From the IMG/VR virus record IMGVR_UViG_2541047931_000002, positions 1 to 31,884 of that record: a stretch of DNA of 31,884 nucleotides; one strand, 5' to 3'. This DNA is from a virus (taxonomy: Duplodnaviria; Heunggongvirae; Uroviricota; Caudoviricetes). Both the position numbers and the translations under genes were made by a program. Below, one piece after another: positions 1-31,884 of this stretch. The notes beneath the pieces are model-generated. The model was given only the letters and a program-made list of their open reading frames with translations. It was not told where the DNA came from and ran no database searches. Positions within the stretch are counted from its first letter, which is position 1. Every line of letters begins with the position of its first letter.

Positions 1-3000
1 CTAATCGTGATGCCTGCAGTGGCTTTCTTCATCACAACAACCAGCAAATCGCTGATACTTGCTGTGGGATACCAGCCATTTACCCACCATGCTGATACAG
101 AAAACTCCAGCGTCATGTCGCCGCGACCAGCAGGCATATCAATAACACCACTGTAAACCAGCGTATTATCCATCGCGGTACGGTTATAAATTTCAGCACC
201 GTTTTTCTTCACTATCAGGCGGCATGACGAATAAGTATCGCTGTTCTCCCGCTCATGTCTGGCACCGCTGAAAGCCACCGCCGGAATAACAATCTGCCGG
301 TTAAACGGCTGATCGTCATAAACCCTGACGGTAATGGTTCCTGATGGCCAACGCTTCGGTGCACGGGAGTCACGAGGGAAAGCCTTACCCACTGTTTTAA
401 CGAGATCGCCTTCAATCTGGTTTGCAGACAGTTTCCCTCTGATGACACAGTTCTCGTTAATGGTGACATTATTGAGCGTGCCGGTATTCGCCGTGATGGC
501 TCCACTGATATCCGCATTGCGGGCTGTCAGCCTGCCATCCGGCGTCAGGGAAAACGTCGGAGGATTGCCGGATGACGTGATGCTCACCGCAAACAGTCGC
601 TTCAGGAACACGTCGTTCATGAACAGCTGATTCCCCTGCGCCACAAACAGCGGCGTGGTGTTGCCGTTCTCCGGGGTAATCATCGCGATACGGTCCGCCT
701 GCAGCAGAATACTGCTCAGCGTCTGACCATCAACATCCTCAATCCCCGCGCCAATCCCGGCCACATAGGGAATACCGTTTTTTGTTTTCTGCACCTTCAG
801 CATATACATGGCATTCAGCTCATTGCGCGTGTCTGACTGAACCCGCTGGATTTGCTGTATGGTCACGGCCTGGTCACCCAGTTTTTTATCCGTGGTCGAG
901 GTAATTTCACTCCCTTTTTTATCCACGTACTGGCGGACCTGTGCTATCTGTCGGGCATTTTCTGACTGCCCCTGGCTGACAGTCTGTGAGATTTCACTGC
1001 TCACCCGGTCCACTTTCTGGCTCACCTGCGCGATGGCCAGTGTCTGGTCCTCATTCTTTTTCGCAACCAGCTGCGTGAGGCTGTTTTCCGCCTCCCCGAT
1101 TTTCCGGGTCACTTCTGCGATATCCGTGTCCATCCGCTGACGGATGTCTTCTTCCAGTTGCGTGACCTCCGTACGCAGCGCTGAAGCATCAATGCGCTCT
1201 TTCAGTGCCTGGCCCAGAAGCGTCTCATCTATCAGCCCCCGGAAAATTTCCAGATACCCTTCACCATCATTGCTGGGCTGCCCGCTGGCTTCCACAAAAG
1301 CAGATTTTCCCACCAGGTTGACGCTTCGCACGTAAAACCAGAAATCCGTCCCCGGCTTAATCCGGCTCCCCTGGACAGTCCACTGACTGCCGGTCCCCAG
1401 ATAACGGGCAGATTTTTCCACCTGTGCTGTGTTCGTGATGCGTTTTTCTGAGAACCAGAATTCAAACTGTACCGTCGGGTCATACACCGCAAGACGCGGG
1501 ACCGCCGTTATCTGAAAATACCCCGGCGTCAGCTCAATGGTGGCGGGTTTTGCAGGTGCGTTAATCCGGAACGATACCGACGCCGGATCGCCCTGCTGTC
1601 CCCGGGCATTTACCGCCCGGACCGTCAGCGTGTAACGCCCCAGCGCCAGCTGCCTGAAGCGGTAAGTGGTTTCCGCCGTCCGGGCCGTGCTGACCAGCCG
1701 CTCACTGCCGTCATCCGCTGTTACGGTCAGACGGAGCAGGAAGCTCACGCCCTTCACCACCTTCGGCGTGTCCCAGCGCGCCAGCACCTGATATTCCCCG
1801 CTGTCTGCGGTGACTTCGGCGGTCAGGTGCTGCACCGCTGGCGGCGTGACACCATTCACCGTGCCGCTCTGGTCGCCGTCAAAGTGCGCTCCGTTATCCA
1901 CGATGGCCTCTTTTTCCGGTACATGCTGCACGGCGGTGATGGCATACGCACCGTCATCGTTCTCCCGGATACTCACACAGCGGAACAGGCGCTGGCGCAG
2001 CGTCGGCAGCTTCAGCCCCCACACGCTGTATTCGGCAACGCCGTCAGGAATACGGCTCACTTTCACCTTCACGCCGTCGGTGACGGACTGGACCTCCACG
2101 CTGACCGGATTCCCACTTCCGTCAACCAGGCTTATCAGCGTGGTGCCGGAGGATGACAGCATGATTTCACGGTCGAGCGTCAGCGTCCGGGTCTGGCTGT
2201 TCACCGCCAGCACGCGACCACCGGTGCTGATACCGGCATAGTCATCATCACAGATTTCAATGACATCGCCCGGCACATGGCGAAGCCCTTCTGCGCCGAC
2301 GCTGAAATCCACGGTCTGCGTTTCCAGCAGTTCTGTTTTAATCAGCCACAGCCCGGCGCGGTGTGCCTGCCCCCGACTGGTACAGCCAAAGGCATCCATC
2401 TTCGTGACGTTACGACCGTAACGGGCAATGGCCTGCGTGTCCTCCACAAGCTCTGTCGCCGTCTCCCAGCCGTTATCCGGGTCAATCCAGTTCACCTCAA
2501 CGGCATTATGGCGGTCCTTCAGGGCGCTGAAGCTGTAGCGGAACGGCGCGCCATCATCCGGCATCACCACATTACTGCGGTTATAGGTCCACACCTTATC
2601 CGACGGTCGGTCCTGCACGAACGTCAGCGTCTGCCCGTTCCATACCGGCATACAGCGCATCGCCGAGCAGAAATCACTGAGAACATCCCACGCCTTACGC
2701 TGTGTGGTCAGGTAGGCATTACAGGAAATGCGCGGCTCCGTGCCACCAAAACCGTCCGGCACCGACTGGTCGCAATTCTGGCCGATGACATACAGCGCCC
2801 ATTTGTCCACATCCGCCGCACCAAGACGTTTACCCATGCCGTAGCGCGGGTGGGTCAGCATATCCCACAGACACCAGGCCATGTTGTTGCTGTATGCTGG
2901 CTTAAACGTTCCGTCCCAGATACCGCTGTATTGCCGCGTCTGCGGGTTATAGTTCGACGGCACCTGCAGAATGCGCCCGCGAAGATGATAATTACGGCTC

Positions 3001-3695
3001 ACCTGCTGGCTGCCGAACTGTTCCGAGTCCACCTGCACGCCGACCAGTGCCGTGTTCGGGTAGCACTGTTTCACATCGATGATTTCGGTGTATGACGACC
3101 AGAGCGTTTTGTTCTGCAGCTGGTCTGTGGTGCTGTCTGGTGTCATCCTGCGCATCCGGATATTAAACGGGCGCGGCGGCAGGTTATCCACCACCACCGA
3201 GGCCAGATACTGCGACGTGGTTTTGCCCTTAATGGTGATGTCTTTTTCCGTCACCCAGCCACCGTTACGCTGTATCTGAACCAGCAGACGGACTTCCGAC
3301 GGATTCCTGTCACCCTTTGAGGTGGTTTCCACCAGTGCCTGTACACCGAAGGTAAAGCGCAGACGGTCGATGTTTGCCGACGTAATGGTGCGGGTGATCG
3401 GCGTGTCATATTTCACTTCCGTACCCAGCACCGTCTCGGAACCGGAGGATTCAAATCCCTCCGGCGGTGACTGCTCCTGCTCGCCTGCCCGGAACACCAC
3501 CGTGACGCCGGAGATATTGGTATTCCCCTCACTGTCCAGCACCGGCGTACTGTTCAGCAGCACGCTTTTTAATCCATCCACCGGACCTTCAATCGGCCCT
3601 TCGCTGATGGCATCAATCACACTCAGCAGTTGCGTGGACTTCAGGTTGTCCTTCGCTTCGCGCGGGGTATGCCCCTTACTGCTTCCTTTGCCCAT
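1..3695 (-). CDS. J: Host specificity protein J (tail tip / central fibre); 3' end cut by window start
   Basis: ATG at 3695 ([24 protein letters not shown]...), GGAG RBS upstream. Frame stays open to position 1, ending ...KKATAGITI, matching lambda gpJ at both ends. No complete ORF was reported because the stop lies outside the window. About 1230 codons, with a coiled-coil insert relative to lambda J. Confidence 0.85.
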
Positions 3696-3717
3696 TCGTC
3701 ATGCTCCATAAACGACA

Positions 3718-3737
3718 AAACCGCCCGGAGGCGGTTT
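3718..3737 (-). terminator. Intercistronic GC hairpin between I and J (possible attenuator)
   Basis: 8-bp stem AAACCGCC / GGCGGTTT with a 4-nt loop, followed on the minus strand by a U-rich stretch UGUCGUUUAU; lies between the I stop (3756) and the J start (3695). Confidence 0.3.
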
Positions 3738-3755
3738 CACATGAAATATTTTGCA

Positions 3756-4403
3756 TCAGCGGCCAATCACCACAACCTGACCACCGTCCCCTTCATCTGC
3801 CGTGCTGATCTCCTGAGAAACCACACGAGACCCCACGCGCATTTCACCGTACAGAACAGGCAGAACATTGCCCTGGGCAACCATGTTATCCAGTGATGAG
3901 AAATAGGTGTTCTGCTTACCGTTATCCGTGCTGGTCGCTGTGGGCGTCCGGGCTTTCGGTGCCAGCATCTGGGCCACACCACCCAGGATCATACTGGCCC
4001 CTGCCGCATACATGCCCGATACAGCCGCGGCACCCAGCCAGCCCACAGGGTTCCACCATGCCACCGCAATCAGCGCCGCCCCCAGCACCACCTGAAACAC
4101 ACCGCCACTTTTAGCTCCCGCCAGACGCGGCACGATGTGGATCACGGCACCATTTGCCAGCGGCTCATTAAGACGGGCAGATAATTCGGTTTCACCTGCA
4201 TCACGCCCGGCAATGCGCACCTGATACCAGCCGTCATTCAGTTTCTGACGAAACGCCGGGAGCTGTGTGGACAACGCCCGGATGGCTTCAGCCCCCGTTT
4301 TTACACGAAGGTCGATGCGGCGGCCAAATCGTTGTAAATCCCCGTAAAGGCAGATGCGTGCCATGCCCGGTGACGCCAGAGGGAGTGTGTGCGTCGCTGC
4401 CAT
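3756..4403 (-). CDS. I: Tail assembly protein I
   Basis: 215-aa ORF MAATHTLPLASPGMARICLYGDLQRFGRRIDLRVKTGAEAIRAL... ending ...ADEGDGGQVVVIGR; recognised as lambda gpI; overlaps the K 3' end as in lambda. Confidence 0.85.
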   Translation of the reverse strand: MAATHTLPLASPGMARICLYGDLQRFGRRIDLRVKTGAEAIRALSTQLPAFRQKLNDGWYQVRIAGRDAGETELSARLNEPLANGAVIHIVPRLAGAKSGGVFQVVLGAALIAVAWWNPVGWLGAAAVSGMYAAGASMILGGVAQMLAPKARTPTATSTDNGKQNTYFSSLDNMVAQGNVLPVLYGEMRVGSRVVSQEISTADEGDGGQVVVIGR

Positions 4404-5044
4404 TTGTCGGTATACCTCTCTCGTTTGCTCAGTTGTTCAGGAATATGGTGCAACAGCTCACCGTCGCCGCAGTAAATGGCGGCATGATTCGGCACCGATG
4501 AACCAAAACAGCACAGCAGCACATCGCCCGGCTGCGCCGCTGACAACGGCACCTGATACAGCCCTGTGGCCTCCAGATTATCCAGATAGAGATTCTGGCC
4601 GTTACACCACCAGTCATCCTCACGATGAAAGTCCGGCATCTCAATCCCCGCCAGATGATAAGCATCCCGGAACAGCGTGTAACAGTCCGTCGCCCCGTGC
4701 TCAAAGCGCCGCCCGGTAAGATGCGGCACACAGCGGAATTTATGAATCTCACCCCGGCAGACCAGCCACCAAGGCAAATCGCTCTGCACCTGCAGCCGCC
4801 TGTCAGCCTCACTCAGCCAGGGCAGGCCACCGGGGTGGCTGTGGACCAGCGCCACAATCTCACCCTGCATCTCTGCCCGCAGCCAGTCCTCCGGCGACAT
4901 CCGGAAATACGCCTCCGGCTCACCGGAGATATTCACGCAGGGAAAATATCTTTCCCCTTCCGGCGTTCTCACCACGAAGCCGCACGACTCCGCTGGCGCA
5001 CATCGCCGGGCGTGCGCCAGAATCGCTGATTCTGTCTGTGTCAT
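4301..5044 (-). CDS. K: Tail assembly protein K (MPN/JAB plus NlpC/P60-like)
   Basis: Frame of ORF 4301..5086, but the start is placed at the internal ATG 5044 (MTQTESAILAHARRCAPAESCGF...HSHPGG...), which matches the lambda gpK N-terminus; the listed start at 5086 is a TTG. Confidence 0.85.
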   Translation of the reverse strand: MTQTESAILAHARRCAPAESCGFVVRTPEGERYFPCVNISGEPEAYFRMSPEDWLRAEMQGEIVALVHSHPGGLPWLSEADRRLQVQSDLPWWLVCRGEIHKFRCVPHLTGRRFEHGATDCYTLFRDAYHLAGIEMPDFHREDDWWCNGQNLYLDNLEATGLYQVPLSAAQPGDVLLCCFGSSVPNHAAIYCGDGELLHHIPEQLSKRERYTDKWQRRTHSLWRHRAWHASAFTGIYNDLAAASTFV

Positions 5045-5048
5045 GGGA

Positions 5049-5747
5049 TTACTGCGAAAGTTTGTTAATGGAAAGGAAGCCGCCAAAGTTGCCGACGTTA
5101 TTGCGAAACTTACAGCCGCTCAGGCATTTGCTGCATTTATCCTTCGTGATATCGGACGTCGGCTGGTCATATTCATCCGCAACCGCCGGACCGTGATAAC
5201 CGCACTCATCACCGCGATAGGTCCAGGTGCAGGTGTTGGCCAGCATGGTACGTCCCGGAAAAACAGCACCATCCGTTTCCGTCGGCGTGGACAGTACAAA
5301 AGAGGCACTCACCGCGCTCAGTTCGCTGCACTGCTCGATGCGCCAGCGGCTGATCACCTCCTGCTCTGGATCGGCTTCGCTGTTTCCGTTGACGAAGTTC
5401 ACCACATCCAGAAAACGGGCGTAAACCTTACGCCTGACCACCGTTCCGCCGACCAGACTCTGCAGGTCTTCCGCCATCCCGGTGACCATGCCGTGCAGAT
5501 TAGAGACTTTCAGCGTTGGCCTTGCACTGGCTCCTTTGCCGTTCATCTCAAATCCACTTCCCTGAATGGGATAGGCCTGATACTGCCGCCCCTGCCAGGT
5601 GACTGGTTCACCTTTTTCGTTCTGCTCATTACAGAAGAAATAACGATCTCCGCCGACCTCTGTCAGATCAATTTCCCAGAGCACGACCAGCGCGGATTGC
5701 TCCGTTTTAGTGCACTCATTGAGTGTTTCCTGCTGTATATCCTGCAT
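5049..5747 (-). CDS. L: Minor tail protein L
   Basis: 232-aa ORF MQDIQQETLNECTKTEQSALVVLWEIDLTEVGG...; recognised as lambda gpL; start overlaps the M stop (ATGA). Confidence 0.9.
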   Translation of the reverse strand: MQDIQQETLNECTKTEQSALVVLWEIDLTEVGGDRYFFCNEQNEKGEPVTWQGRQYQAYPIQGSGFEMNGKGASARPTLKVSNLHGMVTGMAEDLQSLVGGTVVRRKVYARFLDVVNFVNGNSEADPEQEVISRWRIEQCSELSAVSASFVLSTPTETDGAVFPGRTMLANTCTWTYRGDECGYHGPAVADEYDQPTSDITKDKCSKCLSGCKFRNNVGNFGGFLSINKLSQ

Positions 5748-6046
5748 CAGTGAGTGACCTCTTCAAAGGTACAGTTAAAATCGGTATACATGGCATTATC
5801 CGAAATGCTCCACTCCCTGCAGACAACCCGGACAGTCCTGTTGTGTTTTGGCGGACGCCACAAAAAAGCACGAACCCCGGCATGACGGGATAAAAAACTG
5901 TCCAGCGCGGCACGGGAATATTCATCCGTGACACGAAATACCGGTTTAAACGTTTTCAGATCTGCATTCAGACCACCAGCCCGTCGCTGTTCATATCCGT
6001 CACCGAACTTTACCGTAATAACAGATGGCTTTCGTGTCGTCTCCAT
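5747..6046 (-). CDS. M: Minor tail protein M
   Basis: Frame of ORF 5747..6133; start placed at ATG 6046 (METTRKPSVITVKFGDGYEQRRAGGLNADLKT...) with GAGGGG RBS; the listed start 6133 is TTG and would overlap H. Confidence 0.8.
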   Translation of the reverse strand: METTRKPSVITVKFGDGYEQRRAGGLNADLKTFKPVFRVTDEYSRAALDSFLSRHAGVRAFLWRPPKHNRTVRVVCREWSISDNAMYTDFNCTFEEVTH

Positions 6047-6080
6047 CCCCTCGCGGGGGATCCAGTTAAAAACTTCAGAC

Positions 6081-9000
6081 TCAGGCACTGCATAATCCTC
6101 CGTCCCGACGTGATGACTGCATAATTGACACAACCCTGCTGTCGATCAGATCCACCAGTCCCCTGGCTGAGCGCGCATCTATCTCGCCATTGCTCCCTTG
6201 ATTCTGAATGCTGATGTGATACACGGGAGAATAAACAAATCCACCGCCACCATTCACATTTCCAATGGCCCTGACCCCAAGAGAGCCGTCCGCTGCCCGT
6301 GTCAGTGGCATGATTGCTTCAGGCCCGGCCTCGCCCATCAGCCCGGCACCTTTCGCAAAAGCAAAATACGTCGGGGTATCCACAATGGTGTTACTGTAAG
6401 CACTCAGATTTGCCGATGTATAAACACCACCTTTTGCGTTTGCCACTGCACCGGAAAGCCAGTCGCCGACTGTACCAAGCCATCCTCCGGCACCGGACAT
6501 GCTTTTGGAAAGTGACTTCAGCCCGTTAACGATGGCAGCGTTCATCAGAATTTTTGAAACTTCCTGGAGAATTGAACTCCCCCAGTTTCTCCAGTCCACA
6601 ACATTTCCGGCCAGTGCATCGGAAATATTTGATACCAGCCCGTCCATAGTGGAAACGACAGCATCTGCCGCCTGCGAAGCATAATCGGTGGCACTGTCTG
6701 CCCAGTTCGTCAGTCCCTCCTGGAGTCCGGCATTCCAGTTACTGCGTAAAGCATCAGCCTTTGCATAATAATCCTGCTGATCGCTGAGACGCTCTTCCAG
6801 ATATTTTTCATTCAGAGATTTTTCCTGTTTCCACAGGGCTTCTTCAATTTCTCCGGCCTGATACTGTCTCAGTAGCTCGTTATTTTTCTGCTCAAACTCC
6901 TGCCGGATGCTCCACATTTCCTGAAGTCGTTCACGCATCCGTGAGCCTTCACCATATCCCAGTAACTGAGCCTCATTTGATGCTCTGACACTGGCATTAC
7001 TGTCCGCCAGACTGCTCTCATACGCAGCAAGCTGCTCACGAATCTTTTTCTGGTCGATGAGTGCTGCATTCTGCAAAAGCGTTTTTTTCTGCGCTTCTGA
7101 CAGGGTTGATAATTCGCCCTGGCTGACCTGATATTTCATCTTAGCCAGTTCAGTATTCTGCCCTGCCAGTGCTATTTGCTCTTTTTGCTGTTTAATCAGT
7201 TGCTTATAAGTATCTTCTATTTTTTCCGCTTCGGTCTTTTTATGCGCTTTGGGTTTATTTGCCTGGTTATTTCGCCATGCATCCAGTGAGTTATTTATAT
7301 AATTCAGTCTTGCTGTCTGATACGCCTCTCCCACAAAGCCGAGATCATCCGCAGCATAACCCAGGCGGGCACGCTCACGAGCTTCCCCCTTCAGGCGGGA
7401 CAGAGCCAGTTCGCGCTCGCTGTTATTCAGTGCGGTCTGCTGTTTATCATCCAGGGTTGCCTGTGGTAGCCGTAACGGTACATTCACCAGCCCCTGTCGC
7501 TGCTGAAGTAATTCATTACCGAGCCCGAGAAGGCGATTAAACTCGGTATGCTGCCCATTCATGATCAACAGGGACTGATACGCTTTGTTTTGTTCCGCTG
7601 CCTGTTGACGGATCAACGCCACCCGTCGCTCCTCCAGCCCGGCAAGCACATCCTGAATGGATTGCGCTTTGCCCTGCATTTGAGTGAGGCGAGACTGTTC
7701 AACTGCCAGTTGATTTGTTGCTTCTGCAAGCCCTTCTGTGACAGTTTTTACCGACGTCATGTGGTTAATCATAAAACCGTTATCGGTTGTCCAGCCCGGG
7801 TTTGCCAGCACATACTGATAGCCAGCAATTTTTTCCTGTAAGGATTTAATCTTACTTTTCTGCTCGTCAATTAACCTGTTTTGCTCCTTCAGTGCCTGTC
7901 GCGTCTTTTCCTCATTATCTGACGCTTCAGGAAGCGACATTGCCGACGTTTTCTGGCGAATTTCGTCGATTGTTGCGGCATACTGTCGTGCAGATTCTCT
8001 GGCCTGCTCCTGATTCTGATACATCGTGTACCAGGCCGCAGCCCCCAGCATGACGAGTCCCGGCACACCACCAACCAGCCCCAGCGCGCCACTTAATAAA
8101 CGACTCCCCACTGACGTAACATTATTCAGCGTTGTCTGTGCCGCTGTTCTGGCCGCAATATTACGGGTAAGTGACACCTGGGCAGCTGTCAGCTTCGCTT
8201 CTGCTGCGGCCTGCCTTTCGGTACCGCGAGCAGCAACAACCGCCTGTTGCGCACGATAAACCGCCGCACGCGCCCTGGCGGTTGCTATCTGTGTCCCCCG
8301 AAGTTGCACTTCAGCAAGAGCCACTTCGTTTCTGGCTGCAGTAATTAATCCGGCAGTTGCAGATCCAGCAGACGACGCCATATTGCCAAAATATCGGGCT
8401 ACCCCGACGGCAACCAGAGCACCAGCAGCGGTTGCCACGGTGTCAATATTGCCTGCAATACCATTCAGCACACCGGAGAGCGTCTTCGTCACTCCGCTTG
8501 CCTCGTTCGCACCACCAACCCAGGCCATAAAGGCGTTTTCAACTTTGGTTGCAGAGGATGAAACCGTATCAGGCATTGCTGCATATTCATCACGCAACGC
8601 CCCAAGCTGACTAATCAGTGCAGGAACAACCTTATCGGCGGTCAGTTTTCCGTTATCCGCCATGGCCTTCAGATCCTTACGGGCAACCCCCATTCCCGCA
8701 GCCAGCGCACGAATAACACGATCGCCGTTCTCATTCACCGAGTTAAACTCTTCACCGCGCAGCACTCCCTGCGCCAGTGCCTGACTGAACTGCGTGATCA
8801 CCGAACTGGCTTCTGCTGTACTGGCACCGGATAATTTCAGGCCCGTGGAGATCGCCTCGGTGACTTTCAGTACCTCCTCAGAACTGTAACCATACTCCCG
8901 CATGGAAGCTGCAGAACGGGCAAAAAGGCTGGCGTTATCAGAAAACGCCGTCCCCGTTCTCTGGCTGATCGCCATTAATTCACGCTGTGATGACTGAAAA

Positions 9001-9326
9001 TCATCACTGGACTGTGAGGCCTGCTTCAGACGGGCATTTACTGAATTCCACTCATCGGCGAGAGAAATAAGATGACCGGTAGCAAAAGCCCCGGCAAATG
9101 CCCCCGCCATGTTCAGTGCCGAAGATTTAGCTGTATTTATCTGATCCGTCACTTCTGCCAGTGCACGCCGCATTTCACGGGATGCAGCAGCGGACTGTCG
9201 GCCTCCGTTCTGCATGGTACGGTAGTAATCCTGCCCCATACGCGAAGCCCGGGAGATCTCTGACTGGAATGACCGGGAATTTGCCGAGATTTTAATAATC
9301 AGTTCACGTAATGTCGCCACACTCAT
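6081..9326 (-). CDS. H: Tail tape measure protein H
   Basis: 1081-aa ORF with long coiled-coil regions, Gly/Ala-rich hydrophobic segments and a C-terminal region typical of lambda gpH; sits between G-T and M. Confidence 0.9.
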   Translation of the reverse strand: MSVATLRELIIKISANSRSFQSEISRASRMGQDYYRTMQNGGRQSAAASREMRRALAEVTDQINTAKSSALNMAGAFAGAFATGHLISLADEWNSVNARLKQASQSSDDFQSSQRELMAISQRTGTAFSDNASLFARSAASMREYGYSSEEVLKVTEAISTGLKLSGASTAEASSVITQFSQALAQGVLRGEEFNSVNENGDRVIRALAAGMGVARKDLKAMADNGKLTADKVVPALISQLGALRDEYAAMPDTVSSSATKVENAFMAWVGGANEASGVTKTLSGVLNGIAGNIDTVATAAGALVAVGVARYFGNMASSAGSATAGLITAARNEVALAEVQLRGTQIATARARAAVYRAQQAVVAARGTERQAAAEAKLTAAQVSLTRNIAARTAAQTTLNNVTSVGSRLLSGALGLVGGVPGLVMLGAAAWYTMYQNQEQARESARQYAATIDEIRQKTSAMSLPEASDNEEKTRQALKEQNRLIDEQKSKIKSLQEKIAGYQYVLANPGWTTDNGFMINHMTSVKTVTEGLAEATNQLAVEQSRLTQMQGKAQSIQDVLAGLEERRVALIRQQAAEQNKAYQSLLIMNGQHTEFNRLLGLGNELLQQRQGLVNVPLRLPQATLDDKQQTALNNSERELALSRLKGEARERARLGYAADDLGFVGEAYQTARLNYINNSLDAWRNNQANKPKAHKKTEAEKIEDTYKQLIKQQKEQIALAGQNTELAKMKYQVSQGELSTLSEAQKKTLLQNAALIDQKKIREQLAAYESSLADSNASVRASNEAQLLGYGEGSRMRERLQEMWSIRQEFEQKNNELLRQYQAGEIEEALWKQEKSLNEKYLEERLSDQQDYYAKADALRSNWNAGLQEGLTNWADSATDYASQAADAVVSTMDGLVSNISDALAGNVVDWRNWGSSILQEVSKILMNAAIVNGLKSLSKSMSGAGGWLGTVGDWLSGAVANAKGGVYTSANLSAYSNTIVDTPTYFAFAKGAGLMGEAGPEAIMPLTRAADGSLGVRAIGNVNGGGGFVYSPVYHISIQNQGSNGEIDARSARGLVDLIDSRVVSIMQSSRRDGGLCSA

Positions 9327-9336
9327 TCTCCGGACG

Positions 9337-9358
9337 AAAAAAAACCGCCGAAGCGGTT
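9337..9358 (-). terminator. Intrinsic-terminator-like hairpin between T and H
   Basis: Minus-strand RNA AACCGC-UUCG-GCGGUU followed by about 8 U; UUCG tetraloop; located between the T stop (9367) and the H RBS/start (9326). Confidence 0.45.
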
Positions 9359-9366
9359 ATGTTGAC

Positions 9367-10055
9367 TCACTGAGACACTATTAAAAGCGCGTTTTCCAGT
9401 CCAGCAAATGGATCTGATACGCCTTCTGTCTGCTCCTTCTCCCACTGAAGAAGCGCATCATTCAGTGGCACTTTGACCCCCTGCGCACCGTAAACAGCTG
9501 AAACAATCTGGGCAGCCCGGATATCAGCCCGTTCGTCCCCCAGCGGGCTGAACCTGTCAAATTCTGCCCACATCATGATTTCTGATGCGGACATTTCCCG
9601 GCGTAACTCTGACAATGTGCGCCCCATCCTGAGCGCCAGCATCATCAGAAAACGCATCCCCGGAAGCGCTACTTTTTTTTAACCTCGCCGGCATCACTGA
9701 TTAGTTCCAGAGACTGCCGAAGAAGCCGCGCATGCACCGGGCCATACACGGCAATCACCTGTTCACGATCATCCTCTGAAAATACAGGTTGCAGTCCGGT
9801 ATCACACAGAACATCGATGAACAGTTCAACATCCGCTTCCAGATTTCGGCGGGCGCGCTCCGCAACGGATAACGGTGTCTCATCATCTTTTGCTTTAACG
9901 ATCTCCTGCCAGCGCAACCAGGCTTCTGCAGAAGGTTCCCGTAATACAACCGTTGCCCCTTCCCATTCAGGCACATCAACAGTTTTATGGCGAAACCCCG
10001 ACATCGTTGCCAGTGCCAGATTACGGATATTTTTAGTCATCACATCTATCCTCAT
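9367..10055 (-). CDS. Tail assembly chaperone G-T fusion made by programmed -1 ribosomal frameshift
   Basis: The T frame (9367..9657, MRFLMMLALRMGRTLSEL...) is the -1 frame relative to G and is open back to the slippery heptamer A-AAA-AAG at about 9672-9678, which sits directly before the G stop. Predicted junction ...GEVKK-K-VALPGMRFLMM... Confidence 0.7.
9669..10055 (-). CDS. G: Tail assembly chaperone G
   Basis: 128-aa ORF ending ...ISDAGEVKKK immediately upstream of H; position and size match lambda gpG; ends in the slippery run A-AAA-AAG. Confidence 0.8.
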   Translation of the reverse strand: MRIDVMTKNIRNLALATMSGFRHKTVDVPEWEGATVVLREPSAEAWLRWQEIVKAKDDETPLSVAERARRNLEADVELFIDVLCDTGLQPVFSEDDREQVIAVYGPVHARLLRQSLELISDAGEVKKK

Positions 10056-10759
10056 TAACTGACGGTAACAGTGCAGGAAGTAGAGGTCACTTTGTTAACC
10101 GGGCTTGCTGAATCAGAAATCTCGCAGGTATATGCACCCGCATCACCGGATACTGCCGATGCCTTACTGAACGTTGCCGCCGTCTGTCCGGAAACAGGAG
10201 AACCACCTTTCTTCCAGACATAAGAATAAGGCGGCACACCACCCGCAGCCTCAACCGCCATTTCAAGTTTCGATCCGGAAGCAACCCGCAGCGTGCTTTT
10301 TAAATCGACCTTCACTTTCAGCGGCTCTGTCGTCAGCACAGGTTTACCTTTCAGGCGCAGAGAAAACGTTGCAGCCACAACACCATTGGTTCCTGCAGAC
10401 CAGGTATGCTGACGCACCTCTGCCATAAAGGTAAATCCGTTGCCTGACGGAAAAATAACTTTAAAGCCATACGTGGTGTCATTGTCATAGGCACTGCGCA
10501 ACGCGTTCTGGGCAGCATTGAGGTAAAAGTTGCCTGACATGGAAATCTCTGAAGCAGCACCAAGGCCGTTAATATTTTCCTGCTCAACAGAACACAGCGT
10601 GGTGACATCAATATCCTGCTTTTGTCCTGCAGTAAACTGCACCTCTTTGATTGTACAGCTCAGGCCAAGATAGCTGGCAGAATCCAGGGTTTCTGCTGTT
10701 ACCGGTGCAGACGAAATCATAATTTTCGTCAGTTGCGAACGCTCAAAATTAGAGGACAT
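10055..10759 (-). CDS. V: Major tail protein V with C-terminal Ig-like domain
   Basis: Frame of ORF 10055..10810; start placed at ATG 10759 (MSSNFERSQLTKIMISSAPVTAETLD...) with AGGAG RBS; C-terminal Big_2-like segment ...GGVPPYSYVWKKGG...TCEISDSA...; stop overlaps the G start. Confidence 0.85.
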   Translation of the reverse strand: MSSNFERSQLTKIMISSAPVTAETLDSASYLGLSCTIKEVQFTAGQKQDIDVTTLCSVEQENINGLGAASEISMSGNFYLNAAQNALRSAYDNDTTYGFKVIFPSGNGFTFMAEVRQHTWSAGTNGVVAATFSLRLKGKPVLTTEPLKVKVDLKSTLRVASGSKLEMAVEAAGGVPPYSYVWKKGGSPVSGQTAATFSKASAVSGDAGAYTCEISDSASPVNKVTSTSCTVTVS

Positions 10760-10771
10760 ACTCGTCTCCTG

Positions 10772-10797
10772 AAAATAAAAAACCCGCCAGCGGCGGG
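10772..10797 (-). terminator. Intrinsic-terminator-like hairpin just upstream of V
   Basis: Minus-strand CCCGCC-loop-GGCGGG followed by UUUUUUAUUUU; lies between the stop of the 10819..11163 gene and the V RBS. Confidence 0.4.
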
Positions 10798-10818
10798 TGG
10801 GTAAAATCATTAACGACC

Positions 10819-11163
10819 TCAGGCTATTACCTGAAATTCAAGCGTGGCTCTGCTCAGACGGGAGTCAGGATCATACCCCTGCGTTTTAGAAATAACGGAG
10901 GGTGCCAGTTTCCTTACTGCATCAAGCGCCTGCTCACGAATATCATCTGCGTCATCAGGTACTGTCGCCCAGACATCGATCTGCACGGTAATTCTGGATT
11001 CAGCCTGCCCATCAAGCACATCAGATGCCGTGTCAGACACCACAGAAAACACCAGCCACGGCGGAGATACCGCAGGCTTTCCCTCCGTCAGCGGGACCAC
11101 ATAAGGATAAACCTGTCCTCCGGCCAGCTGAGACAACAGGGAATACAGTGTGCCCCCCCTCAT
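10819..11163 (-). CDS. Tail terminator / tail-completion-like protein (DUF3168-type position)
   Basis: 114-aa ORF directly upstream of the major tail gene in an HK97-type gene order; family assignment by position and size only. Confidence 0.5.
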   Translation of the reverse strand: MRGGTLYSLLSQLAGGQVYPYVVPLTEGKPAVSPPWLVFSVVSDTASDVLDGQAESRITVQIDVWATVPDDADDIREQALDAVRKLAPSVISKTQGYDPDSRLSRATLEFQVIA

Positions 11164-11609
11164 TTACTTAAGACCTCATCAATAGCCTGATTCATTCGCT
11201 GTATGGCAACCTGCGCCGCCAGCTCCTCTGTCGTATCGAAAGCCGGGCGAATGAATGGATGCGCGGGCATGTTTATCGTTCCCAGCTCCACAAAGCGCCA
11301 GTAAAATGCATTTCGGGGATCGCTGGCTTTCATGCTGTTATCACTGTTTCCGGTTCGCAGGTTCCGTCCGCGAATGTGGACACCCGAGATAATTTCCCCC
11401 CGACGCTTTGAACGCTGAGTGAGAACAACCACATTTTTCTTCAGTTTCCCGGTTCGCTCCGGCGCACGTTCAACAACTGCATCCCGCATAACTTCAGCAC
11501 CGGCACGGGTGGCATCGCGCAGAACCTTATTGTTTTCTGCCCTGCTGAGCGTCTCCAAATCCCGTGCAATATCCGCCAGGCCGGAAAAATCAAGACTGAA
11601 ATCCATCAC
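11160..11609 (-). CDS. HK97 gp10-family head-tail joining protein
   Basis: 149-aa ORF (MMDFSLDFSGLADIARDLETLSRAENNKVLRDATRAGAEVMRDAVVERAPERTGKLKKN...); ATGA-coupled to its neighbours; typical position. Confidence 0.55.
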   Translation of the reverse strand: MMDFSLDFSGLADIARDLETLSRAENNKVLRDATRAGAEVMRDAVVERAPERTGKLKKNVVVLTQRSKRRGEIISGVHIRGRNLRTGNSDNSMKASDPRNAFYWRFVELGTINMPAHPFIRPAFDTTEELAAQVAIQRMNQAIDEVLSK

Positions 11610-11944
11610 ACATTCCCCTTCAGGCTGCAGAGTATTTCAAGCCGGGTAGCGCGTGCATCCGGTATTGGTGGACCTTCTATACCCAGAATGGCCCCTTTAA
11701 ATGCACCGGTCAGCACTTTCAGACGTGAAGTCGCTGTCACATCGCGCCGGAATCTCATCCAGACTCTGACCGTAGCCTGAGCGGTTTCTGCTCCGCCTGA
11801 GATTATCTCCCTCCCGCTGATACCCTTAACTTCTGCCCATACGGTAGCTCCCTCCGTCACCGTCTCCACCGGATGCCCTGACGGAGAGCGGGCGGTGGTG
11901 ACATTCAGAATAATTACGCGATCACGTAATCTGCCCGCCTGCAT
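11606..11944 (-). CDS. Head closure / head-tail adaptor protein
   Basis: 112-aa ORF in the conserved connector block between major capsid and tail genes. Confidence 0.55.
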   Translation of the reverse strand: MQAGRLRDRVIILNVTTARSPSGHPVETVTEGATVWAEVKGISGREIISGGAETAQATVRVWMRFRRDVTATSRLKVLTGAFKGAILGIEGPPIPDARATRLEILCSLKGNV

Positions 11945-11952
11945 GTCTCCTC

Positions 11953-12270
11953 CTACAAAGGAATAAAACGATAAGGCTCCAGCAGAGAAGAAAAACCAAA
12001 CGGGACTGGTGCCTTGCTGACATCTGAGGAATTTTCCCGGTTTTCGTACCAGTGCCCGACCAGCAACATGAGCGCCAGCAAAACATCATCAGCTATAAGC
12101 ACCCCTTCAGGATCACCTTCCGGCACCGTCTCCTCATAAAGCTTACGGTTGATAAAATTTTCTGCCTTGCGGCAGGCAGCCCGGAAATACAGCATCAGTA
12201 ACTCATCATCAGTTGCATCATCTGTATCAATACGGCACTGCGCCCTGAGTTTTTCCACTATTGCTGCCAT
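11953..12270 (-). CDS. Head-tail connector protein (gp6-like)
   Basis: Frame of ORF 11953..12450; start placed at ATG 12270 (MAAIVEKLRAQCRIDTDDATDDELLMLYFRAACRKAENFINRKLYEE...) with GGAG RBS; the listed start would overlap the capsid gene. Confidence 0.6.
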   Translation of the reverse strand: MAAIVEKLRAQCRIDTDDATDDELLMLYFRAACRKAENFINRKLYEETVPEGDPEGVLIADDVLLALMLLVGHWYENRENSSDVSKAPVPFGFSSLLEPYRFIPL

Positions 12271-12303
12271 CAGAAACTCCTGCCCGCAACACTGTGCGGG
12301 CAT

Positions 12304-12325
12304 AAAAAAACCGCGTCGGCGCGGT
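12304..12325 (-). terminator. Strong intrinsic-terminator-like hairpin after the major capsid gene
   Basis: Minus-strand ACCGCG-CCGA-CGCGGU followed by 7 U, immediately 3' of the capsid stop (12347); a second perfect 8-bp hairpin (12281-12302) follows, then the RBS of the next gene. Confidence 0.5.
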
Positions 12326-12346
12326 CTGTAACTGAACAACGAGTGG

Positions 12347-13564
12347 TTATTTGCCAGTGAGCGCCTTGATGGCTGCCACATCTTCCAGCACACAGTCAAA
12401 ACGATGGAAAGCCAGAAATGCCACCTGATCAAACTCAGCATAACGCTCAACCAGACGTTTCAGTTCCATATAAGTAACGCGGCGAATGATAAAGCGGTTG
12501 AAATCCCCCAGGAAAATGAATTTTTTTCCGGTACCAATCCCGTCAATAGCCTGATCAATAACATAAGGGATCCCCAGCACAGTAGCCGGCGTACCGCCTG
12601 CAATATCCGGCAGCCATAACGGGCGTTTCTGCCCATCCTCCATCTCTTCAATAGTCTGCAATGTGGCATCATTGAATGCCCAGCGGTATTTCGGCCCACC
12701 ACGATATGCCGGATCAATGGCATGTTTCAGGGCATTCATTTCTTTCCAGGTGAAAGCGGCAGAGGCTGCAGTCTGGATGGTTCCCGTCACCGACGCTGCC
12801 AGCCCTTTTGGCTGTAACGGTGATCCCGTTCCGGTCCCCTGAACCAGATATTTTGCCTCTCCACGACCAATACGCTGGGCAATACGGTTTGCCAGATAAG
12901 ATTCAATATCCACCCCACTGTCCTGGAGCAGCTCATTGGACACACGAATTATTTTTGATGACAGCTTTTTAGCCCCCAGAATAGCGGTCCCGAACGTCAC
13001 ATCCTGTTCCGTTGCGGCTGTATTTTCCGCCAGCAGTTCGCCCTCTTCAGTCGTGCCATCAGACGTTGACCAGGTGATATCCTGCCCGGTTGATGTGGTC
13101 AGAAGTTGCGCCACACTGGCAATCCCGCCATAAGCCTTCATGGTGTCAATGATTTTGTTACGCATCTGCGTGGGCACCGTATATCCGCCCTGAGAATCCG
13201 TTGTTACACTCTGAGCCCGCAGTTCACGCATCAGATTACGCTCTTCAGCATTCAGTTCTGCAAATCCGGCACGCAGAAAACGGTTAAATGCCGCAGCGCG
13301 CTTCTCTTCCACCGCCTTTTTCCCGTTCTCCGCCTCATTATTCTGGCGCTCTTCCGGCCCGGACTCATCCACATATGCCTGATCCTGACGGCGCAACTCT
13401 TCTTCACGGGCGATTTGCTCATCCAGCGCATCCAGCTCAGCTTTCGCCCTGTTCCACTCTGCCCGTTGCTCATCAGTCCATGCGTTATCACCAATTTTTT
13501 CATGCAGTGCACGCATATCCTTTGCAATGGTGTTTCGTTTTTGCTTCATCTCATGAAGTTTCAT
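12347..13564 (-). CDS. Major capsid protein, HK97 family
   Basis: 405-aa ORF with N-terminal coiled-coil delta domain (MKLHEMKQKRNTIAKDMRALHEKIGD...) and HK97-fold-like body; follows the prohead protease. Confidence 0.9.
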   Translation of the reverse strand: MKLHEMKQKRNTIAKDMRALHEKIGDNAWTDEQRAEWNRAKAELDALDEQIAREEELRRQDQAYVDESGPEERQNNEAENGKKAVEEKRAAAFNRFLRAGFAELNAEERNLMRELRAQSVTTDSQGGYTVPTQMRNKIIDTMKAYGGIASVAQLLTTSTGQDITWSTSDGTTEEGELLAENTAATEQDVTFGTAILGAKKLSSKIIRVSNELLQDSGVDIESYLANRIAQRIGRGEAKYLVQGTGTGSPLQPKGLAASVTGTIQTAASAAFTWKEMNALKHAIDPAYRGGPKYRWAFNDATLQTIEEMEDGQKRPLWLPDIAGGTPATVLGIPYVIDQAIDGIGTGKKFIFLGDFNRFIIRRVTYMELKRLVERYAEFDQVAFLAFHRFDCVLEDVAAIKALTGK

Positions 13565-13578
13565 CGTCAGTAGTATCC

Positions 13579-14178
13579 TTATGCATTAAGAAGGGTCAAA
13601 AGACGCTCACGCGCCATTCGTTCGTTAACAGCTTTCTTCAGCGCACCACTCGCCCGCGCTTCCTGCCAGGCTTTCATTGAGCGGACACCAGAGTCTGCGT
13701 CCTGATAGGCCGGATATGTCACCGGGCTGACGTCATACAGACGAGAAATGCGCGTGATTTCCCGGATAACAATCCCCTCGTCGTCTTCATACCAGCTCTC
13801 TCCGTCACGGGCGACACGAAACGCGAACGAGGACTGATTAATGTCACCACGCAACATTGGAGACAGCACCAGGTCACAAATAGTCGGAGTATCCGGTGCA
13901 ACAATGTCATAACGTAAACCGCGTTCATCCACCGACAATGACAACGTGCCGGCAGAACTTCGTCCGAGAATGAAATTAGGATCATGATTAAACAAGCCAC
14001 GTACATCATCATTCAGTACATCATCAAAAGCCCCCGGCTTGATGATTTCACGAAATCCCCACAGAGGTTCTGAACGACTGTTAAATACCGAGCCATACCC
14101 CAGAATGTGGGTCGGGGCATTATCATATTGTTCCGCCCGCACCTCCCCGCTGTAACAGCGCGTTTCACGGTCATTCAT
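13579..14178 (-). CDS. Prohead protease, HK97 family
   Basis: 199-aa ORF between portal and capsid; overlaps the portal 3' end by 8 nt. Confidence 0.85.
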   Translation of the reverse strand: MNDRETRCYSGEVRAEQYDNAPTHILGYGSVFNSRSEPLWGFREIIKPGAFDDVLNDDVRGLFNHDPNFILGRSSAGTLSLSVDERGLRYDIVAPDTPTICDLVLSPMLRGDINQSSFAFRVARDGESWYEDDEGIVIREITRISRLYDVSPVTYPAYQDADSGVRSMKAWQEARASGALKKAVNERMARERLLTLLNA

Positions 14179-15397
14179 CGTTCTTTTCCTCTTTGCCTTT
14201 CGTATCTTTAAAGTTATTCAACGGATTTGCTGCATTTACGCTGACCAGCATTTCATCCAGACCGTCAACCGGATTCATATCCTCAAATGCCCTGGCTTCA
14301 TTCCGACTCATCCAGCCATCTGTAATGGCAAAGTGATAGAACTGCGCACGCTCCTGTGGGGTCCCACGGAGCAACCCCGTGAGGTTGAAACGAACGTAAT
14401 ACCCGGCAGCCCGTTCTGTACGGGTAAACAGGCGACGGTTAAGCTCCTGCTCCCAGTTCGCAACCCAGGGCATCATCGTGTAGCGAACAAACTGAATCGC
14501 CTGCTGCGTAATATTCGAAAATGTGGCTTTTTCCAGGTCATTAATCATGTGCGCCGGGACATTAAAAATCCCGGCAATCATCGACCGGTTCAGCTTGGTC
14601 ATATCAATGATCTGAGCATCCACCGGAGAAACTGTCAGAGCGCGGTAATCCAGTTGCGCAGGCAGCAACATGGTTTTATTTTCCTGGCTGCGAAGCGCTG
14701 TCACCGCCCGCTGCCACATATTTTTAAGCCTGCCCCAGCTTTGTTCGTTCAGTTCATTTTTCACAGAAATAATACCGGCAGGACGGGCATTACCGTTAAA
14801 AAAGGCGCTGGTATACTGCTGGCCACTCATTCCCATACCAATGGTTTCAGCATGCTGCATGATCGGGCTCAGTCCCATTTTCTGATTGTTTCCCAGCGCC
14901 CTGATATGGATCATGTCGTCCGGACTTACCGCAAATGCACCCTCTTCGTTATACACCCCGTAAGTATGACGCCCACCGGTGTTAAGTAACGTGGTTTCCC
15001 ATGGCATACAGCATTCAAGGCTGGTAACCTCTCCACGACGATTACGTTTTACCCACGTATAACCATTGCCCCACCCCAGCACATGACGCTGCTTCAGTTC
15101 CCGCCACTTATAGCTGGTCTGCCAGGCATTAGGTTCATCATGAACGAGCCAGAACAACGGATGATCGCGTGCCGGCTGAACATGCTCATTCGTTTTTCGC
15201 ATCACATGCAGGGGCATCTGAGCCACACTGGATGAAATAACATAAATACAGGCATAGACAGCAGCCAGCTTCATGGATGTTTCCGGACTGACATACACAT
15301 CCCGGGCAAAAATATTATCCGTCTCAGCGGCCTCTCCGGTTACCGGAACCGAGGGATTTTCCAGAGGCTCACTGCGAAACAGAGCATCAAGAAGCAT
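14171..15397 (-). CDS. Portal protein, HK97 family
   Basis: 408-aa ORF downstream of the large terminase; AGGAGA RBS; typical size and position. Confidence 0.9.
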   Translation of the reverse strand: MLLDALFRSEPLENPSVPVTGEAAETDNIFARDVYVSPETSMKLAAVYACIYVISSSVAQMPLHVMRKTNEHVQPARDHPLFWLVHDEPNAWQTSYKWRELKQRHVLGWGNGYTWVKRNRRGEVTSLECCMPWETTLLNTGGRHTYGVYNEEGAFAVSPDDMIHIRALGNNQKMGLSPIMQHAETIGMGMSGQQYTSAFFNGNARPAGIISVKNELNEQSWGRLKNMWQRAVTALRSQENKTMLLPAQLDYRALTVSPVDAQIIDMTKLNRSMIAGIFNVPAHMINDLEKATFSNITQQAIQFVRYTMMPWVANWEQELNRRLFTRTERAAGYYVRFNLTGLLRGTPQERAQFYHFAITDGWMSRNEARAFEDMNPVDGLDEMLVSVNAANPLNNFKDTKGKEEKNDE

Positions 15398-15548
15398 GTT
15401 TTCTCCTCATGGACACCACCAGTGCATAAAGCAGCAACAAACAGCCCGACAGCATCAGAGACGCTGGCAGACCTGCATACAGATAAACGCCAGCAGTGAG
15501 CAAACCGAAACCGATCAGCCCGGTCATATCAGTAATAAGCTGTTTCAC
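15387..15548 (-). CDS. Small hydrophobic protein (about 53 aa) between large terminase and portal
   Basis: Unlisted ORF (below 60 aa) translated by hand: (V/M)KQLITDMTGLIGFGLLTAGVYLYAGLPASLMLSGCLLLLYALVVSMRRKHAS. GTG start overlaps the TerL stop, GAGGA about 12 nt upstream; two hydrophobic stretches; fills an otherwise unexplained 150-bp gap. Confidence 0.3.
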   Translation of the reverse strand: MKQLITDMTGLIGFGLLTAGVYLYAGLPASLMLSGCLLLLYALVVSMRRKHAS

Positions 15549-17302
15549 AGAATTAACAGGTCCTCATCAGGATCAAGCGTGGACAGAAAGTCATTCACGC
15601 CCCCTCCATTTACCAGAAAGCGGCTCATGGCTGTAAAAAGCGCAACAGGGCCGTCGATTTTGGCTTCCGGCGTGGATTTATTCGGGAAGATGTTGTCGTT
15701 TTTGTCCGGTTTTACAGTAACGTTAGACATCATCCAGTTCATGACCGGATGATTGCTGTGATGGAAACGCCCGGCATAAACCAGTGATTCCGTTTCCTTC
15801 ATGGCCTCTGACAGATTGCGGACCGTCTGCGGAACCTCCACCAGCGGTATCCCTTCTTCAGCCAGTGCCAGGCTGAACTGCATTGCGCTCCACGGGTCAA
15901 ATCCCAGTTCCCTGAGGTTTTCACCGCCAATCCATTCCAGTAAGTCACTTTTTATCTGAGCATGATCGATAACATCGCCATCCGTCAGGATGAGCTTATC
16001 CATCTCCGCCCACTTCCGGTAAAGTTCTGCCTGCTGCCGCGAGCATCGTTCCAGCCGTCCTTCCGGAAGCCAGAATTTAAAATCAGCATGAACATGTCCG
16101 TTATCGGTTCGCCAGAGTTTTGCCGCCGCACAGATATCAATCTTATGAGCAAGGTCGACGCCGACCCACATGGGATATGTTTTCAGCTCATGTTGTGGAG
16201 CAATGTATTCGCACTTCTCCCACTTAATCATATCCATCCAGGCAGATTCGGCAGTGACCCACACATTCATGTGTTTGGTAAAAAAATTCACCCGCGCAGA
16301 GACCTGCTCCTTCGCTTTTTTCGCCAGACGACGCAGATCATCCCAGCGTTTACAGATGCCCAGGCCAGGATTCGCTTTCTGCCAGACCGTTTCATCAAAC
16401 GGATCATCTCCCTCATCAAGCGTGTAAATGATCGCAAAGTAAGAGTCGTCTTTTACAGCGCCCTCCACGTCGCTGTTAAAGCCTCGCAATACCTTGATGG
16501 CGTAATCACGCTGCTCGTAACAAATCCCTTCCTTGTTAAAGCCAGCCGTGGTGATACCAAATAACAGGGACTGCAGACGGGCACCGGTTGCCGTTTCCAG
16601 AACGTCCCACACGTCGCGGGTTTTATGTGCATGCAGCTCATCAATAATGGCGCAGTGGATGTTCAGACCGTCCAGGTTGTTTGCATCCGAGGAAAGCGGT
16701 TCAAATTTTGATGCGCTCTGCTCCTGGTAAATCGCCAGCTTGTTGAAATCAAACAACCGCCCGAGTGTCGACCGGGCTTTTCTGACCATATTTTTGGCGT
16801 CTTCAAACACGATTCTGGCCTGGTCACGCGTGGTTGCGGCTGAATACACCTCAGCTCCGCCTTCACTATCTGCCCCCGTCATATACAGGCCGATACCCGA
16901 TGACAGTGTTGATTTTGCGTTTTTACGGGCGACTTCGTTGTACGCCGTCCGGAACCGGCGCACCATCACCGGACGTCCGCTGCCATCGCTGCGCATGACA
17001 ACTTCCCCGGTTTCTTCATTGACCAGCGGAATGACAAAACCAAAAATATTAATGAGGATAAATACATGCCAGTCCATCAACTCAATGGGCTGGCCTGCCA
17101 GTGCCCCTTTTACATGAGGCACAAATTTGTAGAAATTCAGGATGTGCTGCGCACGGGGTTCACTGAAATAAATCCCCCGCTTTTCGCCGTACTTCAGATC
17201 ATCAAGAAAACGCTGGCAGGCCAGGCGGACAAATTCGCCAGCAACAATTTCTCCTGCAACAACACGTTCGGCGTAGCGGATCCCGTCAGCCACTTTTGCC
17301 AT
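15545..17302 (-). CDS. Terminase large subunit
   Basis: 585-aa ORF with N-terminal ATPase and C-terminal nuclease regions; start overlaps the TerS stop (TGATG). Confidence 0.9.
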   Translation of the reverse strand: MAKVADGIRYAERVVAGEIVAGEFVRLACQRFLDDLKYGEKRGIYFSEPRAQHILNFYKFVPHVKGALAGQPIELMDWHVFILINIFGFVIPLVNEETGEVVMRSDGSGRPVMVRRFRTAYNEVARKNAKSTLSSGIGLYMTGADSEGGAEVYSAATTRDQARIVFEDAKNMVRKARSTLGRLFDFNKLAIYQEQSASKFEPLSSDANNLDGLNIHCAIIDELHAHKTRDVWDVLETATGARLQSLLFGITTAGFNKEGICYEQRDYAIKVLRGFNSDVEGAVKDDSYFAIIYTLDEGDDPFDETVWQKANPGLGICKRWDDLRRLAKKAKEQVSARVNFFTKHMNVWVTAESAWMDMIKWEKCEYIAPQHELKTYPMWVGVDLAHKIDICAAAKLWRTDNGHVHADFKFWLPEGRLERCSRQQAELYRKWAEMDKLILTDGDVIDHAQIKSDLLEWIGGENLRELGFDPWSAMQFSLALAEEGIPLVEVPQTVRNLSEAMKETESLVYAGRFHHSNHPVMNWMMSNVTVKPDKNDNIFPNKSTPEAKIDGPVALFTAMSRFLVNGGGVNDFLSTLDPDEDLLIL

Positions 17303-17784
17303 CAGTCTCTCGCTTTTAAAAGCTCTGCCAGCGGATCAACATTATCCGGTCCGGCGGTATTTACTTTTGCCCGGCTTGCCGGTGACATACCAAATTCTGC
17401 AAGCATCGCCCGGATCCGCTTCCAGGCATCCGCTTTCATCGCAGCAGCCGGGTGTGCCTTAATCAGCACATCACCGTTCTGCGTTTCCGAGCGGTAGGTG
17501 TACCCCTCAACATCGAGTGTTTCGCAGTGATGCCGGTATTCGGTATAGGCTTCCACCAGTAGCTCAAGCGCACGCGCATCAAGCTGAGAAATGATCCCTT
17601 CCGCATTCAGCTCTTCCGCCATTCGCCTGAACCAGTACTTCCCCTGCGCCCCTAAATGTTGCGGAATTTTAGGGAGACCTTTTTCATCCTTTTTAGCGGT
17701 TTTTTTGAGGTCTTTAACTGGCCGCTTTGAGGGGTTGCCTCGTATCAAATGCAGGCGTGGCGGGATTTTCGGGGGTCCAGACAT
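17302..17784 (-). CDS. Terminase small subunit (P27 / HK97-like)
   Basis: 160-aa ORF MSGPPKIPPRLHLIRGNPSKRPVKDLKK... directly upstream of TerL; an HNH endonuclease is nearby, as in HK97-like cos phages. Confidence 0.8.
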   Translation of the reverse strand: MSGPPKIPPRLHLIRGNPSKRPVKDLKKTAKKDEKGLPKIPQHLGAQGKYWFRRMAEELNAEGIISQLDARALELLVEAYTEYRHHCETLDVEGYTYRSETQNGDVLIKAHPAAAMKADAWKRIRAMLAEFGMSPASRAKVNTAGPDNVDPLAELLKARD

Positions 17785-18013
17785 AATCGGTTTTACCTAT
17801 CAATCATTTAATCACATTCCAAAAAAAAGTTTTCGAACCTGCGGCGATGCGAGGAAAGGTCAGGCGGCGGTACTGAGCAGCCTGGGTTGCAGAGATTTGA
17901 TCCCCCCCCTCCCCCTTGAAGATGGCGGCAAAAAGCAGATACTGGCCACCCATCAGGATGCTCAGCATGGTGTATTCAGTTAATCTCAATAAATAAAAGA
18001 TGGAGTCTAAGAA

Positions 18014-18529
18014 ATGGATAAAACCAGAAAATATGACAGAGCCTTACAACTTGAAATCCTCAATGCCCTTATAGATTGCGCGCCTAACTCTTTAAACAAG
18101 GCACAGGAGCGAGACCTCATTGAGAAGTTTGACAGTTACGATCACTTTGTGGCGTGCATGTTATACCTTGAAATGCATGGTCTCGTTTCCACCCCCTTCA
18201 TACGCAGTGACACCATGGCTGGCGTTGAGTTTATCTTCTGTGCCCCTAACTGCTACATTACAGAAAAAGGAATTGATTTTCTTCTCGATGATGGCGGCTT
18301 AAGTGCGATCCTTAAAGTTCAGACCTTTCGGTTACACAGTGACACGATTGTTGCCCTTGAGGATATAATCCGTGTCGCAAATATATCTGAAGATCAGAAG
18401 AAGGGATTGATTTCAAAACTCCGAGAGCTTCCGGGAGACGCCATAAAACATTTGACCCTACAGTTACTGACTCAGGGGGTTCTGAATCTGCCGAACGCAC
18501 TTCGACTAATTCAAACAACCCTCCAGTAG
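18014..18529 (+). CDS. Hypothetical protein (171 aa), opposite-strand cargo gene between lysis and packaging modules
   Basis: ATG with GGAG about 10 nt upstream; lower GC than its flanks; hairpin GGGGCGAATT/AATTTGCCCC (18546-18571) plus T-run after the stop; no family recognised. Confidence 0.5.
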   Translation: MDKTRKYDRALQLEILNALIDCAPNSLNKAQERDLIEKFDSYDHFVACMLYLEMHGLVSTPFIRSDTMAGVEFIFCAPNCYITEKGIDFLLDDGGLSAILKVQTFRLHSDTIVALEDIIRVANISEDQKKGLISKLRELPGDAIKHLTLQLLTQGVLNLPNALRLIQTTLQ

Positions 18530-18664
18530 GGCTAAACTCATCTGAGGGGCGAATTAACTCAAATTTGCCCCATCCCAGTTTTTCACTTAAAACAACCCAA
18601 AATCCCTCCCGGGTATCTGCATGAATATAGAAACTATTTTTATGCATTACAGCAGTGAATATTA

Positions 18665-19015
18665 TCATCGAATACGTTCCCTTGCTGTCTTCTCTCTGTG
18701 GCATTCCCTGCATAACGACTCAAGATTGGAGTCATCATCGGTGCCGCCATGAGCTTTTGGAATCATGTGGTCTACAGTCCTGGCCTCAACGGCTCGTCCA
18801 TTGCGCAGACAGTTCTTACACAGATGGTTATCACGCTTCAGTATACGCGCACGTATAACATCCCATTTCGAGCCATAGCCACGCTGGTGGCGACTCAGTC
18901 CGCGTTGATGCTGTACCCATCCTTCACCACGATGTTTATCGCAGTAACCAGAACTGTCTGTGGTTGTACCTGCGCATCCACGCTTACGGCAGGCACGTGG
19001 GATTCGTGATGGCAT
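18665..19015 (-). CDS. HNH endonuclease (packaging-associated)
   Basis: 116-aa ORF with Cys/His clusters (CRKRGC...CDKH...HLCKNC...DHMIPKAHGGTDDDSNLESLCRECHREK). Confidence 0.85.
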   Translation of the reverse strand: MPSRIPRACRKRGCAGTTTDSSGYCDKHRGEGWVQHQRGLSRHQRGYGSKWDVIRARILKRDNHLCKNCLRNGRAVEARTVDHMIPKAHGGTDDDSNLESLCRECHREKTARERIR

Positions 19016-19057
19016 AAATACCTCATACCCTGCGAAATGTTTACCACGATAAAAAGG

Positions 19058-19522
19058 CTACTTAATGCACTGAGTGCGGATATACTCCTGTGCCCCTTCC
19101 AGTTGCATCTGCATCGTCATCAGCCGCTCTCTGAGGGTGAAATAATCCCGTTCAGCGGTGTCTGCCTGTCGGGGGCTGGTTGCATTATCCACGCCGGAGG
19201 CGGTGGTGGCTTCACGCACTGACTGACAGACTGCTTTGATGTGCAACCGACGACGACCAGCGGCAACATCATCACGCAAAGCATCATTTTCAGCCTTCGC
19301 ATCAGCTAACTCCTTCAGGTATTTTGCATCGAGTGCAGCAACATCACGCTGGCGTATCTGCATGTCAGTAATGATTGCGGTCGCCTGGTTGAGTTTTTCC
19401 ATCACATTATCGCGTTGCGCTTTGTAGGTAATGGCATTATCACGGTAATGATTAACAGCCCATGACAGGCAGACGATGATGCAGATAACCAGAGCATAAA
19501 TAATCGCGGCAACTCTGCTCAC
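19058..19522 (-). CDS. Rz: Spanin, inner-membrane subunit Rz
   Basis: Frame of ORF 19058..19537; start placed at GTG 19522 ([38 protein letters not shown]...), which overlaps the endolysin stop (GTGA); closely resembles lambda Rz. Confidence 0.85.
19120..19302 (-). CDS. Rz1: Spanin, outer-membrane lipoprotein subunit Rz1 (embedded in Rz, other frame)
   Basis: 60-aa [45 protein letters not shown]... with lipobox VVGC and proline-rich segment; nested in Rz. Confidence 0.8.
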
Positions 19523-20052
19523 TGCTCTATCCCCCAACAGGCTAATGCGCTCTCCTGATCACGACGAATAACCTGACCGTAACAGTTATTTGAACGAAGG
19601 CGGCAATCGCGCCCCCTGTCCTTAATCCACCAGCGAATCGCCTCGCAGGCACCTTTACGATCACCTGCATTCAGCCGCTTATAAAATGTCGACGGAAAAC
19701 ACTTACCGGGGCCAATGTTATAGGGACAAAATGACGCGATACCCGCTTTTTGTGGTTCGGTCAGTGTTACTTTAATATTGCGATCCACCCATGCCAGCGC
19801 CTTATCACGTTCAATAGCGTTAACCTGGTCGCATTTTTCCTTCGACAGTTTCATACCGGGAAAAACGGGTTTTCCATCCACCATCGTGGCACCCCGACAG
19901 ATGGTCCAGATGCCGGACCCATCGCGGTATGCCGTTGTGTGGTTACCTTCTTTTTCATCCAGAAACTGGTCGAGAATATCAGGCGCGGGCGCACCGACGG
20001 CAATCAGTGCCAGAACGGCAGCCGACAGGCCGTATCTGATTTTTGCGTTCAT
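19519..20052 (-). CDS. R: SAR endolysin (T4-lysozyme-like, N-terminal signal-anchor-release domain)
   Basis: 177-aa [57 protein letters not shown]...; hydrophobic N-terminus followed by lysozyme catalytic region; resembles the R of Stx-type and phage-21-type phages. Confidence 0.85.
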
Positions 20053-20115
20053 GGATATTTATCAGGATTTATCGGTTTCTGCCCACGGACAGGTTTATCT
20101 GTTCCGGTCAGTGAA

Positions 20116-31884: not shown

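Follow-up and report, generated by a model that had tools for sequence, protein, structure and literature searches.

The window, the whole 31,884-nucleotide stretch of DNA analysed here, comes from a lambda/HK97-like (lambdoid) E. coli phage and carries a Q antiterminator gene (Pfam Antiterm, E = 6e-55). Just 2.1% of its late region (positions 3000-17800) is intergenic, and the four largest gaps, of 46-76 nt, house four GC-rich hairpins with T-runs, which are real and conserved (Table 1). These gaps are I/J, T/H, tail-completion gene/V and major capsid/connector. The hairpins thus separate the head genes, the connector with the tail-completion genes, the tail tube with its chaperones, the tape measure with the tip, and J, so that the genes lying 3' of them are the connector gene, V, H and J. 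Each junction has the same order of parts: a GC stem of 6-8 bp, a loop of 3-4 nt, a T-run, a ribosome-binding site and the next start codon. The distance from the end of the stem to that codon is 22-24 nt, except at capsid/connector, where a second hairpin intervenes and the distance is 37 nt.

Table 1. Terminator-like hairpins and the accompanying second capsid/connector hairpin in the window.
Feature	Coordinates	Strand	Stem	Anatomy
I/J hairpin	3709..3738	minus	3735-3720	ACCGCC-tccg-GGCGGT, then TTTGTCGTTT
T/H hairpin	9335..9358	minus	9358-9343	AACCGC-ttcg-GCGGTT, then T8
Tail-completion gene/V hairpin	10772..10798	minus	10798-10782	ACCCGCC-gct-GGCGGGT, then TTTTTATTTT (T5AT4)
Second capsid/connector hairpin	12281..12302	minus	12302-12281	perfect, 8 bp, no T-run; TGCCCGCA cagtgt TGCGGGCA
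Post-capsid hairpin	12304..12327	minus	12327-12308	8 bp; AGACCGCG-ccga-CGCGGTTT, then TTTT
Terminator-like hairpin	20725..20753	minus		12-bp stem and T-run; not CCGC type
Strongest terminator in the window	21813..21834	minus		9-bp stem, dG -19.3; not CCGC type
Post-Q hairpin (putative tR')	22980..23005	minus	23005-22986	AACCCGC cgccga GCGGGTT and T-run
Post-hok hairpin	25692..25719	minus	25719-25702	AACCCGC ttcg GCGGGTT and T-run
Hairpin after cI-like gene	29584..29607	plus	29585-29603	(A)ACCCGC attcatt GCGGGT(T) and TTTT

A strict scan of the late region (perfect stem of at least 5 bp, dG of -7 or lower, T-tail score of at least 3) returned four matches on the sense strand and none on the antisense strand. 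Dinucleotide-preserving shuffles of the same region (n = 300) gave 0.39 matches on average, and none of the 300 reached four. Together with the Pfam match for Q, this supports the proposal, made in a sequence-only reading of the window, that terminator-like hairpins occupy the intercistronic gaps of an operon with a Q gene. All seven hairpins named in that reading, including three outside the late operon, were found in place; as a terminator prediction the list agreed with the tool's own scan for six, while the I/J hairpin is absent from that scan's sites. Short GC-rich palindromes are common, and the tool's loose scan of bases 1-16000 yielded 25 'terminator-like' sites where 14.5 were expected, so one might ask whether the four hairpins are chance inverted repeats without function. 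The shuffles, the confinement of all four to the small intergenic fraction, and the cross-genus conservation with compensatory pairs described below effectively refute this explanation. Promoter-like sites inside the late region, which would call for insulation, showed no excess (9 found, 11 expected), a point against the insulating role proposed below.

Each of the four hairpins has its own counterparts in other phages. At I/J, the stem can be extended through A-U pairs to 3738-3717, and it is followed by the ribosome-binding site of J and the J ATG at 3695. The lambda orthologue (15465-15480) has the same sequence apart from a single loop base (tgcg instead of tccg) and a few flanking changes. 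Across 20 sequence variants from close relatives the stem is invariant, while the loop and flanks vary, and a comparison over five phages revealed compensatory changes in 3 of the 6 pairs and no broken pair. The T-run at this site, TTTGTCGTTT, is interrupted, and thus the I/J hairpin may be a weak terminator.

The T/H hairpin is followed by the GGAG ribosome-binding site of H, whose GTG start codon is at 9320. In HK97 (8397-8416) and in the relatives L089 and L091, a hairpin is found directly 5' of H despite accessory genes of 0.25-1.6 kb after T, namely gp15 in HK97, a gene for a 134-aa lipoprotein-like product in L089 and one of 296 aa in L091. Likewise, in the relative L035 the end of T is replaced and the hairpin retained. 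Since the hairpin stays beside H when accessory genes are inserted, it would serve as their terminator and shield H to J.

Upstream of V, an AGGAG ribosome-binding site lies between the hairpin and the ATG at 10759, a start that aligns with that of HK97 gp12. The earlier placement of this hairpin upstream of V is correct only if V starts there; the longest ORF, from the ATG at 10810, would enclose it. An ACCCGC-type orthologue with a different loop precedes the major tail gene in HK97 (6692-6719, annotated as a putative terminator), in Phytobacter, Symbiopectobacterium and Superficieibacter prophages and in one further isolate; the Phytobacter version (L088) carries one C-G to G-C swap.

The post-capsid hairpin lies 20 nt past the major capsid stop codon, and its T-run comprises seven T (12310-12304), the first three of which are paired within the stem. 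The second hairpin directly adjoins the AGGAG ribosome-binding site that serves the head-tail connector gene (ATG 12270); with a changed loop, it is kept in L088. A hairpin also follows the capsid gene in L088, L089, L091 and lambda, and HK97 has an annotated putative terminator after gp5. Where relatives have another capsid module, the CCGC hairpin at this place is also a different one, and homology resumes at GCGGTTTTTT.

More broadly, the Phytobacter, Symbiopectobacterium and Superficieibacter prophages, whose structural proteins are 23-89% identical to those of the window, have a hairpin and T-run at the junctions covered (two of the four in Phytobacter, whose contig ends before H), with changed stem sequences and compensatory pairs. 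Among close relatives the stems are invariant and the loops and flanks vary, and the T-run is conserved in all orthologues. Conservation in related phages was observed in HK97, lambda, prophages of other genera and close relatives.

We hypothesize that the late hairpins are intrinsic (Rho-independent) terminators that are read through by Q-modified polymerase and stop unmodified polymerase in the lysogen, a reading to which we give a probability of about 0.55. Our model places the four terminators where one functional block of the late operon gives way to the next. During lytic growth, the phage Q protein would modify RNA polymerase, which would then pass the hairpins, making them largely transparent to late transcription. 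Unmodified polymerase would be their target. In the lysogen, spurious transcripts would end at the hairpins, as would those of accessory genes (morons) inserted at the junctions, and the structural genes would thereby be kept silent. Termination, read-through and this insulating role are predictions. The conservation of the T-run favours termination, because a purely RNA-stabilising hairpin would not need it.

A different role was proposed in the sequence-only reading, in which the hairpins would work as attenuators in lytic growth: as partial terminators they would lower late mRNA stepwise and thereby fix the stoichiometry of the structural proteins. The post-capsid hairpin precedes low-copy connector genes, the T/H hairpin precedes the low-copy H, M, L, K, I and J, a hairpin follows the major capsid gene in HK97 and lambda as well, and the same possibility has been offered in print for phage L (PMC8022706). 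However, the connector, V, H and J share no common abundance class, and lambda makes the same tail without hairpins at U/V and T/H. V is the most abundant tail protein, yet a hairpin lies immediately 5' of its gene and none 3' of it (the V-G gap is 14 nt); a step-down at this point would work against the required ratios. In addition, processive antitermination, the Q type included, is described as overriding multiple terminators whatever their sequence, which also favours read-through in our model; resistance was confined to very long stems in one system, from Gram-positive conjugation and not from Q (PMC10325885), whereas the stems here are short. Stoichiometry setting is a poor fit to these comparisons, and we consider attenuation in lytic growth unlikely.

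Somewhat less likely still is that the hairpins are RNA-level elements of a processed late transcript that confer segment-specific mRNA stability or translation, either as 3' hairpins against exonucleases or as 5' hairpins with a U-rich leader that protects or insulates the next ribosome-binding site. This would fit the fixed spacing to the next start codon and the observation that a hairpin stays with the gene 3' of it when the sequence on its 5' side is replaced, as in L035 and in the alternative capsid modules. It would also fit the post-capsid tandem, in which a terminator hairpin, an AU-rich linker and a second hairpin abutting the ribosome-binding site look like 3' and 5' caps flanking a putative cleavage site. 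Against it stands the T-run, a hallmark of termination that a protective hairpin could do without. Moreover, the hairpins matched nothing in Rfam and showed no trace of a conserved processing site, and no such element precedes the most highly expressed gene, that of the major capsid protein (its gap is 14 nt).

Outside the late region, the post-Q hairpin lies 80 nt past the stop codon of the Q gene and 5' of two tRNA genes, the post-hok hairpin about 70 nt 3' of the hok stop codon, and the plus-strand hairpin directly 3' of the stop codon of the cI-like repressor gene. Two more sense-strand terminators on the path of the late transcript, at 21834-21813 and 20753-20725, had been missing from the earlier list. 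The former is the 3' end of an Rfam STnc100 match (21804-21993), and immediately after the latter comes the ribosome-binding site for the holin gene S, whose ATG is at 20686.

The AACCCGC...GCGGGTT core that had been described as common to all seven hairpins is exact at the three sites outside the late operon, but what the four late sites have in common is only a shorter theme, ACC(C)GC/GCGG(G)T. Of the 10 terminator-like sites of the window, 7 have a CCGC core. The corresponding figures are 5 of 52 for 200 kb of E. coli K-12 (p = 1.5e-4) and, for five other phages or prophages, 14 of 65 (p = 0.004). When the post hoc choice of motif was allowed for by permutation, P was 2e-4, and CCGC-N3-8-GCGG is found 15 times against 3.7 expected. 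The bias is statistically real. The hairpins could be copies of one repeated or mobile element, or linkers whose CCGC...GCGG-T-run microhomology drives module exchange and accessory-gene capture; the capsid-module breakpoint falls inside a hairpin, at GCGGTTTTTT, and T/H and I/J are accessory-gene insertion sites in relatives. Nevertheless, similarity ends with the stem arms of 6-7 nt and the T-run, loops and flanks being different, and the positional orthologues in lambda, HK97 or prophages of other genera exclude copying within this genome. Having each its own positional orthologue, the hairpins are old residents of their junctions and not recent within-genome copies. As for module exchange, most of the homology breakpoints against 80 relatives (n = 182) fall within the genes J, I, H and large terminase or at the connector/adaptor boundary, with only 11 at the capsid hairpin, 2 at T/H, 1 near I/J and none upstream of V, and the similarity between the window and lambda shifts at M/L, a boundary without a hairpin. 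Both versions of this explanation are improbable in our judgement. The shared core is what stands of the proposed hairpin family; the idea of a repeated element of this phage is not supported.

The PeSL cassettes of T4-type phages are repeated stem-loops proposed to mediate module shuffling, and the hairpins share with them a small size, mutual similarity and a location at the gene boundaries of a mosaic phage genome. In contrast to PeSLs, they have no associated promoter, exist in a handful of copies, are alike only in the stem and do not attract clustered breakpoints. In architecture alone, since phages and sequences are unrelated, the arrangement recalls SPP1, whose late gene clusters are delimited by terminators (PMC6316719), and the P22-like phage L, with predicted Rho-independent terminators at the ends of functional blocks in a late operon for which a single promoter is assumed (PMC8022706). 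Such intra-operon terminators are common in P22-like late operons, where their roles were stated to be unknown; those offered were stopping non-antiterminated transcription and partial termination or RNA stability (PMC8022706), so the latter two, as suggested for this window, were already under discussion.

In lambda, whose late operon, like that of this phage, is Q-dependent, further late-operon hairpins follow D, E, J and lom, and the capsid region has them before and after E. The lambda genes at U/V and T/H abut or overlap and no hairpin was found there, a point against our model, since this design of tail operon can do without them. The closest parallel is HK97 (GenBank NC_002167; genome paper Juhala et al. 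2000, as cited through PMC4104026 and PMC3594210), where each of the four junctions (3' of the major capsid gene and 5' of the major tail gene, H and J) carries an annotated 'putative terminator'. Its hairpin before the major tail gene, AACCCGCC agat GGCGGGTT, is plainly orthologous to the one upstream of V, and that before H has the same ACCCGC-type core, while the post-capsid and pre-J stems are unrelated in sequence to those here. Further terminators annotated in HK97, at portal/protease, 3' of the major tail gene and 5' of I, are missing from this phage. HK97 also has accessory genes 5' of the hairpins at T/H (gp15) and I/J (gp22 and gp23), junctions at which the window has the hairpin only. 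The moron, a unit of promoter, gene and terminator, was defined for HK97, and the T/H and I/J hairpins sit at the moron-terminator positions of HK97, L089 and L091; unlike morons, they are accompanied here by no accessory gene or promoter, and the hairpin is conserved 'empty' in about 80 relatives. With the same junctions annotated in HK97 and some of the hairpins carried by lambda, the late-operon hairpins are ordinary, already known intrinsic-terminator-like elements.

All seven hairpins of the sequence-only reading were present in the window and folded as described. A terminator scan listed six of them, the I/J hairpin being missing from its sites. A stricter scan (perfect stem of at least 5 bp, hairpin dG of -7 kcal/mol or lower, T-tail score of at least 3) gave ten terminator-like sites in the whole window. 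Within the late region (3000-17800), there were four sites in sense orientation and none in antisense; 300 dinucleotide-preserving shuffles had a mean of 0.39 sites, and none of them reached four. The late hairpins have stems of 6-8 bp with 4-6 G-C pairs, loops of 3-4 nt and a dG of -8.0 to -12.0 kcal/mol. The U-tract 3' of the stem reads T8 at T/H and T7 at the capsid site, and upstream of V it is T5AT4; the one at I/J is interrupted (TTTGTCGTTT) and has the lowest T-tail score (3.23). All four thus combine a GC stem and short loop with a U-tract, in sense orientation and outside coding sequence, as intrinsic terminators do.

Only 2.1% of the late structural region is intergenic, and its four largest gaps are each filled by one of the sites of the stricter scan, all remaining gaps being of 14 nt or less. 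From this we conclude that these gaps exist because of the hairpins. The shuffles, together with the strand and gap distribution, rule out a chance origin. From the end of the stem to the next start codon there are 22-24 nt, except at the capsid/connector junction, where a second hairpin lies in between and the distance is 37 nt (in the Phytobacter prophage L088 this second hairpin is kept with another loop, at 8447-8470). In its anatomy, each cassette is an intrinsic terminator with the following gene's ribosome-binding site attached. Rfam returned no family at the four sites, either at gathering thresholds over the whole window or at E <= 1 over 3600-12500.

Features of the window and of related phages; coordinates are those of the sequence named in the first column
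Sequence	Feature	Coordinates	Strand	Remarks
Window	Small terminase	17302-17784	minus	
Window	Large terminase	15545-17302	minus	
Window	Portal	14171-15397	minus	
Window	Protease	13579-14178	minus	
Window	HK97-type major capsid protein	12347-13564	minus	
Window	Hairpin after capsid gene	12327-12308	minus	capsid/connector gap 76 nt
Window	Second perfect 8-bp hairpin	12281-12302	minus	no T-run; abuts connector ribosome-binding site
Window	gp6-like connector	11953-12270	minus	
Window	Adaptor and two tail-completion genes	down to 10819	minus	
Window	Hairpin upstream of V	10798-10782	minus	tail-completion gene/V gap 59 nt
Window	V	10055-10759	minus	
Window	G	9669-10040	minus	
Window	T	9367-9657	minus	
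Window	T/H hairpin	9358-9343	minus	gap 46 nt
Window	H	6081-9320	minus	
Window	M, L, K	between H and I	minus	
Window	I	3756-4304	minus	
Window	I/J hairpin	3735-3720	minus	gap 60 nt
Window	J	from 3695 downward	minus	
Window	Q-type antiterminator gene	23086-23907	same as late genes	upstream of the late genes; Pfam PF03589 Antiterm, E = 6e-55
Window	STnc100 match (Rfam)	21804-21993	minus	132 bits; ends in the window's strongest terminator (21834-21813)
Window	Terminator-like hairpin	20725-20753	minus	12-bp stem and T-run; immediately before the ribosome-binding site of holin gene S
Window	Hairpin after hok	25692-25719		
Window	Hairpin after cI-like gene	29584-29607		
HK97 (L086)	Putative terminator after major head gene	5192-5213		
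HK97 (L086)	Putative terminator between tail terminator and major tail genes	6692-6719		
HK97 (L086)	Putative terminator directly before H	8398-8422		after gp15 moron
HK97 (L086)	Putative terminator directly before J	15107-15129		after gp22 and gp23 morons
HK97 (L086)	T/H insertion	8203-8422		about 0.25 kb, with gp15
L089	T/H insertion	11437-13054		1.6 kb; antisense 286-aa gene and sense 134-aa lipoprotein-like gene
L091	T/H insertion	11162-12090		1 kb; sense 296-aa gene

The window comes from a lambdoid phage or prophage of E. coli; Escherichia phage PhiR49_2 is 99.6% identical to it over bases 3000-13600, and its early region contains hok/sok, a cI-like repressor gene and DicF. Whether the third late hairpin lies upstream of V, as proposed, depends on where V starts. 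It does if V starts at ATG 10759, but the longest ORF, from ATG 10810, would take the hairpin into the coding sequence, and this long form is the one annotated in PhiR49_2. Since ATG 10759 follows an AGGAG ribosome-binding site and matches residue 1 of HK97 gp12 in the alignment, the start given in the deposited record is probably 17 codons too far upstream. The tape-measure gene H, in turn, probably starts at GTG 9320 and not at the longest-ORF ATG 9326 (minus strand): the frame from GTG reads VATLRELI, aligning with MATLRELI in the Superficieibacter prophage (L091), with a GGAG ribosome-binding site 9 nt upstream. The hairpin upstream of V also holds (10784-10796, minus strand) the sequence GCTGGCGG, one mismatch off Chi (GCTGGTGG), which is probably a coincidence.

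The hairpins are conserved in relatives, at all four junctions in HK97 and at I/J and after the capsid gene in lambda. Distant relatives were obtained by a scan with the V protein, using one genome per species, which yielded prophages of Phytobacter (L088), Symbiopectobacterium (L089), the isolate L090 and Superficieibacter (L091). In their structural proteins they share 23-89% identity with the window, and a hairpin with a T-run is found at each junction covered by the contig. Because only these four prophages were usable, the covariation rests on few sequences. At I/J, five phages carry four stems (ACCGCC, AGCCACC, GAAGCCAGC and GCCGCC), and their alignment has changes on both sides in three of six pairs and no broken pairs. 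Upstream of V, the ACCCGC stem is retained in five genera, with one C-G to G-C swap in L088, and the loops and upstream flank have diverged beyond alignment. The automatic cross-genus alignment misregistered the arms here because loop lengths differ; its pair counts were discarded and individual folds were used. Among about 80 close IMG/VR relatives, substitutions fall in loops and flanks and none in stems; at I/J, 20 sequence variants include none that alters a stem base. The maintenance of the predicted pairing through sequence change is evidence of selection.

The T-run is kept along with the hairpin in orthologs, which points to termination over a merely protective hairpin. This bears on a further explanation, that the hairpins act in RNA stability or insulate the ribosome-binding site. 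We consider such a role unlikely. It is invited by the tandem pair after the capsid gene, which, placed around an AU-rich linker, could be an RNA processing site, but it leaves the conserved T-runs unexplained.

Are the hairpins related to each other? The sequence-only reading took them as a family with an AACCCGC...GCGGGTT core and as a repeated element of this phage. The core is exact at the three non-late sites, but the four late sites have only a shorter ACC(C)GC theme. An over-representation is nevertheless clear: CCGC occurs in the 5' arm of 7 of the 10 terminator-like sites of the window. The same scan found it at 5 of 52 sites in a 200-kb stretch of E. coli K-12 (p = 1.5e-4) and at 14 of 65 in HK97, lambda and three prophages (p = 0.004), and a permutation allowing for the post hoc choice of motif gave P = 2e-4. 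The pattern CCGC-N3-8-GCGG was counted 15 times where 3.7 +/- 1.9 would be expected, and the intergenic hairpins account for eight of these. Across the window and five relatives, the ACC(C)GC...GCGG(G)T core with a T-run is present in 15 of 30 late-operon hairpins, compared with 5 of 52 K-12 terminators. The bias is a real, small observation, inherited in part through orthology.

The likeness ends at the stem arms and the T-run, however. We searched the loops and flanks of the hairpins for similarity as a sign of a repeat and found none; TGAGTCA, which precedes two of the hairpins, consists of a stop codon and four more bases and has no significance. Each late hairpin has its own positional ortholog, so the hairpins are old residents of their junctions, not copies spread within the phage. 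By these comparisons they do not form a repeated element.

It would be surprising if the core were a conserved microhomology or docking site that promotes the exchange of head and tail modules and lets accessory genes be captured upstream of a terminator already in place; in that case the elements would serve both for termination and as linkers in recombination. A linker role was rejected on the distribution of homology breakpoints. For the most part, the 182 internal breakpoints, mapped against 80 IMG/VR relatives, fall within the J, I, H and large terminase genes and at the connector/adaptor boundary; they do not cluster at the hairpins, except for the capsid hairpin (11 of 182). The connector/adaptor boundary (11950-11999) holds 19 breakpoint endpoints and the 3' part of the large terminase gene (15600-15649) holds 25; mosaic joints are more frequent at these two places than at any hairpin junction.

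We next consider the T/H junction, a recurrent insertion site for accessory genes, where the inserts always lie upstream of the hairpin adjoining H. The founding example of a moron, an accessory transcription unit with promoter, gene and terminator, is HK97 gp15. In HK97, L089 and L091 the hairpin stays 15-25 nt upstream of H despite the other DNA between it and T, and in the relative L035 it is retained although the end of T has been replaced. Relatives with another capsid module have a different CCGC hairpin, and homology resumes at GCGGTTTTTT. The hairpin stays by H under insertion and is kept when the DNA upstream is replaced, and therefore the hairpins belong with the downstream essential gene. 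As read from these arrangements, they would double as terminators of the accessory genes inserted upstream, which suggests that such genes borrow the resident terminator instead of bringing their own. At the four junctions of the window we found no extra gene with its own promoter: the gaps, of 46-76 nt, contain only the hairpin or hairpins and no promoter-like site.

What might the hairpins do in an operon controlled by Q? By analogy with other antitermination systems, we infer that the late hairpins most likely act as terminators that Q overrides and that insulate the structural genes. In our model, Q-modified polymerase would read through them during lytic growth, and unmodified polymerase, coming from spurious initiation or from moron transcripts, would be stopped by them in the lysogen, which would keep the structural genes silent. 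Read-through by Q is the best explanation because processive antitermination is described as bypassing multiple terminators whatever their sequence, resistance in one studied system being confined to unusually long stems (PMC10325885), and because the stems of the window are short. Partial termination and the stopping of non-antiterminated transcription have been offered as two possibilities for intra-operon terminators, whose role in Q-dependent late operons is experimentally unsettled (PMC8022706), and a similar statement has been made for SPP1 (PMC6316719). Our literature search found no directly usable 3'-end mapping or transcript map of lambdoid late operons; work on Hfq-bound prophage small RNAs deals with what lies downstream of pR' and not with the tail genes (PMC4104026).

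Partial termination was also the basis of the earlier proposal that the hairpins set the stoichiometry of the structural proteins, which we consider unlikely. The hairpins after the capsid gene and before H would suit it. However, V encodes the most abundant tail protein, yet a conserved hairpin stands directly before it and none follows it in the window phage; the genes following the hairpins (connector, V, H and J) share no common abundance class; and lambda builds a similar tail without hairpins at U/V and T/H. Termination of unmodified polymerase with read-through by Q is the reading we retain as the most likely.

The late transcript path carries two further strong terminators (21834-21813 and 20753-20725), neither of the CCGC type. 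The former belongs to the STnc100 match, which has the Q gene and its tRNAs on one side and the lysis genes on the other. By analogy with lambda 6S RNA, this match may represent the leader RNA transcribed from the late promoter. If so, the hairpin at 22980-23005 (minus strand), only 80 nt past the Q stop codon, would not be tR', as it had been called. Inspection by eye gave no convincing promoter either after Q or upstream of STnc100. The hairpin before holin gene S has the same layout of terminator and ribosome-binding site as the four structural-gene junctions, but differs in the type of its stem.

The window hairpins belong to a known, already annotated class, the intra-operon intrinsic terminators of lambdoid late operons. 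Their discovery value is little, as the same terminators are annotated in HK97 and present in lambda; what remains, of modest value, is a phage with four clean, "empty" junctions without accessory genes. The HK97 GenBank record has a "putative terminator" at the same four junctions, an annotation that reportedly dates from 2000. The window's hairpin upstream of V is plainly an ortholog of the one that precedes the major tail gene in HK97 (AACCCGCC agat GGCGGGTT), and the HK97 hairpin preceding H (GACCCGCT atca AGCGGGTT) shares the type of core. In lambda (L087), the I/J hairpin (15465-15480) is orthologous to that of the window, with an identical stem and one loop base different, and more hairpins follow D, E, J and lom. 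Lambda also carries, on the sense strand at 4485-4504, within coding sequence at the point of overlap or start of genes B and C, a perfect AACCCGC ctatgc GCGGGTT hairpin followed by TTCTTTT, whose core is that of the three non-late hairpins of the window.

What the first reader, a model, noticed from the sequence alone, without database searches (positions are those of the whole stretch)
9367..10055. Programmed -1 frameshift joining G to T at an A-AAA-AAG slippery heptamer
The T reading frame is the -1 frame relative to G and is open right back to the heptamer A-AAA-AAG that ends G (...GEVKKK-stop). The T frame has no independent start codon with an RBS until well downstream. This is the conserved G / G-T chaperone arrangement of long-tailed phages, here with an all-A slippery site rather than lambda's G-GGA-AAG.
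Basis: partly seen in the sequence, partly recalled or inferred. Interest (0 to 1): 0.4.

Follow-up and report, generated by a model that had tools for sequence, protein, structure and literature searches.

The report
Known phage tail-chaperone G/GT frameshift site
This is the standard programmed -1 ribosomal frameshift that lets an E. coli prophage of the HK97 type make a short tail-assembly chaperone (G) and a rarer extended form (G-T); it is real, strongly conserved and already well known.

Summary
G (window 10040-9669, Pfam Phage_TAC_1, E=2e-58) ends ...GTT AAA AAA AAG TAG. The T domain (Pfam Phage_tail_T, E=4e-19) lies in the -1 frame. That frame is closed by TAA (9681-9679) just before the heptamer A_AAA_AAG (9678-9672), and the 0 frame closes with TAG (9671-9669) just after it, so a single in-phase slippery site fills the whole permitted window.

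The pair lies between the major tail and tape-measure genes and is 64%/63% identical to HK97 gp13/gp14. RefSeq annotates gp14 as "translated due to a -1 frameshift".

In 46 species-level relatives (G identity 43-70%), T is in the -1 frame in all 44 intact loci, and an A_AAG lysine site sits at the same aligned position. The peptide just after it (V-x-x-P-x-x-x-F-L-M) is conserved with synonymous variation, and 16 of 26 lack any ATG there.

A homologous cassette, AGA_AAA_AAG_TAG, gave 7% frameshifting in an E. coli reporter (Antonov 2013).

The all-A heptamer is the commonest type in this family.

Verdict: an ordinary, known feature, simply not annotated as a joined CDS here.

The parts
9669..10040 (-). 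Gene G, tail assembly chaperone, 123 aa (MTKNIRNL...GEVKKK), including stop TAG 9671-9669. The ORF listing extends it to ATG 10055.
   Evidence: Pfam PF06222 Phage_TAC_1 E=2.4e-58 over its full length. phrog_344 E=1e-44. PDB 2OB9 'Tail assembly chaperone' E=4.6e-49. 64% identical to HK97 gp13. RefSeq start at 10040. SD GAGGA upstream.
9672..9678 (-). Slippery heptamer A_AAA_AAG in X_XXY_YYZ phase of G. It is the 3' part of an A8 run (9680-9673).
   Evidence: Phase computed. The same site or an A_AAG core is at the same aligned position in all 44 intact species-level relatives. A homologous AGA_AAA_AAG_TAG cassette gave 7% -1 frameshifting (PMC3711429 Table S2).
9679..9681 (-). TAA stop in the -1 (T) frame immediately 5' of the heptamer. 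It sets the 5' limit of the shift window.
   Evidence: overlap of 10 nt.
9669..9671 (-). TAG stop of G immediately 3' of the heptamer. It sets the 3' limit of the shift window and is a possible 'shifty stop' stimulator.
   Evidence: A stop directly follows the AAG in 30 of 44 intact relatives.
9367..9672 (-). T segment read in the -1 frame, from GTA (9672-9670) to TGA (9369-9367), 101 aa: VALPGMRFLMMLALRMGRTL...LLIVSQ.
   Evidence: Pfam PF06223 Phage_tail_T E=4e-19. phrog_337 E=9e-40. 63% identical to the C-part of HK97 gp14. The linker peptide after the slip is conserved with third-position variation.
9367..10040 (-). Predicted G-T fusion product, 224 aa, made by the -1 shift.
   Evidence: phrog_14766 (a 224-position profile of fused proteins) matches residues 1-220 across the junction, E=3.4e-92. 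tblastn to 198 phage records always returns two pieces in two frames.
10055..10759 (-). Major tail protein gene with a C-terminal Ig-like domain, immediately upstream of G.
   Evidence: phrog_158 E=8e-111; Pfam Ig_2/Ig_3 plus weak tail-tube matches. RefSeq start equals window 10759.
6081..9320 (-). Tape measure protein gene, immediately downstream of T. It is the expected binding partner of G and GT.
   Evidence: Pfam Phage_HK97_TLTM E=2e-93, TMP_3, Tape_meas_lam_C. RefSeq start GTG equals window 9320.
9601..9655 (-). Local RNA hairpin (11 + 6 bp core) starting 16-21 nt 3' of the heptamer. Probably not a stimulator.
   Evidence: Fold z = -2.1. No consensus structure in 30 relatives. Only 58-81% of cells are paired, with almost no compensatory change in the core, and the region is confounded by the conserved LALRMGRT codons.

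Best explanation
This is a programmed -1 ribosomal frameshift of the lambda G/GT (HK97 gp13/gp14) type.

Most ribosomes translating G decode ...GTT AAA AAA AAG and terminate at TAG, giving the 123-aa chaperone G. A minority slip one base back, with tRNA-Lys on AAA (P site) and AAG (A site). E. coli's single tRNA-Lys (anticodon mnm5s2UUU) pairs better with AAA than with AAG. After re-pairing on A_AAA_AAG to AAA_AAA, the ribosome reads GTA GCG CTT CCG GGG ATG... and adds the 101-aa T domain, giving a 224-aa G-T fusion.

By analogy with lambda, G and the G part of GT coat the tape measure protein. The T part recruits the major tail protein, and neither ends up in the virion. The fixed low GT:G ratio is set by the shift efficiency.

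Shown here: the frames, the in-phase heptamer, family membership, gene order, and conservation of the site and of the post-slip peptide.

Inferred: that the shift occurs in vivo at this exact locus. Its efficiency is probably about 5-10%, from the 7% measured on a homologous A_AAA_AAG_TAG cassette. The adjacent TAG and the A8 run may raise it. The protein-protein roles are also inferred.
For: - Frames and heptamer phase, with the shift window limited to the heptamer by TAA (-1 frame) and TAG (0 frame).
- G is Phage_TAC_1 and T is Phage_tail_T, and a profile of fused proteins (phrog_14766) spans the junction.
- The pair lies between the major tail and tape-measure genes.
- It is 64%/63% identical to HK97 gp13/gp14. 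NC_002167 annotates gp14 as a joined CDS 'translated due to a -1 frameshift', and mEp234 carries the same note.
- Of 46 species-level loci, 44 are intact, and all of these have T in the -1 frame with an A_AAG Lys site at the same aligned position. The counts are 23 A_AAA_AAG+stop, 7 A_AAA_AAG with a later stop, 7 G_GAA_AAG and 7 GCA_AAG_TAA.
- K123 of G is invariant.
- The post-slip linker V-x-x-P-x-x-x-F-L-M has constant length. Its Pro is encoded by all four codons. Third-position entropy is 1.73 bits against 1.01 and 1.14. Sixteen of 26 sequences have no ATG in it.
- Lambda's G_GGA_AAG lies at the same distance from the homologous T motif.
[quoted passage not shown] That sequence matches relatives L005/P0026.
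- Background on A_AAA_AAG, A_AAG and gpG/gpGT: PMC5009743.
Against: - There are no direct protein or ribosome-profiling data for this locus.
- ATG codons at 9657, 9645 and 9642, and a weak SD-like GGGGA 11 nt before 9645, mean some independent or re-initiated T could also be made. Public annotation treats T as a separate gene.
- The A8 run is at the length where RNA polymerase slippage starts to be noticeable. That route would give the identical fusion protein, so part of the GT could arise without ribosome slippage.
- No conserved stimulatory RNA structure or properly spaced upstream SD-like element was found.
Confidence: 0.9

Rival explanations
1. Transcriptional slippage. RNA polymerase adds one extra A while copying the A8 run, and ordinary translation of that mRNA subpopulation gives the same G-T fusion (...VKKK-VALPG...). 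This would be the main route rather than ribosomal slippage.
For: The run is 8 As (9680-9673). The literature quoted in PMC3711429 lists An with n>7 as supporting programmed transcriptional realignment, and efficiency rises with run length: 7 As 10%, 9 As 40%, 11 As 63% in another gene. Relatives L125/L126 carry 9 As (A_AAA_AAA_TAG). The protein product would be indistinguishable.
Against: The recoding is conserved in relatives whose A runs are only 3-4 long (GCA_AAG_TAA and G_GAA_AAG, 14 of 44 intact loci). Polymerase slippage is not expected there, so the ancestral and general mechanism is ribosomal. What is conserved is the phase and the AAG codon, not the run length. The homologue with only 6 As still gave 7%. 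Efficient slippage by bacterial RNA polymerase is documented for runs of 9 or more (PMC5009743).
Confidence: 0.05
2. T is an independent protein, as annotated in RefSeq. It would start at ATG 9645 (or 9657), either de novo or by termination-reinitiation after the G stop 11-23 nt upstream, with no functionally relevant fusion.
For: ATG codons at 9657, 9645 and 9642. GGGGA lies 11 nt upstream of 9645, with -5.7 kcal/mol pairing to the anti-SD. PGAP and the phage submitters annotate a separate 92-aa T. The closeness of the G stop would favour coupling.
Against: The ATG at 9657 is not conserved: it is ATT, ATA, GTG, ACA or ACG in relatives, and 16 of 26 have no ATG in the linker. The GGGGA is simply the Pro-Gly codons and varies. 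The residues upstream of the first Met (V-x-x-P-G) are conserved at the protein level with synonymous changes, so they are translated in the -1 frame. L050 lacks even the conserved FLM methionine. In lambda, T is made only as GT (PMC5009743). The -1 frame being closed exactly at the heptamer in many lineages is unexplained by this model.
Confidence: 0.04
3. Decay or artefact. G and T were once one gene, or two unrelated genes, and the frame break at a homopolymer is a mutation in a defective prophage or a sequencing error.
For: Homopolymer length variants do occur in public assemblies: A7 in L093/L098/L115, A6 in P0001, A9 in L048, and an 11-nt deletion fusing the frames in L004.
Against: Among complete E. 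coli genomes with identical flanks, 86 have exactly A8 and none has A7 or A9. The -1 arrangement holds from 43% to 100% identity across about 20 genera. Both ORFs are intact and under protein-level constraint.
Confidence: 0.01

Closest known systems
Phage HK97 gp13 / gp14 (tail assembly chaperone and its -1 frameshift extension; NC_002167, PDB 2OB9)
   Same: Same protein families in both parts, at 64% and 63% identity. Same position between the major tail and tape-measure genes. T is in the -1 frame. The slip Lys AAG codon and the post-slip linker (V-S-T-P-G-V-K-F-L-M against V-A-L-P-G-M-R-F-L-M) are at the same aligned positions.
   Different: HK97 uses CGG_GAA_AAG (G_GAA_AAG, only 4 As), with the G stop 15 nt further on, so G carries an extra SQPPA tail. 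Here the site is A_AAA_AAG within an A8 run and abuts the stop. HK97 has a moron gene (gp15) between T and the tape measure; here there is only a 46-nt spacer with a terminator-like hairpin.
Phage lambda G / G-T (G_GGA_AAG, about 3-4% shift, 30:1 ratio)
   Same: Same gene order, -1 direction, A-site AAG Lys codon and Val as the first -1 codon. The distance from the slip to the conserved T motif is also the same (lambda VFDGELSFALKLAREMGR against VALPGMRFLMMLALRMGR). T belongs to the Pfam family named after lambda T. The functional model is taken from lambda (PMC5009743).
   Different: The G part is not detectably similar to lambda G by BLASTP, and Pfam places it in Phage_TAC_1. The heptamer is A_AAA_AAG rather than G_GGA_AAG. 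The lambda G stop is 18 nt after the site, whereas here it is adjacent.
Phage_TAC cluster cassette tested by Antonov et al. [quoted passage not shown]
   Same: Homologous gene pair (about 64% identity; the same sequence as L005/P0026). Identical A_AAA_AAG heptamer followed directly by TAG. Measured at 7% +/-0.79 -1 frameshifting in an E. coli GST-MBP reporter.
   Different: That run has 6 As (AGA AAA AAG) against 8 here, and the downstream sequence differs. The exact sequence of this window was not tested.
E. coli dnaX gamma/tau frameshift
   Same: Identical slippery heptamer A_AAA_AAG, and the same tRNA-Lys-based mechanism in the same host (PMC5009743; PMC3711429).
   Different: dnaX has an SD-like stimulator 10 nt upstream and a hairpin about 6 nt downstream, which give about 50% efficiency, and the shifted product is the shorter one. 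Here GAGG lies only 4 nt upstream and is not conserved, there is no conserved hairpin, no Rfam match, and the shifted product is the longer one.

Membership tests
Long-tailed phage G/GT tail assembly chaperone recoding (Xu, Hendrix & Duda 2004) | Two ORFs located between the major tail (tube) gene and the tape measure gene | tested here: met
   Order on the minus strand is major tail 10759-10055, G 10040-9669, T 9672-9367, tape measure 9320-6081.
Long-tailed phage G/GT tail assembly chaperone recoding (Xu, Hendrix & Duda 2004) | Downstream ORF overlaps or abuts the end of the upstream ORF in the -1 frame | tested here: met
   T is the -1 frame of G, with a 10-nt overlap window.
Long-tailed phage G/GT tail assembly chaperone recoding (Xu, Hendrix & Duda 2004) | Slippery sequence in the correct phase inside the overlap | tested here: met
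   A_AAA_AAG at 9678-9672 is in X_XXY_YYZ phase and fills the whole window between TAA (-1 frame) and TAG (0 frame).
Long-tailed phage G/GT tail assembly chaperone recoding (Xu, Hendrix & Duda 2004) | Arrangement conserved among homologues despite sequence divergence | tested here: met
   44 of 46 species-level loci (43-70% identity) keep the -1 frame and an A_AAG site at the same aligned position. The 2 exceptions are single-A indels in the run.
Long-tailed phage G/GT tail assembly chaperone recoding (Xu, Hendrix & Duda 2004) | No independent translation start for the downstream ORF | tested here: inconclusive
   In this window ATGs exist at 9657, 9645 and 9642, with a weak, poorly spaced SD-like GGGGA. 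In relatives the ATG is often absent and the upstream linker is conserved as protein.
Long-tailed phage G/GT tail assembly chaperone recoding (Xu, Hendrix & Duda 2004) | Both G and a low-abundance GT fusion are made, and both are required for tail assembly; neither is in virions | not testable with these tools
   Indirect only: 7% frameshifting measured on a homologous cassette (PMC3711429) and lambda data summarised in PMC5009743.
HK97 gp13/gp14 protein family (Pfam PF06222 Phage_TAC_1 + PF06223 Phage_tail_T) | Sequence membership of both parts above the curated thresholds | tested here: met
   PF06222 scores 195.9 bits (cut-off 25) and PF06223 scores 69.2 bits (cut-off 25.9). Identity to HK97 is 64%/63%. 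PDB 2OB9 E=4.6e-49.
dnaX-type stimulated A_AAA_AAG frameshift cassette | SD-like element about 10 nt upstream and a stable hairpin about 6 nt downstream of the heptamer | tested here: not met
   GAGG lies 4 nt upstream and is not conserved. The nearest strong hairpin starts 16-21 nt downstream and is not supported by covariation. No Rfam frameshift element matches.

The most novel reading that the evidence does not exclude
The A8 run followed directly by a stop may make this variant a dual-mechanism site, combining ribosomal -1 slippage with RNA-polymerase slippage. The GT:G ratio would then be much higher than lambda's roughly 1:30. The family-wide alternation between A_AAA_AAG+stop, A_AAG+stop and G_GAA_AAG would represent evolutionary tuning of chaperone stoichiometry to different tape-measure and tail lengths. 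A more speculative extension is that the homopolymer acts as a mutational on/off switch for tail production in prophages. The absence of A7 or A9 alleles in complete genomes argues against that extension.
Probability: 0.08. Interest if true: 0.4.

Novelty: already known. Interest (0 to 1): 0.1.

Why it matters
The main value is for annotation. The same DNA is present in about 900 of 5,426 complete E. coli genomes and in 11 phage records. [quoted passage not shown] The family-wide comparison gives a compact natural series of shift-site types at one homologous position: A_AAA_AAG with an adjacent stop, A_AAA_AAG with a later stop, G_GAA_AAG, and GCA_AAG with an adjacent stop. That series could be used to calibrate frameshift predictors or to study how GT:G stoichiometry is tuned. 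Nothing here changes current understanding of recoding or tail assembly.

Tried and rejected
- Downstream stimulatory RNA structure. The window's own sequence folds into a hairpin (z = -2.1), but RNAalifold on 30 relatives predicts no pairs. Imposing the window's structure gives 62% paired cells with almost no compensatory change in the core. The strong stem also starts 16-21 nt after the heptamer. Rejected as a conserved stimulator.
- Upstream SD-like stimulator. GAGG lies 4 nt before the heptamer, too close for the dnaX-type effect, and is absent in relatives.
- Rfam scan of 9300-10100 at E<=1 gave no match.
- Phase-variation idea. Exact-match searches with A7 and A9 versions of a 70-nt probe found 0 perfect matches in complete E. 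coli genomes, against 86 for A8. The A7/A6 variants in IMG/VR and Logan assemblies are therefore most likely homopolymer sequencing errors.
- In-frame fused proteins in the 5.8-billion-protein database (P0001-P0003). All come from single short contigs with indels at or near the run, so they are not evidence of annotated GT products.
- BLASTP against lambda G and T was not significant. The relationship of T to lambda T rests on the Pfam profile and on the visibly shared motif.
- Structure prediction, the exhaustive representative-protein search and the metagenome scan were not used, because the family assignment was already unambiguous.

Full report
**What is in the sequence**

The genes in this part of the window run on the minus strand. 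Read that way, an ORF that the ORF listing starts at ATG 10055 ends ...GGC GAG GTT AAA AAA AAG TAG, i.e. GEVKKK-stop, with the stop at 9671-9669.
- Its real start is more probably ATG 10040. That codon has GAGGA 7-10 nt upstream and is the start used by RefSeq.
- The -1 frame carries TAA at 9681-9679. It is then open for 103 codons, through KK-VALPGMRFLMMLALRMGRTL... to TGA at 9369-9367.
- AAAAAAG at 9678-9672 begins on the third base of a G codon, so it is in X_XXY_YYZ phase.
- The heptamer is bracketed by a -1-frame stop on its 5' side and the 0-frame stop on its 3' side. It is therefore the only place at which a -1 shift can join the two frames.

**Is it more than chance?**

AAAAAAG occurs 15 times on both strands of the 31.9-kb window. 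Of 330 X_XXY_YYZ heptamers in the window, three combine a long upstream ORF, a 0-frame stop within 15 codons and a -1 ORF of at least 80 codons.
- One is this site.
- One lies antisense to the terminase gene.
- One is T_TTA_AAA at the TerS/TerL junction, where TerL has its own TGATG-coupled start.

**What the two ORFs are**

- G matches Pfam PF06222 (Phage_TAC_1) end to end (E=2.4e-58).
- The -1 ORF matches PF06223 (Phage_tail_T, E=4e-19).
- In PHROGs, the simulated 224-aa fusion matches a 224-position family of fused proteins, phrog_14766, over residues 1-220 and across the junction (E=3e-92).
- The neighbours are a major tail protein with a C-terminal Ig-like domain upstream and a 1,079-aa tape measure protein downstream.
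- Further upstream lie HK97-type head, connector and tail-completion genes.
- The only solved structure hit is 2OB9, 'Tail assembly chaperone' (E=4.6e-49).

**Where it comes from and how it is annotated**

- The 821-bp region is 100% identical to E. coli prophages and to induced-phage records such as vB_EcoS-611R1 and PhiR49_2.
- It is present in 902 of 5,426 complete E. coli genomes.
- In CE10 it sits in a lambdoid prophage next to torT.
- In the three records of this sequence whose feature tables I opened, G and T are separate CDSs, with T starting at ATG 9645 in two of them. No joined feature is annotated.
- The HK97 reference genome annotates the homologous pair as gp13 plus a joined CDS 'translated due to a -1 frameshift'. 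mEp234 carries the same note.
- The window's G and T are 64% and 63% identical to HK97 gp13 and to the C-part of gp14.

**Comparative test**

I fetched 46 species-level genomic loci (G identity 43-70%; Enterobacter, Serratia, Pectobacterium, Proteus, Morganella, Pantoea, Yersinia, Orbus and others) and 80 viral contigs. In every intact locus the T homologue is in the -1 frame (alignment score 190-330, against at most 33 for the +1 frame). A Lys AAG codon preceded by A sits at the same aligned position, which explains why K123 is an invariant column of the G alignment. The shift-site types are as follows.

| Shift-site type | Loci |
|---|---|
| A_AAA_AAG directly followed by a stop | 23 |
| A_AAA_AAG with the stop 12-24 nt later | 7 |
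| G_GAA_AAG (the HK97 type) | 7 |
| GCA_AAG_TAA (only an A_AAG tetramer plus an adjacent stop) | 7 |
| Single-A indels in the run (L025, L048) | 2 |

- The peptide encoded just after the slip, V-x-x-P-x-x-x-F-L-M-x-L-A-L-R-x-G, has a constant length.
- Its proline uses all four codons.
- Third-position entropy in the six variable linker codons is 1.73 bits, against 1.01 and 1.14 for positions 1 and 2.
- Sixteen of 26 sequences have no ATG in this linker.

This is the signature of translation in the -1 frame starting at the slip site, not at a downstream Met. Lambda's G_GGA_AAG lies at the same distance from the homologous T motif (VFDGELSFALKLAREMGR).

**Experimental precedent**

Antonov et al. 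2013 (PMC3711429) found a 'phage tail assembly chaperone' cluster of 41 frameshifted genes similar to HK97 and tested two cassettes in an E. coli GST-MBP reporter.
- A G_GGA_AAG cassette gave 6%.

The first cassette is the sequence of the 64%-identical relative seen in L005/P0026. It has the same heptamer-plus-TAG configuration as the window. The Atkins et al. 2016 review (PMC5009743) provides the background.
- It summarises why A_AAA_AAG and A_AAG are the most shift-prone sites in E. coli: a single tRNA-Lys that pairs better with AAA.
- It summarises the lambda model: G and the G part of GT bind the tape measure, T binds the major tail protein, the ratio is about 30:1, and neither is in virions.

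**Stimulators**

I found none that is conserved.
- GAGG lies 4 nt upstream of the heptamer and is absent in relatives.
- The window's RNA folds into a hairpin, but its strong part begins 16-21 nt downstream (z = -2.1).
- RNAalifold finds no consensus structure in 30 relatives.
- Imposing the window's structure gives 62% paired cells with almost no compensatory change in the core, which coincides with the conserved LALRMGRT codons.
- Rfam has no match.
- The adjacent stop codon, present in 30 of 44 intact relatives, is the only recurrent context feature. It is obligatory in the class that has only A_AAG, which fits stop-stimulated P-site slippage. This last point is my inference from established knowledge of 'shifty stops'.

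**Rival explanations**

- *Transcriptional slippage.* Slippage on the A8 run would give the identical protein and may contribute. It cannot be the general mechanism, because 14 of 44 intact relatives have runs of only 3-4 As, and the tested homologue with 6 As still shifts at 7%.
- *Independent or re-initiated T.* This is the public annotation, and this sequence alone does not exclude it. ATG 9645 has GGGGA 11 nt upstream (-5.7 kcal/mol), and ATG 9657 has no spacing. The comparative data argue against it being the functional route.
- *Prophage decay or sequencing error.* Conservation rules this out. So does the finding that, among complete E. coli genomes with identical flanks, 86 carry exactly A8 and none carries A7 or A9. 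The A7, A6 and A9 versions seen in draft, IMG/VR and Logan assemblies are best read as homopolymer errors or rare mutations.

**Verdict**

- The genes are on the minus strand.
- ATG codons lie just downstream of the slip site.
- The heptamer type is the commonest in this family, not an unusual one.
- Public records annotate T as a separate gene.

This is a member of the HK97 gp13/gp14 family using a shift site that has already been described and tested in a homologue. It is already known and of low interest. Its practical value is for annotation, and as one point in a natural series of shift-site variants.

Noticed in passing
window 9343-9358 (-), T-run to about 9335: A terminator-like hairpin (AACCGCTTCGGCGGTT followed by T8) lies in the 46-nt spacer between the T stop and the tape-measure start. 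HK97 and mEp234 have a moron gene (gp15) plus an annotated terminator at this position; here only the hairpin is present.
   Followed up: partly
window 10782-10798 (-): A strong terminator-like hairpin (7 bp, 6 GC, T-rich tail) lies between the tail-completion gene and the real start of the major tail gene (ATG 10759). It matches the position of a 'putative terminator' annotated in HK97. The ORF listing start at 10810 for the major tail ORF is therefore over-extended.
   Followed up: partly
window 17314-17320 (-): A canonical T_TTA_AAA heptamer lies 4 codons before the stop of the small terminase gene, with the large terminase ORF in the -1 frame. TerL has its own coupled start (TGATG with GAGAG upstream), so this is probably incidental.
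   Followed up: partly
L093, L098, L115 (IMG/VR); P0001, P0004-P0006 (Logan); L025; L048: Length variants of the slippery A run occur in draft and metagenome assemblies: A7 and A6 in close relatives, A6 instead of A7 in Serratia L025, and A9 in Symbiopectobacterium L048, which fuses the frames. None was found in complete E. coli genomes with the same flanks (86 A8, 0 A7, 0 A9).
   Followed up: yes
L004:3001-3669 (JGI metagenome 3300055986): A 64%-identical relative carries an 11-nt deletion (TAGCCCGCCCG) right after the heptamer. This places G and T in one frame and would give a constitutive 222-aa fusion. It comes from a single 4-kb contig, so a real variant and an assembly artefact cannot be told apart.
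   Followed up: partly
L125, L126 (IMG/VR, 78% identical G): A variant shift site GTT_AAA_AAA_AAA_TAG has 9 As, with AAA instead of AAG in the A site. That run length is documented to allow RNA-polymerase slippage.
   Followed up: no
whole window, both strands: AAAAAAG occurs 15 times against 6.4 +/- 2.8 expected from dinucleotide-preserving shuffles, and none of 100 shuffles reached 15. The other 14 copies were not examined individually for phase or downstream ORFs beyond the filter.
   Followed up: partly
window 10055-10759 (-): The major tail protein carries an in-frame C-terminal Ig-like domain (Pfam Ig_2/Ig_3; also matches Hoc-like decoration PHROGs). RefSeq names the whole protein only 'immunoglobulin domain-containing protein'.
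   Followed up: no

Follow-up and report, generated by a model that had tools for sequence, protein, structure and literature searches.

What separates terL, the gene for the large terminase, from the portal gene of this prophage, and does it encode a protein with a task of its own? Within the window, the whole stretch of 31,884 nucleotides that was analyzed, the distance from the terL stop to the portal ATG is 147 nt. A sequence-only reading placed in this gap a 53-codon frame at 15387-15548, with its GTG over the terminase stop, its end within the portal start, and two hydrophobic stretches in its product. The coordinates and anatomy given there are correct, and hydropathy puts the two stretches at about residues 8-24 and 28-46. 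The frame was absent from the first list of open reading frames because a product of 53 aa falls under the 60-aa reporting threshold. The accompanying statement that it appears in no ORF list is mistaken: RefSeq/PGAP annotates exactly this ORF as WP_000811487.1 (locus APECO1_RS31570, “hypothetical protein”), many GenBank phage records annotate it as well, and it is catalogued in PHROGs. An identical locus is carried by APEC O1 and UTI89-type strains.

Anatomy of the terL-portal junction

The small ORF overlaps both of its neighbors (Table 1). Its GTG occupies 15548..15546 and the terL TGA occupies 15547..15545, a GTGA arrangement that suggests termination-reinitiation coupling. Its own TGA (15389..15387) lies 11 nt within the portal gene, whose ATG is at 15397. 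The predicted product of 53 aa, translated from the minus strand, is MKQLITDMTGLIGFGLLTAGVYLYAGLPASLMLSGCLLLLYALVVSMRRKHAS. Codons 47-53 are dual-coding with the ribosome-binding site and start of the portal gene, the AGGAGA of the portal being specified by the codons for Arg47 and Arg48.

Table 1. Coordinates of the small ORF, its predicted segments, and its neighbors in the window.
Feature	Codons	Position	Strand	Basis or remark
terL, 585 aa, upstream neighbor		15545..17302	minus	Pfam TerL_ATPase and TerL_nuclease
terL tail, DFLSTLDPDEDLLIL followed by the stop	last 15 codons and stop	15545..15592	minus	
GTGA overlap		15545..15548	minus	small-ORF GTG and terL TGA, two bases common to both
Small ORF	53 codons and stop	15387..15548	minus	putative two-helix hydrophobic microprotein; PHROG 7105, RefSeq WP_000811487.1
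Helix 1 (predicted)	8-24	15477..15527	minus	hydropathy, AlphaFold, column conservation
Gly turn (predicted)	26	15471..15473	minus	AlphaFold model break at residue 26
Helix 2 (predicted)	28-46	15411..15467	minus	hydropathy, AlphaFold, conservation periodicity
Basic C-terminal tail	47-53	15390..15410	minus	MRRKHAS, net +3
Portal Shine-Dalgarno AGGAGA		15407..15402	minus	4 nt upstream of the portal ATG, within the small ORF
Portal gene, 408 aa, downstream neighbor		14171..15397	minus	PF04860 Phage_portal, E=3e-100

The sequence upstream of the small-ORF GTG presents no strong, ideally spaced Shine-Dalgarno sequence. Between 15000 and 16200, a simple consensus scan of the coding strand finds no sigma-70-like site, and a simple scan finds no intrinsic terminator. 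The GC content of the small ORF (0.494) does not set it apart from terL (0.512) or the portal gene (0.503). RNA structure around the portal start is no better than that of shuffled sequences (z=0.03), the portal Shine-Dalgarno is not sequestered, and an explanation of the region by RNA structure was rejected on the strength of this shuffled-level folding. An antisense ORF of 159 aa on the plus strand (15273..15752) was likewise rejected, its frame being closed by stops in all relatives.

Coding evidence and family membership

The open frame by itself is not beyond chance: 10% of shuffles of its interior 156 nt are free of in-frame stops. The status of the small ORF as a gene therefore rests on its relatives. 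Of 80 portal-anchored loci on viral contigs, 79 preserve the frame. It is also intact in phages of Klebsiella, Edwardsiella, Salmonella, and Shigella with only 70-74% DNA identity, where the sole change in length is one whole codon and frameshifts are absent. The sequence-only reading had named poor conservation and frame-disrupting indels in relatives as the outcome that would speak against a gene; the opposite is seen. Values of dN/dS run from 0.13 to 0.55, with synonymous sites near saturation, and variable sites are distributed 28/20/43 over the three codon positions, all of which indicates that the small ORF is under purifying selection. Its frame is the only one open in all relatives.

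The boundaries of the frame are conserved together with its content. The start reads GTGA in 55 of the 80 loci and ATGA in 24. In 14 of 15 diverse loci terL is overlapped by 1-4 nt, and in all 15 the portal start is overlapped. The conserved N-terminus MKxLIxD fixes the GTG or ATG at the overlap as the start codon. Purine-rich equivalents of the Shine-Dalgarno sequence lie in the same place in most, not all, of the 15 tabulated relatives. Family members were collected as 122 clusters at the 90% identity level and as 174 clusters at the 50% level; nearly all members are 47-60 aa in length, align over their full length, and have a glycine-punctuated motif in common.

Could the frame nevertheless be no gene, only a chance opening in an intergenic gap? 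The frequency with which shuffled interiors stay open and the weak context of the GTG would both fit, but the intact frames of 79 of 80 relatives, the dN/dS values, the clusters, and the conserved synteny refute this account as far as sequence can go, and it is extremely improbable. On this comparative evidence, the small ORF is almost certainly a genuine protein-coding gene of the late (head/packaging) operon of the prophage, in agreement with the proposal of a real gene for a small hydrophobic protein.

The small protein matches PHROG 7105 with E=9.4e-20 and 71 bits, residues 1-52 aligning with profile positions 1-52 of 52, and all 48 diverse family members match the same PHROG. By these profile matches the protein belongs to PHROG 7105. 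The PHROG carries no name and no Pfam or NCBIfam model, and neither the peptide nor its region is assigned to a family by searches of Pfam, NCBIfam, and Rfam. The family consensus, compared by tblastn with a phage collection, gave no match, an outcome that low-complexity filtering probably explains. Foldseek comparisons with PDB and BFVD give no significant match, the best in BFVD being other uncharacterized phage proteins of ~55 aa; the fold search is uninformative because the structure is a bare hairpin. Literature searches on the hairpin family located no study. The genes treated in papers on the SPP1 genome, on GTAs, and on a Rhodobacter phage are different ones, and a KpAvs2/Ksap1 paper was set aside, as it concerns an unrelated soluble protein encoded elsewhere in its genome. 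Older reference annotations, those of SfV and Klebsiella phage 1 LV-2017, omit the small ORF.

The predicted hairpin and its inheritance with the portal

AlphaFold models the small protein as a helical hairpin, with helices at residues 2-25 and 27-52 (pLDDT 84.7). Helix 1 is glycine-rich and only marginally hydrophobic, with G10, G13, and G20 conserved. Helix 2 is strongly hydrophobic, and its conserved residues L31, G35, L38, L39, A42, and S46 form one face; in 5000 permutations, the periodicity of conservation is reached 87 times. Invariant positions are G20 and G35, and G13, G26, and D7 are nearly so, a glycine being present at codon 26 in 46 of 48 family members. The peptide as a whole has a GRAVY of 0.99, and its C-terminal tail carries a charge of +1 to +3 in 15 of 15 tabulated loci. 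Hydropathy and the basic tail fit a membrane hairpin, which is the likely nature of the peptide as modeled. Stable insertion into the membrane is uncertain because helix 1 is only marginally hydrophobic.

The position of the gene is as constant as its frame. Seven of seven distant members (below about 50% identity) lie in the order TerS-TerL-small ORF-portal and overlap both neighbors. All seven stand between a TerL of PF03354/PF20441 and a portal of PF04860, whether the accompanying protease is of the ClpP or the S78 type, and the slot is kept down to 25-38% identity. The identity of the small protein tracks that of the portal (Spearman 0.91, n=11), not that of TerL (-0.17, n=8), and the hairpin diverges much faster than the portal (62% versus 88% identity, and 47% versus 80%). 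Phage phi467 has a TerL that is 97% identical, yet its TerL tail, hairpin (PHROG 502), and portal are different; SfV, EPP-1, and F1055 have a TerL of another lineage, yet the same tail, hairpin type, and portal. Mosaic joints located by blastn, together with an alignment of TerL C-termini, place the terL tail with the small ORF and portal rather than with the body of TerL. By these joints, a single block passes between phages: the hairpin and portal together with the final ~16 residues of TerL. Co-inheritance with the portal may be hitch-hiking, because a gene flanked by a TerL tail and a portal that are adapted to each other travels with them regardless of what it does.

Among 174 representatives, no fusion of the hairpin to a portal or terminase domain is found. 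Two candidates were rejected, one a frameshifted read-through into the portal gene (P0122) and the other a fusion at a truncated prophage end (P0004); the remaining longer matches are hydrophilic tails only or repetitive false matches. The small gene is absent from HK97, mEp235, and Pm34, in which terL and portal abut or overlap directly. It is thus not universally required, because these phages make the same kind of head without it. Normal adjacency of terminase and portal genes is a view borne out by these three phages but not by D3, phi467, SfV, and many others, whose slot holds a small ORF. HK97, which had been put forward as a useful comparator, is not one, as it lacks the gene.

Two further PHROGs hold similar proteins in the same place. 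The 60-aa ORF of Escherichia phage phi467 (PHROG 502) shares the terL-portal slot, the two-helix hairpin, and the basic tail. It differs in being only about 29% identical to the small protein and in starting 11 nt past terL with no overlap; the portal beside it (31% identical) and the tail of TerL are different as well. The small protein matches PHROG 502 with E=1.3e-6, the phi467 ORF matches PHROG 7105 with E=0.005, and 19 of 48 family members match PHROG 502. Orf3 of Pseudomonas phage D3 (PHROG 4810) encodes 54 aa and overlaps terL by 4 nt and portal by 8 nt; its two helices are hydrophobic, its tail is basic, and its glycines are spaced to match, but it lacks the MKxLxxD N-terminus. PHROG 4810 is matched by the small protein (E=3e-4) and by 13 of 48 family members, and D3 orf3 scores only 10 bits against the family HMM, with heavy composition bias. 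Homology of D3 orf3 to the hairpin family is plausible. The cross-matches among PHROGs 7105, 502, and 4810 lie between E=1e-6 and 5e-3 and involve sequences that are short and compositionally biased.

Candidate functions of the hairpin

How might such a hairpin serve the phage? Ribosomes that end at the terL TGA would reinitiate at the overlapping GTG and produce the 53-residue peptide, which would fold so that G26 forms the turn between a glycine-rich helix 1 and a strongly hydrophobic helix 2. The hairpin would then enter the inner membrane with both ends in the cytoplasm, and with them the conserved Asp7 and the basic tail. The same ribosomes would pass the portal Shine-Dalgarno and ATG within the last codons of the small ORF, so that portal synthesis would begin where and when the hairpin is made. 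From the block exchange with the TerL tail and portal, we infer that the hairpin acts with the portal in head assembly or packaging. Most likely it would serve as a membrane anchor or helper, by which the portal ring or the prohead is positioned or nucleated at the inner membrane. Such help in portal or prohead assembly from a membrane-anchored peptide is the best guess and is held with low confidence; a function of the hairpin linked to the portal or to assembly is possible rather than probable. The explanation taken as a whole, namely a real late-operon gene, a membrane hairpin, and a portal-related role, has somewhat less than an even chance of being right. The stronger proposal, in which the portal has in the hairpin a dedicated partner at the inner membrane and the TerL C-tail, hairpin, and portal form a three-part co-adapted unit, is doubtful.

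To our knowledge, membrane tethering of assembly or packaging is established so far only for T4, and we know of no membrane association in HK97-type prohead assembly. In T4, portal assembly starts at the inner membrane from a membrane-bound gp20 initiator that depends on the small phage factor gp40 (PMC9958956). T4 gp40 offers a functional analogy for the hairpin and not homology; the genome organization and head family of T4 differ. Should tethering prove true, a large group of HK97-type temperate phages, those with a P27-family TerS (including SfV, D3-like phages, and many enterobacterial prophages), would assemble the portal or prohead, or package DNA, while tethered to the cytoplasmic membrane. 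If the hairpin does act on the portal, a virus assembly pathway that ranks among the best studied would have a component that has been overlooked, and the small gene would be one to retain when head or packaging modules are exchanged in the engineering of phages or transducing particles. As the gene itself is catalogued, its finding changes nothing. What may matter modestly is the family-level picture: a microprotein of ~50 residues that hundreds of phage lineages carry between terminase and portal, under purifying selection and inherited with the portal and with the portal-proximal tail of TerL.

Other functions can be weighed against a portal-related one. The lysis systems of phages supply one model, in which the hairpin would be a late modulator of the cytoplasmic membrane, a holin-like, antiholin-like, or depolarizing peptide that tunes the timing of lysis to packaging. 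Class II holins and pinholins resemble such a two-helix layout in their design, and the small protein has two predicted TM helices with a likely N-in/C-in topology, a basic C-tail, and a Gly/Ala-rich, weakly hydrophobic helix 1. One family member weakly matches Phage_holin_3_6 (E=0.0028), but one match at E=0.003 is expected by chance when 48 proteins are compared with 24,736 models, and the small protein itself matches no Pfam or NCBIfam holin family. An endolysin lies beside the small ORF in 0 of 15 loci examined. The prophage moreover has a complete lysis cassette of its own, made up of class II holin, YdfR, lysozyme, and lysis protein and located upstream of HNH and terS, and a role in lysis is improbable. 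A gene directed at the host, whether a superinfection-exclusion protein or envelope modifier in the style of HK97 gp15 or a moron that benefits the lysogen, is unlikely. HK97 gp15 is a small inner-membrane superinfection-exclusion protein inside a morphogenetic operon, an example of how such proteins within phage structural operons can act in exclusion (PMC3594210). The cross-matching sister PHROG 502 is binned as [quoted passage not shown], although this category label is automatic, and the small gene is dispensable in that HK97, mEp235, and Pm34 do without it. However, morons are independent transcription units, and gp15 is a moron expressed from the prophage as such a unit (PMC3594210). It lies in the tail region, whereas the small ORF is coupled to terL and portal, with no promoter-like coding-strand site, terminator, or composition signature found around it. 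Given these negative scans, the lack of a GC difference from its neighbors, and the overlaps with both, the small ORF would be expressed late in the lytic cycle and not from the prophage. It also keeps its position down to 25-38% identity, unlike sporadically inserted morons. Judged by two moron hallmarks, a separate promoter and terminator and a distinct composition, it does not look like a moron.

Co-inheritance with the portal would also suit a virion-internal protein at or near the portal, released with the DNA to form or prime a passage through the inner membrane at infection. Hydrophobic segments are known in virion-borne proteins, as in the SPP1 tape-measure protein with its four predicted TM segments (PMC6316719). 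Against a place in the virion, the peptide was not found in any virion proteome located, reinitiation after terL implies low abundance, and a hairpin of 53 residues, given how strongly hydrophobic its helix 2 is, would probably end up in the membrane of the producer cell; such a protein is very unlikely. The peptide might even be functionless and the frame a translational-coupling spacer that carries ribosomes from terL to the portal start. In nearly all loci the frame starts over the terL stop and its end covers the portal Shine-Dalgarno and ATG, and the purine-rich Shine-Dalgarno codons account for part of the basic tail. A dN/dS below 1 is not expected of a spacer, however, nor do spacers explain why the invariant glycines, Asp7, and the helical face are kept across members that are 25-40% identical, or why length is fixed at ~50 residues. 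The direct abutment or overlap of terL and portal in HK97, mEp235, and Pm34 means that a spacer is not needed, and the portal Shine-Dalgarno is strong and not sequestered by RNA structure. A mere spacer is accordingly a highly improbable account of the frame.

The portal-related reading can also be compared with other occupants of the slot. DUF1056 (PF06341), considered as a small-gene occupant of the slot in lactococcal 936-group phages, was rejected: Pfam gives no match, and the slot of phage sk1 holds an HNH endonuclease. The small lambda gene for gpW has the same location, with gene A for the large terminase on one side and portal gene B on the other. Lambda gpW is a soluble alpha/beta protein of head completion. 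The small protein differs in being hydrophobic and in having no Pfam gpW match at E<=1, and this prophage carries separate connector and head-closure genes downstream.

A small gene in the late operon

The window is a lambdoid prophage of Escherichia coli whose head module is of the HK97 type. Over the 801 nt surrounding the small ORF (15100-15900), E. coli APEC O1 and many other strains match it at 100% identity, and 931 of 5426 complete E. coli genomes contain similar DNA. The small ORF encodes MKQLITDMTGLIGFGLLTAGVYLYAGLPASLMLSGCLLLLYALVVSMRRKHAS. Its GTG start has two bases in common with the TGA of terL, the large terminase gene (ctGTGAaa), its TGA stop lies 11 nt into the portal gene, and the portal Shine-Dalgarno sequence AGGAGA and portal ATG fall inside its final seven codons. 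The sequence-only reading described this anatomy accurately, leaving the strand unsaid.

Features of the terminase-portal region (window coordinates)
Feature	Position	Strand
HNH endonuclease gene	18665..19015	-
171-aa gene	18014..18529	+
P27-family small terminase (terS)	17302..17784	-
Large terminase (terL)	15545..17302	-
Mosaic recombination joint, terL 3' end	15545..15603	-
Small ORF, 53 codons	15387..15548	-
159-aa antisense ORF	15273..15752	+
Portal (PF04860)	14171..15397	-
S78 prohead protease, then major capsid protein	downstream of portal	-

Statistically, the open frame is unremarkable by itself (shuffling the interior 156 nt leaves no in-frame stop in 10% of cases), so the case for a gene rests on comparison with relatives. 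A frame of 52-53 codons is kept in all those compared, at just 70-74% DNA identity: Klebsiella phages vB_VIPKPNMC05 (KpMC05) and 1 LV-2017, Escherichia phage vB_EcoS-733R5, Edwardsiella phage EPP-1, Shigella phage SfV, and Salmonella phage F1055. All overlap terL by ATGA or GTGA and the portal gene by 7-11 nt. Of the six frames, this is the only one that stays free of stops in all the relatives. Between pairs, dN/dS calculated on codons 2-48 ranges from 0.13 to 0.55 and synonymous sites are close to saturated; variable sites at the three codon positions number 28, 20, and 43 of 47. Frame-disrupting indels and poor conservation, which the sequence-only reading had named as the refuting result, did not appear: the sole length change among these relatives is one whole codon, and 79 of 80 viral contigs, retrieved by a portal query and hence unbiased toward the small ORF, carry it intact at 162 nt (55 GTGA, 24 ATGA). 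The single exception is a prophage end where terL is replaced by foreign DNA. A chance open frame is thereby refuted; the claim of a real small hydrophobic ORF between terL and portal holds on this comparative evidence, and the ORF is almost certainly a gene.

The 80 contigs encode 12 distinct small-ORF proteins, including P0004 (from one of loci L008-L087), an 81-aa fusion in which the first 7 codons and the whole of terL are replaced by DNA encoding MQAEILLTLKLQQKLFADPRRISLLKHIALSG. This segment presumably resembles the ModE N-terminus, which suggests a prophage truncated exactly at the small ORF, beside a host gene. The 159-aa antisense ORF, which runs across the small ORF from the end of terL to the beginning of the portal gene, is spurious; it is open only in the window lineage and has 1-4 stops in every relative.

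Of 15 diverse loci, 14 have a start codon that shares 1-4 nt with the terL stop; the stop lies 1-26 nt into the portal gene, and no conserved Shine-Dalgarno sequence is visible upstream of the start. In most tabulated loci, Arg/Gly codons of the tail encode a purine-rich portal Shine-Dalgarno sequence, absent from about four (L088, L089, L090, and SfV, whose row is mis-set). A simple consensus scan of 15000..16200 found neither a promoter-like coding-strand site nor a terminator around the small ORF, which shows no GC shift against its neighbours; RNA structure around the portal start is not unusual (z=0.03). Given these overlaps and absences, the small ORF appears to be an integral, translationally coupled late-operon gene, with product probably at a level not above that of TerL. 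The same absences, with the coupling to neighbours, argue against a moron in the sense of PMC3594210.

Upstream of terS, a ~730-bp insert absent from APEC O1 and several other strains sharing the head module carries the 171-aa gene, oriented against the late operon (RefSeq WP_000361881.1, hypothetical protein). Its moron-like position and orientation make it a candidate accessory or defence gene.

Inheritance with the portal

Blastn matches to phi467, mEp235, and related phages run through terL and end about 55 nt before its end, while those to SfV, EPP-1, and F1055 start 30-50 nt before the terL stop and continue through the small ORF into the portal gene. Inheritance of the final ~16 residues of TerL (DFLSTLDPDEDLLIL) follows the small ORF and portal and does not depend on which TerL body they are attached to.

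Combinations of TerL, small ORF, and portal, from an alignment of TerL C-termini (phi467, mEp235, and Pm34 rows from annotations); 7105 and 502 are phage orthologous groups (PHROGs), 7105 being that of the window
Phages	TerL body	TerL tail	Small ORF	Portal
Window, KpMC05, 733R5	window type	DFLSxLDPDxDLLIL	7105-type hairpin	window type
SfV, EPP-1, F1055	different lineage	DFLSxLDPDxDLLIL	7105-type hairpin	window type
phi467	97% identical to window	different	PHROG 502 hairpin	31% identical
mEp235, Pm34	window type	third tail	none; portal abuts terL	different

Small-protein identity correlates with portal identity (Spearman 0.91, 11 genomes) but not with TerL identity (Spearman -0.17, 8 genomes). 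Together with the tabulated pattern, this points to TerL C-tail, hairpin, and portal as the exchanged unit. In lambda gpA and other terminases, TerL docks on the portal through its very C-terminal end, which would explain a tail that travels with the portal. Linkage of hairpin and portal is suggestive of shared function, not proof, because a gene between two co-adapted elements would be co-inherited whatever its role. In HK97 (L092), mEp235 (L095), and Pm34 (L096), terL and portal overlap by 1 nt without a small ORF, even though the latter two have a TerL of the same lineage as the window (about 80% DNA identity). Some portal types can therefore dispense with the hairpin. The recombination joint in the terL 3' end involves loci L005, L006, L007, L094, L095, and L096.

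Predicted structure and possible roles

AlphaFold2, run with the family alignment, places helices at residues 2-25 and 27-52, joined at G26 (mean pLDDT 84.7). Hydropathy agrees with the two hydrophobic stretches noted from sequence: helix 2 is strongly hydrophobic (Kyte-Doolittle mean up to 2.2 over 19 residues) and the glycine-rich helix 1 is marginal at about 1.5. The product is likely a membrane hairpin. The C-tail carries a charge of +1 to +3 in all 15 tabulated loci; the N-terminus is close to neutral, and a conserved Asp sits at the helix 1 boundary. By the positive-inside rule, both ends would lie in the cytoplasm and the YLxFG turn in the periplasm. Conservation in helix 2 is periodic, with just 87 permutations in 5000 matching its face L31/G35/L38/L39/A42/S46. 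G10/G13/L17/G20 lie on one face of helix 1, where periodicity is not significant. The conserved faces fit tight helix-helix packing via small residues, within or between hairpins. Foldseek searches of PDB and BFVD were uninformative.

Ribosomes terminating on terL would reinitiate at the overlapping GTG, and the hairpin would insert into the inner membrane and work with the portal while heads assemble or DNA is packaged. The most plausible such role would be that of a membrane anchor or helper in nucleating the portal ring or prohead. The analogy is with T4, whose gp20 initiator is membrane-bound and gp40-dependent (PMC9958956). Such a portal-linked function is tentative. The gene is missing from HK97, mEp235, and Pm34, the hairpin evolves much faster than the portal, and among 174 representatives no fusion to the portal protein, nor any other direct tie to it, was found. 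HK97-type assembly is also not known to be a membrane process.

The competing roles are less likely. An envelope-directed accessory, such as one for superinfection exclusion, is disfavoured by deep synteny and the lack of moron features, and a lysis-timing or holin-like peptide by the location of the ORF and the absence of profile matches. Constraint at the amino-acid level, and the existence of phages whose terL and portal directly abut, disfavour a mere translational-coupling spacer. A virion or ejection protein is improbable.

Family spread and catalogue status

The sequence-only reading placed the ORF in no ORF list; in fact exactly this ORF is RefSeq/PGAP WP_000811487.1, "hypothetical protein", is annotated likewise in many GenBank phage records, and matches PHROG 7105 over the whole profile (E=9.4e-20; function label unknown). 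It is therefore already annotated and catalogued, not new. No Pfam, NCBIfam, or Rfam family covers it, and a literature search found no paper on this hairpin family. The remaining interest is at the family level, in a widespread, portal-linked, predicted membrane microprotein.

A profile search gave 122 clusters at 90% identity across Enterobacterales, and an exhaustive HMMER search of 1.84 billion representatives gave 174 (50% identity, E<=1e-3), nearly all of 47-60 residues and aligned end to end. The motif is MKxLxxD-xxGLxGF-xxLxxG-xYLxFG-LxxALMxxG-xLLLxxA-basic tail, with G20 and G35 invariant and G13, G26, and D7 nearly so. All seven distant members with readable contigs are flanked by TerL (PF03354/PF20441) and a PF04860 portal and overlap the two genes; P27-family TerS precedes TerL in six, the seventh contig (L098) being cut at its 5' end. 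Where measured, identity to the window protein is 33-47% for these distant members, one of them from a Porticoccaceae MAG; search tables list some family members at 29-32%. The slot is kept with either downstream protease type, ClpP-like or S78.

The same slot is occupied by members of PHROG 502 ("membrane protein"), such as the phi467 60-aa ORF, and PHROG 4810, such as Pseudomonas phage D3 orf3, whose annotation dates from 2000. Cross-matches among the profiles of the three groups are weak (E 1e-6 to 5e-3) and involve short, compositionally biased sequences, and D3 orf3 reaches only 10 bits with the family HMM; common ancestry is likely but unproven.

Reference annotation of SfV (L006, NC_003444) omits an intact small ORF, MKSLIADVIGLAGFGLLTCGVYLQFGMAPALILSGALLLVGALAMARRGTRAA, at locus 1530..1691. 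The ORF is likewise missing from the annotation of Klebsiella phage 1 LV-2017. The annotated SfV portal (locus 1633..2907) probably starts 48 nt too far upstream, homology pointing to the GTG at locus 1681. In the representative library, a frameshift after hairpin codon ~40 carries the 131-aa P0122 on into the N-terminal part of the portal (…MLLDTLFRSEPLENP…); a pseudogene or assembly error is the probable explanation, rather than a natural fusion.

What the first reader, a model, noticed from the sequence alone, without database searches (positions are those of the whole stretch)
18014..18529. Unassigned 171-aa gene on the opposite strand between the lysis and packaging modules
In lambdoid phages the slot between Rz/Rz1 (or the HNH gene) and the small terminase usually holds a lysogenic-conversion or accessory gene, such as bor in lambda. 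Here it holds a 171-aa ORF transcribed against the late operon, with its own RBS, lower GC than its flanks and a hairpin plus T-run after the stop: the classic moron layout. I recognise no family in the predicted helical, Leu/Asp-rich protein. A prophage-expressed single gene at this hotspot is a reasonable candidate for a superinfection-exclusion or anti-phage function.
Basis: partly seen in the sequence, partly recalled or inferred. Interest (0 to 1): 0.7.

Follow-up and report, generated by a model that had tools for sequence, protein, structure and literature searches.

The report
Prophage moron hiding an overlapping antisense gene
The unassigned 171-aa gene is real and behaves like a mobile prophage accessory gene, but it is half of a two-gene cassette: an unannotated gene of about 100 aa on the other strand shares its last 40-70 codons, an arrangement that looks like a lysogeny/lysis toggle.

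Summary
The ORF at 18014..18529 (+) is a real gene. It belongs to phrog_3983 (function unknown), a family with more than 1000 clusters at 50% identity, and has no Pfam, NCBIfam or PADLOC match. The model shows an acidic winged-helix N-domain and a four-helix C-domain. It lies in a low-GC 822-bp segment between the HNH and small-terminase genes. Ten of the 11 related phage records matched lack this segment, and only 27 of 714 E. coli genomes with the flank carry it.

The "intergenic hairpin and T-run" is coding sequence. A minus-strand gene, orfB (18312..18668, 118 aa), starts on the HNH stop (ATGA) and runs 218 nt into the 3' end of the plus-strand gene. orfB has a coding signature, a confident beta-fold model, and diverged counterparts in Acinetobacter and Pseudomonas phages. 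Synonymous variation in the plus-strand gene collapses inside the overlap (1.51 to 0.38 bits, p = 6e-10). The orfB frame stays open there in 52 of 52 cassettes (P = 0.0015 under synonymous shuffling).

The cassette sits in many phage contexts, with orfB nearly always co-directional with the flanking operon. A conserved palindrome lies upstream of the plus-strand gene.

The function is inferred, not shown. I propose a DNA-binding factor made in the lysogen, silenced and antagonised by orfB during lytic growth.

The parts
17915..18735 (.). Low-GC cassette-bearing segment that replaces about 90 bp found in related phages such as phi467. The right junction lies inside the 3' end of the HNH gene.
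   Evidence: blastn breakpoints at 17914 and 18736. GC 0.432 against 0.51 in the flanks. 27 of 714 E. coli genomes with the flank carry it. 10 of the 11 related phage records matched lack it.
17942..17956 (+). Operator-like palindrome, CTGGC-CACCC-ATCAG here (family consensus CTGAT-N5-ATCAG, followed by GAT). It lies about 25 nt upstream of the -10-like hexamer.
   Evidence: CTG-N8-TCAGG is found 72-87 nt upstream of the gene in 55 of 82 unique upstream regions, against 0.011 expected per region. Consensus from 22 non-redundant regions in different phage contexts.
17981..17986 (+). -10-like hexamer TAATCT (family pattern TAnnCT). No good -35 element.
   Evidence: Conserved position in the anchored alignment. 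The consensus promoter scan found nothing, so this is tentative.
18002..18005 (+). Shine-Dalgarno GGAG, 8 nt before the ATG.
   Evidence: Sequence. Conserved in other cassettes.
18014..18529 (+). The plus-strand gene, called SELF here: 171 aa, phrog_3983. Winged-helix N-domain (residues 1-90) plus a four-helix C-domain (residues 96-170). Cytoplasmic, pI 5.3.
18312..18668 (-). orfB: an unannotated gene of 118 aa. Its ATG overlaps the HNH stop codon (ATGA). Residues 1-70 form a five-strand beta domain, and the C-terminal tail is variable.
   Evidence: Conserved ORF in diverse contexts. Codon-position entropies 0.56-0.74, 0.45-0.54 and 1.23-1.32 bits in the non-overlapping 46 codons. AlphaFold2 pLDDT 81-91 for residues 1-70. 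An orfB HMM match in 101 of 112 loci with the plus-strand gene. SD sequences in contexts without HNH.
18312..18529 (.). 218-nt region read on both strands. The strongly constrained core is 18404-18529 (SELF codons 131-171, orfB codons 47-88).
   Evidence: Entropy at conserved four-fold codons is 1.51 bits (n=34) outside and 0.38 bits (n=21) inside the overlap, Mann-Whitney p = 6e-10. In the last 15 SELF codons position 2 varies more than position 3. The antisense frame is open for at least 41 codons in 52 of 52 cassettes, against P = 0.0015 under synonymous shuffling.
18546..18571 (+). It lies inside orfB, and its arms encode Trp-Gly and Arg-Pro.
18665..19015 (-). HNH endonuclease gene of the late operon. 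It lies immediately upstream of orfB on the same strand.
   Evidence: PF01844, E = 9e-16.
17302..17784 (-). Small terminase subunit (P27 / Terminase_4 family), the next late gene downstream of the cassette.
   Evidence: PF05119, E = 5e-25.

Best explanation
The locus is a mobile two-gene prophage cassette of about 730 bp (17941-18668), not a single moron gene.

Shown:
- SELF (18014..18529, +) is a conserved cytoplasmic protein with a winged-helix N-domain and a four-helix C-domain. A conserved palindrome and an RBS precede it.
- orfB (18312..18668, -) is a conserved beta-rich protein of about 90-118 aa.
- The two genes converge and share at least 125 nt in every cassette examined (218 nt here). 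That shared stretch is under selection in both reading frames.
- orfB almost always points the same way as the surrounding phage operon and starts at or just after the stop of the preceding gene. SELF points against that operon.

Inferred:
- In the lysogen, SELF is transcribed from its own promoter. The winged-helix domain probably controls that promoter through the palindrome.
- SELF acts as a DNA-binding accessory factor, most likely in conflicts with other phages (superinfection exclusion or defence).
- When the prophage enters lytic growth, transcription of the flanking operon runs through orfB and then antisense across SELF. This shuts SELF off by transcriptional interference and RNA pairing.
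- The same transcript produces OrfB protein, which neutralises the SELF protein already present, so the phage does not suffer from its own factor.
For: SELF is real and widespread:
- phrog_3983, E = 1e-56.
- 194 clusters at 90% identity and 1029 representatives at 50% identity, all about 160-170 aa.
- Position-3 bias in substitutions.
- AlphaFold2 mean pLDDT 84.5.

Fold of SELF:
- The top Foldseek hits are PadR-type regulators.

orfB is real:
- It is conserved next to HNH, GT2, tape-measure, Arc/Ant and Q genes.
- It has a coding signature in its non-overlapping part.
- SD sequences or ATGA coupling precede it.
- The fold model is confident and includes a strand encoded inside the overlap.
- Diverged counterparts occupy the same relative frame in Acinetobacter and Pseudomonas phages. 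In Acinetobacter the differences at codon positions 1/2/3 are 12/9/22.

Dual coding:
- Synonymous suppression is confined to the overlap and is flanked on both sides by normal synonymous diversity.
- The orfB frame is kept open.

Autonomy and orientation:
- In 66 of 73 viral loci both neighbouring ORFs are opposite to SELF.
- SELF is co-oriented with cI or Mnt-like repressors in three phages.
- SELF-only cassettes carry a proper hairpin-T terminator after the gene.

Operator: the upstream palindrome is present in 55 of 82 regions against 0.011 expected.

Precedents:
- Tha/Ith in S. aureus prophages, where a small overlapping antisense gene product switches off a prophage defence on induction (PMC11087260).
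- Antisense-overlapping exclusion genes in Pseudomonas phage Fc02 (PMC9936078).
Against: - There are no expression data. The sigma-70 scan finds no promoter and the -35 is poor.
- There is no hit to any known defence model.
- The winged-helix domain is acidic (pI 4.7). Its putative recognition helix is hydrophobic with few basic residues. That is atypical for a DNA binder and could mean protein binding instead.
- ECOR13 is reported susceptible to T4, lambda-vir and T7, so any protection is not broad.
- Nothing shows that OrfB touches SELF.
- In some contexts orfB lies just downstream of a terminator (L003, L087), so read-through expression is assumed rather than shown.
Confidence: 0.45

Rival explanations
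1. Regulatory module for the prophage itself. SELF is an auxiliary repressor or roadblock that keeps leaky lytic or late transcription (for example of terminase) silent in the lysogen. OrfB is its antirepressor, made once lytic transcription starts. No other phage is targeted.
For: - Winged-helix fold and an operator-like palindrome.
- Homologues sit inside immunity regions: after cI, after an Arc/Mnt-like gene, and beside Ant or Rha genes.
- The antagonistic gene orientation fits a switch.
- ECOR13 shows no broad phage resistance.
Against: - The cassette is dispensable. Most close relatives lack it.
- It occurs in many unrelated positions and phage types, which fits an accessory function better than a core regulator.
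- The palindrome does not recur at other promoters in the window.
Confidence: 0.25
2. Toxin-antitoxin or abortive-infection-like pair. OrfB is a harmful effector. SELF is its regulator or antidote and also supplies an antisense RNA over the orfB 3' end, as in type I systems.
For: - A two-gene mobile module whose partner has a winged-helix DNA-binding fold, as many antitoxins do.
- A 3' antisense overlap.
- Location in prophages, where such systems are common.
Against: - The genes converge instead of forming one operon.
- No PADLOC, Pfam or NCBIfam toxin or antitoxin match.
- SELF occurs alone in several lineages with its own terminator. orfB was never seen without SELF, because part of it is encoded inside SELF. 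This is the opposite of a dispensable antidote.
- orfB has no room for a promoter of its own in most contexts.
Confidence: 0.12
3. orfB is not translated. The constraint on the 3' end of SELF and on the downstream 140 nt comes from an RNA element: a terminator, an antisense RNA or another structure.
For: - A stable hairpin lies just after the SELF stop in the E. coli-type cassettes.
- Gene callers almost never call orfB; only 17 clusters exist in 5.8 billion proteins.
- There is no proteomic evidence.
Against: - Third-position variation is more than twice that of positions 1 and 2 in the orfB frame outside the overlap. The same holds for the Acinetobacter pair.
- A conserved ATG with SD, or ATGA coupling, precedes it.
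- The frame is kept open in 52 of 52 cassettes against P = 0.0015.
- The fold model is confident.
- The hairpin is not conserved in distant cassettes.
- No Rfam match.
Confidence: 0.07
4. One reading: one autonomous moron gene with its own promoter and intrinsic terminator, and nothing else in the gap.
For: ORF, RBS, low GC and opposite strand are all present. Some distant relatives (L006, L079) do have exactly this layout.
Against: In this window, and in about 100 of 112 loci, the gap is occupied by orfB. The terminator scan is negative on the + strand.
Confidence: 0.05

Closest known systems
Lambdoid morons such as lambda bor and HK97 gp15 (from my own knowledge of the literature)
   Same: A small accessory unit present in some relatives and absent in others. 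It has a different GC content, is inserted between late genes, and is transcribed against or independently of the late operon. The lysis-packaging interval and the tape-measure region are the same hotspots.
   Different: No sequence or fold relation. bor and gp15 are envelope proteins, whereas SELF is cytoplasmic with a winged helix. This cassette carries a second gene that overlaps the first on the opposite strand.
Tha/Ith 'noncontiguous operon' of S. aureus prophages (PMC11087260)
   Same: A prophage-expressed factor and a small antisense, overlapping gene whose product inhibits it. Opposed transcription makes lysogenic and lytic expression mutually exclusive.
   Different: No homology. Tha is a HEPN effector in the cI operon, and ith has its own constitutive promoter. 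Here the small gene rides on the phage lytic operon, and the larger gene has the private promoter. The function here is untested.
Overlapping exclusion genes olg1/olg2 and gene 10 of Pseudomonas phage Fc02 (PMC9936078)
   Same: Protein-coding genes overlapping on opposite strands in a temperate phage. One is expressed in the lysogen and the other in the lytic operon.
   Different: Different phage type (a beetrevirus) and different genome position. tblastn of SELF against 50,697 phage records matched only four Pseudomonas records, none of them Fc02. That overlap is at the lysis-lysogeny switch.
PadR, MarR and YjcQ-type winged-helix proteins
   Different: Below every Pfam threshold (YjcQ 12.5 bits against a cut-off of 23.3). 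The domain is acidic. The C-domain is a different four-helix unit. DNA binding is untested.
Excludon and type I antisense arrangements (from my own knowledge)
   Same: A long transcript for one gene is antisense to the convergent neighbour, so the two expression states are coupled in opposite directions.
   Different: Here the antisense segment is itself translated, and both reading frames are conserved.

Membership tests
phrog_3983 (phage protein family of unknown function) | Full-length match to the family HMM | tested here: met
   E = 1e-56, residues 5-171 against profile positions 2-164 of 165.
Moron / prophage accessory cassette | Present in some close relatives and absent in others, at the same slot | tested here: met
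   10 of the 11 related phage records matched lack it. 27 of 714 E. coli genomes with the flank carry it. Breakpoints at 17914 and 18736.
Moron / prophage accessory cassette | Base composition different from the flanks | tested here: met
   GC 0.432 against 0.51.
Moron / prophage accessory cassette | Own promoter and own terminator | tested here: inconclusive
   A conserved upstream palindrome and a -10-like hexamer are present, but the consensus scan finds no promoter and no + strand terminator. The hairpin lies inside orfB.
Moron / prophage accessory cassette | Expressed from the repressed prophage | not testable with these tools
   Indirect evidence only: same strand as cI or Mnt-like genes in three phages and opposite to both neighbours in 66 of 73 loci.
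PadR family (PF03551) | Match to the Pfam model | tested here: not met
YjcQ family (PF09639) | Score above the gathering threshold | tested here: not met
Known anti-phage defence systems (PADLOC-DB 2.0) | Match of either protein to a defence-system model | tested here: not met
   No family at E <= 1 for SELF or for the 133-aa antisense ORF.
Type II toxin-antitoxin module | Two co-directional genes in one autoregulated operon | tested here: not met
   The genes converge and overlap at their 3' ends.
Antisense-overlapping (dual-coding) gene pair | Both frames show purifying selection, and synonymous variation is suppressed only in the overlap | tested here: met
Antisense-overlapping (dual-coding) gene pair | Both proteins detected | not testable with these tools
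   Needs ribosome profiling, mass spectrometry or epitope tagging.
Noncontiguous operon / excludon | A gene nested antisense within an operon, with overlapping opposed transcripts | tested here: inconclusive
   The geometry fits. The transcripts could not be observed.

The most novel reading that the evidence does not exclude
SELF and orfB form an ancient pair of convergent protein-coding genes, conserved from Enterobacterales to Pseudomonas and Acinetobacter phages. A shared dual-coding 3' segment hard-wires them into a lysogeny/lysis toggle. If so, this is a previously unrecognised class of prophage immunity factor with a built-in, antisense-encoded self-antidote, and gene callers have systematically missed the antidote.
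Probability: 0.3. Interest if true: 0.85.

Novelty: new variant of a known kind. Interest (0 to 1): 0.72.

Why it matters
- Long protein-coding overlaps on opposite strands are rare and usually contested in bacteria and phages. This case has unusually clean evolutionary evidence, across dozens of diverged cassettes in different genomic contexts. It also comes with ready separation-of-function mutations.
- The partner gene is absent from essentially all annotations. Only 17 unnamed clusters exist among 5.8 billion proteins. Surveys of prophage accessory or defence genes that rely on called genes will therefore misread this family, which has more than 1000 clusters, as a single-gene system.
- If the toggle model is right, it extends the principle of defence plus an antisense self-antidote, shown for Tha/Ith in staphylococcal phages, to Gram-negative prophages. 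It would also give a function to phrog_3983.

Tried and rejected
- **Protein A similarity.** The PDB sequence search gave E = 2e-7 to 9e-11 against multi-domain Protein A. Each single domain scores only 8-12 bits (per-domain E about 1-20), so the total is inflated by repeats. I treated it as a chance helical resemblance.
- **Family libraries.** Pfam, NCBIfam and PADLOC gave nothing significant for either ORF. Rfam gave nothing.
- **LexA box.** The upstream palindrome looked like one, but its spacing is CTG-N9-CAG rather than CTG-N10-CAG. Nor does it fit the FNR or CRP geometry as I remember them. Rejected.
- **Published transcriptomes.** The lysogeny-expressed antisense loci STMMW_20121 (ST64B) and STMMW_26411 (Gifsy-1) in Owen et al. 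(PMC7067206) looked promising. However, tblastn of SELF against 50,697 phage records found no Salmonella phage, so homology could not be established.
- **Literature.** A search for the accessions, the PHROG identifier and the phage name returned nothing.
- **Plasmids.** Only 5 records matched. Two are 4-5 Mb records, so probably chromosomes filed as plasmids, and two are identical-length 42-kb Stenotrophomonas records of uncertain nature.
- **orfB as a recent add-on.** I first thought it was specific to Enterobacterales. Diverged counterparts in Acinetobacter and Pseudomonas phages argue against that.
- **Motif counts.** Two early counts used the wrong spacing and should be ignored.

Full report
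**1. The observation**

The window is almost identical to Escherichia phage PhiR49_2 from E. coli ECOR13 (99.9% over 1.8 kb).

- The late operon runs on the minus strand. In order: holin 20471..20791, a YdfR-like gene, lysozyme 19519..20052, Rz/Rz1, HNH endonuclease 18665..19015, small terminase 17302..17784, large terminase and portal.
- Between HNH and terS lies the reported ORF, 18014..18529 on the plus strand. It is 171 aa, starts with ATG, and has GGAG 8 nt upstream.
- GC is 0.43-0.44, against 0.51 on either side.
- Compared with close relatives (92-97% identical DNA), 18 of 30 and 15 of 25 substitutions fall on third codon positions of the plus frame. The gene is therefore real.

**2. 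The plus-strand protein (called SELF here)**

- It matches phrog_3983, a family of unknown function, over its full length (E = 1e-56).
- Nothing is significant in Pfam, NCBIfam or PADLOC.
- The family is large. There are 194 clusters at 90% identity, all named "hypothetical". There are 1029 representatives at 50% identity, essentially all 160-170 aa with the same architecture.
- An AlphaFold2 model built on 44 homologues has mean pLDDT 84.5.
  - Residues 1-90 form a winged helix-turn-helix (pLDDT above 90).
  - Residues 96-170 form four helices (pLDDT 60-85).
- The protein has no hydrophobic segment. It is acidic overall, with pI 5.3, and the N-domain has pI 4.7.
- An apparent similarity to staphylococcal Protein A comes from summing weak hits over repeated domains.

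**3. A variable, mobile insert**

- Homology to phage phi467 stops at 17914 and resumes at 18736. This window has 822 bp there, against 90 bp in phi467.
- Ten of the 11 related phage records matched have HNH directly next to terS.
- Of 714 complete E. coli genomes that carry the terS-proximal flank, only 27 carry the insert.
- Homologues occur in at least six other kinds of position:
  - beside a GT2 glycosyltransferase in the lysis-packaging interval;
  - between the tape-measure and a minor tail gene;
  - between the Q antiterminator and the holin in Salmonella prophages;
  - after an Arc/Mnt-like gene opposite arc-ant in Edwardsiella phage GF-2;
  - after Ant genes;
  - after cI in Acinetobacter phage AbIPP1, and on the cI strand between cro and ydaT in Pseudomonas phage D14P.
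- In 66 of 73 IMG/VR loci, both neighbouring ORFs of at least 90 aa are on the strand opposite to the gene.
- It is virtually absent from plasmids.

**4. The gap is a second gene**

The 136-158 nt after the stop codon are of nearly constant length in unrelated contexts. Read on the minus strand, they encode a conserved peptide, MKIFTAVMHKNSFYIHADTR..FWV.LS..LGWGKF.LIRPSDEFS.

In this window the ORF, called orfB here, runs from 18668 to 18312 (118 aa). Its ATG overlaps the HNH stop codon as ATGA.

Evidence that it codes for protein:

- In 43 unique cassettes the first 46 codons, which lie outside the overlap, have entropies of 0.56-0.74, 0.45-0.54 and 1.23-1.32 bits at codon positions 1, 2 and 3.
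- In contexts without HNH, the ATG is preceded by strong Shine-Dalgarno sequences.
- An AlphaFold2 model from 16 sequences gives pLDDT 81-91 for residues 1-70, a five-strand beta domain. Its last strand (residues 49-58) is encoded inside the plus-strand gene.
- An HMM finds orfB in 101 of 112 loci that carry SELF. Three of those matches are partial and largely confined to the overlap.
- Acinetobacter and Pseudomonas phages have diverged counterparts in the same relative frame, with IGFLKF or IGFLHF in place of GWGKF. In the Acinetobacter pair, differences outside the overlap fall 12/9/22 on positions 1/2/3.

**5. Dual coding**

- orfB continues past the SELF stop codon for 41-75 codons in all 52 unique enterobacterial cassettes. 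When SELF codons are shuffled synonymously, the same frame stays open that far in only 0.15% of trials, and the mean open run is 10 codons.
- Third-position entropy at conserved four-fold-degenerate SELF codons is 1.51 bits over codons 1-117 (n=34). It is 0.38 bits over codons 131-171 (n=21). Mann-Whitney p = 6e-10.
- In the last 15 SELF codons, second positions, which are orfB third positions, vary more than third positions (0.46 against 0.35 bits).
- The low-diversity tract is bounded on one side by SELF codons with normal synonymous diversity and on the other by orfB codons with normal synonymous diversity. A recent recombination tract is therefore an unlikely explanation.
- The left boundary, near SELF codon 131 (18404), coincides with the end of the conserved part of OrfB (...LPEALEVLKS). 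Beyond it the orfB tail and stop position vary.
Its arms encode the conserved Trp-Gly and Arg-Pro. It is missing in distant cassettes, and the T-run is present in only 24 of 46.
- SELF homologues that lack orfB (L006, L079) have a different C-terminus. They are followed directly by a classical hairpin-T terminator.

**6. Upstream element**

- A palindrome lies 72-87 nt upstream of the gene in 55 of 82 unique upstream regions, against 0.011 expected per region. The consensus is CTGAT-N5-ATCAG followed by GAT. In this window it reads CTGGC-CACCC-ATCAG at 17942-17956.
- It occurs in cassettes with and without orfB and in different phage contexts.
- About 21-25 nt downstream is a -10-like TAnnCT (TAATCT at 17981-17986). 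There is no good -35, and the generic promoter scan is negative.
- The spacing does not fit a LexA box.
- I read it as an operator overlapping a weak promoter, most simply bound by the cassette's own winged-helix protein. This is an inference.

**7. How it most likely works**

Shown:

- There are two conserved convergent genes with a shared, doubly constrained 3' segment.
- The cassette is mobile.
- orfB is co-directional with, and abuts, the flanking phage operon.
- SELF is antisense to that operon and has a private upstream element.

Inferred:

- SELF is made in the lysogen.
- Lytic transcription through orfB runs antisense across SELF and silences it.
- OrfB protein antagonises the SELF protein that remains.

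This is the logic demonstrated for Tha/Ith in staphylococcal prophages (PMC11087260). It also resembles the antisense-overlapping exclusion genes of Pseudomonas phage Fc02 (PMC9936078).

What SELF does in the lysogen is unknown.

- Its behaviour as an accessory gene, and its positions at known moron hotspots, favour a role in phage-phage conflict.
- A role as an auxiliary repressor or roadblock for the prophage's own lytic genes is the main rival.
- Against a broad defence role: ECOR13 is reported natively susceptible to T4, lambda-vir and T7 (PMC9519451), and no PADLOC model matches.
- The acidic winged-helix domain leaves open that it binds protein rather than DNA.

**8. Verdict**

- The terminator is wrong, and the unit is not a single gene.
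- The moron interpretation is supported. The anti-phage function is not tested.
- The new point is the conserved antisense partner gene, which nobody has annotated.
- I rate this a new variant of a known kind: a prophage accessory module with an antisense-encoded partner. The family membership (phrog_3983) carries no functional information.

Noticed in passing
window 18665-19015 (- strand); L001 5525-5710: The GenBank record of PhiR49_2 does not annotate the HNH endonuclease gene (PF01844, E = 9e-16). Instead it lists a 61-aa hypothetical ORF on the opposite strand inside it. RefSeq E. coli genomes annotate the HNH gene correctly.
   Followed up: partly
window 17785-17914: The 130 nt next to terS are by far the most diverged stretch between otherwise close relatives (22-23% differences, against 5-6% within SELF). 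They contain a C-rich run, GATCCCCCCCCTCCCCC. This may be the cos / terminase-binding region evolving with terminase specificity.
   Followed up: no
window 17804-17989 (- strand): A 49-61 aa ORF is annotated as hypothetical in PhiR49_2 and in some RefSeq genomes (WP_154675861). It overlaps the palindrome and the -10-like element upstream of SELF. No family match was sought, and it may be a spurious call.
   Followed up: no
window 18665-18735: The last 24 or so codons of the HNH gene are not homologous at DNA level to phi467, although the rest of the gene is 95% identical. The recombination junction of the cassette therefore lies inside HNH, and the HNH stop has been fitted to the orfB start (ATGA).
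   Followed up: partly
L008 4659-6116, and 485-aa ORFs in L034-L057: In a second common context the cassette sits next to a 485-aa family-2 glycosyltransferase, in the same lysis-packaging interval. That is probably another lysogenic-conversion gene, which supports this interval as an accessory-gene hotspot.
   Followed up: no
L117 1471-2019 (Halomonas phage vB_HboP_4908): The deposited annotation calls a 182-aa ORF on the strand opposite to the SELF homologue (tblastn E = 4e-16). This is probably a wrong-strand gene call in a GC-rich genome.
   Followed up: no
window 22692-22942 (- strand): Two tRNA genes, Arg(tct) and Met(cat), lie upstream of the lysis genes. The PhiR49_2 record lists three tRNAs (Arg, Arg, Met) at positions that correspond to window 21128-21377. 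The window and that record therefore differ in this region.
   Followed up: no
L034-L056 and L095, about 10-30 nt upstream of the palindrome: In the GT2-type contexts a strong hairpin with an A-run (AAAAAAGCCGCACGATGGCGGCT) lies just upstream of the SELF palindrome. Read on the minus strand, it is an intrinsic terminator placed after the transcript has crossed orfB and the whole of SELF in antisense.
   Followed up: no
SELF residues 83-96 (window 18260-18301): The most conserved motif outside the overlap is T..GIDFL.DDGGL, at the junction of the two domains. Dual coding does not explain it, so it may mark the functional site.
   Followed up: no
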